Source: a virus
Taxonomy: Duplodnaviria; Caudoviricetes
Direction: 5' to 3' (one strand)
Virus record (IMG/VR): IMGVR_UViG_3300046167_000801
DNA: 64,000 nucleotides
Part shown: positions 1 through 64,000 of the stretch, one piece after another
How the letters are laid out: each line of letters starts with the position of its first letter
Position numbering within the stretch: the stretch's first letter is position 1
Notes under the pieces: model-generated
Told to the model about the DNA's origin: nothing
The model's input: only the letters and a program-made list of their open reading frames with translations
Databases searched by the model: none
Translations under genes and position numbers: made by a program

Positions 1-1
1 A

Positions 2-829
2 ACTCTTAATTTATTACAGAATAAAGACGGAGAATACCTTGATACAAAGTGGACAGATGTCTATACGGAACAACCCACAAAAGACCCTGAAAAAGAAGGT
101 ATCTATGAACCTAATCATGATTCATCGGGACAATCTTTTGGAATGACAACTGTCAGTATAGAAGTAAAAGGTGTGAACTTTGTACCTGTAGTAAACATAA
201 GTTTTGTGGATATAAGAGGTAAAACTCTTTTTGAATCACCTAAAAATTCACCATATAAATCTTTTTTTCACCTACCATGGCCAATATTTTATTTAACAGT
301 AAAAGGTTTCTACGGTAAGGCGATAAGATACAGACTTCATTTAATTAATTTTAATACGTCATATAACGCGGGTAACGGTAACTTTGAAAGTACGGGTAAG
401 TTCGTTGGATCAACATACGCATATCTTAATGATATTTCTTTAACATCTATCCTTAATGCACCTTACATGTATGGTATTGAAATACCTACTAAAAAAGAGA
501 CGAACACAAAAACAGGGGAGTCAAAAGTCAAACTTTCAAAAACATCACGAGGTTATCAAACACTATTATCAGTATATCAAGAATATCGTAGAAAAGGTTT
601 AATAACAATACCTGAAGGTATTAACCCGACATTAAGAGAACTTATACAAAAATCAAAAAATTTAGATAAGGAGTTAGAAAAGGCAATATTTGGTGATAAA
701 GGTATTGTTGATATGAGACTATTTGGTTTGGTAAAGGAATTCGACGATGCGTTGGTAGAATTTGTTGGTGCGGTTAAAGCGTGGAAAACAAGATACCTAT
801 CAGATGGGTCTATCACCCTTCCCAGATGA
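2..829 (+). CDS. 5'-truncated N-terminal part of a large virion structural (baseplate hub-like) protein; probably one gene with 762..5480 via a +1 shift
   Basis: The frame is open from position 2 (TLNLLQNKDGEYLD...) through the listed 143..829 ORF. It ends CTT CCC AGA TGA while overlapping the next ORF in the +1 frame. Confidence 0.6.
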   Translation, partial: TLNLLQNKDGEYLDTKWTDVYTEQPTKDPEKEGIYEPNHDSSGQSFGMTTVSIEVKGVNFVPVVNISFVDIRGKTLFESPKNSPYKSFFHLPWPIFYLTVKGFYGKAIRYRLHLINFNTSYNAGNGNFESTGKFVGSTYAYLNDISLTSILNAPYMYGIEIPTKKETNTKTGESKVKLSKTSRGYQTLLSVYQEYRRKGLITIPEGINPTLRELIQKSKNLDKELEKAIFGDKGIVDMRLFGLVKEFDDALVEFVGAVKAWKTRYLSDGSITLPR

Positions 830-3800
830 AAACGGAATAAAATACAACTACCTCAGTAAGGATCAATCAAATAAGACAACAAATATAATTGGACCTAAGA
901 GTGGAACATTAGAATCAATCTTAAAAGTTAAAAGTGCGAAGATTAAAAAGATACAAAACTCGATAAGGGAATTACTTAAAAAATCAAGAAAAGAATTTAA
1001 AACCTTTAATGTTAGTGTAAAGAACCCATTAGTCGATATAAATTCATATTACTCTTCAACCGACCCAAAGTTGGGTGGTAAAATTGGTGTGGCCTACGAA
1101 TTAATAATAGATCACATAAATGAAATTATAACCTCATTTAATCAAGAAAAGAAAAAATTACAAGATAAGGTAGAGGAGAAAATGAACGAAATCGTTAAAA
1201 CCAACGGTAACGAAGGTTTAGGTTTCGAACCAACAATACGTAATGTTTTTGGTGTTGTTTTGGCAGGTGCAGATACTTACATAAGGTTAATGCAAAACGT
1301 ACATTTTCGAGCGTATAACGTAAGAGAAGAAAAGAAAAATATTTTAGTTGGATTTTCAGATGAAGCAACTTCCGAAGGTGCGGTTTATCCGTGGCCAGAA
1401 GTAAATAAGGTAAGTGACGATAAAAAGAAAATATTGGCATATCCTGCGGAGTTTGATCTGATACGAAAGTTGAGATCAGATAATCCTACGTTATGGCCTG
1501 AAGTTGAGTTCGTTGAAGAATACATGGCCGTATCCCAAAGAATTACAGATAATTTAGCGGAAAAGGAGAAGACTTTCGATAAGGTTAGTTTTGAGTTTGA
1601 AAATTCAGACCCTAATCAAAACGACCTAAAGAAGATTTCCGAAGTTAATAGTTTAACTGATGTTGTACCTTACTCGGATAAAACATTAGCATCTATGTTC
1701 TATGAAATTATAGAAAGATGTAAATATAGTATGTTGTTTGACAGTTTTAATACTGAAACATCGATAAAGGAACTTGCAGATTTAGAATTTAAAACCCTAC
1801 AATCTATGGTGGAAGGGGATTCGTTCGTTGTGGATATTCTAAAGGAAATCTCAACTTTCAGCCAATTAGAATCTAAACTTGAAAGTTTCTCACCTTTTGA
1901 AAGAAAACCATACTATGATGATGGGATTGCCACAGTACCTTATATTTCAGATAACATATACGAATCATTTAAGTTACAAGATTACTCTCCCGACGCATTA
2001 GAGTCGGCGGATATGAGTGAAGAGTATGAAAAATTAAAATCTAATTTAGTTGAATACTCTGTAGAAGAATATAGGACTAAAATATACCCTTTTAATTCTA
2101 CCACATATTTGGACTATATTAATAAGACTTCATTAACAAAGGACGATATTAATTTAAAGAACATTTATAAGGTTAATACAACTAAAGGACTTATACAAAC
2201 ACCCGTAAACCCCGAAGCATGGGTTCGTGATGATTTAAATGATCAAGGTAATTTCTTTAACATAAAATCATACTTAGATATAGGGGGTAATAACACTAAC
2301 ATTAGTTCTGTAATTAATACTCCTTATTTCCATAAATCATTATTTAATGATTTCTTTGGAACAAATAGTTCGGGTAAATATAAATCGTCCGCATACCTAC
2401 TTCTTAATTCACTACCATATCACGATTTAGACATGGAAATAGAGTTAGAAGAAGGTAAAAAAACAAGGATGTCAAACATCTTTAAAGAGATAAGTTCGAC
2501 ACACTTTATACCATATCACCTTATGGTGAAGTGGGGATCCATCTACCATAGATATAAAACATATGTATTAGATGGTATTGATATAATGAATGATGTTACT
2601 ACACCAATAGACGGTGGATTGTTTTTCGACATTAATCAGAATCAAACATTTTCAGGAATTACAAGAAATGATCAGACCGATATAGGTATACACCCTTATT
2701 ATTCGAGTGTGTACCACCAAGTTATTAATGGGTACCTTTATTATGATGTATCAGACACAACACCAACATCGTTTGAAAACACTATTACAAACGGTATTTT
2801 ACATATAGACTCATTCGAAAAGTTTGGTGGTTTTAAATATTATAATTCATTTGTTGATAATAGTAAGTTTGTTGGTGGTGAAAAAAGATACACTATTTTA
2901 CCATCTCACGGTACCGCACCAAGACTAGACGGTAGTTTAAATAATGGTTTTAACCCATACTCCACAGACTATAATATAACAGAACAGTATAATTTTAATG
3001 TCGATTGGACTTCTCCACATGGTGAAGAGTTCGCGTTTAGTGGAGTGACATTCCCACCATATAATCAATACGTAAGTAAAGACAACAATAACCAAAATCG
3101 TACAATAGGTGATAATAATAAAAAAGTTATAGACCTTATTGCAACATTCTCACCCGAAATATTAAATGAGTTTGAAGATGCGTTTATTAAGTTCTCTAGT
3201 GAGAAAGTTGATACGTATGAGTCACCAAAACAGTTTGAAACTGTACAATATGATAAATTTCAAGACTTGTTACATGATTTAGTTACGGTAGAAAAGAAGG
3301 ACGATGACGACTTAACAAATATCGGTAATCAGTTAGCAACAATAACCAATAGACAAATAGAACAACAAAAGTATGTCACTGATATAATGGTTAATTCTAA
3401 AAATTTGGTACAATTAACTTTATCAAATCCAAAAGAGTTAAACTTGAATGCAATTAGGACGTTCATTCCACAGAGTGTTAGGATGTATGAAAAGGGATAT
3501 GAATCATCACAGTTATCAAGTAACTTGAAGTTTATAGAATTATATCTCGGAGAAGACATGGACGGATATTATGAGGAATTCTTTCCGTTAAACGACATGG
3601 TCTTAAATGAAGAAAATATAATACACTATAGATCAATAATTCAAATTTATGCGGGATATAGAAAGAATGGGGGTGAGTTAAATAGGGATAGGTTTGTTAC
3701 ATATTTGAATGAATCAATTGCATTACCGTTTGAAGAAAGGGTAATTTCCTTTATCACTAGATTATTGGCTCAATTCCCTGGTTTAAAAAGACGTAAAGAT

Positions 3801-5480
3801 AAAAACAATAACTTAGGTGTATTGAGAACATTCGGTATGGATCCTTTAAAATTGGAAACATATAGTATGTTTAAACTCTTTAACGATAGGTGGTCTTCAG
3901 GAAATTCAATAGGACAAAGGTTACTAATGGAAGAGTTCTTATTTTTGGATAAGGCGAATAAAGATATTGGTGATGATTTGTTTTATGATGTAAAAAGACT
4001 TGAGGTTTTTGAAAAGGCGGAAAGTCAAAATTTAAAACTATACAATGTTATTTCTCAGATGTTATCAGGAAATAATTTAGATTTTAGGCCACTTCCAGCA
4101 TATGTTAATTTTTACGGTAACAGATCGGGTAAGACTAAAATAAAAAAATCTGAAGAGGTTGCATCGTTATTATTTGGTAAATTTTTAGATGTTGATGTTG
4201 AACATTCAACCCCTAAAATGATCGTTCAATACGTTGGTAAACCCTCATCTCATATTGACACATCAACAATTAGTGAAGAATATAAGTACAAGAATGATAC
4301 ATTTAATGTAGGTGATACAAACAATAATCCTGTATTAATAACCGAACCAAATTACTTTGAACAAGAAAATTTTAAAAATTCCAATAAAGTGGTTGCATTT
4401 GAGGTTAGTTTTGGTGATCAAAATCAAGGGATATTTAAATCAATTAGTTTAGACCAATCACAATTCAAAGAGACTTTTGAAAGTAATGTTGCGTTAGAGA
4501 ACACAGCAAGATCGGAATCAGGATCGGGGGTTGCACAAGTTAGTACAAATCTATACGACATATATAAGGTAAGATCTTATGAATGTACGGTAGAATGTAT
4601 GGGTAATGTCATGATTCAACCTACCATGTATTTCCAACTTAAAAATGTTCCTTTATTCGAGGGGGCATATTGGATTGTGGAGGTATCCCATAGAATAGAA
4701 AACAACCAAATTAAAACAAATTTTAAAGGAGTTAGGATGCCAAAGGCGAGTTTACCTGACCCAAAAGAATCCTTTACTGCATCATATAGAGTTATGTATG
4801 ATAAGATAATGAAAAGTGCGTTGGCTAAGATTAAATCACTAAATCAAACCGACACTACGGAAATCATATCAACATCTGAAGGTAATTTTAAGACCGATAG
4901 AGGTAATAAGATTATAGAGGGAGAAGAACTAATTAAAGAATCTGGTGTAACTAATTTGGGGGTACCATACAATGGTTATAAAAACATCTTGTCAATACAG
5001 AAAGTAAGATATAAGAATAAGACTTATTTTAGAAGTATCGTTACTAAATTCGATGGACCAACTAACCTAAACATGTCCTTACCCACACAGGTATCGTCAT
5101 CAATAACCGTTAATCCTAGTAAAGTTCCATTCACTGAGATAAACCAATCTAGTAATTATTTCTATAGATTGAACTTTTATTCTCCATACATGACAAAGAA
5201 AAACAATACAACACCGTCGCAAGTGTCAGATTATTTACTTACTTCTGCATCCACAGAATTCTTTAATCCAAAAAACGGTAGAAGAAAAACCATTGAAAGT
5301 TCATCCGTGTTAGACAATTCTGGAGGAGCCACAAGACAAATAACAGGACCCGCAGATCAGGGGGGTTCTAAATTGAATATTGGTGATGGTGCATTATACA
5401 GTGGAATTGCACTATCTAAACAACTAATGAAGGATTTAAAACTTCAAGAAGGTGACGTTATTTATTTTAATATCCTATAA
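762..5480 (+). CDS. Large virion protein, baseplate hub / late-control-D-like C-terminal region
   Basis: 1572-aa ORF. The segment RSYECTVECMGNVMIQPTMYFQLKNVPLFEGAYWIVEVSHRIENNQIKTNFKG resembles the conserved C-terminal part of gpD/gp27-like hub proteins. Its listed N-terminus is probably not a true start (see frameshift finding). Confidence 0.55.
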   Translation: MLVRLKRGKQDTYQMGLSPFPDENGIKYNYLSKDQSNKTTNIIGPKSGTLESILKVKSAKIKKIQNSIRELLKKSRKEFKTFNVSVKNPLVDINSYYSSTDPKLGGKIGVAYELIIDHINEIITSFNQEKKKLQDKVEEKMNEIVKTNGNEGLGFEPTIRNVFGVVLAGADTYIRLMQNVHFRAYNVREEKKNILVGFSDEATSEGAVYPWPEVNKVSDDKKKILAYPAEFDLIRKLRSDNPTLWPEVEFVEEYMAVSQRITDNLAEKEKTFDKVSFEFENSDPNQNDLKKISEVNSLTDVVPYSDKTLASMFYEIIERCKYSMLFDSFNTETSIKELADLEFKTLQSMVEGDSFVVDILKEISTFSQLESKLESFSPFERKPYYDDGIATVPYISDNIYESFKLQDYSPDALESADMSEEYEKLKSNLVEYSVEEYRTKIYPFNSTTYLDYINKTSLTKDDINLKNIYKVNTTKGLIQTPVNPEAWVRDDLNDQGNFFNIKSYLDIGGNNTNISSVINTPYFHKSLFNDFFGTNSSGKYKSSAYLLLNSLPYHDLDMEIELEEGKKTRMSNIFKEISSTHFIPYHLMVKWGSIYHRYKTYVLDGIDIMNDVTTPIDGGLFFDINQNQTFSGITRNDQTDIGIHPYYSSVYHQVINGYLYYDVSDTTPTSFENTITNGILHIDSFEKFGGFKYYNSFVDNSKFVGGEKRYTILPSHGTAPRLDGSLNNGFNPYSTDYNITEQYNFNVDWTSPHGEEFAFSGVTFPPYNQYVSKDNNNQNRTIGDNNKKVIDLIATFSPEILNEFEDAFIKFSSEKVDTYESPKQFETVQYDKFQDLLHDLVTVEKKDDDDLTNIGNQLATITNRQIEQQKYVTDIMVNSKNLVQLTLSNPKELNLNAIRTFIPQSVRMYEKGYESSQLSSNLKFIELYLGEDMDGYYEEFFPLNDMVLNEENIIHYRSIIQIYAGYRKNGGELNRDRFVTYLNESIALPFEERVISFITRLLAQFPGLKRRKDKNNNLGVLRTFGMDPLKLETYSMFKLFNDRWSSGNSIGQRLLMEEFLFLDKANKDIGDDLFYDVKRLEVFEKAESQNLKLYNVISQMLSGNNLDFRPLPAYVNFYGNRSGKTKIKKSEEVASLLFGKFLDVDVEHSTPKMIVQYVGKPSSHIDTSTISEEYKYKNDTFNVGDTNNNPVLITEPNYFEQENFKNSNKVVAFEVSFGDQNQGIFKSISLDQSQFKETFESNVALENTARSESGSGVAQVSTNLYDIYKVRSYECTVECMGNVMIQPTMYFQLKNVPLFEGAYWIVEVSHRIENNQIKTNFKGVRMPKASLPDPKESFTASYRVMYDKIMKSALAKIKSLNQTDTTEIISTSEGNFKTDRGNKIIEGEELIKESGVTNLGVPYNGYKNILSIQKVRYKNKTYFRSIVTKFDGPTNLNMSLPTQVSSSITVNPSKVPFTEINQSSNYFYRLNFYSPYMTKKNNTTPSQVSDYLLTSASTEFFNPKNGRRKTIESSSVLDNSGGATRQITGPADQGGSKLNIGDGALYSGIALSKQLMKDLKLQEGDVIYFNIL

Positions 5481-5504
5481 AGAGGACAATTAGTAAAAAC
5501 TTGA

Positions 5505-5512
5505 TATTTATA
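5505..5512 (+). promoter_or_regulatory. TATTTATA putative late promoter motif
   Basis: Lies 14 nt upstream of ATG 5527; the same motif precedes many structural genes. Confidence 0.6.
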
Positions 5513-5526
5513 ATAAAAAGAATATT

Positions 5527-5730
5527 ATGAGCAATATCAAAATAGGATCCGCAATTGACGGTTTTTTAAAAAACAAGACGGTTAAGAACCTCAATGAGGA
5601 AGGAACGGAACAAGAAGTTTGTGACATGAACACTGGTGAATGTTACACTATTAAAAGTAAAGATGGTCTTGTAGAAAGAATTAATAAAAAATATATTACC
5701 GAAGACGGTAGACAATTATTAAGAGATTAA
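5527..5730 (+). CDS. Small hypothetical protein (67 aa)
   Basis: ORF with AT-rich leader, tightly packed with the next gene. Confidence 0.7.
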   Translation: MSNIKIGSAIDGFLKNKTVKNLNEEGTEQEVCDMNTGECYTIKSKDGLVERINKKYITEDGRQLLRD

Positions 5731-5733
5731 AAG

Positions 5734-6399
5734 ATGAATTTAGAAAAACAACTACACGAAGAATTAATGAGATACCGTAGTATTAATAAGTACGGTAAAA
5801 ATTTAATACAAGAACAAGAAGAACCTATAGATGATATTCCTGTAGAGGAACCTGTAGATGACATTCCTGCGGAAGAACCTGTTGGTGATGCCCCTGTAGA
5901 TGACATTCCTGCTGAGGGACCTGTAGATGATATTCCTGCGGAGGAACCAGTAGACGGTGGTATCGAACCAGACGTAGAAGAGGTAGATATTACAGATCTT
6001 GTTAACATGACTCAAAATATTAAAAACGATTTAGATTCGTCTAAAAGTGATAATGACCAAGTTATGGGTAAAATGGGTGACCTTTTTTCTAAATTAGATG
6101 ATTTAGAGAGTAAATTATCTCAAATGGATAACGTAATAACCAAAATAGATGGTTTAGAATCTAAGGTTGAGGACATGAAAGAACCTACACCTCAGGAAAG
6201 ACTTGAGATGAGGTCGTTGGATTCATACCCATTTAATCAGAATCCTTCTGAGTTTTTCTCACAGAAACAACTTGATATGAAAGCGAGTGGTAAAAATGAA
6301 TACGTCATAACCAAACAAGATGTGGCGGATTATAACCCAGGAGAAATGAGAGATTCATTCAACCAAGAAAAACCTGATGAAAATGAGGTTGAGTGGTAA
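5734..6399 (+). CDS. Acidic coiled-coil protein with EEPVDDIP repeats (possible head-internal/scaffold-like protein)
   Basis: 221-aa ORF with an LHEE/LIQEQEE N-terminus, acidic Pro repeats and a heptad coiled-coil segment (LFSKLDDLESKLSQMD). Confidence 0.6.
   Translation: MNLEKQLHEELMRYRSINKYGKNLIQEQEEPIDDIPVEEPVDDIPAEEPVGDAPVDDIPAEGPVDDIPAEEPVDGGIEPDVEEVDITDLVNMTQNIKNDLDSSKSDNDQVMGKMGDLFSKLDDLESKLSQMDNVITKIDGLESKVEDMKEPTPQERLEMRSLDSYPFNQNPSEFFSQKQLDMKASGKNEYVITKQDVADYNPGEMRDSFNQEKPDENEVEW
5821..5958 (+). repeat. Imperfect ~27-bp in-frame tandem repeat (GAACCTGTAGATGACATTCCTGCGGAA-like, ~5 units)
   Basis: Directly visible repeated cctgtagatga(c/t)attcctg units encoding EEPVDDIPA. Confidence 0.85.
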
Positions 6400-6748
6400 T
6401 GTAAAATTCTTTCTTGAAGTACAATCACAACTTAAAGTACTACATTGGCAAACTAAGAGTCACGCAAAACACATATCTTTTGGAGAGACTTATAATGTGT
6501 TAGATGGTCTTATAGATAATTTTGTCGAAATTGCGATGGGTATCTACGGTAGATTTAAATTAGAGGAAGAAGAAACACACATATCTATTCAAAACCTTTC
6601 TGATGTTGACGTACTTGGAATGATCAAGACTGTGAGGAGTAGTTTACAACAAATAGAAATAAATCCGAAAGACACAGATCTACTTAATATTAAAGACGAA
6701 ATGTTAGCTCAGATCAACAAACTATCTTATTTACTGACACTTAAGTAA
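6377..6748 (+). CDS. Ferritin/Dps-like four-helix protein
   Basis: LKVLHWQTKSHAKHISFGETYNVLDGLIDNFVEIAMGIYGR matches the HW-x(n)-H...D...E pattern of Dps/ferritin-like proteins common in large phages. Confidence 0.55.
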   Translation: MKMRLSGNVKFFLEVQSQLKVLHWQTKSHAKHISFGETYNVLDGLIDNFVEIAMGIYGRFKLEEEETHISIQNLSDVDVLGMIKTVRSSLQQIEINPKDTDLLNIKDEMLAQINKLSYLLTLK

Positions 6749-6775
6749 AAAATACTACATATAAAAAAATTAATA

Positions 6776-6807
6776 AAGTTCAAGGGGTTGACTCTTGGAC
6801 TTTTTTT
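6776..6807 (+). terminator. Intrinsic terminator hairpin
   Basis: AAGTTCAAGGG-GTTGA-CTCTTGGACTT forms an 11-bp stem with two G-U pairs and runs into a T tract (6801-6807). Confidence 0.65.
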
Positions 6808-6818
6808 GTGTATCTTTT
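6788..6818 (+). promoter_or_regulatory. Putative early/middle promoter TTGACT-N17-TATCTTTT upstream of the replication operon
   Basis: A near-identical element occurs at 54328-54362. It fits both sigma70 spacing and the Bacteroidota TTG-N20-TAnnTTT(G) pattern. Confidence 0.65.
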
Positions 6819-6852
6819 TTATATAACATTAATAAATTAAAATTTAAAAATT

Positions 6853-7698
6853 ATGAGTTCAATCGACGCAATTCTTTCTCAGTATGAGAAAAACACGCAA
6901 CCAGCCGCAGGCGGCAACAGAATTTCCAGTGAGGAAAGACTTAAAAAGTACTTCACTACAATTCTTCCTAAAGGAACACAATCAGGACAAAAGAGAATTA
7001 GAATTCTCCCAACAACTGACGGTACAAGTCCGTTCCAAGAAATCGCATTCCATGAAGTACAAGTAGATGGGAAATGGTTAAAACTTTATGATCCATCACA
7101 AGATGGTGACGTATCTCCGTTAAACGAGGTAAGACAAAGTTTATTATCAACAGGAAGTGAGGATGACAAAATCTTGGCAAGAAATTATAGAGCAAAAAAA
7201 TTCTATATAGTCAAAGTTATCGATAGAGATAACGAACAAGATGGTCCAAAATTTTGGAGATTCAAACACAACTACAAAGGTGATGGTAATTTAGATAAAA
7301 TTATACCTATCATTAGAAGTAAAGGTGATATTACAGATGTTGTTGAAGGTAGAGATTTAATACTATCGTTAGCCGTAACTAAGGCAAACAATGGTAGAGA
7401 ATACACTACTATCAACTCAATTATTCAAGAAGATAAGTCAGGTTTACATACTGATCCTGAAGTAAGTAACGGATGGGTTAATGACCCACAAACATGGAGA
7501 GATGTTTACTCTGTTAAACCTCTTGAGTACTTACAATTGGTAGCATCAGGTGAAAACCCTGTTTGGGATAAAGACGCTAAGAAGTTTATATCTTCTATGG
7601 GTGGTGAGGAAACATTTGGAGGATCATCAATGACACCTAAGGTAGAAGTGGAAGATCCACAATCAACAACAAAAGTAGACGACAACCTACCATTTTAA
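6853..7698 (+). CDS. Single-stranded DNA-binding protein (T4 gp32-like)
   Basis: RIRILP...F...H...KFYIVKVIDR...GPKFWRF pattern, acidic C-terminal tail ending DDNLPF, and position at the head of the recA/helicase block. Confidence 0.75.
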   Translation: MSSIDAILSQYEKNTQPAAGGNRISSEERLKKYFTTILPKGTQSGQKRIRILPTTDGTSPFQEIAFHEVQVDGKWLKLYDPSQDGDVSPLNEVRQSLLSTGSEDDKILARNYRAKKFYIVKVIDRDNEQDGPKFWRFKHNYKGDGNLDKIIPIIRSKGDITDVVEGRDLILSLAVTKANNGREYTTINSIIQEDKSGLHTDPEVSNGWVNDPQTWRDVYSVKPLEYLQLVASGENPVWDKDAKKFISSMGGEETFGGSSMTPKVEVEDPQSTTKVDDNLPF

Positions 7699-7705
7699 TT
7701 AACAC

Positions 7706-7785
7706 GGACCCACCCAAAACAATTATTGATGGAAACATCTGGTGGAGTAAGAAAAACCGATTAGTCGGTCCCTACGGGTGGGTCC
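7706..7785 (+). ncRNA. Candidate structured RNA/DNA element (multi-stem) between ssb and recA
   Basis: Perfect 10-bp closing stem GGACCCACCC/GGGTGGGTCC enclosing GATG-GAAA-CATC (GNRA loop) and ACCGA-TTAG-TCGGT hairpins; GC-rich in an AT-rich genome. Confidence 0.5.
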
Positions 7786-7800
7786 ATTTTAAAAAAGAAT

Positions 7801-8796
7801 ATGGCAATTAAGAAAAAAGATTTTAAAAGTATCAAATCAAAGTTCTCTAAACAGGCGAAGTTTAAGTCTGATAAGTTTTTTGATTTAGGTGATGCGTTTT
7901 TAGATGCTACAGGATTACCAGGTCCGTCCATGGGACATATTAATATGTTTTTAGGACACTCAGATACAGGTAAAACAACGGCACTTGTTAAAACCGCAGT
8001 CGACGCACAGAAGAAAGGTGTACTTCCTGTTTTTGTAATTACAGAACAGAAGTGGGATTTTCCACACGCAAAATTAATGGGTCTTGATATTGAAGAAACA
8101 GTTGATGAAGAAACAGGAGAAATTGAATACGATGGATTTTTCTTATTCAATAATGAATTTCAATATATAGAACAAATTACTGATTACATAAATGAATTAT
8201 TAGACGCTCAGAAGAAAGGTGAATTAGAATATGATTTACTATTCTTGTGGGATTCGGTTGGGTCCGTACCATGTAAAATGACATTTGATGGTAAAGGGGG
8301 TAAACAACATAATGCATCGACGTTAGCCGATAAAATCGGTATGGGATTAAATCAGAGAATTTCAGGTTCAAGACGAGTTGATTCAGAATATACAAATACA
8401 CTTGTTATTGTTAATCAACCATGGGTTGAACTTCCTGATAACCCATTTAGTCAACCAAAAATTAAGGCAAAGGGTGGTGAATCAATATGGTTAAACTCCA
8501 CACTTGTATTTAGGTTTGGTAATCAGAAAAATGCGGGTACTAACCCTATCTCTGCAGTTAAAGACAAGAGAAAGGTAAAATTCGCAACAAGAACGAAGAT
8601 TTCTATCATGAAAAACCATGTAAATGGTCTTGGATATGAAGATGGTAGAATCATTGTGACCGCACACGGGTTTCTAAGTGGAAAAGATTCTACTGAGGAA
8701 AAGAAATCCTTAGAGGGATACAAAAAGGAACACGCAGAGTTTTGGAAAGACCAATTGGGTATCGAGGGTGACTTCGACATCAAAGAGGAGGTATAG
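7801..8796 (+). CDS. recA: RecA/UvsX-like recombinase
   Basis: Walker A GHSDTGKTT, Walker B LFLWDSVG, and downstream LVIVNQ and GG motifs typical of the RecA family. Confidence 0.85.
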   Translation: MAIKKKDFKSIKSKFSKQAKFKSDKFFDLGDAFLDATGLPGPSMGHINMFLGHSDTGKTTALVKTAVDAQKKGVLPVFVITEQKWDFPHAKLMGLDIEETVDEETGEIEYDGFFLFNNEFQYIEQITDYINELLDAQKKGELEYDLLFLWDSVGSVPCKMTFDGKGGKQHNASTLADKIGMGLNQRISGSRRVDSEYTNTLVIVNQPWVELPDNPFSQPKIKAKGGESIWLNSTLVFRFGNQKNAGTNPISAVKDKRKVKFATRTKISIMKNHVNGLGYEDGRIIVTAHGFLSGKDSTEEKKSLEGYKKEHAEFWKDQLGIEGDFDIKEEV

Positions 8797-8822
8797 AATT
8801 GTTGAACCTATAAAAGGTAAAA

Positions 8823-9839
8823 ATGTCAGTATTATTAGTAGACGGAGATAACTTACTTACAATCGGATTTTATGGAGTAAAAAATTACTTCTATAAGGGT
8901 GACCATATTGGTGGTATATATCATTTCATTAATACTTTAAGAAAATCATTTGAACTTTATAGGTTAGACAAAATAGTTGTCTTTTGGGACGGAGAAGATG
9001 GATCCGCGACAAGAAGAAAAATGTATCATAGATACAAAGAGAATAGAAGACAACGAATTCGTACCGACAAAGAAAAAGAGTCATACACAAGACAAAGAAG
9101 AAGAGTCCAACAATACTTAGAAGAATTATACGTAAGACAAGGTGAGTTTGAATTTTGTGAGACAGACGACTGTATCGCATACTACTCTCAACAATCAAAC
9201 GAAAACACAATAGTCTATTCTTCAGATGGGGACCTAGCACAGTTAGTTTCTGACACCACTAAGGTATATAACCCTTCACACAGGAAACTTTACGGTCAAA
9301 ATGATATAATACTATACGAACACCAAGAAATACACATACAGAACGTTAAAATCGTTAAAATAGTTTGTGGGGATAGATCGGACAATATTGCGGGGATTAA
9401 AAACATGGGCATTAAGAAGTTCATTAAGTTATTCCCTGAATTGAAAGACACCCCACTAGGTATTGAATATGTTATTGAAAAATGTAATAAGTTATTTGAA
9501 GAGGATAAGTATAATAATACTGTCAAAAACTTACTTACAGGTGTTACTAAATACGGTGTTTTCGGGGAAGAATTTTTTAACCTCAATGAGAGTATCGTAA
9601 GTTTAGATCAACCGTTTCTCACGGATGTAGCGAGAGAAACAATCACAGACCTTATACACGAAAAATTGGATCCCGAAGGAAGATCCTATAAGAACACGAT
9701 GAAGATGATGATGGAGGATGGGATATTTACAGTTCTACCTAAATCAGATGACGCGTGGATAAAGTTCCTTAATCCTTTCTTACGTTTAACACGTAAGGAA
9801 AAAAATAAAAGAGTTATAAAAATTAAAACAAATGAGTAA
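8823..9839 (+). CDS. 5'-3' exonuclease / flap endonuclease (T4 RNase H / PolA N-terminal-like)
   Basis: LLVDGDNL, ETDDCIA, SSDGDLAQL and GDRSDNIAGIKNMGIKK (H3TH) motifs. Confidence 0.85.
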   Translation: MSVLLVDGDNLLTIGFYGVKNYFYKGDHIGGIYHFINTLRKSFELYRLDKIVVFWDGEDGSATRRKMYHRYKENRRQRIRTDKEKESYTRQRRRVQQYLEELYVRQGEFEFCETDDCIAYYSQQSNENTIVYSSDGDLAQLVSDTTKVYNPSHRKLYGQNDIILYEHQEIHIQNVKIVKIVCGDRSDNIAGIKNMGIKKFIKLFPELKDTPLGIEYVIEKCNKLFEEDKYNNTVKNLLTGVTKYGVFGEEFFNLNESIVSLDQPFLTDVARETITDLIHEKLDPEGRSYKNTMKMMMEDGIFTVLPKSDDAWIKFLNPFLRLTRKEKNKRVIKIKTNE

Positions 9840-10284
9840 CAACGAAACTACAAAACTTGAATTTCTACTAACCTTGAATGATAATATTATCTGTCAGAGG
9901 TTCTTTAATGTCAGAGGATTTAACCCAAAAGTTAAAAGATCTTTGAATCTTCACTACGATGTGAAAAATATTTGTGAAGAAATCGAAGAAAATTTGAAAC
10001 AAAAAACTTTGGATTATCTACACAAAGATCAACATTATTTTCCCGTTTTCGACCCTTCCAACAACGAAGGTCCGGACCCAGATGAATACTTCAGAGTAGA
10101 GATTAAGCAGAATGACGATGTATTTATTTCAAGAGCATTCCCTGCACATATCTATCACCCTAAAGTGAGATATTCTGTGGACATTCGACCGATCTTAAGA
10201 AGAGTATTAGGTGGACTAAGTGAGACCTTCTCTTTAGAGGATATAACAACAAAATATATGAATTATAATTTACAACAAAACTAA
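9832..10284 (+). CDS. Hypothetical protein (150 aa)
   Basis: ORF overlapping the upstream stop, within the replication operon. Confidence 0.7.
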   Translation: MSNNETTKLEFLLTLNDNIICQRFFNVRGFNPKVKRSLNLHYDVKNICEEIEENLKQKTLDYLHKDQHYFPVFDPSNNEGPDPDEYFRVEIKQNDDVFISRAFPAHIYHPKVRYSVDIRPILRRVLGGLSETFSLEDITTKYMNYNLQQN

Positions 10285-10290
10285 AGTACT

Positions 10291-11682
10291 ATGAGTGAGA
10301 TGAACTTCGGAAAATTAGGAAATCAATTCCAACAAGCATTAATAAAATCAATTATTGAAGACGCCAAATATGGTGAACAAATAATGGAGGTTTTAGAAAG
10401 TAGGTACTTTGACAATAATTCATTTAAATATATTATTACACATGTAAAAGAGTTACAGGATATATATAAAACTATTCCGACATACGAGACTCTTAAACAG
10501 AAGATAATGACTGAAACGTCAAATAATCCACTAGCAGGTAGGTTACATAGTGAGACACTACATTCAATAGAGAACTTAGAAGAGGTTGTAGTGGGTCAGA
10601 CATATGTAAAGGACACGGCACTTAACTTTTGTAAACAACAAAATTTAAGAAAAACAATGAGTGAGGCATTAAAAATCATTGATAAAGGAGATTTTGAGTC
10701 ATATGACAAAATTGCGGATATGGTTAATACGTCACTACAAGTGGGAGCTACAGACGATGATATCGTTGATATATTCGATGACCTTGACAATGCATTAGAT
10801 ATCGATCCAAGAATACCTATACCAACAGGTATAAGTGGATTGGATGATCTTTTAAAAGGTGGTATTGGTACAGGTGAGTTAGGTATGATACTAGCACCCA
10901 CAGGTGTTGGTAAATCAACTATTTTGACAAAGTTTGCTAACACCGCAGCAAACACTGGTCACAAAGTAGTACAAATATTTTTCGAAGATACTCAAACACA
11001 AATTAGACAGAAACATTTCACTTGTTGGTCTGGTTTTAGTTCTGACCAACAGACTGAATCACCTGATATGAAATTACAGACAATCGCGAAGGCACGTGAA
11101 TGTCAAGAAAGAGAAAATTTTGGTGGTTTAAAAATCATCAGAATGGAAAACTACAACACCACTGTTAGTGATGTTAAAAGAAAATTACTAAAATTACAAT
11201 CACAAGGATTCAAAGCAGACTTAGTTGTTATTGATTATGTGGATTGTATGATTGCGGATAGGTCTAAAGGATATGATGAAGAGTGGAAAGGAGAAGGGTC
11301 AGTTATTAGACAATTAGACGCAATGTGTTATGACTTAAATGTGGCGTTATGGACGGCATCCCAAGGTAATAGAAGTTCAATATCTGCGGACATTGTGAAT
11401 GTTGATGATATGGGTGGGTCAATTAAAAAGGCACAGACAGCACATATAATTCTTTCAATTGCAAAGAGTTTAGAACAAAAAGACAATAAGACGGCTAATA
11501 TGAGTTTAATTAAGTCGCGAGTTGGTAGAGATGGAGTTAACTTTAACAACTGTAAATTTGATAACGAATTTATGGAAATCGATGTCACGGAACAAGAAAC
11601 CTTATTGGGTCATCAAATGAGGAAACAAGAACAAGGTATCAACCGTGCTGCAGAGATTTACAAACAAACTCACAATATATAA
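10291..11682 (+). CDS. dnaB: DnaB/gp41-like replicative helicase
   Basis: TGISGLDDLLKGG, Walker A LAPTGVGKS, LVVIDYVD, WTASQGNR and IKSRVG motifs. Confidence 0.9.
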   Translation: MSEMNFGKLGNQFQQALIKSIIEDAKYGEQIMEVLESRYFDNNSFKYIITHVKELQDIYKTIPTYETLKQKIMTETSNNPLAGRLHSETLHSIENLEEVVVGQTYVKDTALNFCKQQNLRKTMSEALKIIDKGDFESYDKIADMVNTSLQVGATDDDIVDIFDDLDNALDIDPRIPIPTGISGLDDLLKGGIGTGELGMILAPTGVGKSTILTKFANTAANTGHKVVQIFFEDTQTQIRQKHFTCWSGFSSDQQTESPDMKLQTIAKARECQERENFGGLKIIRMENYNTTVSDVKRKLLKLQSQGFKADLVVIDYVDCMIADRSKGYDEEWKGEGSVIRQLDAMCYDLNVALWTASQGNRSSISADIVNVDDMGGSIKKAQTAHIILSIAKSLEQKDNKTANMSLIKSRVGRDGVNFNNCKFDNEFMEIDVTEQETLLGHQMRKQEQGINRAAEIYKQTHNI

Positions 11683-11706
11683 TCATTAACCTAAATACAT
11701 TAAAAC

Positions 11707-12681
11707 ATGACTGAAAAGATTTTACAAGAAAATCCTGGACGATTTGTCCTTTTCCCTATCGAACATCACGATATATGGAAATATTATAAACAACAAGAAG
11801 CATCCTTTTGGACTGCGGAAGAAATAGACCTAATGCAAGATGTTAGCGATTGGTCTAATAAGTTAAATGACGATGAGAAACATTTTGTTAAACACGTTTT
11901 GGCGTTCTTCGCAGCATCTGACGGTATTGTAAACGAGAACCTCGCAGAAAACTTCGTAAATGAAGTACAATATACTGAGGCTAAGTTTTTCTACGGTTTC
12001 CAAATTGCAATGGAAAATATTCATAGTGAAACTTATTCATTGTTAATTGATACACTTATTAAAGATAAGGATGAACAAAATAAGTTATTTAACGCGGTCG
12101 AAACAATTCCTGCAATTAAGAAAAAGGCGGATTGGGCACTTAAATGGATCGAGTCTGATTCATTTGCGGAGAGACTTATTGCATTCGCAGCGGTAGAGGG
12201 TATTTTCTTTTCAGGATCATTTTGTTCCATATTCTGGCTCAAAAAACGTGGTTTAATGCCGGGATTAACCTTCTCCAATGAACTCATTTCGAGAGACGAG
12301 GGGTTACATTGTGATTTTGCGTGTCACCTATACAACGAACATATCTCTAAAAAATTAAGTAAAACAAGAATTAAAGAGATTATTCTTTCTGCATTAGAGA
12401 TTGAAAAAGAATTCATTCTTGAAGCGTTACCTGTTAGGTTAATTGGTATGAACTCTGAACTAATGTCACAATATCTTGAGTTTGTTACTGATAGATTATT
12501 AGATTCTTTAGGTGTAGCAAAACATTTTAAATCTGAAAATCCATTTGATTTTATGCAAAACATTGCATTACAAGGGAAGACTAACTTTTTTGAGAAAAGA
12601 GTAGCGGAATACCAAAAGGCTGGTGTCAATAACGAAACCGAAGAGGACATAGATTCTGCGTTCGGGGATATGGATTTTTAA
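11707..12681 (+). CDS. nrdB: Ribonucleotide reductase class Ia beta subunit
   Basis: [41 protein letters not shown] and RDEGLH diiron/tyrosyl motifs; NFFEKRV C-terminus. Confidence 0.97.
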
Positions 12682-12692
12682 TACGGGTAAAG

Positions 12693-15149
12693 ATGAAAGT
12701 AAAAAAGAGAAATGGTTCGTTAGAACAAATGAAATATGATAAGATCACAAGAAGAATTTCTGCATTGTGTTCTGATCTAAATTTAGATTACGTAGATCCA
12801 ACGTATATTACCTTAAAAGTGACTCAAGGAATATATGATGAAATAACCACAACAGAGTTAGACACATTAGCGGCGGAAACCGCAGCGTCTATGACGACAA
12901 CTCACCCCGACTATTCAAAATTAGCGGGTAGGTTGGCAGTTACTAATTTACATAAAACCACACCTAAGAAATTTTCACAATCTATAAAGGAACTATATTC
13001 TTTTATAGAACCAAGAACGGGTAAAGAGTCTTCATTAATATCTGAAGATCTTTATAATTTTGTTATGAAAAACAAAACCGCAATTGATGGTGCGATTGTA
13101 CAGGAAAGGGACTTTGATTTTGATTATTTCGGGTTTAAAACGTTGGAGAGATCTTATCTTTTAAAAATTAGTGGTAGAATTATCGAGAGACCTCAATACA
13201 TGTATATGAGAGTTGCCATGGGTATATGTAAGGGAGATATAGATATGGGTATTAGAATATACAATGATCTATCACAACATTTCTATACACACGCTACACC
13301 AACCTTATTTAATGCGGGTACTAGAAGACCACAAATGTCTTCTTGTTTTCTTATAGGAAATAAAGGTGACGATATAAATGCGTTATTTGATACTGTTAAG
13401 GATGTTGCGAATATTTCTAAATGGGCAGGTGGAATTGGTTTACACGTACATGATGTTAGAGCTAAAGGTTCATATATTAAAGGGACTGGTGGAGAATCCG
13501 ATGGGTTGTTACCGATGATGAAGACATATAATGAAGTTGCGAGATGGATTAATCAAGGTGGTAAAAGAAAAGGTTCTTTTGCTATCTACTTAGAACCATG
13601 GCACGCGGATGTATTCGAATTTATTGAATTAAGAAAAAACCATGGTAAGGAAGAAATGAGAGCAAGAGATTTATTTCTAGCAATGTGGACTCCTGATTTA
13701 TTCATGGAAAGAGTCAAACAAGATGGTGAATGGACATTATTTTCACCTGATGAGGCACCTGGATTGTCTGATGTCTACGACTCACCTGATTCTAAAGATT
13801 TTACAGAGTTGTACGAAAAGTACGAACAACAGGGTAAAGGTAGGAGAGTTGTGAGAGCAAGAAAATTAATGGACGCAATATTAACTGCACAGATTGAAAC
13901 GGGTACACCTTATATGTTATATAAGGATTCAGCCAACTCTAAGTCTAATCAAAAGAATTTGGGTACAATTAAATCTTCCAATTTATGTACTGAAATTATT
14001 GAATATAGTTCACCTACTGAACAGGCGGTCTGTAATTTAGCATCAATTGCATTACCAAAATACATCGTTGATGGAGAGTTTAATCACGATCTATTATATC
14101 AGTATGTTTATCAAGTTGTTAGAAATTTGAATAACGTGATTGATTTAAACTTCTATCCAACAGAAGAGACTAAGAGGTCTAATCTAAAACATAGACCGAT
14201 CGGTTTAGGAATACAAGGATTGGCAGATGTTTTTTGTAAACTTAAATTACCTTTTGAGTCTGAAATTGCGGATACATTACAAACAGATATATTCGAAACA
14301 ATATATTTTGCGGCGATGACTTCGTCTAAAGACTTATCCTCGGAAGTTGGTCCTTATGAATCCATTTCAGGATCACCTATTGAGAAGGGTATATTTCAAT
14401 ACCAAATGTGGGGGTTAAAGGATAAAGACCTATCAGGAAGATGGGATTGGAAATCACTTAGAAAGGAAGTAGTAAAATATGGTGTGAGAAATTCACTTTT
14501 ATTAGCACCAATGCCAACGGCATCGACTGCACAGATTTTAGGTAATAATGAGGCATTTGAACCATTCACTTCAAACCTATACTCAAGACGAACGTTAGGA
14601 GGGGAATTTATTGTAATTAATAAACACCTTGTGGAGAGTTTAATGGAGAACGATTTATGGAGTGATGAAATTAAAAATAAACTTATATTAGAGAATGGGT
14701 CCGTACAAAACATTCCCGAGATTCCTGTAGACGTAAAAGAGATTTATAAAACTGTTTGGGAAATGTCTCAAAAAACTTTATTAAATATGGCAGCGAAAAG
14801 GTCAGTTTTTATTGATCAATCACAGTCATTAAATCTTTTTATAAGTAATGCGACCAAGGCGAAGTTATTGGCGGCACATTTACATGGATGGAATTTAGGT
14901 TTAAAAACAGGAATGTATTATCTAAGGACAAAATCTGCGGTTGACCCACTTAAGGGATTAGGTGTGAGTACTACAAGGACTCAACCAACAGAACAAAACA
15001 CTGAAGATAATAATGAGGTGGATGAAAAACCTAAACCAAATGTTACATCTAATTCATTAATAAGTGATAATAAAGAATTACAAATGGTTTCACAACCTAC
15101 AATACGACCTGACGACTCACCTTTTGAGTGTGAAGGGTGTGGTTCTTAA
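12693..15149 (+). CDS. nrdA: Ribonucleotide reductase class Ia alpha subunit with ATP-cone
   Basis: N-terminal VKKRNG ATP-cone, ATPTLFNAG, SSCFL, SNLCTEI, APMPTAST and a C-terminal CEGC pair. Confidence 0.97.
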   Translation: MKVKKRNGSLEQMKYDKITRRISALCSDLNLDYVDPTYITLKVTQGIYDEITTTELDTLAAETAASMTTTHPDYSKLAGRLAVTNLHKTTPKKFSQSIKELYSFIEPRTGKESSLISEDLYNFVMKNKTAIDGAIVQERDFDFDYFGFKTLERSYLLKISGRIIERPQYMYMRVAMGICKGDIDMGIRIYNDLSQHFYTHATPTLFNAGTRRPQMSSCFLIGNKGDDINALFDTVKDVANISKWAGGIGLHVHDVRAKGSYIKGTGGESDGLLPMMKTYNEVARWINQGGKRKGSFAIYLEPWHADVFEFIELRKNHGKEEMRARDLFLAMWTPDLFMERVKQDGEWTLFSPDEAPGLSDVYDSPDSKDFTELYEKYEQQGKGRRVVRARKLMDAILTAQIETGTPYMLYKDSANSKSNQKNLGTIKSSNLCTEIIEYSSPTEQAVCNLASIALPKYIVDGEFNHDLLYQYVYQVVRNLNNVIDLNFYPTEETKRSNLKHRPIGLGIQGLADVFCKLKLPFESEIADTLQTDIFETIYFAAMTSSKDLSSEVGPYESISGSPIEKGIFQYQMWGLKDKDLSGRWDWKSLRKEVVKYGVRNSLLLAPMPTASTAQILGNNEAFEPFTSNLYSRRTLGGEFIVINKHLVESLMENDLWSDEIKNKLILENGSVQNIPEIPVDVKEIYKTVWEMSQKTLLNMAAKRSVFIDQSQSLNLFISNATKAKLLAAHLHGWNLGLKTGMYYLRTKSAVDPLKGLGVSTTRTQPTEQNTEDNNEVDEKPKPNVTSNSLISDNKELQMVSQPTIRPDDSPFECEGCGS

Positions 15150-15171
15150 TCACTTTTTTATTATTTTTTTT

Positions 15172-15197
15172 AAACCCACCGTAATGGTGGGTTTTTT
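15172..15197 (+). terminator. Intrinsic terminator after nrdA
   Basis: AAACCCACC-GTAAT-GGTGGGTTT inverted repeat followed by a T run. Confidence 0.85.
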
Positions 15198-15223
15198 ATT
15201 TACAACCATTTTAGTATTGAATA

Positions 15224-15231
15224 TATTTATT
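15224..15231 (+). promoter_or_regulatory. TATTTATT putative late promoter motif
   Basis: Immediately upstream of ATG 15235, the start of the baseplate block. Confidence 0.55.
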
Positions 15232-15234
15232 AGT

Positions 15235-15687
15235 ATGGCAGTAACGTATGGAATTGACTTTCCTTTTAGAGAAAGTCTCACAGGAGATTATTTAAAAATG
15301 ACTACAACCCCTGAAAAAGAGGTTAGAGGGAATCTTATTCACCTTATTCTTACTAAAAAGGGTAGTAGATATTATTTACCTGATTTTGGGACTAGGATAT
15401 ATCAATACATCTTTGATCAAAATGACATGGTTACATTCAACTTAATAGAAGAAGAAATAAGAGAGGGGTGTAAGAAGTACTTACCAAACCTTGACATAAA
15501 CTCAATAAAAGTAATTTCCTCAGAAGATGATTCTGACCCCGTTACAACGGTAGATGAAGAGGATGATGAAAGATTATTTAGACTTGCGGACGAATCAACT
15601 AAACCATACACCGCAAAAGTAAAAATTGATTACACAGTTAATAATGGTGCGTTTTCGTCATCAGATTTTATAATAATTAATATATAA
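15235..15687 (+). CDS. Baseplate wedge subunit, T4 gp25/gpW-like
   Basis: NLIHLILTKKGSRYYLPDFGTRIYQYIFD matches the GPW_gp25 signature. True start taken as MAVTYGIDFPF because the listed 15064 start runs through nrdA and its terminator. Confidence 0.85.
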   Translation: MAVTYGIDFPFRESLTGDYLKMTTTPEKEVRGNLIHLILTKKGSRYYLPDFGTRIYQYIFDQNDMVTFNLIEEEIREGCKKYLPNLDINSIKVISSEDDSDPVTTVDEEDDERLFRLADESTKPYTAKVKIDYTVNNGAFSSSDFIIINI

Positions 15688-15688
15688 G

Positions 15689-17521
15689 ATGGCAAAAAAA
15701 ATATCATACGCTAAAAGAGACTTCGCAGGATTAAGGGAGGAATTGGTTAATTTAACTAAGGACTTTTATCCCGATTTAATAAAGAACACTAACGACGCAT
15801 CGATCTATTCGGTGATGTTAGATCTTAACGCCGCAATAGGTGATAACCTACACTACCACATAGATAGAGTTTGGCAAGAGACTATGTTAGACTTTGCACA
15901 ACAAAGAAGATCACTTTTTCATATTGCAAAAACATACGGTATTAATGTACCGGGTAATAGACCATCGGTTGCGTTGTCTGATTTTTCAGTAAACGTACCT
16001 GTAAGAGGTGATAAAGAAGATGAAAGATATTTGGGAATACTCAAGGCAGGGGCACAAGTTTCAGGTGGAGGACAAACGTTTGAAACAATAGAGGACATTG
16101 ATTTCTCAAGTCCGTTCAATAGTAAAGGAGAACCAAATAGACTTAAAATACCAAATTTCGATAGTAATAATAAGTTAGTATCATACACTATCACTAAGAG
16201 AGATGCGATAGTCAATGGGGTGTCAAGAGTTTTCAGAAGAGTAATAGGGGCACAAGATCAGAAACCATTCTTAAAATTATTTTTACCTGAACAAAACGTG
16301 TTAGGTGTAACGTCAATAATTCATAAGGAAGGAACTAACTTCACATCTAATCCATCGACATCTGAATTCCAAAGTGAAAAAAATAGGTGGTATGAAGTTA
16401 AGAGTTTGATGGAAGATAAGGTATTTCTCCCAAACAAAACTAAGTCCTCGGATACGGATAACTTTACTGCGGGAGATTACAAAAGAGTAAGTAATAAATT
16501 TATTTCAGAATATACACCTGAAGGTTATATGTCAGTGACTTTTGGTTCTGGTAATATAGATCCATTAGATAATTTAGATTCATTTAACGATGGTACGTTA
16601 AAAGTAAATTTAGGTACATACCTTAACAATCTTTCCTTAGGTGCAACTCCAAAGAAAAACTCCACAGTCTTCATAAAATATAGAGTAGGTGGGGGTAAAA
16701 ACAGTAATCTTGGTGTTAATGTCATCAATAGTGTTGATAATGTTGAATTTAATGTAACAGGACCATTAGGAAATATTAATAGTCAGGTAATACGTTCACT
16801 AAACGCTACCAATGTTACACCTGCAGTAGGTGGGGCGGACCAACCAACAATTGAAGAAATAAGAAATATGGTTGGGTATAATTTTGCGGCTCAAGATAGG
16901 GCAGTAACACTTAACGATTATAAAGTTTTAATAGAGACCATGCCGTCTACGTATGGAGCACCCGCGAAAGTAAATGTGATGGAGGAAGATAATAAAGTTA
17001 AAATAAAACTTCTATCCTATGATGATGAGGGTAACTTAAATGACACTGTATCAACTACACTTAAAAACAACATTTTAAGGTATCTAACAAACTATAGAAT
17101 GATCAATGACTATATTGATATACAAAGTGGAGAAGTACTTGATTTGGGGTTAGAAATTGATTTATTAGTTGATAAAAACATTAATCAGACAGATATACTA
17201 AAAGATGTGGTTTCTAAATCTACATCGTTCTTTAATATTGAGAAAAGAAAAATGGGTGACCCACTATTCGTAGGTGAGTTACAGAAAGAAATATCAAATA
17301 TCTCAGGTATTGTTAATGTTGTTGATTTAAGAGTTTTTGGAAAGACAGGTGGAGAATATTCCACGGCAGAGGTAAGTCAAGGTTATAGTGACGAAGAGAC
17401 AAAACAAGTTGCCCAATCAGATTCAACAATTTTTATGAAGAGTAATCAAATCTTCCAAATTAGATTCCCTAATAAAGATATAAAAATTAGGGTTAAATCT
17501 TTGGGTTCCACTACATTTTAA
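15689..17521 (+). CDS. Baseplate wedge subunit, T4 gp6 / Baseplate J-like
   Basis: RDFAGLREEL N-terminus, AQQRRSLFHIAKTYG, FGSG, YRVGGG..SN and GGAD..TIEEIR...FAAQDRAVT.NDY motifs. Confidence 0.85.
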   Translation: MAKKISYAKRDFAGLREELVNLTKDFYPDLIKNTNDASIYSVMLDLNAAIGDNLHYHIDRVWQETMLDFAQQRRSLFHIAKTYGINVPGNRPSVALSDFSVNVPVRGDKEDERYLGILKAGAQVSGGGQTFETIEDIDFSSPFNSKGEPNRLKIPNFDSNNKLVSYTITKRDAIVNGVSRVFRRVIGAQDQKPFLKLFLPEQNVLGVTSIIHKEGTNFTSNPSTSEFQSEKNRWYEVKSLMEDKVFLPNKTKSSDTDNFTAGDYKRVSNKFISEYTPEGYMSVTFGSGNIDPLDNLDSFNDGTLKVNLGTYLNNLSLGATPKKNSTVFIKYRVGGGKNSNLGVNVINSVDNVEFNVTGPLGNINSQVIRSLNATNVTPAVGGADQPTIEEIRNMVGYNFAAQDRAVTLNDYKVLIETMPSTYGAPAKVNVMEEDNKVKIKLLSYDDEGNLNDTVSTTLKNNILRYLTNYRMINDYIDIQSGEVLDLGLEIDLLVDKNINQTDILKDVVSKSTSFFNIEKRKMGDPLFVGELQKEISNISGIVNVVDLRVFGKTGGEYSTAEVSQGYSDEETKQVAQSDSTIFMKSNQIFQIRFPNKDIKIRVKSLGSTTF

Positions 17522-17569
17522 AATTCTTTTTCTGTATTATTATTAATTAAGGGAAATTAGGTTCCAATC

Positions 17570-17577
17570 TATTTATA
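17570..17577 (+). promoter_or_regulatory. TATTTATA putative late promoter motif
   Basis: Upstream of ATG 17582. Confidence 0.55.
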
Positions 17578-17581
17578 TGAT

Positions 17582-20500
17582 ATGATGCAGAAACACAGAA
17601 TACGTACTGAAATAGGTAATAATCAAAAATTGACTGTAGAGTTAAAACAAGATTATGACTTATTAGAAATACTTTCACTCAAATTTAGTCAAAAAGATGC
17701 ATACACATCTCTTTGTGCTGATTATGGGGTTGTTTGTGGTAGGATCACTGCGAACCAAGGGTTTGGTGTTGCAAATGCAAGGGTCTCTATTTTTATACCC
17801 TTGGATGATGTTGATGAACAAGATCCTGTAGTATCTGCACTTTACCCATATAAATTAACACAGGACACAAATACAGACGGATACAAGTACAATCTTTTCC
17901 CAAAAAGAAAACAACATACAGGACATACTCCTACAGGTACATTTCCTGACCAAGAAGACATTCTAACAAGGGAGGAGGTACTATATGTTTATGAAAAATA
18001 TTATAAGTATACTGTAAAGACTAACGACGCTGGTGATTTTATGATATGGGGAGTTCCTGTTGGTAAACAAACAATACATGTAGATGTAGATTTATCAGAC
18101 ATGGGATGTCAGTCGTTAGTACCTTATGATTTTATTTATGAGGGAGTTTCTGAAGAAAAGTTTGAAAACAATTACTCATTTAGAAGTAGTTCCGATATTG
18201 GAAGTTTACCACAGACATTAACTTTTGAGGAAAGTTTAGAAGTTTATCCTTTTTGGGGTAACGAGGATTTATGTGAAATAGGAATTACAAGAACAGATTA
18301 TGATTTATCCGAACAAGGTATTAGAATAGAACCATACTCAATCATGATGGGAGGGACTTTCACTGATTCAGGAAAGGATTCGGTAAGAGTTAGGTGTAAT
18401 GTTGATAACCAAATGGGGGAAAAATGTGCACTCGTAACTGGTGAAGGTGATATCGAGGCAATTAGATTTTCTGGATATTATGAGGAAAATAATGATGGGA
18501 CACCAAATTTCGAAAGACCAATATTAGAGGCAATACAGTTGGATTCCCAAATAGATAAAGAAGGTAATTTCTTTTTTAGAGTACCCATGAATATGGGATA
18601 CAGAATTACAAATGAATTTGGTGAATTAGTGGAAACTAAAGATACCCAAAGGGGAATACCTACAAGAGGAACTTATAGATTTAGATTTTCGTTACAAAAT
18701 GATAATGGTCAGAAAAAACAATACAGGGGTAAGTATTTGGTACCACAAGTTAAAGAACATCAATTAAGTGGTGAGATTCATCCCAACGCGTACACATTCT
18801 CAGATAATTTAGATGATTACCCTTCCGATTCACATGATGATATTACGGGTATTAATAATAATGGGTTTGCAAATGACATGTTTTACTCTTTTAGATACAA
18901 TAGGGTTTATACGGTATCGTCATTTATTAACCAATACCATAATAAATCTTGGGGTGAACGAGTATTCCCGTTTTTTGCAAAAGATAGAAATGAATCCTTT
19001 ATCGGTATAAAAGAAATACAACCCTCCATTGAAGAAGATTGTTCGAATAATAACGAGTACTTCCCAATTACTGATGCGGTTAGAAATCACAAATTTAAGT
19101 TCCTAATCACAACGATCTTAAATTTTTTGGAAAGACTTTATTTAATTATTACTCAATTTGCATTTGATTTCATTGTTGAGTTCATATTTGATGTTTCTGA
19201 AATCCTTTACGACATTAAAATTCCTGTCGTTAAATACAGACCTTTCAAAAGTACCGCAAGAAGAATTTCCAGATTCGCACGACAAATTCAAATTGCCACA
19301 ATTAGAAATTTAGAATTAATTAATTATCCTGATTGTTATGAATGTTCAAAAGATCCACTAACGGGTAGTGACGGAACCCCTGGTGGAGATACATACGAGA
19401 TAGTTCTTATAAATGATGATGGGGACGAAATAGAATTCCCAACTGGTTCCACTAGTAGTTACCTAGAGTCGATTGTTAACGCTTCGGGTTTGACCGCGGT
19501 GAACAGTAATATAGTTACTAACCACCCATATGACCCAAATGACGGTACTTCAAGTGGTTCTCCCGATTATTTAGATTTAACTATAACAGGTGGACATCCT
19601 GATAAAAACTATATTATAAAATTTATTGTTGAACCAGAAGTTGGATATACTGATCCCAATACAGGAGAATACATAATTACATCACAGGCGGTATATTATT
19701 ATCTATTTATTGGATATGGATCTGATTCTCCGGTAAACGATTCAGTTACTGGAAGGTATGATGGTCTTTCGTACGAGATATTTACTGCCTACTATGATAG
19801 CAACAATACAGATATGAGTGGTTCCTTACCCGATGAATACCCGGGAACTGTATTATCCGCTGTTGGTCAATTTACCATCCACACCGTCTATTTCTATGGT
19901 GAAAAACAGGTAAATACGACTTCTAATGATTTAGCGGAATCCGGTTGTTCTAAATATGATACCATTTACGATCCTGATAATGACATGTCATTAAAGGCGT
20001 ATTTGAATAATGCTGGAGGGACAAATGATTACAATTATTGGGTTGGGGTTGGTTCACAAGGAAGTGCTTATCCCGACATCTTTATAGACACTGAAGATCC
20101 GTGTAACTATACCCCACCATCATTTGATATCGTGGCATCAATTAGTGCGTGGTATAAGGAAGCTGGTAAAACGGGTGATCCATATACCTCAAGAAGATGT
20201 AGGATAGCGGACGGACACGCACCAGATAGAGAAACAGGAATCCCTGCAGGTACTGCGTCAGGACATTCAGAATTTAGAGACGGTGTCTATACTTTAATTG
20301 CGGCTGCGGGTAAAAATAGAGCAATGATTCTAAACTACTCAAGAAGAAAATTACTCGGAAAACTTATGTGTGGGGGTATAACATCATACACATTTAGTAA
20401 TAGTTGGTTAAATGGGTCATTATACTTCTTCCAATTTAGAAGAAGAAAAGGGGGTAATAATGCAAAATATTGTAAAGATGTTATACATCGGGAAGTAGAC

Positions 20501-21466
20501 GACACTGGGGTACACTATTATTATAGATCAACACCATATGACGGTACTAATTTTATTGGTGGTAAAAATGAAGAAAATAGTCAGACTAACCCCGAAATAT
20601 TATTTCCAACAACAATTATGGATTTAGGGCCAAGAAACATGTTCATTAAGGAGATATGTGTAGACCCTGAATTAGATGTAAACTGTTCAGTATCTAAGAG
20701 TATTGGAAATACATCATACCAAGACATAAACGACCTAATGGAGTGGGTTATATCCTCTAAAGAGGTCAAAGAAAAGGGAAAACTAAAAGTACAAGATCTT
20801 TTTGATAAAAGGGGTAATGGATCAATGGACGGAGATATTGTTCAATTATTAAATTTCAACTCTCAACTTGGAATATACGGGTACGACGATGAGGACCAAG
20901 ATAGTCCCTACTTCCCTGTTAATGGGGCTGAGTATTTTGATGGTGTTGGACCACTAAGTTTAAACTTTCGTTTTTCTGAAGATGATCAAGATACTGAAAT
21001 TGTTGAAAAAGATGGTACGTTACTTAGAATATGTATAAACTCATCAGGTAATTTAACCGAAACAGCTCAGGATGTCCCATATTATAGGTGGGATAAAAAG
21101 GGTGACGGATTTGGTGGTGATGTAGCGACCGGTACCAATTCAAACGGTGAGACTACGTATAGTGTTACCGATTCAGAAACCCAAGATTGGTCGAGAAATA
21201 CCATATACTCAACCAAATATCAGGGAGGGTGGACCTTTCCCGGTTTAATGGAAATAGACCCATATAACGATGCCGGTGGGGATCCAACAGACGAGATAAA
21301 TAGTCATTACTATGATGGTAGTATTTTACCACCATTTCGTGAGTGTGCCGACGATAATTACATACCAGATGAAGTACCACTTGGTGGACCTTACCACTTT
21401 TACTTCGGTTTAAGAACTGGTAAAAGTTCTTGGAATAAATTTATTAAAAACTTCGGTCCGTTATGA
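17582..21466 (+). CDS. Large virion structural protein (baseplate/tail region)
   Basis: 1294-aa ORF in the baseplate block. Its N-terminal GVVCGRIT...GVANARVSIFIP...GDFMIWGVPVG resembles a carboxypeptidase-regulatory/transthyretin-like beta-sandwich. Confidence 0.6.
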   Translation: MMQKHRIRTEIGNNQKLTVELKQDYDLLEILSLKFSQKDAYTSLCADYGVVCGRITANQGFGVANARVSIFIPLDDVDEQDPVVSALYPYKLTQDTNTDGYKYNLFPKRKQHTGHTPTGTFPDQEDILTREEVLYVYEKYYKYTVKTNDAGDFMIWGVPVGKQTIHVDVDLSDMGCQSLVPYDFIYEGVSEEKFENNYSFRSSSDIGSLPQTLTFEESLEVYPFWGNEDLCEIGITRTDYDLSEQGIRIEPYSIMMGGTFTDSGKDSVRVRCNVDNQMGEKCALVTGEGDIEAIRFSGYYEENNDGTPNFERPILEAIQLDSQIDKEGNFFFRVPMNMGYRITNEFGELVETKDTQRGIPTRGTYRFRFSLQNDNGQKKQYRGKYLVPQVKEHQLSGEIHPNAYTFSDNLDDYPSDSHDDITGINNNGFANDMFYSFRYNRVYTVSSFINQYHNKSWGERVFPFFAKDRNESFIGIKEIQPSIEEDCSNNNEYFPITDAVRNHKFKFLITTILNFLERLYLIITQFAFDFIVEFIFDVSEILYDIKIPVVKYRPFKSTARRISRFARQIQIATIRNLELINYPDCYECSKDPLTGSDGTPGGDTYEIVLINDDGDEIEFPTGSTSSYLESIVNASGLTAVNSNIVTNHPYDPNDGTSSGSPDYLDLTITGGHPDKNYIIKFIVEPEVGYTDPNTGEYIITSQAVYYYLFIGYGSDSPVNDSVTGRYDGLSYEIFTAYYDSNNTDMSGSLPDEYPGTVLSAVGQFTIHTVYFYGEKQVNTTSNDLAESGCSKYDTIYDPDNDMSLKAYLNNAGGTNDYNYWVGVGSQGSAYPDIFIDTEDPCNYTPPSFDIVASISAWYKEAGKTGDPYTSRRCRIADGHAPDRETGIPAGTASGHSEFRDGVYTLIAAAGKNRAMILNYSRRKLLGKLMCGGITSYTFSNSWLNGSLYFFQFRRRKGGNNAKYCKDVIHREVDDTGVHYYYRSTPYDGTNFIGGKNEENSQTNPEILFPTTIMDLGPRNMFIKEICVDPELDVNCSVSKSIGNTSYQDINDLMEWVISSKEVKEKGKLKVQDLFDKRGNGSMDGDIVQLLNFNSQLGIYGYDDEDQDSPYFPVNGAEYFDGVGPLSLNFRFSEDDQDTEIVEKDGTLLRICINSSGNLTETAQDVPYYRWDKKGDGFGGDVATGTNSNGETTYSVTDSETQDWSRNTIYSTKYQGGWTFPGLMEIDPYNDAGGDPTDEINSHYYDGSILPPFRECADDNYIPDEVPLGGPYHFYFGLRTGKSSWNKFIKNFGPL

Positions 21467-23208
21467 TAAAAAAGAAAATTGTTGCACCAAGTAAACGTTA
21501 TAAAAAGGCGGAATCTGAAGATTTAACTTTAAGAATAAATTTTGAAGAGGATAAGAGTTTATTAAGGGAGGGTGATAAAAATATAGTTTTAGACATTGCA
21601 GAACTTTATAGAAAGGAACGTAATGAAAGTACCAAATATAGAATTTATGGTAAAATGAATATGGTGTTTAGAAACACATATAGCGGAACTACCACATACG
21701 ATCCTTTACGTAACAACCTTTATATTATAGGTGATGGTCTTGATGGTGATTTTACGGGACACTTACCATATAACGAATTTGCATTCATTAGAAACGATTA
21801 TGTTAGAGAAGTCTCCATTTCAACAGGTACTACAATGGGGACCTATGATCCCAATATATTTATAACAGGTGATACCACACATAGAGTGATAAATGAAATA
21901 GACTCTGCATCTACAAATTGGAATGTGTTTTTATCATATGTCTATGATAAAGACTCAACACACCAAATGAAGTATACTTTGTCGGGAAATACGGAGTATA
22001 GTTTTACAGCATCTAATGGAGTACCGTTTAGGATAACGGAGTATCCGAACTACTACGAACTTACAAGTCCAATACCACATAATATGAAACAGGGGGAATT
22101 CGTAATAGTTTCAGGAACTTCAATAAGTAGTGGTACCGAATTGGATAGAATATTCCCAATATCTTCAGTAGGTAATGAAATATTTGACTCTGAGAAATAT
22201 GTATTAATCATACAAAAGTCAGCACTATCTAATTCACAAACAATGAGTGGGGTGGTTTTCGGTAAAAGATGTATAGACAAATTAAGAATGTCGGGAACAA
22301 CATCTGAGTATTATGTTCATAAACACAAAATACTCACAAATACCGACGACTGTATAATAGATAGAACAGGTTTTGAAACACCTGTTTTTGAAATAGAAAG
22401 AAAATTACAGTTTGAAACCGCAGACAATAGAAATGATGTGTATACAGTACAGAATAGACCTGAAACGGTTCTATTTCATTTTAAAGATGAGATAGACATA
22501 AATGGTCTAATAAATAATTTAGGTTATACAATAACGGACCTTTATGTAACGAAAGTGTTTAAAAATGGTAATGGATATTTCCAATATCCCCCAAGACACG
22601 GTTATAAATTTCATTTTCATAATAATTGGGTGGATAATCATTTTGATACTTCATTTTCAGGGTCAGACTTAGGACTACAATCAACCAACTTTAGTAATAG
22701 TGGTTTTACATTTACAAAAGGTACTGAACTTCAGAGAGATGATGAGATATTAGGTGCATTTGTGGAATACAATAAAGAAGATTTTAAAGAAACTATATTG
22801 TCTGAGTCGTTTCATAAATACACAATTGATTTTAACATTTTTAATCACGGACAAATAGATCCAAGTGTCGGATCAACCGTAACAAATCCTTTAGGGTTAT
22901 ACTACCAACCTCACCAAAGGGTTAAATTAAGAGAATTATCACCATACGTGGAGACCGCAAATACGGATCAAATATATGGACTACCTGAGAACTCTGTTTA
23001 CGATGAATATAGGGTTTTATGGAAATGGAGAGATTTATATGACCATGGTTATATTGATCCCGATGGGTTTGGAACAAACCACCCATTTACAAATGGACAA
23101 CATTACGTCAAATCTGACATAAACTTTTACCTTAGAAATGAGGAGACCTTCATGAATAAAAGTGATGGTTTAACTAATTTCAGTGAGGATAACGATGGAA
23201 TATGTTAG
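21463..23208 (+). CDS. Putative virion structural protein (581 aa)
   Basis: 4-bp overlap with the upstream gene; beta-rich composition; structural cluster. Confidence 0.55.
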   Translation: MIKKKIVAPSKRYKKAESEDLTLRINFEEDKSLLREGDKNIVLDIAELYRKERNESTKYRIYGKMNMVFRNTYSGTTTYDPLRNNLYIIGDGLDGDFTGHLPYNEFAFIRNDYVREVSISTGTTMGTYDPNIFITGDTTHRVINEIDSASTNWNVFLSYVYDKDSTHQMKYTLSGNTEYSFTASNGVPFRITEYPNYYELTSPIPHNMKQGEFVIVSGTSISSGTELDRIFPISSVGNEIFDSEKYVLIIQKSALSNSQTMSGVVFGKRCIDKLRMSGTTSEYYVHKHKILTNTDDCIIDRTGFETPVFEIERKLQFETADNRNDVYTVQNRPETVLFHFKDEIDINGLINNLGYTITDLYVTKVFKNGNGYFQYPPRHGYKFHFHNNWVDNHFDTSFSGSDLGLQSTNFSNSGFTFTKGTELQRDDEILGAFVEYNKEDFKETILSESFHKYTIDFNIFNHGQIDPSVGSTVTNPLGLYYQPHQRVKLRELSPYVETANTDQIYGLPENSVYDEYRVLWKWRDLYDHGYIDPDGFGTNHPFTNGQHYVKSDINFYLRNEETFMNKSDGLTNFSEDNDGIC

Positions 23209-24162
23209 ATGAAAATTAGATTTAATCAAAATAATAAGAACTTATTAATCAATAAGGAACAAAACTTTAAAACTGATGCTGGGTGGGATGAGAATTTTCA
23301 GTCATATGAGGATGAGGTTTTAAAAGATATTATAAATCCTGTTGAGAACTACGAAACTAATAGGTATGTTCATAAACCTTACGTTTCTACAATAGGTCAA
23401 GCACCTGGTTCAGGAGACACGTCAGCTCCTGACGGTAGTAATGATTCCGCATTTTCAACATCATTATTTACAACTACTGTTAGTTCCGTAGAACAAACTG
23501 ATATATGGTTTTACTTTTATTTTAAAAACCCATCGAATGTCTACACATTAGATTATAAAAATGTAGGTATTACCCAAACAGATAAATTAATGGCTAACTT
23601 AAAATATAGTTTTTTTAGGTTAGAGTTTTATAAAACCCCCAATAACGAACCACCTAACAGATCTAATAGGAGATTGGTTTTTGCAAAAAATTTAGCACCC
23701 GCGGTTGGAGAAAGAGCAACCTTTGAAAATAAGTTTGAGAAAATGTATGTACCTGTATTTTTCGGTTCAAGTATGAGAAACAAAGAGAACATGTATCTTT
23801 TTTGGTTCCATGATGATACTGTTTTAGAAGAGACAGAACTTACGGGAACTACTTTCTTTATGACCGCAAAGTTCTACAATTCTTTTGATGGTAGTAAGGT
23901 ACCATTTGCAAATAAAGAAATAACAGACACTTCGAGCATTGTAGAAGAACAAGATCTATACTTCCAAGTAGAGATGGATAGGACCAACACACCCACATAC
24001 CATTACACTATTTCAGAATACAATGGAACTTCCCCATACACATCAAATCGAAAGGGTATGAGTGGAGACCCTATAAAGTTTTATGAAATACCGACAGTGG
24101 TTGATAGTGTTCCTCCACCAAATTCTTCAACACCTGACGACTCTAATACTTCAACTGATTAA
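23209..24162 (+). CDS. Putative virion structural protein (317 aa)
   Basis: Abuts its neighbours (TAGATG junction); structural cluster. Confidence 0.55.
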   Translation: MKIRFNQNNKNLLINKEQNFKTDAGWDENFQSYEDEVLKDIINPVENYETNRYVHKPYVSTIGQAPGSGDTSAPDGSNDSAFSTSLFTTTVSSVEQTDIWFYFYFKNPSNVYTLDYKNVGITQTDKLMANLKYSFFRLEFYKTPNNEPPNRSNRRLVFAKNLAPAVGERATFENKFEKMYVPVFFGSSMRNKENMYLFWFHDDTVLEETELTGTTFFMTAKFYNSFDGSKVPFANKEITDTSSIVEEQDLYFQVEMDRTNTPTYHYTISEYNGTSPYTSNRKGMSGDPIKFYEIPTVVDSVPPPNSSTPDDSNTSTD

Positions 24163-25083
24163 ATGATGAATAAGAATTATTATAAAATACTAAAATCAAT
24201 CACTGGTACAACATACCATTTACCAATATACTTGGACAGTAAAGGTTATGAGATGGGTGGAATGGTTGGATTCGAAGGAGATATTGAACAAGTTGAACAA
24301 ATAACGAACTTTAATTACCAACATACAGGTGGTAATACGATTAGATTATATAACTCAGTTAATAGGGATGCATTAAGAATAATTAAAAATGAAAATTTTT
24401 CTATTGATTGGGGTGATGGATCAGTAGATACCATTGGTGTTGGTCTTGGTAATAGTTTGGAATATAAACAACATACATTTCCTTCTTCAGGTACTTATAA
24501 TGTGTCTATTGGTTTAACTAATAATTGGACTCAGAAAAAAATAACAAAAAAAATTACAGTACCCGAAAACACAACAGTGAGTAACTCTAACGGATCTTTT
24601 GGACCATTTATATTACCGTATACTACGGGAGTTACTATCACCCAAGATTACATAAATGATTTAGATTATGTAGAAAAGGACTCAGACGGACCAATATATT
24701 TTGCGGCTAAGGGGAGAAGTAGGTTAAGTGAATTAAAGAGATATGGAGAAAGTACTTATCAAGGAACAACAGTAGGTACCGACGGTGTGGGTAGTTATAC
24801 GGGGTATACTATAGATAATTTATCATATAAGGATTATGATGACGGAATAACAACAATAACGGGAACAACAACAGATTTTCAAAAAGAAGAGGTCTTTAAT
24901 GAGATGTTAACGAGAAACGAACATTTCATTGGATTTATTGACGAACCAACCATTTTTTCCGACGTATTTGTTGAAAGAGGTAAACAAGGGGTTTTGGAAA
25001 TGAACCTCAGATTAGGAGAAATTGATAACGTAGGTGAAATTGATATCTACGGAAATGGATTTTTCCAAGTTAAAAAACAATAG
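24163..25083 (+). CDS. Putative virion protein with a PKD-like Ig domain
   Basis: FSIDWGDGSVDT...QHTFPSSGTYNVSI is the PKD WGDG...H.Y...G.Y.V signature. Confidence 0.65.
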   Translation: MMNKNYYKILKSITGTTYHLPIYLDSKGYEMGGMVGFEGDIEQVEQITNFNYQHTGGNTIRLYNSVNRDALRIIKNENFSIDWGDGSVDTIGVGLGNSLEYKQHTFPSSGTYNVSIGLTNNWTQKKITKKITVPENTTVSNSNGSFGPFILPYTTGVTITQDYINDLDYVEKDSDGPIYFAAKGRSRLSELKRYGESTYQGTTVGTDGVGSYTGYTIDNLSYKDYDDGITTITGTTTDFQKEEVFNEMLTRNEHFIGFIDEPTIFSDVFVERGKQGVLEMNLRLGEIDNVGEIDIYGNGFFQVKKQ

Positions 25084-25088
25084 AATAA

Positions 25089-25096
25089 TATTTATT
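25089..25096 (+). promoter_or_regulatory. TATTTATT putative late promoter motif
   Basis: Upstream of ATG 25109. Confidence 0.5.
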
Positions 25097-25108
25097 AATT
25101 AAAAGGAT

Positions 25109-26023
25109 ATGGCAGTAGGTAGTTATGGTACAGTTAGACCGGCAGATGTGTCACCAGCAGACGTAGAAATTTTCTATCATTACGTTTCGGGGAGAACATC
25201 CGACGCACCTGTACAATTTAAAAAATTAAATTCAGAAGATATATTAACACCTGTCTATCACAATTCAGATACGACGGACGCGGCTAACGCACCCGACGTA
25301 GAAATTTTAGGTGGGTTATATAATTTAAAGTTAGATACGGCGGACTTTGATGAGTTAGGTATATATACCTTACATCTTAGACCTAAACAGATAAGGACAT
25401 CTATAACTGATTGTGGGGTGTTAGCATCATTACCATCGGTAAGAGGAATTATTATAGATCTTAGTAATGTACCTGCCACAGATAGAAATAAGTTTAACCC
25501 TCAAGGGTTGGTTGGATACAGAGTTGAGTATTTGAATAGTGACGGAAGTAAAACCCCTAATTTTTATAGAGTTGTTACATCCTCATTCTACTGTACTCCT
25601 ATTACATCAAACCTGACGAGTACAACTCAAAAGGCGATAAGATACCAATACACAGACCAAGCAACTAATTTGTTGTTTTTAACGGTAACCCCGTCATCAG
25701 CACCATCAAATAGACCAAATACGGTACCTTTTATAGGGGAACCATCTCAAAATATAATTCTATCAAATACATTCTTTAACCCTACTACGGTTGAGGTTGA
25801 AATGGTAGAACATGACGAGACAACATTAGCATATGCATTCTATGGTAATCAGACTAAATCTATCTCTGATGGAATATATACAATCTATACCGCAGAAAAC
25901 AATATCTACAAACAATTTAACTTGTTTGAAGTAAGAGATGAGTTCAACGAAACACTTTTCGAAGTGAGAGAAGAGAGGGACGACATTGATGAAACTAAAA
26001 ACTTTGATGATATCACTGAATAA
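25109..26023 (+). CDS. Putative virion structural protein (304 aa)
   Basis: ORF in the structural cluster; 1-bp TAATG overlap with the next gene. Confidence 0.6.
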
Positions 26024-29000
26024 TGGCGAAAAGAAAAGTTCCAAGTCAAGCTGCAAGCGGAAGGGATACCTTTAATGATAACTTAATCGGTAATCAAATT
26101 ACTGATGGGTCAAGTCAGCTGACTGCAACAAACTTTTCGATAGATAAGACGATACCACAAAGAGATACTAAAAGTTTCACATCTGTACCTTTCTCTGAGT
26201 TCTTAACGATAGATGATCTTAAAGAAGAAACTGAAGCACCTAAAACTAAATCTAATAGGTCAGTAAAGAAAGAGGGTAAGGTAAAATTTAGACAAAATAA
26301 AGACGCGGGTTCTAAGACATTATTTGGGTCTTTAAATAAGAGGTTATCCTCATCTGTCAATAATATAATAGAACAATTCCCTGCGGGATTTTATATTGAC
26401 AAGGATACTCCCATTTCATTTTCACAATATACCGCTGAAAATATCACATACGATATTAAGGCGAGAACAACCACTTTTAAGTTTGAGAAGTCAAAAATAT
26501 TCAACCCTTTAGACATTGTACTTGAAAAACCTTCAAGTAATGTAAGTCCTGAGGTTAGTAATGAGTTTAAAAACTTTTTTGAAAATTATTCCAAGTACTC
26601 CCTTATTATTGATGAGGTAGAGTATGAAATACTAACATATTCAAAGGCGGGTACTGACGGACTTATAACATTAAAGGTTAAGGGTAAACCGTTTAGTGGA
26701 TCGACATACAGTGAAAACTTCCTTATTAGACCTATCAGTAATACTGTAGAAGAATTCTTCGAAAGTTTAGATGATTTAGAAAAGTTAATATTAGATAGGG
26801 AATCTTCACCAAGGTATACTGCGGAGTTTAAATTACCAAAAGATTCTTTAGATGGTTCTAAAACAGAAACAGTAACCACTAAAATTACTTGGCCAGTCTT
26901 TAAAGACAATTGGAATATAAAGATAGGAGGTACAGAATATCTCTCATACCTTGAAAGTTTAAAATCGATTGGTGATGAGATTGATCAATATAAGTCTAAT
27001 TTAATTTCAAGATTCTTAACGACCGCATCTCTAAACGAGTTTGATACTGAAGACCAAAGAATGTCTTCAATGTTTCAGATCTACGGTAGTGGGTTTGATT
27101 CTGTTAAGAAATTTATAGACAACATAGCATACATGAGAAATGTAAGTTATGATAAAATCAATAACATCCCCGATGTACTATTAAAGAATTTATCAAATAC
27201 CTTAGGTTTAGATTCTGTAAATCTATTTGATGAGAAAACATTTGAAGATACACTATATTCAAGAATAGAAAGTCAATTCGAGGGTAACAACCTTGGAATG
27301 AATATGGTTGAGGCGGAGGCGGAATTCTATAGAAGGTTGGTCATCAATCTTGTAAGAATTTACAAATCAAAAGGTACAAGAAAATCAATTGAATTTTTCT
27401 TAAGATTTATTGGTGCACCTGAACCTCTAATTAAAATAAATGAGCACGTATACAAATATGATGATGTAAAGAAGTTGTCTTTAGATATTGATAACGACAT
27501 TTATGATTTAACTCAATTAGAAAAAACATTCACTGTTGGTCATATAGACCTTGAGGATAAAACATATTCTTTTATATACCAAGGAATAACAACCACGGGT
27601 ACCACAACATATCAAGTAGATGAGTATCCGATAGTATTGACGGGAACAACAAAGTATGGTGATACACAAAAGATTGTAAGTGAGAATAATGATGTGTTCT
27701 TCCAAAAAGGTGCGGGTTGGTATGAGATAAGTTTACAACATAGGTCATCAACGGAATTAGATACAGAAAATTCTAATTTGTTGTCTAACCCAAAAATTAT
27801 AAAAACAAAGAATAAAGATTTCACGTATGGTGAAGATTATTTTGATTTATATCGACAGTTTTATGGGTTAGATTATGGACACGAATTACACAATACCATA
27901 GACAACAATAAAACGGAGTTATTATCGGATACAGATTCAAAAACTTTAAATAGAAAAAATATACAAATTTATCTATCGTCCGCACAAGGTATTGATTATG
28001 ATGTATATAGAAAATCGAGAGATTTAGAGGTAAGTTTCGGATTAAAGACTTTAGAACCTCAAACAGGTTTCACATTTGCGGAGTACATGGATAACGTATT
28101 GAATGAACAAATACGTAACTCACACACTGTAAAATACCAAAAATCTTATATTCAATTAGAAGATGTTTATTGGGGGTATTTAGAAAAAGTCGGTACACCA
28201 TATAGTTTCCCAACAGTTAATGAGTTCATTAATAGAATGAGTCCTCATTGGGTGGAAATAATAGAACAGTTTGTACCTGCAACAACTTTATGGACTGGTG
28301 GTAATATCTTAGAAAATAGTCGTATTGGTAGGTCCAAACACGATTACCTAAAACCGTGTACTATTGAACAGGTTGAGGACAATTTATATCCTAAATTAGG
28401 TTTCGAACACTCTATAGAGGAAGATTTAGAAGTTTATTTTTTAGGTGACAAGGATTTATTCAGGGGGTTAACTGTTGTAAGTGGGGTCACTTACGTCCTA
28501 AAGATAGTTTTAATGGGAGAAGAATATACCGCGTCTTCTCCGATCACACTTACAGGAGGACAATTATTTGATCCATTTATTTCTACTTCTGAATGTACAA
28601 CTATTAATGATGTTATTTTTAGTGGTGGTGAGACTTTTGACGGGTCAAAACATTTACCATTACTCTGTGATTTTAAATGTAATCTAAACCCTGACAGAGA
28701 CGTATTGGATCCTTTATGGGTCAATGCGGTCAACAGTATATTCTCTCAAATAAATGAAAAATATTATACTAAAACAGCATATACTGGTTATGACACCATT
28801 AGTAACCACGCGGGTGGAGAAGGATATGAAAGAATCACAGGTAATACAGAAACAAGTGATGAAAATCAAAATATAGAAAATGGGTTTAATAATCAACTAT
28901 CAACTAACGGTGAAAACTATGGATATGAAAATGTACCTATAGTTTCTCACGAAATCTTTACTGATAGTGATGGTGTCCAAAAAATAAGAATTACACCGTT

Positions 29001-32000
29001 TACATACGACACACAATTATATATTGCAAACCCTGGTGATCCATACGGTGATGCATACATACCCGCAGATTTAGATTGTTTAGATTTAAGTACGTTTGAT
29101 TTCTTTTGGGAATCAACATATCTAACAGGTACTACACAATGTGACCCTAAGGTTAAGGTTTACGGTCCTAATACTTTCTACACATTACCAGAGGATGAGG
29201 ACGATTGTATCTTAATGGAGGATGTATATTTTGAAGTATCAGGAGTTACATTTGGTAATGAAGATACTGTAGATGATGGAGATCCATGTACCGATTGTCC
29301 ACCATATAATACATCGTGGCCGTTAAACATATTCATAGATTGTGTGGGTGGATATAACGAATCAATTAGTGGTCATACATATACGGTTAATCATGTTTCG
29401 GGATGTACGTTTGTCGTTAACAATGTTAGAGAAAATGATATCATTGATATATCAATAACAGACGCTGCGAATTGTGATCAAAAAATAAGAATAGAGGGAT
29501 TACAACAAAAATTTGAATGGGACCCTGTAGATGGTGATGATGTGACTACATCAAGAAGTCATTATTTACAATACTCATTTGATACTTACGATGATGGGGA
29601 TGACCCCGATAGTAGTGACCCCCTTAATAGTCAATCGGGTATTACTTTCTGTGATAACTATTCAGGATATACTCTACAACCTATTGTACAATATAGACCT
29701 ACGTTTGATTATGGTCTAAGACAAAATACTAAAGTTATAAAAGTAAATAATGGTGTTATACTTGACGAAAATACAACTTGGGATCAAATACAAACCTATT
29801 TAGATGATAATACTTTAGAAAAAATAAACATTGAAAATGTTGTAATAGGTGATCAATTACTTTCAGGGGTATATAAAGATTGTCCTTTCTCATCTCAAGA
29901 CTATAACGATGCGGTTATTAGTGGATATTCGTTCTCTTATGATTACAAGGTCGTAACGGTTGAAAATAAAGACTGTTTAGGTTCCACAAAAATTAACAAG
30001 ATAAATGAGAGATTTAGTTTTTTACCTAACACTAGATTATGGGTAATGACTAAAACAATGGAAGATGGAAGTCAGGGTGATAATTGGAGATTCACTGAAA
30101 AGTATCCTGAAGAATTATACCCAAGACCTGATGACCCTATTGATCCTTGTTGTAGTTACCAAGTTGGTTACTATGAAAGTGGAGATTATATATTTAATGA
30201 ACATGGTTTCCCTATAGAAGTACTAAAAGTCGATTTAGATTATTGTGTTAGAGATTTATTTTACCATTTAAATGTTAGTCCAACATCAGTTTACGATGTT
30301 TCAACTAACTGTTCTGAAGTTATTCTTTTCAATGGAGACTCCGAAGATTGTGTATTAGTTGGACATGACGAACAGAAGTTCGAAAACATGGACATGAAAA
30401 TGCAACAATACTTCCAAGATAAGTTAGATTGTTCTGACATGCCGGATATAGATGACATTGAAAGAGATTTAACAGGATTAGATGATTGTGATACATTAAA
30501 TGCGTTTAAACTTAAACACTTTGATACGGGAGAAATAAGATATACCGCAATAAACGAAGATTTTAATATAGGTGATGCGGTAAATATTGAATTCATTAAC
30601 AGTGGATCTCAAAATGAAGAAATTAACCTAATTCAAAAATTATCACCAGGTCAAAATTGTTGGATTGTAATATCTAAAGTCTATGCCAATGTTATTGAAT
30701 ATATGGTATCGGGTCCATGTGATGATGTTAGACGACCAGGTCCATCGGCAACACCAACAAGTACTCCGACTCCCACACCTACACCTACTAATAGTCCAAC
30801 CCCTACACCTACTAGTAGTCCTACACCAACAAGTACAGAAACTCCTACCCCTACACCTACTATTAGTCCTACACCTACGGATACTCCAGTACCAACTAGT
30901 ACTGAAACACCTACACCTACACCTACGGACACACCAATACCTACGAGTACGGAGACACCAACACCTACACCCACACCAAATTGTGACTTTGACATAGATG
31001 TGGATTTGACAACTCCTACTCCTACACCTACTCCTACACCAACTATCGACTGTGATTTTGATATTGATGTGGATTTGACAACTCCAACTCCTACACCAAC
31101 AAATACATCGACACCTACACCAACTCCTACACCGAATTGTGATTTTGATATTGATGTAGATTTAACTACACCCACACCAACACCTAGCCCAACAAGTACA
31201 CTAACCCCAACACCAACTATCGACTGTGACTTTGATATTGATGTAGATTTAACTACACCCACACCTACACCAAGTCCTACACCTACATTAGATTGTGACT
31301 TTGATATTGATGTTGACTTAACTACACCAACACCCACACCAAGCCCAACAAGTAGTCCAACACCAACACCCACATTAGATTGTGATTTCGACATTGATGT
31401 AGATTTAGTAACTCCGACTCCAACAAGTACTAATATACCACCCACATCAACCCCAACACCTACTCCTACACCAAATTGTGATTTTGATGTGGACGTTGAT
31501 TTAGTGACACCAACACCTACACCAAGCCCTACAGAACCGATACCAACGAATGTCTCAAATCCAACACCAACCCCTACACCCACATTAGATTGTGATTTCG
31601 ACATTGATGTAGATTTGGTAACACCTACACCAACCTCAACTCCTACAAGTACTCCAACTCCAACGGAAAGTAGTACACCAACACCAACTCCATCACCTAC
31701 ACCTAACTGTGATTTCGACATTGATGTGGATTTGGTAACACCTACCCCAACTCCAACAAGTAGTCCTACACCAAGTCCTACAAGTAGTCCAACACCTACA
31801 CCCACACCAGATTGTGACTTCGATATAGATATTGATGTGGTAACTCCGACCCCCACACCATCACCAAGCCCAACAAGTACTAATACTCCTACATTTACTC
31901 CAACTCCAACAAGTACTAATACCCCAACACCGACTCCAACACCTAATTGTGATTTCGACATTGATGTAGATTTGGTAACACCTACTCCTACACCATCTCC

Positions 32001-33588
32001 GACTAGTACTCCAACCCCTACACCAAGTCCGAGTCCAACTAATACACCAACTAACACTCCAACGCCAAGTCCAACACCTAACTGTGATTTTGATATTGAT
32101 GTTGATGTGGTAACACCTACTCCTACACCATCACCAAGCCCAACAAGTAGTCCAACACCAAACCCTACTAGTACTCCGACTAATACACCCACACCAAGTC
32201 CAACCAATACACCTACCCCCACACCCACACCTAACTGTGATTTTGATATTGATGTTGATGTGGTAACACCTACACCTACACCAACAAGTAGTCCTACGCC
32301 ATCACCAACTAACACACCTACTCCTACACCTACTAATACACCTACACCAAGTCCGACAAGTAGTCTTACTCCAACACCAACAAGTACATCAACTCCAACA
32401 CCTACCCCTACGCCAAATTGTGATTTTGATATTGATGTTGATGTAGTTACCCCTACTCCTACACCTACTAATACACCTACACCAAGCCCAACAAGTAGTC
32501 CAACACCAACACCTAGTAGTAGTCCAACAAGTACTCCAACTAACACACCAACGCCAAGCCCAACAAGTAGTCCAACACCTAGCCCTACTAACACACCCAC
32601 ACCGACTCCAACACCTAACTGTGATTTTGATGTGGATGTTGACGTAGTTACTCCTACTCCTACTCCAACTAACACACCTACACCAAGTCCTACAAATACA
32701 CCTACACCCACTCCAACAAGTACGGAGACACCTACACCTACACCAACAAGTAGTCCTACCCCAAGTCCAACTAGTACTCCAACACCAACTCCTACACCGA
32801 ATTGTGATTTTGATATTGATGTTGATGTAGTTACACCTACACCAACACCATCCCCAACAAGTACTCCTACACCTACCCCAAGTCCGAGTCCAACTAATAC
32901 ACCAACGCCAAGTCCGACAAGTACTCCAACTAACACACCTACACCAAGCCCAACTAGTACGCCTACCCCTACACCTACACCTAACTGTGATTTCGACGTA
33001 GACGTTGATGTGGTAACACCTACACCAACACCAACAAGTAGTCCAACACCTAGCCCAACAGAAACACCTACACCAACACCTACTCCAAGCCCAACACCTT
33101 CACCAACACCTTCACCTACACCAATAGATTGTCCTGCACCATGTACGACAACAATAAACTCAGATCTATTCCAAACTTGGAACACTAACTTGGTTGGGTC
33201 CAACTTTAAAGAATTGGGTGGATATTGTAATGAAGTGAGAGATAAGAGTGGTAATGTAGTATCAACGAATAGTGAAGAATGGACTTACGACACAAACACA
33301 TGTATTGTTTACGTTTACTATGAAGGTAGTACTATGAGAAGGAGTTGTATTGGGGAGCATACATCACCTGTAGGGACTGAAGTAAGTTCTTTTGACCATA
33401 CAGATGGTACCCTTACACCAACAGGTTCAAATAGGTTATTTGATACTGATATAAGATTTATAGATAATGATAATAATGCAATCATAATAGTAACCGAGTG
33501 GGATTCCACATTAACATCATTATTACATGTTCACATTTTATGTGACTGTAGTTTTGAGGGGGATGTTACCGTTCATAATTTGAATTAA
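26023..33588 (+). CDS. Giant baseplate/tail protein: gp7/P2 gpI-like wedge domain, then a Pro/Thr-rich array with 17 CDFD(I/V)D(V/I)D motifs
   Basis: 2521 aa. [15 protein letters not shown]...[28 protein letters not shown] resembles the tail protein I / gp7 core. C-terminal ~800 aa is (TP/SP)n with a repeated CDFD motif. Confidence 0.7.
30742..33123 (+). repeat. In-frame low-complexity repeat array (PT/PS linkers separated by a tgtga(c/t)tt(t/c)ga motif, 17 copies)
   Basis: Copies counted in the translation; first motif codon at ~30982, last at ~32986. Confidence 0.9.
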
Positions 33589-33606
33589 AAAGTATATATT
33601 TTAATA

Positions 33607-36600
33607 ATGGCAAGAATATTCGACATAAAAATAACATCAGGGACTTCACACAGTCTCTATACGATATACTACGATCAAGTCGATGCCGCCAATATCGCAA
33701 CAAGAGTGAGTACCTCATTACCTGCAACGGGTGTGACGTACAATGATTTAACAAGTGGTTCGGGAGTTACGGTTAGTGTCCCTAACAGTGCAACTTCAAT
33801 ATTACTATATAATAATTCATGTGTGATTGATGATGAAATTATTTTACCAACCCCAACTCCATCACCAACACCAACAAGTACACCCACCCCTACACCAACA
33901 AGTAGTCCTACACCAAGTCCTACACCAAGTCCGAGCCCAACAGAAACTCCTACACCAACTCCATCACCTAGCCCAACTAACACACCTACACCAAGTCCAA
34001 CGACTAGTCCAACACCTACACCTACACCAAGTCCAACTCCAAATTGTGATTTTGATATGGACATCAATGTGGTTACACCAACACCAACACCCACACCAAG
34101 CCCAACAAGTAGTCCAACACCAACTCCGACTAGTACACCAACACCTACACCAAGTCCAAGTCCGAGCCCAACAGAAACTCCTACACCAACACCGAGTCCG
34201 ACGACAAGTCCTACTCCAACTCCGACTAGTACACCAACACCTACACCAAGTCCTACACCAAATTGTGACTTTGATGTTGATGTTACACTTAATACAAGAC
34301 CCTCCATAATAGTACCTAATTTTTCTCAAACAGAAAACACGGCAACGGGAACTACAATAGGTAACTTAGTTGCAAATGATGATGAGGGAGGAACGTTTAC
34401 GTGGGTATTTGAAGATACCGCTAATTATCCTGATAATAATTCTTTCTCATTGACTAGTGGTGGGGTATTATCTAACGCGGAGGTTTTCAACCATGAGGTA
34501 AAAAGTTTATATACTTTATATGTTAAGGTCACCGATAACGGTGGATTAACAAATACAAGAGAATTTACGGTAGACATAGTCGATGTTAATGAAACACCAT
34601 ACGGTTTAACCTTAAGTAATAATTCACAAAGAGAAAACACACCAACGGGGACAACAATTGGTATTTTTTCGGGGTTAGATGTTGACAGTAACGAAACATT
34701 TACATACGCACTAACGGGTAGTGGTAATAATAATTCGGCGTTCGCCTTATCAAGTTCGGGTGTACTAAAAAATGCAATAGTTTTTAATTATGAGGTTAAA
34801 AACTCTTATAGTATTGAAGTGACGGTTACGGATAGTGGTAATAACACTTATACGGATACATTTACAATTTCAGTACTTGACGTTAATGAATCACCAACAA
34901 ATTTATCCTTATCAAGTAATAGTATTGCGGAAAATCAATCTACAGGAACAACAATAGGTACTTTCAGTAGTACGGATGTTGATTCGGGAGATAGTCATTC
35001 TTATGAACTTGTTAGTGGTTTAGGAGATACTAATAATGGTTCATTTACATTAACAAGTGGTGGTGTTCTAAAAAGTAAAGAAGTTTATAACTATGAAGGT
35101 AAGAACAGTTATTCTATAAGAGTAAAAACTACTGATTCGGGGGGATTAACCCACATAGGTATATTTACGATTTTGATTACAGATCTTAACGAAACCCCTT
35201 CTAACATAACACCATCAACAGTATCATTCCAAGAAAATCAATCGACAGGAACAACAGTTACTACATTCACCGCCACCGATGTTGATTCGGGTGATACACA
35301 TACTTTTGAATTAGTAAGTGGTCTTGGAGATACCAACAACGATTCGTTTAGTTTGAATAGTAATGGTACTCTGACATCTAACGAGGTGTTCAACTACGAA
35401 GTTAAAAACTCCTATACAATAAGAGTCAAAGCAACAGATTCAGGTGGTTTAACACACGAAAGATCAGTAACAATTAATATCACCAACGCAAACGAAGTAC
35501 CTACAGATATAACTTTAAAAAATAATAATATTCCTGAAAATAGTTCTACGGGTACTACGGTTGGTCAATTATCCACAACAGACCCTGACGCAGGAAACAC
35601 ATTCACATATACATTAGTAAGTGGAGTGGGTGACACTAATAACAGTTCATTTAAAATAAGTGGTGATAAGATTCAAAGTAGTGAAATATTCAACTATGAA
35701 GTTAAGAACACTTATTCAGTTAGAGTAAGATCGACAGACCAAGGTGGTTTATACAGAGAAGAATCGTTTACTATTAATGTAACTAATGTTAATGAAACTC
35801 CAACAAACATATCATTATCTAATTCATCTATTGATGAGAATGTGGCAACAGGGACCACTGTGGGAACATTATCCACAACAGACCCTGACGCAGGAAATAC
35901 ATTTACATATACATTAGTAAGTGGTGTTGGAGATACCAACAATGGTTCATTTTATATAGACGGAACGACCTTAAAAAGTGGTGAAGTTTTTGATTATGAA
36001 ACCAAGAATTCATACACAATAAGAGTAAGATCAACAGATCAAGGAGGGTTATGGTATGAGAAAAAAATAATCATATCAATAACAAATATATCTGTATCAG
36101 GTACTCTTAGTGGAACAAACTTAACTTGTTATAATGATTCGTCAGGTGAGATTGAAGTTACATCACAAACGGGGGGAGATTCACCATACACGTATAGTAT
36201 AAACGGTATAAATTATCAAACATCTACGACATTCTCAAACCTTTCGGCGGGTACGTACATTGTTTCTATAAAAGATGACAATGGTGAAATAGGTACAGTA
36301 AGTAAAACAATAACACAACCACCAGTATTAAACATAACTGATTCACACACAGACCCAACATGTTATGGGGGGAGTGATGGAGAAATACAATTTTCTGTTG
36401 TTGGTGGAACAGGTGAAATAACTTATACTATAAATGGTGACGAAACAACGGAAACACTTCACTCAGACTTGAGTGCTGGTACTTATACTTTCATCGCGAC
36501 AGATGAAAATAGATGTACTGATAGTAGGGTTGTAACTTTAAGTGTAACACAAGTATCCGCAACAGTAACACAATCTAATGTCACATGTAACGGTGGTAGT

Positions 36601-39600
36601 GATGGTTGGATTAATGTAACTTCAGCTATAGGAGGATCAGGTAGTGGATATGAAGTCAAATTAAATAGTAATGGGACCTACGAAACTTTAACTGATTATA
36701 AACTATATTCAACTTTATCGGATGGAACATATACTATTTATGTTAAAGATGGTGATGGTTGTGAAAGAACATATAGTATAACAATTACGGAACCCGCGGC
36801 TGTAACATTTACAGAAACACATGTTGACCCAACATGTTGGAATGGTAAAGACGGTAGTATTACTCTTACAGCTTCAGGAGGTAACGGATCTTACGAATAT
36901 CAGTTTAATGGTTTTTGGCAATCATCAAACGTAAAAACAGGTTTACGGACAGGTAGTAATAGTATAAGAGTAAGAGACGGTAATGGATGTACTTCAAGTA
37001 TTGGGTCTGTTACTTTATCTACTACAAAACCATTTGCAACTATTACGTCCACAAATGTGGTATGTAATGGTGACGACGATGGTACAATATCGGTTTCTAA
37101 TCCAACAGGTGGGTCGGGAGCAACATACCAAGTCAAATTAAATAGTAATGGAACATATGTTAACTTAACAGGTACCCAACTTTATGAGGACTTATCACCA
37201 GATACCTACAATATTTATATTAAAGATAGTGATGGTTGTGAAGGGATTTACATTAAGACCATTACAGAAAACAATGGAGTTACTGCAAGTACTGCATCAA
37301 CGAATCCAACATGTTTTGGTGATACTGATGGTTCTATAACTGTTACAGGTAGTGGTGGTACGGGATCGTACACTTATAAAATAGGTAGTGGATCTTATCA
37401 AACATCAAATTCATTCACAAGTCTTGGTAATGGAACATATACGTTATATGTTAAAGATAGTAATGGTTGTGTGGATACCACATCAACAACATTAAATAGA
37501 ACACAAGTAAGTGCATCAATTTACAGTAATCAACCTTCATGTAATGGAGGTAATGATGGTGACATCACATTATCATCAATTACGGGCGGAAACGGTGGTA
37601 CGTATCAGTTTAAATTTGAAAGTGGTAATTGGACTAATTTTAGTTCCGCAGTAACGTTTACAAATAAATCCGCCGGAACATACACAATACAGGTTAGGGA
37701 TGGTCAACAGTGTAGTAGAAGTTATTCTTATACTTTAGGTCAACCAACAGCAGTAACATCATCTGTATCTGTAACCCATCCATCTTGTGCAAATAGTAAA
37801 GACGGATCAATAACCATAACAGGTGGTGGTGGATCGGGATCATATGTGTATTCTATTAATGGGTCAAATTATTACATATCTAATACATTTAATAACTTGT
37901 CTGTAGGAAGTGGTACCGCATATGTTAAGGATACTCGTGGATGTATAAGTACAGTTTCGTACACTTTGACAAAGACTAACCCAACAGCAACCATTTCAGT
38001 AACAAACGCATTGTGTAACGGAGACAGAGGATCAATAACCGTTTCTAATCCATCAGGTGGGAATGGAGGTACATACCAAGTTAAATTAGACACAGGATCG
38101 TATCAGAACTTTTCATCTAATTCATATACATTCACTTCAGTAACTGTTGGTAGTCATACTATTACCATAAAAGATGGTGATGGTTGTGAAAGAGGGTACA
38201 GTAGAAGTGTTACAGAGCCAACGTCGGTTGTTGTATCGTACACTAGTTTATCTCATCCTTCATGTAGTTACAGTAGTGATGGTAGTATAAATTTTGCGGT
38301 TAGTGGTGGTTCAGGTTCATACACATACAGACTAAATGGTACATTAATAACTAATATAACGGTTACAGGTTTAACTACAGGTTCTTATGTTTTATATGCA
38401 GAAGATGATAATGGGTGTAGTGATTCAGTTTCGGTTAACTTATCTAAATCTTCACCATTGGCTACAGTAACTACGTCTAACCCAAGTTGTAGTTCGGGTA
38501 GTGGTGCGATTACAGTATCGAGTCCTGCGGGAGGAAACGGACCAACTTATGAATCAAAAATTGGGAATGGTCCATATACAACAATAGGTAGTCCAACAAT
38601 TTACTCACCTCTATCTTCAGGAACATATACAATTACTATAAAAGACGGAGATGGATGTACAAGGACATATGATAGAACAATAACAATACCTACAGCAGTA
38701 AGTTTCACCACTTCAGTAACCCACCCAACATGTAATGGGGATAGTGACGGAGAAATAACATTTACTGCAAGTGGGGGTAATGGATCATATCAATATTCCA
38801 TAAATAACGGGATAAATTATCAGTCAAATAGAACTTTTTCTAATCTAACTATAGGGACATACCTATTGAGAGTTAAAGATGGTGAAAATTGTAGTACTAC
38901 AGGTACAGTAACTTTAAGTAAAACAGACCCTAGTGCGACATTCACTATGTCATCTGTGAGTTGTAACGGAGGTTCTGATGGAGAAATTGAAGTTTCAAGT
39001 ATGACAGGTGGTAATGGTGGAACATATTCACATAGATTTGGTTTAGGTTCTTACTTAACCACGTCCCCTCATACTTATAATAATTTATCTGCGGGCGATC
39101 ATTATATTACCATAAAAGATGGTTCGGGATGTACAGAAGCATATACGATCACAGTCACAGAACCAACGGCACAAACGGTTTCTATAACATCGTTTACCAC
39201 AACAACAGGAAGTACGGGTAGTATTACCGTGACATCTACGGGAGGTGTGTGGCCAAAAACTTATAGATTATATGAGGATACCACTTCACCATATACGGTT
39301 GGTGGTGGGACATTAGTTGCAACAATTACAGGTGTAACTTCGGCCAACCATTCACAGACATTCAGTAATTTATCACAAGGATATTATTACGTCGTAGTAA
39401 CAGATGCGAATGGATGTACCGCCAACAGTGCAACTATTGAAAGTACATTTGATGATAGTGATGGCTGTAATTGTGTAGAGGTCGGTGTTATTTCAAGTAA
39501 ATTAACAAACGGTGGTCAGGATTTATACTACGTTAATAATGATTGTGAAAATGGGTTGACTGATATAAACCTAGCTCAATATTTAGCGGAGATTGGTGAA

Positions 39601-39780
39601 GACGAGGATAGTAATATTTTTAAATTCTGTAGTCAATCACCAGTTAGTCATAGTTTTAAATATGGTTTAGGTGGTAATACTTTCGATGGACCTCAATCAG
39701 GGGGGATAACAGTAACACCTTTTGATACTTCGTGTACTCAAAACTCGGATTGTAGTAAAAGTATTAAAGGATTCGAATAA
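33607..39780 (+). CDS. Adhesin-like tail fibre/virion protein: N-module, PT linkers, 6 cadherin-like domains, ~13-14 SprB-like repeats, Cys-rich C-terminus
   Basis: 2057 aa. Six ~100-aa units of the type ENxxTGTTIG...DxDxG...F(N/D)YExKNSYxIRVxxTDxGGL...DVNE, and repeated C(N/Y)GGxDGxIxVxxxGGxGxYxY units. Confidence 0.8.
34291..36090 (+). repeat. Cadherin-like domain tandem repeat, ~300-bp period
   Basis: For example 35569-35640 and 35869-35940 are near-identical with synonymous differences, exactly 300 nt apart. Confidence 0.85.
36110..39440 (+). repeat. SprB-like repeat region
   Basis: Thirteen C-x-G/N-x-x-DG-type units plus one degenerate unit in the translation. Confidence 0.75.
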
Positions 39781-39819
39781 ATAAAAAAATAACAAAACGA
39801 ATAAATCGTAATAACGATA

Positions 39820-39827
39820 TATTTATA
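39820..39827 (+). promoter_or_regulatory. TATTTATA putative late promoter motif
   Basis: Upstream of ATG 39853. Confidence 0.55.
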
Positions 39828-39852
39828 ATAAAAGAAAATAAAATTAAATAAT

Positions 39853-40440
39853 ATGGCAGCATCAAACGACTATCAAGTAACATTCACATTAAATGGGTTG
39901 TACACAGGAACTACGGAGGCAGATAATTTCACTATTGTCGGTAAACACTGTAATGGTTCTCCTGCAGATACAATAATTGCAACAGGGGTAACCGCATCAG
40001 ATTTAACTACTGGTGTTACATACACAATTGCAGCAACAATTTCGGGAGGAACAATAACATCAACAGGAGACTGTACTAATTCAGTACCTTGGGCAGGTTT
40101 AACGTGTGAAGGTGGAGAAATACCAACACCTACCGCAACGCCAGAACCTTCATCATCTTCAGTTTTTGTAGTTAGTAGATGTAACGATGATCAACTATTC
40201 TATTTAGCTGATGATATAAGTTGTATTGAGGGTAATTTAAGTACTCCTCCTAACCCAAGTATTTATATTGTGGGTGAATATGTACAATTTACAGATGGTA
40301 CTTCTTGTAATTCAGAACAAACTTCATATTGTGGTATAATCACAGCAGTGAATTCAGTATCTGAAAGAAACGCAGTATTAATCAAACACGAACTTCTTAA
40401 CAAATCAAAAGGTTGTACGAATACAGAATGTATGGAATAA
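39853..40440 (+). CDS. Cys-rich two-module virion/fibre accessory protein (195 aa)
   Basis: Short PT linker; the C-terminal VSRC..D...YCG module is shared with 41932..42915. Confidence 0.65.
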   Translation: MAASNDYQVTFTLNGLYTGTTEADNFTIVGKHCNGSPADTIIATGVTASDLTTGVTYTIAATISGGTITSTGDCTNSVPWAGLTCEGGEIPTPTATPEPSSSSVFVVSRCNDDQLFYLADDISCIEGNLSTPPNPSIYIVGEYVQFTDGTSCNSEQTSYCGIITAVNSVSERNAVLIKHELLNKSKGCTNTECME

Positions 40441-40462
40441 CTTAACTTGTTTAATATACTTT

Positions 40463-40492
40463 AAAAAACCCGTTATTATGACGGGTTTTTTT
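40463..40492 (+). terminator. Intrinsic terminator (possibly bidirectional)
   Basis: AAAAAACCCGTT-ATTAT-GACGGGTTTTTTT inverted repeat. Confidence 0.85.
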
Positions 40493-40517
40493 ATTTAAAG
40501 TAATCTACTTATTAATG

Positions 40518-40525
40518 TATTTATA
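40518..40525 (+). promoter_or_regulatory. TATTTATA putative late promoter motif
   Basis: Upstream of ATG 40529, directly after a terminator. Confidence 0.55.
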
Positions 40526-40528
40526 TGT

Positions 40529-41650
40529 ATGGGATTAATTGTAAGGGTATTTGATATTGTTTCACCTAATGACTTTGATTTAAGTATTGGGTTGTCACCT
40601 TATGGACCGTTTACAAAATTAGATGGACCTAGACCTGATAATTCTTGGCCAAACTCTACGGACAGAGACTATAGAACTGAACCAATTTATATTGGTGACA
40701 ATGAACCCGAAGTGGTTAATGGTATACCATCATCATCAGAAGTAATATTTTATGATTTAGAATTTGACACCGAATTTTGGTTGAAAATGGAGGATAAAGT
40801 AAACGTTATAGATGTATGTGAGAACAATCAAACACCAAGGTACATTGTAGAAAACATATACATACATGATAGTAAGACATTTGAATGTTACGATAAGATA
40901 AAGTTTAGTGTATCTTATGAATGTGTACTACCACCAACACCAACACCCGAACCGACACCAACACCCGGACCAACTTCGACACCGGGAATAACCCCAACCC
41001 CAACACCTACATCAATTGTACTTGATGACGAGACCGAAATTAATATATTCTTTGATAATTCGGGGTCTATGAGTGGTACCAAATCCCCGTTAGATACTAT
41101 GGCGAGTACGATTCTTAAAGATTGTTTATTACCATTTTATAACAATGACTCAGCACTGTACGATAGTAGGGTAAGAGTTTTAAATATGTCGGAGGAAGGT
41201 TTTTATGAAAGAAGTTACGGTTGTCTATCAACGACTGGTACAACATCATCAATTACTCAAGTTATAAACTTATCATTTCAAGATGAAGGTGCCTCATCTC
41301 TCCACGGTAGTACTGGGTGGTCTAACACAGACCCAAGAACTTCCACTTTTGATAATGACATGGTACTTTTAAGAAATAACATTGATAATAATCCACTTAA
41401 TTATATTGTTGGAGAAATTTTCCAAGTCGAAACTAGTACTACTGGACAGTTTTTGTCCTTTAGAAATTTATTGGAAGCGGTTGAAAATGGTTTAGGTAAT
41501 TATAGTGGTGTTAATGGATTATCTGATAAAAGTCAAATACATAATACCTACGGTGTTACTCCATCGAGTACTCCACAATATTATATGGGACTTATAATTA
41601 CAGCGATTAATAATTTAGGTTATAGTATACCTGATTGTACAGAAGAATAA
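40529..41650 (+). CDS. PT-linker protein; C-terminal domain begins with a vWA/MIDAS-like motif (INIFFDNSGSMS)
   Basis: 373 aa. DxSxS motif after a hydrophobic strand; PT linker in the middle. Confidence 0.55.
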   Translation: MGLIVRVFDIVSPNDFDLSIGLSPYGPFTKLDGPRPDNSWPNSTDRDYRTEPIYIGDNEPEVVNGIPSSSEVIFYDLEFDTEFWLKMEDKVNVIDVCENNQTPRYIVENIYIHDSKTFECYDKIKFSVSYECVLPPTPTPEPTPTPGPTSTPGITPTPTPTSIVLDDETEINIFFDNSGSMSGTKSPLDTMASTILKDCLLPFYNNDSALYDSRVRVLNMSEEGFYERSYGCLSTTGTTSSITQVINLSFQDEGASSLHGSTGWSNTDPRTSTFDNDMVLLRNNIDNNPLNYIVGEIFQVETSTTGQFLSFRNLLEAVENGLGNYSGVNGLSDKSQIHNTYGVTPSSTPQYYMGLIITAINNLGYSIPDCTEE

Positions 41651-41651
41651 T

Positions 41652-42915
41652 ATGGGGAGAATAGTAAGACTAAATATTTCGTTAGATAACAGTCATTCAT
41701 TAGATGACTTTCCCGTTGATTTATATTCGGGTTTAACAAGTGGGGATACAACTAATTTAGTGTATGCGAATATAGTTAGTGAGGATATACCACTTGATTT
41801 AATGTTTGAGGATAGTGATTTAAATATTAGTAATGACCCTAATAATCCTTTCGTACCGCACTGTTATATGAGAATATCGTCTGACGGATGTTACGATGAA
41901 ATAATAAAATTGGAGGTACCAAGGGTAGATTGTGAAATATGTGTGGATTTTCAAGAAATCATACCAGAACCAACACCCTACTTCAATACCACCAACACCT
42001 ACTTCAATACCACCAACACCCACTTCAATACCACCAACGGCAACGGAAGGACCAACACCCACCCCAACACCGACATTACCACCTGGACCTACACCTACTC
42101 CAACAAGTACACCTACTCCAACACCGTCATCGACACCAGGTGAAAGAGGATGTAGGTTTGTATTTGTACCTGATACTATTAGTACAACAGGGTACGGTTT
42201 AGATTATGTTCAAAATGGGGTTATAATACTTACACGATTCACTGATATTGCCGGTCAATCGACGACTTATGATGGTGTGGTCGGGACAGTTTTCGGTGTG
42301 TGTAGTGAAACTTACCCACTATATTATGATTTCGATGGTGGGCAAGGTGCAATAACTGACCCGGTTGGTGTGGAAAGACCACCAAATGGGGGTAGTTGTA
42401 GTATTAATAAGAGTTGTATATATACACCCCCAACTCCAACCCCAACAAGTACAGATACACCAACAACATGTAATGAGTACTCATTATATATGACAGGACA
42501 AGGTGAAACGTCTTCACAATGGGAATGGACGACCTGTGGAGGTTCAACCACGACATGGACAAATGTGGGTTCTAACTATAGGGTTGTATGTTCAGAAACA
42601 ACACCGACATTAAATTACGGTGATGGGTTTAGTTTACTTAACGGGGATTGTGGTAATTATACGGTAAGTAGATGTACTGACGGACAACAATTTACTGTTG
42701 CCAAAAATAAGAACTGTATGACAGGTACACCACCAACATATAGTGTTGGAGATGTTATCCAATTCAAACAAATGAACGTTACTAACGGTTCGTGTTATGG
42801 TGAGACCTATTGTGGTACTATTACCGCCACGGACTCAAATACACCACATAACGCGTTAGCAAGTAGGAACGCAACAGTTGATGATTGTAATGATACAACA
42901 CATTGTGGTGAGTAG
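41652..42915 (+). CDS. PT-linker Cys-rich modular protein split by a +1 frameshift at ~41977 (listed ORFs 41652..42143 and 41932..42915)
   Basis: Frame 1 reads ...FQEIIPEPTP and then degenerates. The +1 frame continues TSIPPTPTSIPP... An extra C in the first 21-nt repeat unit explains the break. Confidence 0.65.
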
Positions 42916-42931
42916 TTTTAGAATGAGGATA

Positions 42932-42939
42932 TATTTATA
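42932..42939 (+). promoter_or_regulatory. TATTTATA putative late promoter motif
   Basis: Upstream of ATG 42964. Confidence 0.55.
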
Positions 42940-42963
42940 TAATAAGAATTAAAAAATCATAGA

Positions 42964-44550
42964 ATGGCAAGAAAGTTTACAGTAACATTAACTAGTGGAA
43001 CCGATCAAGGTCCCTATAATATATACTACGATACCGTATCCGTAGGAACACTTGCAGATCTATTCGGTACATCAAATAAAGCGGAGAATCTAACACTATC
43101 CCAAGTACAATCTGGTGTAGTAATAGAAGTACCCGATAATGCAAATAGTATCATATTCTTTAATACTAATCCCGATGTTGCAACCGACTGTCCAACAAAT
43201 ACAGAAATTTTTAATTTAACATCCCAACCAACACAAACACCCATACCAACATATACTCCGGTACCAACAGAAACACCAACACCAACACCTACGGATGAGG
43301 TCACATGTCAATGTTATGAGTTTATTAACGCAACTACCAATGCTATTTCATATACATATACTGATTGTAGTGGCACAAGTATAGAGGCGGTTTCCGACAA
43401 AGAACCATGGACATTCTACGTATGTGCTCAAAGTATAGACAGTGTTACTAATAGTAAATTAACATATAGTCTTTACGGTTCATGTTCTGAAGGGGTTTGT
43501 GATAACATGCCAACACCAATACCAACATATACACCGGTACCAACAGAAACACCGACACCTACACCTACTCCAAGCCCAACGGCAGATAATGTACAGATCA
43601 GAAATCTAAAATTTGCACACTGTAATACGGTAGAGACCTCACCTGTTAGTGAAGAGGTGGGTACTCAAGCTGCTGGAGGACCATCAGAACCACCTATTTA
43701 CTTAACTACAGATGAATATGGGTCTACACCAACGATAGGGGATACAGTATATGTAAGACTTGATGGTGAGACTAATAATAAATGTTATGAATATATAGGA
43801 ATAGAAACAGGGGCTAATGTATCTCTCACTATAATTAATACTTCATGTGTATGTCCGAGTTTAGAACCAACAGAAACACCAACACCAACACCTACAGAAA
43901 CACCAGCACCTACAAGTATAGAGGAACCATGTGTTGATATAGAATTTAATGGAAAAAGTGAAACCGTAGGTGGTACTGTTACATATGAAGATTGTGATGG
44001 TAACACACGTACTTTAACGGTACCTGGTGGAGATAGTATACCGGCACCTACATGTGTTAGAAATAATTCGTGGACGTACAGTATTCCAGATAACTTCACA
44101 CCTGCAACATTAGTAGTAGGAGATTGTGGTAATTCTAATGGATCAGAAGTAACACCAACACCAACAGCCACAAGTAGTAAAGGTGACGTAGGTGGACCAA
44201 TCGGAGCGAATGAGTACTACCTCAGTTCGGGTAGATCAGTTTCGAATGATTTCTGTCAAGCACCAGGTTACACCGCCACCAGAGCAATAACATCTTCCGC
44301 CACATCTATTGGTAATATGTTGAATACTACAGTATATGATGATGGAGATCCAATTGTAGGTAACCCATTACTATTTTATTTTGTATCTGAAAGCCAAGGT
44401 GAGAACTCAAATGAGACAGTTGGTAATCCACAATACATAAACATTAGTGAACAGGGGGTTGTAACAGACGTAGGTCAAATGTGTGGTTCAGGGACTGGAG
44501 AGAATCCTTATAGTGAGCCAATCAATCCTACATCAACCCCGACTGAATAA
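42964..44550 (+). CDS. Modular PT-linker Cys-rich virion/fibre protein (528 aa)
   Basis: N-module homologous to the N-terminus of 33607..39780; CVDIEF...CDG...VPGGD...CVRxNSW module shared with 44628..46595. Confidence 0.7.
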   Translation: MARKFTVTLTSGTDQGPYNIYYDTVSVGTLADLFGTSNKAENLTLSQVQSGVVIEVPDNANSIIFFNTNPDVATDCPTNTEIFNLTSQPTQTPIPTYTPVPTETPTPTPTDEVTCQCYEFINATTNAISYTYTDCSGTSIEAVSDKEPWTFYVCAQSIDSVTNSKLTYSLYGSCSEGVCDNMPTPIPTYTPVPTETPTPTPTPSPTADNVQIRNLKFAHCNTVETSPVSEEVGTQAAGGPSEPPIYLTTDEYGSTPTIGDTVYVRLDGETNNKCYEYIGIETGANVSLTIINTSCVCPSLEPTETPTPTPTETPAPTSIEEPCVDIEFNGKSETVGGTVTYEDCDGNTRTLTVPGGDSIPAPTCVRNNSWTYSIPDNFTPATLVVGDCGNSNGSEVTPTPTATSSKGDVGGPIGANEYYLSSGRSVSNDFCQAPGYTATRAITSSATSIGNMLNTTVYDDGDPIVGNPLLFYFVSESQGENSNETVGNPQYINISEQGVVTDVGQMCGSGTGENPYSEPINPTSTPTE

Positions 44551-44598
44551 AACATATTGTTAAATTGTTTTTATCGGTTTATTATTCTCTTTCTATTG

Positions 44599-44606
44599 TA
44601 TTTATA
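44599..44606 (+). promoter_or_regulatory. TATTTATA putative late promoter motif
   Basis: Upstream of ATG 44628. Confidence 0.55.
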
Positions 44607-44627
44607 TACATAGACTAAATAGATATA

Positions 44628-46595
44628 ATGGGTAATCTTGTAACGGTTAAAAATAATTATGATAATGGAGTGTGTAGTGGGTTTACCATATATACAGGTA
44701 CAACCTATAATGGACACCCATTTACAATACCACCATCAGCAAACAGTATTGGTTTTCATACATTACCACATACTTTTGATATTGGTTTTTATAGTGGGCC
44801 ATTATATGTCTTTTTAGAACATTGTGATAATCATATTTCACCCCCTCCAAATGAAGACCCAAAAAAACAAGGTGGATTCCAAGTAGTATTAATAGATGTT
44901 GATTGTGAAGTATGTCCACCAAACTCAGATGCAATTAATTGTACAATGGTTGTTAGTTTTGTAGAGGAGACGTTAACGGATTGTAATTTCAGTGTTAGTT
45001 TTGTGGAAGGTTCATACCCCACACCTACGGGTACCCCAACAAGTACGGAGACACCTACTCCCACTCCAACAAGTACGGAGACTCCAACACCTACAAGTAC
45101 AGAAACACCCACACCAACACCAATCGTTGTGTCGGACATTGACGTATTTTTAAATAATGGTAGTTCACCGAGTTCGATTTACTCGTATAACCCTAATACT
45201 ACGGTATTAACGTATTTATTTGACTCGACTAACTCATCATATGATATTGCAAACACAAGCAATAAATTATGGGTATATGACGGTGGTGCTAGTACTTCAT
45301 TGTTAGAATACGACATAACGTTAAATCCTTTCTCCCAAACCTTCAATAGAACTATAACATCAGTATCTTCAAATTCTGGTTTATGTGCAATTAATGACAC
45401 CACGTTAATAAACATTGATGGAAGTGATGTTTATGAGTTAGATATAACAACTAATGTTCCTTCCGCAACACTTAAATGGTCGATGATTACAGGAAGAGTG
45501 GTTCAGGGGGATTATATGTACACCACAACAAATAAATTAATTGTTACCAATAACGGTTATATTACTCAGTATGATTATGCCACTGGAACTGTTGAGGTGG
45601 ATATAGACATAAGCGGAACCATACCAAACGCTTACGGGGTATTCGAATATGGGTCAGGTATATATATAGTCGATGTTGGTGGAGAGATTTACCAAATAAT
45701 GGGAACTTCACCTTATACTTTAACATTGGTAGACGATGTACTATTCACGGTATATGGGGCATCTCAAATCCCTTCAAAAATAACCGAAGATTTTACACCC
45801 GTCACCGAATCAACATCAACACCAACTCCAACAAGTACGGAGACGCCGACACCTACACCTACTAATACACCAACGCCAAGCCCAACAAGTAGTCCAACAC
45901 CTACACCTACAAGTAGTCCAACACCCACAAGTACAGAAACATCTACCCCTACTCCCACTCCAACAAGTACGGAGACACCTACACCTACACCAACAAGTAC
46001 GGAGACACCTACACCTACACCAACAAGTAGTCCTACACCAATACCTACAGATACACCAATACCGACATATACTCCTATTCCAACAGAGACACCAACCCCA
46101 ACACCTACAGAAACCTGTGTTGATATAGAATTTTGTTCGAAGGAAGGGACTGCAGGTTCTGAAGTACAATATGAAGGATGTGATGGTATCACATATAATC
46201 TATCTGTACCTGGTGGGGATTGTGTACAACCACCTAGATGTGTTAGAAGTAATTCATGGATATATAGTAATCCAAACAATATGGAACCTGTAACATTACT
46301 ACCAGGAGATTGTGCAGGATCACCACCACCACAAACAGCAACACCTGTACCGACAGCATTACCGACTTGTGTGTGTATAGAGTTTACAAACATTTCAACT
46401 GGTGACAGGGCGGGATATTACGATGATTGTAGTGGAATATCACAAACAGTGGTTGTTGGGTCATATGCGACGGAAAAGGTGTGTGGAGATGGTAACAACA
46501 TAACAGTATCGGACCCTAAAGTACAATATCAAATAACAGGTAATTGTTTTGAAGGTAGTTGTCCTGATAATGATAGAGTAGAAGAACCCAGATAA
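44628..46595 (+). CDS. Modular PT-linker protein with a probable beta-propeller-like central domain and two Cys-rich C-terminal modules (655 aa)
   Basis: Repeated short beta-blade-like units ([48 protein letters not shown]) between PT linkers. Confidence 0.6.
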
Positions 46596-46611
46596 TAAAA
46601 TTATTCTATGA

Positions 46612-46619
46612 TATTTATA
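46612..46619 (+). promoter_or_regulatory. TATTTATA putative late promoter motif
   Basis: Upstream of ATG 46649. Confidence 0.55.
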
Positions 46620-46648
46620 ATTAACATTAAAAAGCGTATACTTTAATT

Positions 46649-48940
46649 ATGAGTTTCTTAAATCAAAATAATGCAGAGTTCCTGTCAGCGAGATTAACCC
46701 AAAAAGGGAGAAAGTCTATTGCAGAAGGGGACTTCCAAATAAAGTTTTTTCAGGTTGGTGATTCTGAGTTCGATTATACTCAACCCTTTAACCAATTAAC
46801 TGGTGAGATAGATACACCACAACAAAATGTTTTTGCACCTTTTGATAAAGATAGTCAAGTAAAGTATCCTTATTTAATGGATAATAACCAAACTACAACG
46901 TATGGTGTACCAATAAAGGATTCAATTACTGAAACTCTAAGAAATGGAATGGGACCTGCAGGGTTCATAACAGAATATAAAGAGTATGATGAGGTTAATT
47001 GTAGTGGTACTACTATAGAATGTGCAACAGTTAGAATACCTCTAAGTGGGGTTAGTGCAACTAATACGATTACATTTACGGAAACACAGGCATATTTAGA
47101 TTGTGATAATGGATCGGTTTCTTCTATAGATACTGATTACTTATCAAGATTTAATCAATGCGAATACATCACCATAGTTTTCAATAATGAATTTGTGAGT
47201 GAAGAACAAGTTGTTACAGGAAATTCAACTAGTTTAGTTTATAAAATTTTAAATATAACAACAGTTACGGGAGTTACAACAACACCTAATTGTGATGAAG
47301 TAATAACAGGACAAACAACAATAACTGTTGATAGGTACACCCCCGATTTTAGTTCAATTAATGGTTATGCTGAAGTCGTTTGTAATAAATGTAAAATAGA
47401 ACATCCTTTATCAGGAACTACTTCTGAAGTCTGTGTGTCAAACCAAGTTGATCCAAGTGAACAACATGACCCATGGACATTAAATACTGTTTGGAAGGAA
47501 TTACCAATAGGTGGTCAGATTGACGATGAAAGTATAAGTGGATACACCAGTGCAAAACACATATCCACAATGGAGTATTTAGGTTATGGTACTTCAGAAG
47601 GTCAAGTTACAAACACAGGTACAACATATTTTAATTCATTTAATGAGGAGATTGTTGTTTCGCCAGAAGAACAAAAATGTATAGCGGTAATCCACTATTC
47701 TGAATTAGGTCATGTATTTGAGGATCCTGAAAGATTTTTTAAGTATGATGATTACGTCGGTAGTTCCACAGGAACCACAAAAGGTGTATTGGTTGATGAA
47801 GAAGTTATTTCAGATGTAGAATTTTTTAATATATACATACCATTTATATATTATGAAAATAGTACGGGAACTACAGTGGGCGCTGAATTTAAAATGGATG
47901 TGACGGATTATTTTATGGACTCAACAGTCGCAGGGACACCTGGAGATATAAGAACCAAATATGTTAAGTTTAGATACGTTTTAGATGAAATAGGTAAAAG
48001 AGTTGGTAAAATATTTGTAGATAAGAAAATCATAGTATTTGATGATCAAGAAATGGTTGCTTTACTAGATTATAGATCTAATAGAAGATATACCTTACCA
48101 ACACCAAAAGTTTACCATATCCCAAGTGATGGGGTAGTAGCGGAGTCGTGTTTTTCGGGAACAACTGCACAAACATATTATTTAACATATATGTTGAGTT
48201 ATGAATCAGGCAATGAATTCCAATTAAACAGTTTACCGTGTAATAATTTCTCTAAAGTACAAATAAATATAGTTGATAATGAATGTGAGATTAAGTATCC
48301 CGCAAACATAGGATTTAAATGGGGAGGGACAGATCACCCAAATAATGTAGGATCATTCCAACACATGAACACAACCTTCAGTGGTTCAACTAAGGGTTAT
48401 ATCGCAAATAAATTATGGGTTTTAGTACAAGAAACAACAAATGAGGTTGGTTTGATACCCGACCCTACACAATGGACTAAAATAGATATTACGGATAAGA
48501 TACCTAATCACGTATCGGGGTTAATAGACCCTACTAATCTTAGGGACCATACCTTTGTAATAACACAAAATGATATAGACGGAGGTAACCTATTTGATTT
48601 AGAAAATTATTTAAAAGAATTACCAACGGGTACCGATTATATGGGTAGTCAAGACCCATCTTCTGACCCACAATTTGGAGATGAGCAACCTTTTCCGGGG
48701 AGTGTCAAATTAGTTAGATGTACTGACATTGAAGAAATGAGATTTTTGGTTAATTTACCACATACTCAATGGAATATAACTCAAAACCCAACATATAATA
48801 ATGGTATGAGATCCAATGAAGAAAGAATTACTGAAGTGGCCTTACTTAATCAGAATAAAGAAACTTTAGTTACGGCTAAGACATCAACCCCAATTAAGAG
48901 GAAGGGGTCTCAAGTCATTTCAGTAAAAATAGATTTTTAA
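46649..48940 (+). CDS. Virion structural protein, tail-collar/fibre-attachment-like termini
   Basis: N-terminal ARLTQKGRKSIAEGDFQIKFFQVGDSE and C-terminal ITEVALLNQNKETLVTAKTSTPIKR resemble tail-collar fibre (gpH N-terminal-like) motifs. Confidence 0.5.
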   Translation: MSFLNQNNAEFLSARLTQKGRKSIAEGDFQIKFFQVGDSEFDYTQPFNQLTGEIDTPQQNVFAPFDKDSQVKYPYLMDNNQTTTYGVPIKDSITETLRNGMGPAGFITEYKEYDEVNCSGTTIECATVRIPLSGVSATNTITFTETQAYLDCDNGSVSSIDTDYLSRFNQCEYITIVFNNEFVSEEQVVTGNSTSLVYKILNITTVTGVTTTPNCDEVITGQTTITVDRYTPDFSSINGYAEVVCNKCKIEHPLSGTTSEVCVSNQVDPSEQHDPWTLNTVWKELPIGGQIDDESISGYTSAKHISTMEYLGYGTSEGQVTNTGTTYFNSFNEEIVVSPEEQKCIAVIHYSELGHVFEDPERFFKYDDYVGSSTGTTKGVLVDEEVISDVEFFNIYIPFIYYENSTGTTVGAEFKMDVTDYFMDSTVAGTPGDIRTKYVKFRYVLDEIGKRVGKIFVDKKIIVFDDQEMVALLDYRSNRRYTLPTPKVYHIPSDGVVAESCFSGTTAQTYYLTYMLSYESGNEFQLNSLPCNNFSKVQINIVDNECEIKYPANIGFKWGGTDHPNNVGSFQHMNTTFSGSTKGYIANKLWVLVQETTNEVGLIPDPTQWTKIDITDKIPNHVSGLIDPTNLRDHTFVITQNDIDGGNLFDLENYLKELPTGTDYMGSQDPSSDPQFGDEQPFPGSVKLVRCTDIEEMRFLVNLPHTQWNITQNPTYNNGMRSNEERITEVALLNQNKETLVTAKTSTPIKRKGSQVISVKIDF

Positions 48941-48989
48941 TCTTTACAATCTCCTTAAATTTACTTATTAATTGTCTATATACATTTAT

Positions 48990-49595
48990 ATGGACAAGAA
49001 ATTTAAAAATAAACCAAAAATATTAGGGTTAGATATTTCCACAAAAACAATTGGGTGGGCATTATTTGACATAACTGGTTCTCATTTACTTGAGTTAACT
49101 CACTTTTCACCTAAGATAAAACCAAAACCCGAAGATAAGATAGAAGAACTACTTAAAAAGGCGGATGGTTTTAGAAAACACTTAGAAAACTATAAAGATA
49201 TTGGTATTACTAAGGTCATTATCGAAGAACCACTATTAAATTCAAACAATGTTTACACGGTAGGTACTCTACTTAGATATAATAGTATGATTCTTTTATC
49301 ATGTTTTGATGTCTTAGGTATTGTACCAACTTTTATATCAACATATAATGCAAGAAAATTTGCATTCCCCGATCTAGTGGGTAAAAACACAAAGGGTAGA
49401 AACGTATTGTTTGGGGGTTACCCTAAAACCATAGATAAAAAACATGTGGTATGGGAGCACGTAAATGATTTATTTCCTGAAGTCGAATGGCCACTCGCAA
49501 GGACAGGTAACCTTAAAAAAGAAAACTATGACATGAGTGATGCGGCCACTGCGGTTATAGGATACATAAATAAAATAAAAAGTGAGGGGAAATAA
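48990..49595 (+). CDS. ruvC: RuvC-like Holliday junction resolvase
   Basis: ILGLDISTKTIGWA, VIIEEP and DMSDA acidic motifs of the RNase H fold. ATG at 48990 preferred over the listed 48972 start. Confidence 0.7.
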   Translation: MDKKFKNKPKILGLDISTKTIGWALFDITGSHLLELTHFSPKIKPKPEDKIEELLKKADGFRKHLENYKDIGITKVIIEEPLLNSNNVYTVGTLLRYNSMILLSCFDVLGIVPTFISTYNARKFAFPDLVGKNTKGRNVLFGGYPKTIDKKHVVWEHVNDLFPEVEWPLARTGNLKKENYDMSDAATAVIGYINKIKSEGK

Positions 49596-49639
49596 GAAAG
49601 GGACTTTACTTTCTTAATAAAATTACTTATATTTATTAA

Positions 49640-49727
49640 TGAAAAGAGAAAACGGGGCGTATAGGGTTTATTCCTTATACGTTGGTTGGTTGTCCCCAGG
49701 GAGTGGTGTTCCTGGGGACTTTTTTTT
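49640..49727 (+). ncRNA. Candidate small RNA with two hairpins
   Basis: TATTTATT at 49630-49637, stem GCGTATAGGG/CCTTATACGT, then an 11-bp terminator stem and T8. Confidence 0.4.
49692..49727 (+). terminator. Strong intrinsic terminator
   Basis: GTCCCCAGGGA-GTGGTG-TTCCTGGGGAC followed by TTTTTTTT. Confidence 0.85.
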
Positions 49728-49754
49728 GTCATTTATTTTTCGTATATTATAACT

Positions 49755-50696
49755 ATGATGACCCAAGAAGTAGATTTTATACCGTTAGTTGATGTTCTCC
49801 ACGATATATTTGGTGACAGTAGATCACACAATGATGCGAGGGGTCAAATTACGTTCGATTGTCCCGTATGTTCACATGATGTAAAGGGTTTAGATGAAGG
49901 TGATGGTAAAGGTAATTTAGAGATAAACTATAAAATGTTTGTATATAAATGTTGGGTTTGTTCTGAAACCCACCACACACACGGACATTTAAATAGGTTA
50001 GTTTACAAGTATGGTAGTAAAATACAAATTAGAGATTTCAAATTATATAGTCCTGATGAATTTGTATATCGGGCAGATAAAAAATTTAAAAAATTAAGAC
50101 TACCTAAAGAATTTATAGAATTTTCAGAGGCGAGTACAGGTAGAAAATTGACACACCAATATAAACGAGCATACAATTATTTGAGGGGTAGAAATATAAC
50201 CGATGAAATGATTAAAAAATACCGAATTGGTTATTGTGACAATGGTTTATATGAAAATAGGGTAATTATACCGTCGTACGATGAATACGATGACATAAAT
50301 TATTTTGTTGCTAGGTCTTTTACAAGGTATAGTAGGAGAAAGTATATGAATCCCCAAGCAGATAAAGATAATCTAATATGGAACGAACATTTGATAGATT
50401 GGGACAAACCCGTTTATATTGTTGAGGGGGCATTTGATAGTTTATTTTTAGAAAACTCTATACCAATGTTAGGTAAGTTCATTACCGATAATTTATTGGA
50501 AAAAATATATGATAACGCAAATAAAGTAACCATTGTTTTGGATGGGGATGCGTGGTCAGATACTGTAAAATTATACCACAGAATGAATGTGGGAAGACTC
50601 ATGGGTAAAATATGGGTAATAAAATTAGACTCAGATAAGGACATTGCCGATATGGGTGGTGACTTATCAAATCACAACGAAACACAATTAGATTAA
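49755..50696 (+). CDS. dnaG: DNA primase (zinc finger + TOPRIM)
   Basis: CPVC...CWVC zinc-binding motif, RVIIP, YIVEGAFD and VLDGDA TOPRIM motifs. Start reassigned to ATG 49755 because the listed GTG lies inside the terminator. Confidence 0.85.
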   Translation: MMTQEVDFIPLVDVLHDIFGDSRSHNDARGQITFDCPVCSHDVKGLDEGDGKGNLEINYKMFVYKCWVCSETHHTHGHLNRLVYKYGSKIQIRDFKLYSPDEFVYRADKKFKKLRLPKEFIEFSEASTGRKLTHQYKRAYNYLRGRNITDEMIKKYRIGYCDNGLYENRVIIPSYDEYDDINYFVARSFTRYSRRKYMNPQADKDNLIWNEHLIDWDKPVYIVEGAFDSLFLENSIPMLGKFITDNLLEKIYDNANKVTIVLDGDAWSDTVKLYHRMNVGRLMGKIWVIKLDSDKDIADMGGDLSNHNETQLD

Positions 50697-51550
50697 TGGA
50701 TTTAAATAAAGAGGCAGAGAAAATAAGAAAAATACTAAATAAAAGAAGAGAAGATATAAGTTTAACTTTTATTGAGGAAGACCATTTATATTTCATGAGG
50801 GATAATAATGGTATGATTAGGTCTAATTATCCATCGGTATCCAAGGTTATAAAAAAATTCTATGAAGAGTTTGATTCTGAAGGTATCTCATGGAGAATGT
50901 CTAAGGGAGACAAACAAAAACAGAAAGAATTATTAAAGGAGTGGGCCGATAAAGGAACTTACGCAACTAACCAAGGGAGTAGGGTACATTACATTTTAGA
51001 AAAAGAGTTGATCTCAGAGTACGGAGATTATAAAGATGTAAGAGAACCAATATATCAATGTGATGAGGAACAAATAGAACGAAGTAATAATATGATAGGT
51101 GCGGGAAAAGACTTTATAAAGTTAATGCACGAAAGAAATGCAGTATTACTCGATACGGAAATTGTCTTAGGTGATCCTGATTTAGGTTATGTGGGTCAAC
51201 CTGATAAGGTGTGGTTAGTTGAGAATAAAGAAGGTACCGATTATGGTATTGTTATTACTGATTGGAAAACAAATAAACCTGAAAACTTTAAAAAGAAACA
51301 TTACACAAAAAAAATGTATCCACCTTTTGATAATGTAGATAGTACTGCATTAGGTCACTATTATTTACAACTACCCTTTTACGGTAGACTTCTTATGAAG
51401 ATGTTAGAGGGTTCGGATTTTGAACACAAGAAATTGTTAGGTTGTATAATCGTCTTGGTAAAGGAAGATATGAGTTATGAGGAATATAGGGTACCTAAAG
51501 ATGTCACACATAAAATCCTTTTAATGGATATGGATAAAGTTTTAAAATAA
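50696..51550 (+). CDS. PD-(D/E)XK exonuclease (RecB/Cas4-like family)
   Basis: GSRVHYILE, YVGQPDKVW, ITDWKT and YYLQL motifs. Confidence 0.75.
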   Translation: MDLNKEAEKIRKILNKRREDISLTFIEEDHLYFMRDNNGMIRSNYPSVSKVIKKFYEEFDSEGISWRMSKGDKQKQKELLKEWADKGTYATNQGSRVHYILEKELISEYGDYKDVREPIYQCDEEQIERSNNMIGAGKDFIKLMHERNAVLLDTEIVLGDPDLGYVGQPDKVWLVENKEGTDYGIVITDWKTNKPENFKKKHYTKKMYPPFDNVDSTALGHYYLQLPFYGRLLMKMLEGSDFEHKKLLGCIIVLVKEDMSYEEYRVPKDVTHKILLMDMDKVLK

Positions 51551-51999
51551 TGGGAAAAGGAAAGATAGGTTTTACTGCGGGTAATTTTGATTTATTACAT
51601 CCGGGTTATATATACACTTTCGAGACCGCAAAACAACATTGTGATTGGTTTATTGTCTTCCTACAAAGAGATCCATCTTTACATAGAAAAAGTAAATATA
51701 AACCTGTTATCCCTCTTTACGAAAGATATAAAACTCTAATGTCTATACAATACATAGATGAAGTATTCGTATACCAAACAGAAGAAGAATTATTAGAATT
51801 GATAAATATAATTAAACCTGATATCAGAATATTGGGTGAAGATTATTTAGGTAAAGATTTCACAGGGAAAGAACTACCAATAGAGGTAATATATACAACT
51901 AGATCCCATAATTGGTCAACTACTAAAATAAAAGATCTTATTACAAGACAGACCATACAACAAAACCCAAACATATTAAATGATGGAGAAGAAATTTAA
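51550..51999 (+). CDS. Cytidylyltransferase-like nucleotidyltransferase (TagD/RfaE-like)
   Basis: FTAGNFDLLHPGY (HxGH-type motif), IKPDIRILGEDY and STTKI. Confidence 0.8.
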   Translation: MGKGKIGFTAGNFDLLHPGYIYTFETAKQHCDWFIVFLQRDPSLHRKSKYKPVIPLYERYKTLMSIQYIDEVFVYQTEEELLELINIIKPDIRILGEDYLGKDFTGKELPIEVIYTTRSHNWSTTKIKDLITRQTIQQNPNILNDGEEI

Positions 52000-52735
52000 G
52001 AAAGGAGTTATTGCGGGTAATTTTGATATTATTCATCCAGGTTATGTTCACATGTTTAAAGAGTGTTTCGATCAATGTGAAGAGTTTATAATTTTATTAC
52101 ATACCGATCCATCAATTGAAAGACCTAAAGAAAAATTAAAACCAATTTTAGATATACAGGAAAGAATGCAGATCCTTTTCTCTATAAGATTCATTTCAAA
52201 TATATATACATATACATATGAAAAGGATTTGGTTGAACTTCTTAAAGAGATAAAACCCGACGTAAGGTTCCAAGGTGTTGACTATAAAGACCGAAAATTC
52301 ACTGGCGATGAGTTAGATATTCCAATATCATGGATTAATAGGGATCATGGATGGTCTACCACAAAATTTAAAAAACTGATAAGTGAGTCGACTTATCAAA
52401 GTGAGGTTAAACCTTGGGGTGAATATAAAGTAGTTTACGAAACAGATAAATGTAAAGTAAAGAATATTATATTAAATCCAGAACAAAGAATGTCTTACCA
52501 ATACCATACTGAAAGGCAGGAGGTATGGACAGTCACCAAAGGAACTTTGACCATTGTATTAGATGATGAAAAAATTTTTAGAGGTGAGGGACAATCAGTT
52601 AGAATACCTAAAGGGAGAAAACACAGAGCATGGAATGAGACAGATGAGGTTGTTGAATTTGTAGAAGTCCAAACAGGAACTTACTTTGGTGAGGACGATA
52701 TCATTAGAATAGAAGACGATTATAAAAGAGAGTAA
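51980..52735 (+). CDS. Cytidylyltransferase-like domain fused to a mannose-6-phosphate-isomerase-type cupin
   Basis: N-terminal GNFDIIHPGY...STTKF; C-terminal KPWGEY...RMSYQYH..RQEVWTV..G...IPKGRKHR...VEVQTGTYFGEDDIIRIEDDYKR as in ManC-type cupins. Confidence 0.8.
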   Translation: MMEKKFKKGVIAGNFDIIHPGYVHMFKECFDQCEEFIILLHTDPSIERPKEKLKPILDIQERMQILFSIRFISNIYTYTYEKDLVELLKEIKPDVRFQGVDYKDRKFTGDELDIPISWINRDHGWSTTKFKKLISESTYQSEVKPWGEYKVVYETDKCKVKNIILNPEQRMSYQYHTERQEVWTVTKGTLTIVLDDEKIFRGEGQSVRIPKGRKHRAWNETDEVVEFVEVQTGTYFGEDDIIRIEDDYKRE

Positions 52736-52736
52736 T

Positions 52737-52976
52737 ATGAAAACAGTTAAAAATAATAGTGAAGACGTAAGAAGAGTTGATGACTCTACTGCAGAAATGT
52801 TGGTTAGTAGTGGTTCTTGGTTTTATTGTAGTAAAGAAGAATATAAGAAAAATAGAAAATCTGTTAAGGTAAAAACTAACAACAAAACCGAAACTAAAGA
52901 TATAGAAAACAGAGGTTTATCAGATAAAAAACTTAGAAGAGAAAGAAAACGAGCTAAATCAAATAGAAATGATTAA
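52737..52976 (+). CDS. Small basic hypothetical protein
   Basis: 79-aa ORF in the operon. Confidence 0.6.
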   Translation: MKTVKNNSEDVRRVDDSTAEMLVSSGSWFYCSKEEYKKNRKSVKVKTNNKTETKDIENRGLSDKKLRRERKRAKSNRND

Positions 52977-53772
52977 AAAAATTATACATACTGCCGACAT
53001 ACATATACGTAGGACTAAGTACCACGATATGTATATTGAACAATTTGAAAAGTTTATTGAGAGTGCTAAGGAACAAGTAAAGGGTTATGAATACCACGAA
53101 ATAAGGGTCGTTATTGCGGGTGACTTGGTTCATGAAAAGATAAACATATCTAACGAACAATTAGTAATATTATCTAAATTCTTAAATGACATTACTCGTG
53201 AAATAGGTAAGGTAGTTATCATACCCGGTAATCATGATTTCTTAGAAAATAATCACGAAAGGGTTGATAGTATAACACCTGTTGTTGAAATGATGAAAAA
53301 CGACAACATTGTCTACTATAAAGATAGTGAGGTTTATAAAGACGAGAATATTAATTGGGTTGTCTACTCACTATACCAACACAATCAAAGACCTGTATTT
53401 GAAAAAGAAGACGGGTTATATGTCGGTCTTTTCCATAGTCCAATTGCGGGATTATCCACCGACACTGGTTATGAGTTTGAAGACGGATATTCTCCTTTAA
53501 ATTTTAAGGACCTTGACATATTATTATGTGGAGACATTCATAAGAGACAAGTTTTTGAATTACCTGATGGTGGGAGAGCGGTTATGGTTGGTTCATTAGT
53601 ACAACAAAACTTTGGCGAAACGGTAAAACATCACGGATATGGTATTTATGATGTAGAGACCGATGACTATGAGTTCTTTGATTTGGAAAACAAACAACCA
53701 TTTCTTCACTTCTCAATAAACGACATTAAAGATATTGATGATGAAAAAGAAATCCTCCTTAATATTGGATGA
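52969..53772 (+). CDS. sbcD: Metallophosphoesterase, SbcD/Mre11/gp47-like nuclease subunit
   Basis: HTADIH, IAGDLVH, PGNHD and CGDIHKRQ motifs; an SbcC-like ATPase lies nearby. Confidence 0.8.
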   Translation: MIKKIIHTADIHIRRTKYHDMYIEQFEKFIESAKEQVKGYEYHEIRVVIAGDLVHEKINISNEQLVILSKFLNDITREIGKVVIIPGNHDFLENNHERVDSITPVVEMMKNDNIVYYKDSEVYKDENINWVVYSLYQHNQRPVFEKEDGLYVGLFHSPIAGLSTDTGYEFEDGYSPLNFKDLDILLCGDIHKRQVFELPDGGRAVMVGSLVQQNFGETVKHHGYGIYDVETDDYEFFDLENKQPFLHFSINDIKDIDDEKEILLNIG

Positions 53773-54325
53773 TGAATTCCTTGAATACTGTGAACTAAAT
53801 AAAATAGTTAAGGTAAACAAGTTAGCAAAGGAAACATTTGACAGAGGATTCACTATCTTAAAATACGGTGAAACTCCCTCCTTTTTAAAAGGTAAGGAAG
53901 TCATTAAGGAGATTGAGAAAGAAGTCGTAAAAGAAATTGAAGTAATCAAAGAAGTAGAAAAACCTGTTGAAGTAATCAAAGAGGTTGAAAAGATAGTTGA
54001 AGTAGAAAAACCTATCGAAGTAATAGTAGAAAAGGAAATATACATAACTGATGACGAGCAGGTCAAACAACTCGGTGATAAAATCTCTGAATTAGAAAAA
54101 GATAAAAAAGGACTATCAAAAAAAGTCACCTCACTTGAGACAAAACTTAAAAAGAAACCTAAGAAAGTTGTAAAGGAGGTTATCAATAACGATGAGATTG
54201 AGAAATTGAAAGAAGAGAATAAAAAACTTAAAGAGGAGTTAGAAAAAATAACCTCATCTCTATCCAACCTAAACAAAGCAAAATACATTAAAAATTCCAA
54301 CCTAAACTCATTATACGACGAGTAA
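53735..54325 (+). CDS. Hypothetical protein with EVIKEVEK repeats and a coiled coil
   Basis: 196-aa ORF with KEIEVIKEVEKPVEVIKEVEK repeats. Confidence 0.65.
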   Translation: MMMKKKSSLILDDEFLEYCELNKIVKVNKLAKETFDRGFTILKYGETPSFLKGKEVIKEIEKEVVKEIEVIKEVEKPVEVIKEVEKIVEVEKPIEVIVEKEIYITDDEQVKQLGDKISELEKDKKGLSKKVTSLETKLKKKPKKVVKEVINNDEIEKLKEENKKLKEELEKITSSLSNLNKAKYIKNSNLNSLYDE

Positions 54326-54327
54326 AC

Positions 54328-54362
54328 GGGGTTGACTCTTAATATTAATTTACGTATCTTTT
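54328..54362 (+). promoter_or_regulatory. Putative early/middle promoter GGGGTTGACTCTT-N13-GTATCTTTT
   Basis: Same element as 6784-6818: TTGACT 54332-54337, 17-nt spacer, TATCTT 54355-54360. Confidence 0.65.
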
Positions 54363-54365
54363 AAT

Positions 54366-54677
54366 ATGATAGGTTTATTAATATTTTGGAGTTTTATGGC
54401 GTATGGAATGACGACCATAATAGTATACGGATCAATATTCGAAGGTCTTCGTAATTGGATCAACAAACACTCAAAGTTTTTCGGTGAATTAGTTAATTGT
54501 CCTCTATGTACATCAACATGGGTGGGTTTCTTTTTATCGTTAACCTTAGGAGGTATAAGTTCAAAAATTTTCTCGGTAGGTTATTTTGGGATATTCTTTG
54601 ACGGATTATTCACCGCGGGTGTCGTTTGGGCAATAAACTCTTTTGTAGAATTTTTCGAAGAAAGTAGAATAAAATAA
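54366..54677 (+). CDS. Small membrane protein with CPLC motif (DUF1360-like)
   Basis: Hydrophobic segments and GELVNCPLCTSTWVG. Confidence 0.6.
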   Translation: MIGLLIFWSFMAYGMTTIIVYGSIFEGLRNWINKHSKFFGELVNCPLCTSTWVGFFLSLTLGGISSKIFSVGYFGIFFDGLFTAGVVWAINSFVEFFEESRIK

Positions 54678-54685
54678 GACCATGA

Positions 54686-55198
54686 ATGTTTATACCGGGT
54701 AAATTCAATGATACTCTTATTAGGAATGAAGTGATTAAATTTTTTAAACAACGGTTTAGAATTAATTTAAAACATAATGACATACACAATAAGATAGATC
54801 TTGTAGGTATAAACGATCCCACGTTAGGTGTGGAGGTTGAACATGGTAAATGGAGCGGTAATTTTTGGGAAAACAACAATTACTCACTTATATCTGAACA
54901 GTCTTTTAGGACTGCAAATATCCCAATTAGGAAAGAGAAGTATTGGTTAGATGAATATACGTACTACAATAAAGTAAGGGTTAATCCAAGTAGTCATAAG
55001 AATATATTTGTAAGGTCTAATGTTGATTTCACTCAGTTCTTGATCATTCGTCCCGAGACGGTTAGGAATTCTAAAAAGTTAGTTAGAACCAAATTTAAAC
55101 CTTCAAACAGTAATGAAGTTGAGGAATGGTTATCCTTCAGGGAAAGTGATGTAGAAACTTACAATGTAAAAAATGGAAAATACTATAAAGTAAAATAA
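54686..55198 (+). CDS. Hypothetical protein, possible divergent PD-(D/E)xK nuclease
   Basis: 170 aa. IDLV...GVEVE resembles a nuclease core but lacks the canonical Lys. Confidence 0.45.
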   Translation: MFIPGKFNDTLIRNEVIKFFKQRFRINLKHNDIHNKIDLVGINDPTLGVEVEHGKWSGNFWENNNYSLISEQSFRTANIPIRKEKYWLDEYTYYNKVRVNPSSHKNIFVRSNVDFTQFLIIRPETVRNSKKLVRTKFKPSNSNEVEEWLSFRESDVETYNVKNGKYYKVK

Positions 55199-57538
55199 AT
55201 GAAACACGAAAATCCATACATAAAAGTAACATGGCATGATACCCCTGAAGCATTCACACCTGAAAAAATGAAGAGGGTTAAAAATTACTTTAAAGAAAAA
55301 TACAACACTAGATTCATTAAGGTAATTACCAAAATTCAAACCACAAACAATAATAATAAACTAAAATCACTAGAAATAAGTGAAAGTATTTTAGATCCTA
55401 ATTATCAGAAGTTATTAATGAATGACTTCATTAAACAAAATAACATTGTTACTCATGGTGACATGATTGATAGATTAGATAATAAGGTTAATGAAACTAT
55501 TTTTGCACAAGATGAGACAATTATCAAGTATAATAGGTGGTATATTAAAAATGTTGAGTTTTCAAACTTTCTATCTTTTGGGGAAAACAATAAAATAGAT
55601 TTTGAGAATTTAGACGGTATTACTGTTGTGGAATCTAATCCAAGGAATTTTGGTGGGAAATCTACCTCTACAGTAGATTTATTAATGTTTTTATTCTTTA
55701 ACAGCACCACCAAAACAAACAAATCTGAAGAGATTTTTAATAGATTTACCGATAAAAACCGTGTACATGTAAAAGGTGTGATAACTATCGATGGTGAGGA
55801 CTATGTGATTGAAAGAGAAGTAACTAGAAAATTAGGTAGATCTGAGAAATACACAGTAAAAAATGATTTACAGTTTCATAAAATTCTTGAAGATGGCACA
55901 TATAAGAACTTATCGGGAGAACAACGTAAAGAAACGGAAAAGTTCATTGTCAAAGCAATAGGAACGAAAAAAGACTTCCTCTCAACAATATTAACCACAG
56001 GATATAACTTAGAGGAGTTGATAGACACCAAACCAACCGAAAGAGGTCAAATACTTACGAAATTTATAGGTCTAGAGGCGTTAAAAGAGAAGGAAAGGGT
56101 TTGTAGGGAAATGAAAAACACCTATGAAAGAAAGATGTTATCTAACACTAAAGATAAGTTTACCTTAGAGAATCAGATAGAGACATATTATGATCAGATT
56201 AAAATAAAGGATGGGGAAATTTCTAAGAAAAAGAAGGATTTAACAGATGCAACTAAAAAATTAAAAGATTTAGAAGAAAAGAAAGAGAAAATATTAAGTG
56301 AGAAACACACTGATGTTGATCAGACCTTAGTGAAGACCAATCCAACCACAATTAAGAGTGAAATTAAAGATTGTGATGAAAAAATAAAAAGACTTAATAA
56401 GACTTTAAAAGAAACAGTTGTAAAGGAACCTAAAGATTATTATTTAGAAGAAAAACATGATTCAATAAAGGACTTATTGAGGGATTTATCATTTAAAGTA
56501 AAGGAGGATACTCACAACATAAAAAAATGTGAGGACCAAATACACCAATTAACTGAGGGGAGCACATGTCCTACATGTAAACGACCTTTAGAGGGCGTGG
56601 ACCACACCAAAGAAATAAACTCTAAAAAATTAGAAATCAAGGATTTTGAGAAAACCATTGATAAAACTAATAAGACAATTGAAATAACGACCGAAGAGGA
56701 AGTCAAATTCTCAACACTGAAAAAAGAATACGAGACCTATGAAAAAAATAAACTTATCAATACTCGATACGAACTTGAGATTAGACAAATCGAGATGGAT
56801 AAGAAGGATAAAAAAAACAAACTAGAATTTTTTGAAGCTAACAAAAAGAAACACGAAAGAAATATACAAATAGATAAAGATCTAATAGTACTCAGAACTC
56901 AAATAGACACTGCGTCTTCTGACATTAAACAATCAAATATTTTGGTTGAAAGGTATAAGAATGATATAAAGAACTTTAACGAAAAAATCGACATTAATAA
57001 GAAATTAATAAAAGAAATATTGGTGGAGGAGAAAGTTTTAGAAACATATAAAGTATATTTAACCGTGTTTGGTAAAAATGGTATTTCTAAAACTATTCTG
57101 AGAGACATGATCCCATTTTTAAACAATGAACTAAGTCATTTATTGGATGATAGTTGTATGTTTAAATTAGAGATTAAAATTAATAGTAGTAATGAACTTG
57201 ATTTCATAATGATAGATACAGATACCAGGGTTGTGAAACCCCTTTACGCTGGTTCGGGGTATGAAAGAACAATTGCATCCTTAGCACTTAGAAGTGTACT
57301 AACAAAGGTTTCATCATTACCAAAACCAAACATTGTAGTTATGGATGAAGTATTTGGGAAGATTGCGGACGAAAATTTAGAAATGGTGGGTGAATTCTTC
57401 ATCAAAATTAAAGAATATTTCGAACACATACTAGTAATTTCACATAACCCATTAATTAGGACATGGTCGGATAACCTACTTATGATTGAGAAAAATGAAA
57501 ACATATCATCAATACAATCAATTAATACAAAAATATAA
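55199..57538 (+). CDS. sbcC: SbcC/Rad50/gp46-like SMC ATPase
   Basis: Walker A NFGGKST, coiled coil with CPTC zinc hook, signature AGSGYE, Walker B VVMDE and ISH switch. Confidence 0.88.
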   Translation: MKHENPYIKVTWHDTPEAFTPEKMKRVKNYFKEKYNTRFIKVITKIQTTNNNNKLKSLEISESILDPNYQKLLMNDFIKQNNIVTHGDMIDRLDNKVNETIFAQDETIIKYNRWYIKNVEFSNFLSFGENNKIDFENLDGITVVESNPRNFGGKSTSTVDLLMFLFFNSTTKTNKSEEIFNRFTDKNRVHVKGVITIDGEDYVIEREVTRKLGRSEKYTVKNDLQFHKILEDGTYKNLSGEQRKETEKFIVKAIGTKKDFLSTILTTGYNLEELIDTKPTERGQILTKFIGLEALKEKERVCREMKNTYERKMLSNTKDKFTLENQIETYYDQIKIKDGEISKKKKDLTDATKKLKDLEEKKEKILSEKHTDVDQTLVKTNPTTIKSEIKDCDEKIKRLNKTLKETVVKEPKDYYLEEKHDSIKDLLRDLSFKVKEDTHNIKKCEDQIHQLTEGSTCPTCKRPLEGVDHTKEINSKKLEIKDFEKTIDKTNKTIEITTEEEVKFSTLKKEYETYEKNKLINTRYELEIRQIEMDKKDKKNKLEFFEANKKKHERNIQIDKDLIVLRTQIDTASSDIKQSNILVERYKNDIKNFNEKIDINKKLIKEILVEEKVLETYKVYLTVFGKNGISKTILRDMIPFLNNELSHLLDDSCMFKLEIKINSSNELDFIMIDTDTRVVKPLYAGSGYERTIASLALRSVLTKVSSLPKPNIVVMDEVFGKIADENLEMVGEFFIKIKEYFEHILVISHNPLIRTWSDNLLMIEKNENISSIQSINTKI

Positions 57539-57547
57539 CAAGAATAC

Positions 57548-57577
57548 TTGTACATTCAACAAATTTGTTTAACTTTG
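57548..57577 (+). promoter_or_regulatory. Bacteroidota-type promoter TTG-N19-TAACTTTG upstream of clpP
   Basis: Exact match to the established -7 consensus TAnnTTTG, with TTG 19 nt upstream. Confidence 0.6.
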
Positions 57578-57597
57578 AAAAATCAACAAAACACATT

Positions 57598-58272
57598 ATG
57601 ATACCAAAAGAATATAAAGATTTCAACCTTTACGCAAGAGACCAAAAAGTGAGTGGTTCTCAATTAGATTATTACAATAAACAAATAGAGAATAGTCTAA
57701 CTCCTTATATATTAGAAGAGAGACAAATGAACGTTACCGTAATGGATGTGTTCTCAAGATTAATGATGGAGAGAATCATATGGGTTGCGGGTCCTGTGAA
57801 TGATAACATGTCAACAATCGTTCAGGCACAACTTATGTTCTTAGATAGTATCGATAATAATGACATTACAATGCATATCGACACACCAGGTGGTTCTGTT
57901 AAATCGGGTCTGTCTATGGTGGATGTAATGGATTATATAGATTCCGACATACAAACCATTAATACGGGAATGGCGGCGTCTATGGGTTCTATTCTTTTAG
58001 GTGCAGGAACCAAAGGGAAAAGAGGGTCACTTAGATTTTCAAGAACAATGTTACATCAATCAAGTGGAGGTTTTAGAGGAAACATACAAGATGCGGAAAT
58101 TGACATGGTTGAGTGGAAAAAACTTAATCACCAACTATTCGATCTTTTAGGGGAGTACTGTGATAAACCAGCGTCGGTAGTCATGGAGGACGCAACTCGT
58201 GATATGTGGTTATCCGCAGACGAGGCACTTAAGTATGGAATCATCGACAAAGTGGTAAAAAAGAAAAAATAA
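57598..58272 (+). CDS. clpP: ATP-dependent Clp protease proteolytic subunit
   Basis: DVFSRLMMERII, IDTPGGSV, GMAASMGS (Ser), MLHQ (His) and TRDMW (Asp). The LTPYILEERQ N-terminus is like Bacteroidota ClpP. Confidence 0.93.
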   Translation: MIPKEYKDFNLYARDQKVSGSQLDYYNKQIENSLTPYILEERQMNVTVMDVFSRLMMERIIWVAGPVNDNMSTIVQAQLMFLDSIDNNDITMHIDTPGGSVKSGLSMVDVMDYIDSDIQTINTGMAASMGSILLGAGTKGKRGSLRFSRTMLHQSSGGFRGNIQDAEIDMVEWKKLNHQLFDLLGEYCDKPASVVMEDATRDMWLSADEALKYGIIDKVVKKKK

Positions 58273-58283
58273 ATAAAAATCAA

Positions 58284-58291
58284 TATTTATA
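58284..58291 (+). promoter_or_regulatory. TATTTATA putative late promoter motif
   Basis: Upstream of ATG 58311. Confidence 0.5.
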
Positions 58292-58310
58292 GGAATATAA
58301 CATACACAAC

Positions 58311-59006
58311 ATGAAACGTTTATTAAACATGGATATCAAAACAGTTGCGATCATCGTGTTATGTGTATTCCTTTTATTAAGAAATTGTTCGAATGGTGAT
58401 TCCGAGACTCGAGACATAGTTAAGGTTGACGGTAAAAAGTACGAATTATTAGAACAAAAGGTCGATACCGTAATTATTGAAAAGACTGTTAAAGTTCCAA
58501 CCTATGTACCGAAGTACATTACTAAAGAGGTAATAAAAGAAGTTAAGATTCCTGCAGATATAGATTCATTGGCGGTAGTTAAAGATTACTACACCAAAAT
58601 AACTGTAAGAGATACATTACAACTTGATTACGATTTTCCCGAAGAGGTTAAGGATTCGTTAGGTAATAAACCACCATCTAATTTAGGTTACGGTATTTTG
58701 ACCGACGTGATTAGTCAGAACTCCATACAATCGAGAAATGTAAATTGGGTCTTTAAAATACCTACTGTATATAATACTAAAATTGTTAAGGATTTACCTA
58801 AAACACAATTGTATTATGGTTTTAATTTAGGTTTAAATAGAACAGATATCTTCTCAAGTGTCGGAGGAGGACTTATATTGAAGACTAAGAAGGATAAATT
58901 ATACCAACTTAATATTGGTTTAATAAATCAACCGACCCCCACATCAAGTCTTACACCTTACATTGGTGGTGGTATGTATTGGAAGTTAAATCTTAAGAAA
59001 AAATAA
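58311..59006 (+). CDS. Membrane-anchored protein with amphipathic C-terminal beta-strands (possible spanin-like lysis protein)
   Basis: N-terminal hydrophobic helix followed by Cys (LLLRNC); C-terminus ...YIGGGMYWKL. Confidence 0.5.
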   Translation: MKRLLNMDIKTVAIIVLCVFLLLRNCSNGDSETRDIVKVDGKKYELLEQKVDTVIIEKTVKVPTYVPKYITKEVIKEVKIPADIDSLAVVKDYYTKITVRDTLQLDYDFPEEVKDSLGNKPPSNLGYGILTDVISQNSIQSRNVNWVFKIPTVYNTKIVKDLPKTQLYYGFNLGLNRTDIFSSVGGGLILKTKKDKLYQLNIGLINQPTPTSSLTPYIGGGMYWKLNLKKK

Positions 59007-59459
59007 ATGACAAATACTTTTATACTTTTTATTTTCGGTATGTTTGAGGACACTGAGGATATTGAGTTCTATTGTAATGAAATACTATTAGAAAATCCTG
59101 CGGTTAAATCATTAAGATTTATAGTAGAAAATTCTAAGAATTTAATAGTATTAATAGAGTCAGATAAAACACAAAAAGAATTGAGTAAATCACTACATAA
59201 AGATTTACTTGATCAGAACGTAAAATTCTATTTTATATTTAGGAGAGATGAGATCGTGTCTGCACACATACCTGAACAAGTAAAGAAATTTATTTATGGG
59301 GAAGTAAAGGAAGAGGAGAAATATATTATGGTACAGTATTCTAAGATAAGTAAGGTTGATTCACTTGACTTAGATGAGGTTCTTGAAAAAATTAAAAACA
59401 AAGGAATAGATAGTTTAACAAAAGACGAAAAAAAGTTCTTAGATAATTTTGATTATTGA
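59007..59459 (+). CDS. Hypothetical protein with C-terminal LDEVLEKIxxKGIDSLTxxEKxFL domain (DUF6576-like)
   Basis: The C-terminal motif was recognised by eye. Confidence 0.55.
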   Translation: MTNTFILFIFGMFEDTEDIEFYCNEILLENPAVKSLRFIVENSKNLIVLIESDKTQKELSKSLHKDLLDQNVKFYFIFRRDEIVSAHIPEQVKKFIYGEVKEEEKYIMVQYSKISKVDSLDLDEVLEKIKNKGIDSLTKDEKKFLDNFDY

Positions 59460-59514
59460 CTTTGTTTACATATTTTAGTAGTTCAGTATTCACATTTAAA
59501 AATTTACCACAACC

Positions 59515-60327
59515 ATGAACAAAAGCAACAGTTTTCTAAACACCGAAGAGATAAGTTTCTACCTTAAAGACGTAAAAAAAATACCAACAACCAACAACAA
59601 AAGACTTAAAGAAATTATTCATAGTCTTAAACAAGAAAACATAACCGAAAAAGAAAAATCGGCGTTACAACATGAGTTGGTAAAAGGTAATCTTAGGTTT
59701 GTTATTAGTGTTGCTAAACAATATTCAAATCAGGGGTTAGATTTACCTGATTTAATTTCAGAAGGAAATATTGGTATGATTAGAGCATCTGAAGAATTTG
59801 ACCCTCATAAAAAAGTCAGATTCATTTCTTATGCTGTGTGGTGGATTAGACAGGCAATAATGTCTTCTTTGAATGAAAATGCAAGAACAATAAGATTACC
59901 ATCTAATATTATTCAAGAACATCAGAAAGCAAAAAGAATGGTAGTTTCTGAAGATGATCCCGATTTTGTGGAAAAATATAACAAACAGGCTTCACAATAT
60001 GTTCCAAAAACCGTAAGTTTAAGTAATCCTATTAATGAAGAAGGTGATCAATTGATTGATATTGTCGTTAATAAGGACTCTCTGAATCCTGAGAGTTATT
60101 TGGAAAATGAACAAGAAAGAAAAAAACAAGTGAAGAACGCTCTATCAATTCTAAACGATAAAGAAAGAACGATAATTGAAAAATACTTTGGATTAAATGG
60201 GGTACAATGTAATTTAGAAGACTTGGGTGAAGAGTTTGGATGTACCAAAGAAAGGATCAGACAGGTAAAAGAAAAGGCAATGAAAAAACTTAGAAACGAG
60301 AGTTTTACATTATTAAAATATTTATAA
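59515..60327 (+). CDS. rpoD: Sigma-70 family RNA polymerase sigma factor, Bacteroidota primary-sigma-like (no region 1.1)
   Basis: LVKGNLRFVISVAKQY.NQGL.LPDLISEGNIG...RFISYAVWWIRQAI...RTIRLP (regions 2-3) and LEDLGEEFGCTKERIRQVKEKAMKKLR (region 4.2). Confidence 0.88.
   Translation: MNKSNSFLNTEEISFYLKDVKKIPTTNNKRLKEIIHSLKQENITEKEKSALQHELVKGNLRFVISVAKQYSNQGLDLPDLISEGNIGMIRASEEFDPHKKVRFISYAVWWIRQAIMSSLNENARTIRLPSNIIQEHQKAKRMVVSEDDPDFVEKYNKQASQYVPKTVSLSNPINEEGDQLIDIVVNKDSLNPESYLENEQERKKQVKNALSILNDKERTIIEKYFGLNGVQCNLEDLGEEFGCTKERIRQVKEKAMKKLRNESFTLLKYL
60319..60326 (+). promoter_or_regulatory. TATTTATA putative late promoter motif overlapping the sigma gene stop
   Basis: Upstream of ATG 60345. 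Confidence 0.45.
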
Positions 60328-60344
60328 TAGGAAAAAATATAATT

Positions 60345-60647
60345 ATGAAAAAATTTTTAGAAAAACATTTTATCACTGTAGTTTTCGTCATATTACTTTT
60401 TACCTTTTTTAGAGGTTGTGGTGATAGTAGAGAAATGTCTGCATTGAAAAAAGAAATGGTAGAATTAAAGGAGTTCACCAAAGAAAGAACTTATACTAAA
60501 GAACAATTAGATCTAAGATTAAAAATCGAAGGATTAAAGAGTGAACATAGAATGATACAGGCAACTGACAGAAAAATGTTTGACTTAAACAGACAAACTC
60601 AAATTGAAAAAGAGTTAGAGCTATTACAAAGTGAACTTTTAAAGTAG
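60345..60647 (+). CDS. Small membrane/lipoprotein-like coiled-coil protein (possible lysis accessory)
   Basis: Hydrophobic N-terminus followed by FRGCG and a coiled coil. Confidence 0.55.
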   Translation: MKKFLEKHFITVVFVILLFTFFRGCGDSREMSALKKEMVELKEFTKERTYTKEQLDLRLKIEGLKSEHRMIQATDRKMFDLNRQTQIEKELELLQSELLK

Positions 60648-61862
60648 ATGGGTAAATGGTTGAAGAATAACTTTAGGTTATTAATTTATATTTCGTTTTT
60701 AGTTCCGATCATAACGGTAGCGATAGTTTCTATATCTCACGTTACTGTATGGTATGGTATATCTAATCCAATGTCATGGGCATTATATCTATCAATAGGG
60801 ATAGAGATTGCCGCATTATCCGCATTGGCCGCCATCTCGGCTCAAATGGGATCTAAAGTTTATGTACCCTTTGGTATTGTTACCTTAATACAGTTTATTG
60901 GTAATATTTTCTTCGCATTTGAATTCATTAAAATAGGTAATGAACAGTTTCTCTCTTGGGTAGAGTTAACAGGACCAATATTGGAATACATTGGTATAGA
61001 ACAAGGGGACTTACAATCACATAGAAGATTCTTAGCGATATTTGCGGGTGGTATGTTACCACTAATTTCATTATCATTCCTACACATGTTAGTAAAATTT
61101 AATGAGGAGAATAATGTTGATGCAACTAAAGAGGAGAACGGAGAAGACACTAAAAAAGTAATTGAAGAAGAAACAAAAATAAAACCCACTAATGAAGAAT
61201 TAGATAAGTTAGAACACTTATTAAACAAATTCAAACCAGAGGAAAGAGTCGAACCACCAACACCCGACTTACCTGATGAAGCGAGAGGTTTTGAACCACC
61301 TTCAAAAGTAGAAGATGTCTTTGATGAAAAACCACCTGAGTGGTTTACTGAACAACCTCCAATAAGTGATGAGGAATTGGAACAATGGGCTAAGGAATCT
61401 GAAGACGAGTGGGACGAAGATCATGCATTAGATATGGTAATGAATGATATGGTTCAAGATTTAACAGAGGAGGACCTTAAAGAAATTGAGGTTAACGAAC
61501 CTGAAGAAGTGAAAGAAGAACCTACCCCTAATAAAGTCTCCAATAGATATGAACAAAGAAGTGATTATTTAACTAAAAGTACTGATTGGGATTCAAAAGA
61601 AAAGGAAGGTATATTACCAGATACAATAGAAACTGCGGAGTTAGATTTACAGACAGGAGAAATTTCGACACCCACACCAAAGAAAGAGGTTAGTGTTGAT
61701 ATAGATGAAAATCAATTTACCCCAAAGAATGATTTTGATGTCGATGTGGAGATAAAACCATCACCCACACCAACCCCCACTACTTCACCATTTCCAAACT
61801 TCGTTGTTGGAAAAATACAAGACGAATTGCAGGATCAAACAGAACCTGAAAAAAAAAATTAG
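60648..61862 (+). CDS. Multi-pass membrane protein with a long acidic tail; may extend into 61859..62209 via a -1 shift
   Basis: About four hydrophobic helices in the first ~150 aa, then an E/D/P-rich tail. Ends GAA AAA AAA AAT TAG at an A10 run. Confidence 0.7.
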
Positions 61863-62209
61863 AAGAAGTACTACCTACAGGAACCCAAATTCCAACATTG
61901 ACTTCGGTACCTTTTAATACTCCCACACCTTACCCCACAAGTACGGTAATTCCAACTAGTACACCACAACCTACACCTTACCCCACAAGTAGTCCTACAC
62001 CAAACCCTACTAATACTCCAACTCCCACACCCACGGTAAGTGGTACACCCACACCAACTCCAACCAATACACCTACACCATCACCCACAGTATTTGTGGA
62101 CGACCTTTATATGGAACCTAAAGTTATACCACAAGAACCATATATGATGGTAGGGTCAAAAGTAATCACTAGAAATGTTGGAAATTCGAGACGTAGAAAC
62201 AATAGATAA
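61850..62209 (+). CDS. PT-rich reading frame, probably the -1 frameshift extension of 60648..61862
   Basis: The frame opens at the A run immediately after a TGA ([27 protein letters not shown]...). The only available start is the listed TTG at 61898. Confidence 0.5.
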
Positions 62210-62780
62210 AAAAAAATTAAACCACATTGGTAGAAAATATAAAAAGAAACAAATTCTTTTATATGATACTAAACGTAGGATTGATGACTTTGTCGGTAAA
62301 TTAAAATATAGACAAGATGGTAATTATGAGGATATTCCTCATTTTATTGTTTCTAAGATGGGGGACATATACCAAGTTTTGGACATGGATTATTCTTCAG
62401 TTACGTTTGGTAATCATGAATTAGACAAAAAACAAGTTAAAATTGCGGTTGAAAATTTGGGGTGGTTACAAAAGAACACTATAACGGGTTATTATAGTAA
62501 TTGGATAGGTGACCCCCATAGAAGTGACCCATTTATTAGAAGTTGGAGAGATAAATTTTATTGGGATCGTTATACTGACCAACAAATGGAAAGTATTGTT
62601 AATTTATGTGAATATATCTGTGAAGAGAAACAAATACATAAAAGAGTGGTTCCCAGTCACGGTTACATAGAAAAGATAGATAAATTTAAAGGAATTGTAT
62701 GTAAATCCAATTTTTCAAATATTTATACAGATATAAACCCTTCGTTTAATTTTAAAAAATTCTTAGACGATGAAATATAA
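62175..62780 (+). CDS. N-acetylmuramoyl-L-alanine amidase (Amidase_2)-like protein, possibly degenerate
   Basis: [35 protein letters not shown] and DINPSF resemble phage amidases, but the expected Zn-ligand histidines are not evident. Confidence 0.55.
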
Positions 62781-63267
62781 AACACATATGAACTACGATA
62801 ATACTAAAAAAATGTTGAATACTCTAAGGAATCTGACAGAGTCAACACTTGAAAAAGGGACAATTTCAGAGCAAGAGGAGAAAAAAGAATTAAAAGACAA
62901 TGTAATCGTCGTCAATGGTGTTGAAGTGAGACTCATTTCTTCAACTGATGAGGATTTGGATGTTAACGAGGTACAAAAGAAGACCATAGGGGACGTGATT
63001 AGTAATTTCGGTACACAGGTATCGGATTTAGGTGATCTTCGACCAGGCGTTACAATACAATCTAATCAAGTAAGATTAGATGGTAATTTACCTGACGTTG
63101 GTTTAGATTTTGTAATAATTGCAGGTGAAAATAAAGGTACATACCTTAATACCGCTATGTTAAAAGTGAATTATGACCTATTAGAGTCAATTCAAAAACT
63201 TTTAAAGTTTGAAGATGTATTCGCAGATGCAATGAATGACCTAATATCTCAAAGAAGAATAGATTAA
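62770..63267 (+). CDS. Hypothetical protein (165 aa)
   Basis: ORF overlapping the upstream stop; TKKMLNTLRNLTES...ISEQEE N-terminus. Confidence 0.65.
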   Translation: MKYKTHMNYDNTKKMLNTLRNLTESTLEKGTISEQEEKKELKDNVIVVNGVEVRLISSTDEDLDVNEVQKKTIGDVISNFGTQVSDLGDLRPGVTIQSNQVRLDGNLPDVGLDFVIIAGENKGTYLNTAMLKVNYDLLESIQKLLKFEDVFADAMNDLISQRRID

Positions 63268-63268
63268 T

Positions 63269-63514
63269 ATGGCTCTTACAACCACAGATAAAAATCAAAT
63301 ACAGACTATTGCTAAGAAAGAGATAAAGGACTTTCTTAATGGTACTCAAGCACATAAAATCGTGGTTGATATGGTTAAAAAAGAGATGGGGGCAAGAGAC
63401 ATTAATAAAAAGGTGGTGGAATTATCTACTAAAGTTGTTGTTGAGTTGTTTAAACAATTATGGCAACGTAAGTCTTTTTGGGAAGGACCTTTGAAAAACA
63501 TTAACACTAAGTAA
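63269..63514 (+). CDS. Small hypothetical protein (81 aa)
   Basis: ORF with a TAATG coupling to the next gene. Confidence 0.65.
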   Translation: MALTTTDKNQIQTIAKKEIKDFLNGTQAHKIVVDMVKKEMGARDINKKVVELSTKVVVELFKQLWQRKSFWEGPLKNINTK

Positions 63515-64000
63515 TGAAAAAAGAAACCAAGGAAGCAACAATGGCGGGTGGTTCTTCAGGATCATTTGAGGCACCTATGAATTTTATTAGTAAGAGAGAA
63601 ATATATAAAATCCATAATAGTAAGAAATACAACGAGGAAGAACCTAAAGAAGAGGAATTTACTGAAGCAATGACTTCAGCTACGTCATCGGCGGGACAAT
63701 ACGACGCACCGTTTGGTAGTGGGGGTAAAGATCCACTTAAAATAGGTGGACCTAAGACGATTGTACAACGTATGAAACATATGAGAAAAACTAATTTCCC
63801 AATGTATGGTGGAAAGGGTGGTTCATATGTTAAAGTGAAGGAAAAATGTAAAAAATTTCCATACTGTGAGGAGGGAGACATTAATGCTTTAGAATTCTAT
63901 GAAAATGATGAATTAAATGAGGCAGTGAAGAACGTTTCAAAAAAATACGGATTACCTTATAAAGAGGTGGAGAAATTAGTAATAAATGAGATAAAGGATA
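63514..64000 (+). CDS. 3'-truncated hypothetical protein with two EA(T/M)x..SS(A)GxF/YxAP motifs
   Basis: Translated by hand from ATG 63514 (MKKETKEATMAGGSSGSFEAPM...); open to the window end and absent from the ORF track. Confidence 0.7.
   Translation, partial: MKKETKEATMAGGSSGSFEAPMNFISKREIYKIHNSKKYNEEEPKEEEFTEAMTSATSSAGQYDAPFGSGGKDPLKIGGPKTIVQRMKHMRKTNFPMYGGKGGSYVKVKEKCKKFPYCEEGDINALEFYENDELNEAVKNVSKKYGLPYKEVEKLVINEIKD

Follow-up and report, generated by a model that had tools for sequence, protein, structure and literature searches.

Organization of the locus

The array described here lies in a 64-kb window, by which we mean the whole stretch of 64,000 nucleotides that was analysed (IMG/VR record IMGVR_UViG_3300046167_000801). 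It comes from a marine myovirus that has not been cultured and whose hosts are probably Flavobacteriia. Every gene through 48940 is on the + strand. A gp25-like gene (15064-15687, Pfam GPW_gp25) and a gp6-like gene (15689-17521, PHROG baseplate wedge subunit) stand upstream of the array and cadherin/SprB adhesin-like genes stand downstream, which bears out the baseplate setting first proposed for it. Judged by this gene content, the gene for the carrier protein P0001, sixth after the gp6-like gene, lies within the gp25/gp6 baseplate module. The features are as follows.

15064-17521, + strand: gp25-like and gp6-like baseplate wedge genes, start of the module (Pfam, PHROG)
26023-33588, + strand: carrier protein P0001, 2521 aa (ORF list and translation)
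26023-30729, + strand: N-terminal core of P0001, aa 1-1569 (homologs; AF2 model)
30730-30981, + strand: motif-free Pro/Thr leader, 84 aa, ahead of the first motif (translation)
30982-33015, + strand: 17 CDFD[IV]D[VI]D[LV][TV] strand motifs with PT/PS linkers of 13-57 aa between them (regex; IMG/VR relatives)
33016-33123, + strand: final PT linker, 36 aa, leading from the array to the C-terminal domain (translation)
33124-33588, + strand: C-terminal domain of P0001, beta-rich (relatives; AF2 model)
33607-39780, + strand: next gene, P0002, 2057 aa (translation, Pfam)
39853-46595, + strand: further PT-linked, Cys-rich module genes (translations)

From N to C terminus, P0001 thus consists of a conserved core of ~1400-1560 aa, the PT/motif array and a 154-aa C-terminal domain. 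The Pro/Thr/Ser-rich region spans aa 1570-2367 (nt 30730-33123), and its 798 residues include 252 T, 232 P, 84 S and 76 D. A reverse-strand ORF over the same region (30681-33203, 840 aa) was rejected as a gene, since ACN/CCN-rich sequence yields such an ORF on its opposite strand; the synonymous-site pattern follows the + frame. The C-terminal domain is 49-99% identical among array-bearing relatives, and seven Cys are invariant in their alignment. It has no Pfam match and no significant fold match, the fold searches returning weak lipocalin-like and beta-barrel rows with E > 0.1. The AF2 model of the domain has pLDDT values of 57-83, and in it the last 12 residues, which are motif-like, are unpaired.

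The next gene encodes a small N-terminal domain, PT linkers bearing two motif copies of 10 residues each (at nt 34045 and nt 34264, as the original prediction had held), 6 cadherin domains and at least 11 SprB repeats. P0002-type genes of relatives keep the two motifs, 73 aa apart. The related strands reported farther downstream are also present: segments in which a Cys is combined with alternating hydrophobic residues adjoin PT linkers in genes 39853-46595, with CTMVVSFVE and CNFSVSFVE in gene 44628-46595 and CEICVDFQE in gene 41652-42143. The variant in P0006, CYFEAEFGE, keeps the acidic character with changed identity. In another phage (L030), a homolog of gene 44628 has an array of its own, of ~10 motifs.

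The core family and the proposed assignment to gp7

P0001 was at first labelled gp7/gpI-like, a label that the searches do not support. P0001 does resemble T4 gp7 in being very large and in being encoded in a baseplate module downstream of gp25- and gp6-like genes, but no relationship between the two is detectable by sequence or profile, and the fold searches described below brought up no match to it. P0001 has no Pfam or PHROG match (in Pfam, a single sub-threshold low-complexity match to DUF3153), the core profile finds no match among PDB sequences, and hhalign of a 27-sequence core profile against T4 gp7 gives a probability of 0.2% (E 0.3). The AF2 model of the core has a mean pLDDT of 63.7 and shows Ig-like domains around aa 1039-1162. 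When this model was submitted undivided to Foldseek PDB and VIA wide, the only matches were Ig-like, at aa ~1039-1162. Over all fold searches of the core, every match was either to an Ig-like domain or to an uncharacterised phage protein; support for gp7 came from none of Foldseek PDB/BFVD, VIA wide and ESM Atlas. A language-model lead from the core to Pfam Baseplate_wedge clusters scores only 0.76-0.78. The gp7 position, directly after the gp6-like gene, is taken by another gene (17582-21466, 1294 aa), for which BLASTP against T4 gp7 came back empty and an Atlas search was uninformative.

More than 120 homologs of the core occur in large-phage contigs. Because many of these are core-only proteins of ~1413 aa, the array and tip are best regarded as an add-on. 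To judge from these sequences, the core is a widespread large-phage structural family without a name, with swappable C-terminal add-ons, and as such it can usefully flag the receptor-binding modules of large phages that are known from uncultured material. Among GenBank phages the core has no match by megablast or tblastn, and a cultured relative was not found there; only the gp6-like neighbour has matches, distant ones, in Flavobacterium phages, a 484-kb uncultured phage and a Microcystis phage.

Sequence, spacing and distribution of the motif array

A regular-expression search of the 2521-aa translation finds exactly 17 CDFD.D.D motifs, in agreement with the 17-copy array on PT linkers originally placed at 30742-33123. 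Their Cys codons run from nt 30982 to nt 32986 (aa 1654-2322), and all 17 fit C-D-F-D-[IV]-D-[VI]-D-[LV]-[TV]. Beyond P0001 and the next gene, no copy is found in other frames or elsewhere in the window. The residue pattern is that of the amphipathic strand first described, with C, F, I/V, V and L/V on one face and three to four Asp opposite, and an Asn or Asp stands before the single invariant Cys in every case. Synonymous variation among the copies is seen at seven of the eight core codons (GAT/GAC, TTT/TTC, GTN, ATH) while the residues are fixed, which indicates that selection acts at the peptide level. The O-glycosylation sequon of Bacteroidota, D-[ST]-[ALIVMT], was considered and set aside; on reading, neither motif nor linkers match it, and P0001-type proteins are cytoplasmic.

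The motifs lie progressively farther apart. In P0001, the motif-to-motif spacings are 23, 29, 29, 23, 29, 32, 38 and 39 aa, followed toward the C end by 35, 45, 45, 51, 61, 67, 61 and 61 aa. Spacing increases from N to C in 26 of 26 arrays with at least six motifs (median Spearman 0.89), and these represent at least six lineages, including some with ~40% identical cores and one with a different carrier protein. This gradient is a new observation of the present analysis. The shortest spacings among arrays are 19-23 aa, corresponding to linkers of 9-13 residues; in L021/L024 the first two motifs are only 11 aa apart.

In IMG/VR, ~20 contigs of different sample origin carry arrays of the same design, the longest having 18 copies, and array-type proteins are also present among ENA, JGI and NCBI sequences. 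At least 13 studies contributed seawater metagenomes that contain the carrier gene. In four independent runs, short-read unitigs match parts of the array exactly, at places along its whole length; none of the unitigs listed spans the whole 2.4 kb, leaving the exact copy number in those samples unconfirmed. Together, the IMG/VR contigs and the unitigs of the four runs rule out an artefact of long-read assembly as the origin of the array. Arrays invariably lie between the anchoring part, at the N terminus, and a distal domain that differs from one protein to another, the distal parts comprising the conserved C-terminal domain, vWA-like domains or a short acidic tail. Across lineages with ~40% identical cores the motif broadens to C-x-F-D-[VI]-D-[VI]-D, and array length ranges from 5 to 18 motifs in phages whose downstream gene sets are similar.

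In cellular genomes, arrays are confined to one 248-kb contig binned as a Flavobacteriaceae MAG, which is probably phage. Single motif matches there are about as numerous as expected by chance, with the exception of one family of Flavobacteriales surface proteins, in which the 10-residue peptide closes a PPC/GBD-like jelly-roll domain (recognised by weak PPC/GBD_T9SS_assoc matches only). Since the peptide ends a domain of this kind, it can act as a strand of a sheet. The match to these proteins may itself be due to chance, as the number of single matches agrees with the information content of the pattern. When the phage motifs were examined for such a jelly roll, they were found to stand alone between PT linkers with no complete domain around them. 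A literature search on the motif, on PT-rich phage fibres and on SprB/cadherin phage proteins found no description of this design.

Could the array be a by-product of repeat instability? Unequal crossing-over between PT-coding repeats might have copied the last strand of a domain along with its PT linker, the copies being a tolerated linker variant without a role of their own and the gradient marking where slippage is tolerated. The folded modules of this locus typically do end in a Cys-containing alternating strand ahead of a PT linker, tandem-repeat periods of 12-48 nt inside the linkers point to slippage, and copy number and linker length change fast: near relatives at 98% identity have 17 versus 18 motifs, with every indel in the 5' half. 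Neutral copies, however, would decay, whereas eight core residues are invariant across the 17 copies; the conservation of the motif between distantly related cores and the recurrence of the gradient in every one of the 26 arrays likewise make this explanation very improbable.

Predicted structure of the array

In the AF2 single-chain model of aa 1570-2521 (mean pLDDT 38.8, pTM 0.32), the linkers have pLDDT values of ~30, and 12 of the 17 motifs are drawn as hydrogen-bonded strands at pLDDT 50-59. The best structural match of the resulting stack is the curli protein CsgA (8c50_A, Z 7.2, rmsd 6.0, 158 aligned), a Z value in the range that the tool calls common and below specific; the model also aligns with parallel beta-helices. 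At this low confidence, the pairing would fit strand-strand association in general, with intra-chain, inter-chain and partner pairing being indistinguishable. The likeness to CsgA and parallel beta-solenoids would consist in short strand-forming repeats, which the low-confidence model stacks in parallel. The phage unit differs in being one strand rather than strand-turn-strand, in having no sequence homology to CsgA, and in that the disordered loops between its strands, 13-57 residues long, lengthen from one end of the array to the other.

A proposed self-pairing tether and its alternatives

We tentatively favour a reading in which P0001 is a long tether carrying a distal domain, whose amphipathic acidic strands pair with one another and are probably locked by Ca2+ and disulfides after release. 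The array would then possibly be the stalk of a baseplate-associated fibre or adhesin, a virion location that we infer from gene position alone. In such a scheme, the ~1400-aa core would anchor the protein in the virion, and the extended Pro/Thr thread of ~800 residues, with a contour length of perhaps ~250 nm at roughly 0.3 nm per residue, would project the small Cys-rich distal domain. Motifs might pair between chain copies of one virion, within a chain, or both, and the thread would thereby be bundled or compacted and take on a beaded or stacked form. Pairing would be disfavoured by the Asp face as long as the protein is in the cytoplasm, which is poor in Ca and reducing; in seawater (~10 mM Ca2+, oxidising), cations could bridge the Asp ladders and disulfides could form through the one Cys that each strand has, such that the fibre would set only after release. 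Strands of this kind in the next gene, and those carried by further PT-tethered proteins in related phages, could also be drawn into these nodes. That strands pair, that Ca2+ and disulfides lock them and that proteins co-assemble are all steps that we infer.

Several lines of evidence argue for self-pairing. Selection is at the peptide level, with invariant residues and free synonymous variation, and in lineages with ~40% identical cores the motif is conserved with its acidic character kept. AF2, at low confidence, draws most of the motifs as paired strands, and the shortest linkers, of 9-13 residues, may be about what a return connection between parallel strands would need. The motif tail co-varies between P0001 and P0002, ...DIA lineages being distinguished in both the big protein and the next gene from ...DVV/NVV lineages; this could reflect about one evolutionary change, with gene conversion as an alternative. 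The seawater habitat, the Ca-dependent cadherin domains of the neighbouring gene and the location of the carrier gene in the baseplate module are also in keeping with self-pairing. Motif counts are both odd and even (17, 18, 12, 10...), which means that simple intrachain pairing of Cys would be incomplete, and the 11-aa spacing of L021/L024 does not fit a parallel stack. The model leaves the rising spacing unexplained; as speculation, the rise may enforce register or loosen the bundle towards the tip. A more elaborate version, rather doubtful as it stands, would make the array a viral assembly element of a new kind, namely a zipper or cross-beta spine that responds to environmental triggers (Ca2+, oxidation) and accepts like strands from other proteins. 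It would recruit several PT-tethered adhesins, the cadherin/SprB protein among them, in trans, yielding one branched or net-like capture organelle at the baseplate, with the widening spacing setting register or geometry.

The motif might instead serve as a donor strand that completes or extends the beta sheet of a partner, candidates being the small domains at the N termini of the PT-tethered adhesins encoded downstream, giving a docking scaffold and a branched fibre of adhesin modules. A run of six to seven genes codes for proteins with a small N-terminal domain, PT linkers and modules that are Cys-rich or adhesin-like, and the motif is common to P0001, the next gene and, in the other phage noted above, the homolog of gene 44628. 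Donor strands of chaperone-usher pili have alternating hydrophobic residues, which those of the motif resemble; the same peptide forms a terminal jelly-roll strand in Flavobacteriales, and a motif-like tail ends the C-terminal domain of P0001. A docking scaffold appears unlikely all the same. Pfam finds no known docking domain, cohesin, dockerin or other, in P0001 or the downstream proteins, no partner with an incomplete fold was identified, motif-bearing partners suggest like-with-like pairing rather than a strand in a groove, and array length varies from 5 to 18 despite the similar downstream gene set. The term scaffoldin-like, applied to the array in the original prediction, accordingly holds for its 798 residues of PT-linked sequence and fails for the cohesin/dockerin pair: by Pfam, P0001 contains no cohesin, and P0002 and nine downstream proteins contain no dockerin, with only cadherin and SprB domains being recognised. 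Cellulosomal scaffoldins share with P0001 the long Pro/Thr-rich linkers between many copies of one unit, and the idea of gathering modules. They differ in that cohesins are folded, dockerin-binding domains of ~150 aa while the phage unit is a 10-residue strand, and in that the phage protein is made in the cytoplasm of the infected cell and is not secreted.

The acidic faces of the motifs could alternatively serve for direct, multivalent ligand binding. Ca2+-loaded Asp faces would hold acidic polysaccharides or other polymers on the surface of host cells or marine particles, and the array would be a long capture thread of low affinity and high avidity, a logic comparable to that of mucus-binding Ig-like capsid decorations. 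Seventeen identical acidic patches along a flexible thread, the seawater habitat and the adhesin-like neighbours (cadherin, SprB) speak for such a thread, as does the lifestyle of the likely host group, the Flavobacteriia, which live on algal polysaccharides. It would leave the strictly conserved Cys and Phe of the hydrophobic face unexplained, exposed and aggregation-prone, and Pfam shows no similarity to any carbohydrate-binding module; we regard it as improbable.

The [ND]-C-D-F-D context might, finally, mark the Cys or a neighbouring Thr for cross-linking, glycan or lipid attachment, or cleavage. The Asn or Asp that always stands before the single invariant Cys would suit a modification or processing site, and nucleotide-sugar genes are present in the same window (51550-52735). 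This is the least probable of the explanations considered: the array has no link to any modifying enzyme, we know of no modification site that the motif would match, and the alternation over 8-10 residues exceeds a typical recognition site.

Comparison with other fibres and adhesins

Tail fibres and baseplate adhesins determine which cells a phage finds and infects, and the known ones are folded trimeric rods or spikes. In a common group of large marine phages, this apparatus would be built in part from a very long, disordered-looking thread with a conserved strand and a spacing gradient. If the strands zip or stack, they would offer a new route to a long, adjustable, self-setting fibre from minimal sequence, with relevance, if true, to how phages adsorb in seawater that is dilute and rich in particles, and also as a motif for protein materials.

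Fungal Als adhesins and plant extensins have a Thr- or Pro-rich stalk with short motifs for self-association or cross-linking, through which the molecules cluster or form networks, and the phage thread resembles them in its extended Thr- or Pro-rich stalk with embedded short motifs. They differ from it as eukaryotic, non-viral, glycosylated cell-wall proteins that have an amyloid core heptapeptide or Tyr cross-link motifs and no graded spacing. RTX beta-roll repeats are Asp-rich, unfolded at the low Ca2+ of the cytoplasm and folded at extracellular Ca2+. By analogy, the proposed setting of the phage fibre after release would follow the same Ca2+ logic, whereas RTX repeats are contiguous Gly-rich nonapeptides (GGxGxDxUx) that bind Ca2+ in turns and have neither Cys nor PT linkers. 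The fibres of Klebsiella phage phiKp24 are reportedly folded trimers attached via N-terminal adaptor domains, with no PT thread bearing orphan strands described. Branched multi-fibre systems of large myoviruses, of which phiKp24 is an example, resemble the present locus in that many receptor-binding proteins are reportedly encoded in a row for one complex baseplate apparatus.

The array and its motif

According to the ORF list and its translation, the carrier protein P0001 is a 2521-residue product of ORF 26023-33588. Its residues 1570-2367 (nt 30730-33123), 71% of which are Pro, Thr or Ser, hold exactly 17 copies of the ten-residue strand C-D-F-D-[IV]-D-[VI]-D-[LV]-[TV], the first of them preceded by a motif-free Pro/Thr leader of 84 residues. 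Two further copies lie in the N-terminal part of P0002, the product of the next gene, at nt 34045 and 34264, and none was found elsewhere in the 64-kb window, in any other frame or place. The count confirms the original prediction of 17 copies on Pro/Thr linkers plus two in the next gene, and the related strands it quoted, with Cys and alternating residues, were located in genes 44628 and 41652. The window has a GC content of ~33% and is nearly all coding, on the + strand; its GC skew turns negative at 30-34 kb, which fits the C-rich Thr and Pro codons of the array region.

Seven of the eight core codons differ synonymously among the 17 copies, with the residues constant except for Ile/Val swaps, and this combination argues for selection on the peptide rather than on repeated DNA as such. 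Tandem Repeats Finder returns many overlapping periods (12-156 nt, matches 61-100%), and the array DNA is not a young perfect repeat. Set beside these codons, the reading of the array as a tolerated by-product strikes us as highly improbable.

One face of the motif is made up of positions 1, 3, 5, 7 and 9 (C, F, V/I, V/I, L/V/I/N), the opposite one of the Asp residues at 4, 6 and 8; the residue before the Cys is Asn or Asp in nearly all 17 copies. Over all lineages the consensus is [ND]-C-x-F-D-[VI]-D-[VI]-[DN]-x-x, with tails that include ...DVV, ...DIA, ...DNITT and ...DVIFP, and an acidic-swapped form, CYFEAEFGE, in one relative. We consider it possible, and tentatively prefer, that the array serves as a long tether anchored at the baseplate and that its amphipathic acidic strands bind to each other. 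The Asp side, the lone Cys on the hydrophobic side and the seawater habitat lead us to propose a Ca2+/disulfide lock, which would set this association once the phage is released into seawater. That the motifs instead bind a ligand directly, mediated by Ca, is quite unlikely, and that they are sites of modification is less likely still.

Spread among related phages

In G001 (31 kb), the closest IMG/VR record, the corresponding protein has ~2600 residues, is 98% identical to P0001 and carries 18 motifs. All length differences between the two, one whole unit included, are confined to the short-linker 5' half of the array, and the 3' halves are identical. The search for the motif in other phages suggested with the original prediction, made in IMG/VR with a degenerate DNA pattern, yielded 24 stretches, the largest array having 18 copies. 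The P0001 gene is present at ≥96% of sampled words in seawater and marine metagenomes of at least 13 studies and in one viral-fraction metagenome, and partly in metatranscriptomes; pieces all along the array have exact matches in short-read unitigs from four runs, none of the listed unitigs covering the array whole. Together, G001, the IMG/VR arrays, the metagenomes and the unitigs rule out an assembly artefact, the possibility raised at the outset.

In a 176-kb phage contig, the P0001 homolog carries 10 copies and the homolog of gene 44628 another ~10. Within each lineage the big protein and the next gene share the same tail variant, a match that amounts to only about one independent change and that gene conversion could have produced. 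The idea that partner proteins dock on the motifs seems to us unlikely.

The carrier protein and its neighbourhood

Genes around the array (window coordinates, strand, description)
15064-15687, +, gp25-like gene, start of the baseplate block
15689-17521, +, gp6-like gene, in the baseplate block after the gp25-like gene
33607-39780, +, P0002: cadherin domains (6) and SprB repeats (at least 11)

Five unnamed genes separate the gp6-like gene from P0001 and P0002, which are followed by five or six genes for Pro/Thr-linked, Cys-rich proteins. We class the array with phage baseplate fibres or adhesins, and found no description of such a motif array in phages in the literature.

The first ~1400-1560 residues of P0001 are a conserved module with >120 homologs; the metagenomic contigs that encode them reach 351 kb. 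Many of the homologs end at ~1413 residues; others continue into Pro/Thr linkers with folded Cys-rich modules, vWA-like domains, motif arrays, DUF285, LamG-type domains or a beta-propeller. Close array-bearing relatives share a 154-residue C-terminal domain (49-99% identity, seven invariant Cys). Judged from these comparisons, P0001 would consist of an anchoring core with an optional tether and tip, and the ~1400-residue core family, which has no Pfam or PHROG match (window 26023-30729 and P0003-P0122), resembles a platform on which receptor-binding modules can be exchanged.

The label "gp7-like" found no support. P0001 found nothing in PHROG or Pfam, a 27-sequence core profile had no match among PDB sequences, and hhalign of the core profile against T4 gp7 gave a probability of 0.2%. 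An AlphaFold2 model of residues 1-1200 (46-sequence alignment, mean pLDDT 63.7) matched only Ig-like domains (residues ~1039-1162) and uncharacterised phage proteins. T4 gp7 and the array protein have only their gene neighbourhood in common, just as scaffoldins and the phage array share only Pro/Thr linkers.

The end of the P0001 C-terminal domain (residues 2506-2521, window 33540-33588) resembles the motif and may be an 18th, degenerate strand. In several other lineages (P0005, P0015, P0041, P0046 and L029) the array ends in a conserved acidic tail of ~35 residues (C-D-[LM]-[TG]-Y-E-[LI]-x-E-S-[DN]-Q-G-I-I-T-E...I-E-E) with no folded domain, which may be a docking peptide.

Predicted structure

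AlphaFold2 modelled residues 1570-2521 (12 homologous rows) with a mean pLDDT of 38.8 and linkers at ~30. In this model 12 of the 17 motifs are DSSP strands hydrogen-bonded to something (local pLDDT 50-59). The beta-rich C-terminal domain (pLDDT 57-83) has no significant match in a fold search, and its motif-like last residues are unpaired (pLDDT <50). Among 48,161 PDB chains, VIA-align placed curli CsgA first for the strand stack (8c50_A, Z 7.2, rmsd 6.0 Å, 158 aligned) and parallel beta-helices next, with Z values in the tool's "common" range; curli and the array would share only this low-confidence stacking geometry. All the model tells us is that the network favours pairing of motif with motif in a parallel stack; it says nothing on whether that stack is real. 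As analogies, extensin rods carry cross-linking motifs, Als adhesins are Thr-rich with amyloid cores, and RTX proteins undergo Ca-triggered folding.

Graded spacing

Motif-to-motif spacing in P0001 grows from 23-29 residues early to 61-67 late. The rank correlation of position with spacing is positive in all 26 arrays with at least six motifs (median Spearman 0.89; rho ≥0.88 in 15), across no fewer than six lineages that differ in motif tail and in linker periodicity (~6 versus ~10 residues), and the gradient recurs in a different carrier protein. This conserved gradient is the array's one truly unexplained property; it might help the motifs pair in register, allow a tight bundle to spread toward its tips, or mirror where slippage is tolerated. 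In the L021 and L024 arrays motifs 1 and 2 stand nearly back to back, just 11 residues apart, a misfit with simple parallel-stack geometry.

Origin and host

When 185,579 species genomes were scanned for the pattern, arrays turned up in one 248-kb contig only, binned as a Flavobacteriaceae MAG and probably itself a phage. This contig, the SprB repeats and the nearest gp6 relatives point to a host that is probably a member of Flavobacteriia. Single matches were about as numerous as expected by chance; seven (L044, L046, L048, L050, L054, L055, L056, in Flavobacteriales MAGs) belong to one family of large Flavobacteriales surface proteins with a signal peptide, one full-length member of which we read as ending in a T9SS-type C-terminal domain. 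There the motif peptide closes an N-terminal jelly-roll domain, weakly PPC/GBD-like, so this peptide is able to form the last strand of a sheet. The nine residues of the closing strand are identical to those of the phage motif, and the family occurs in the likely host group; this may be coincidence. In the phage proteins, too, several folded modules finish with an alternating strand that contains a Cys and is followed directly by a Pro/Thr linker, a pattern which suggests that a last strand and its linker were duplicated together to give the array.

Other features of the window

Genes 41652-42143 and 41932-42915 are one gene that a surplus base, near 41979 and within a PPTPTSI repeat tract, breaks in two; in the G001 homolog this base is absent and the frame runs on uninterrupted for 431 codons. 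The extra base is a sequencing error or else a genuine frameshift. The 40529-41650 protein, with no Pfam match, has IFFDNSGSMSG after a Pro/Thr linker, a DxSxS MIDAS-like signature; in the relatives P0027, P0038 and L021 a similar vWA-like domain is fused directly behind a motif array. Two adjoining genes at 51550-52735 encode domains of nucleotide-sugar metabolism (cytidylyltransferase-like; mannose-6-phosphate-isomerase/cupin) and could be connected with glycosylation, either of DNA or of the Thr-rich virion proteins. The phage also encodes a ClpP-family protease (57565-58272) and a sigma-70-type sigma factor with regions 2 and 4 (59515-60327).
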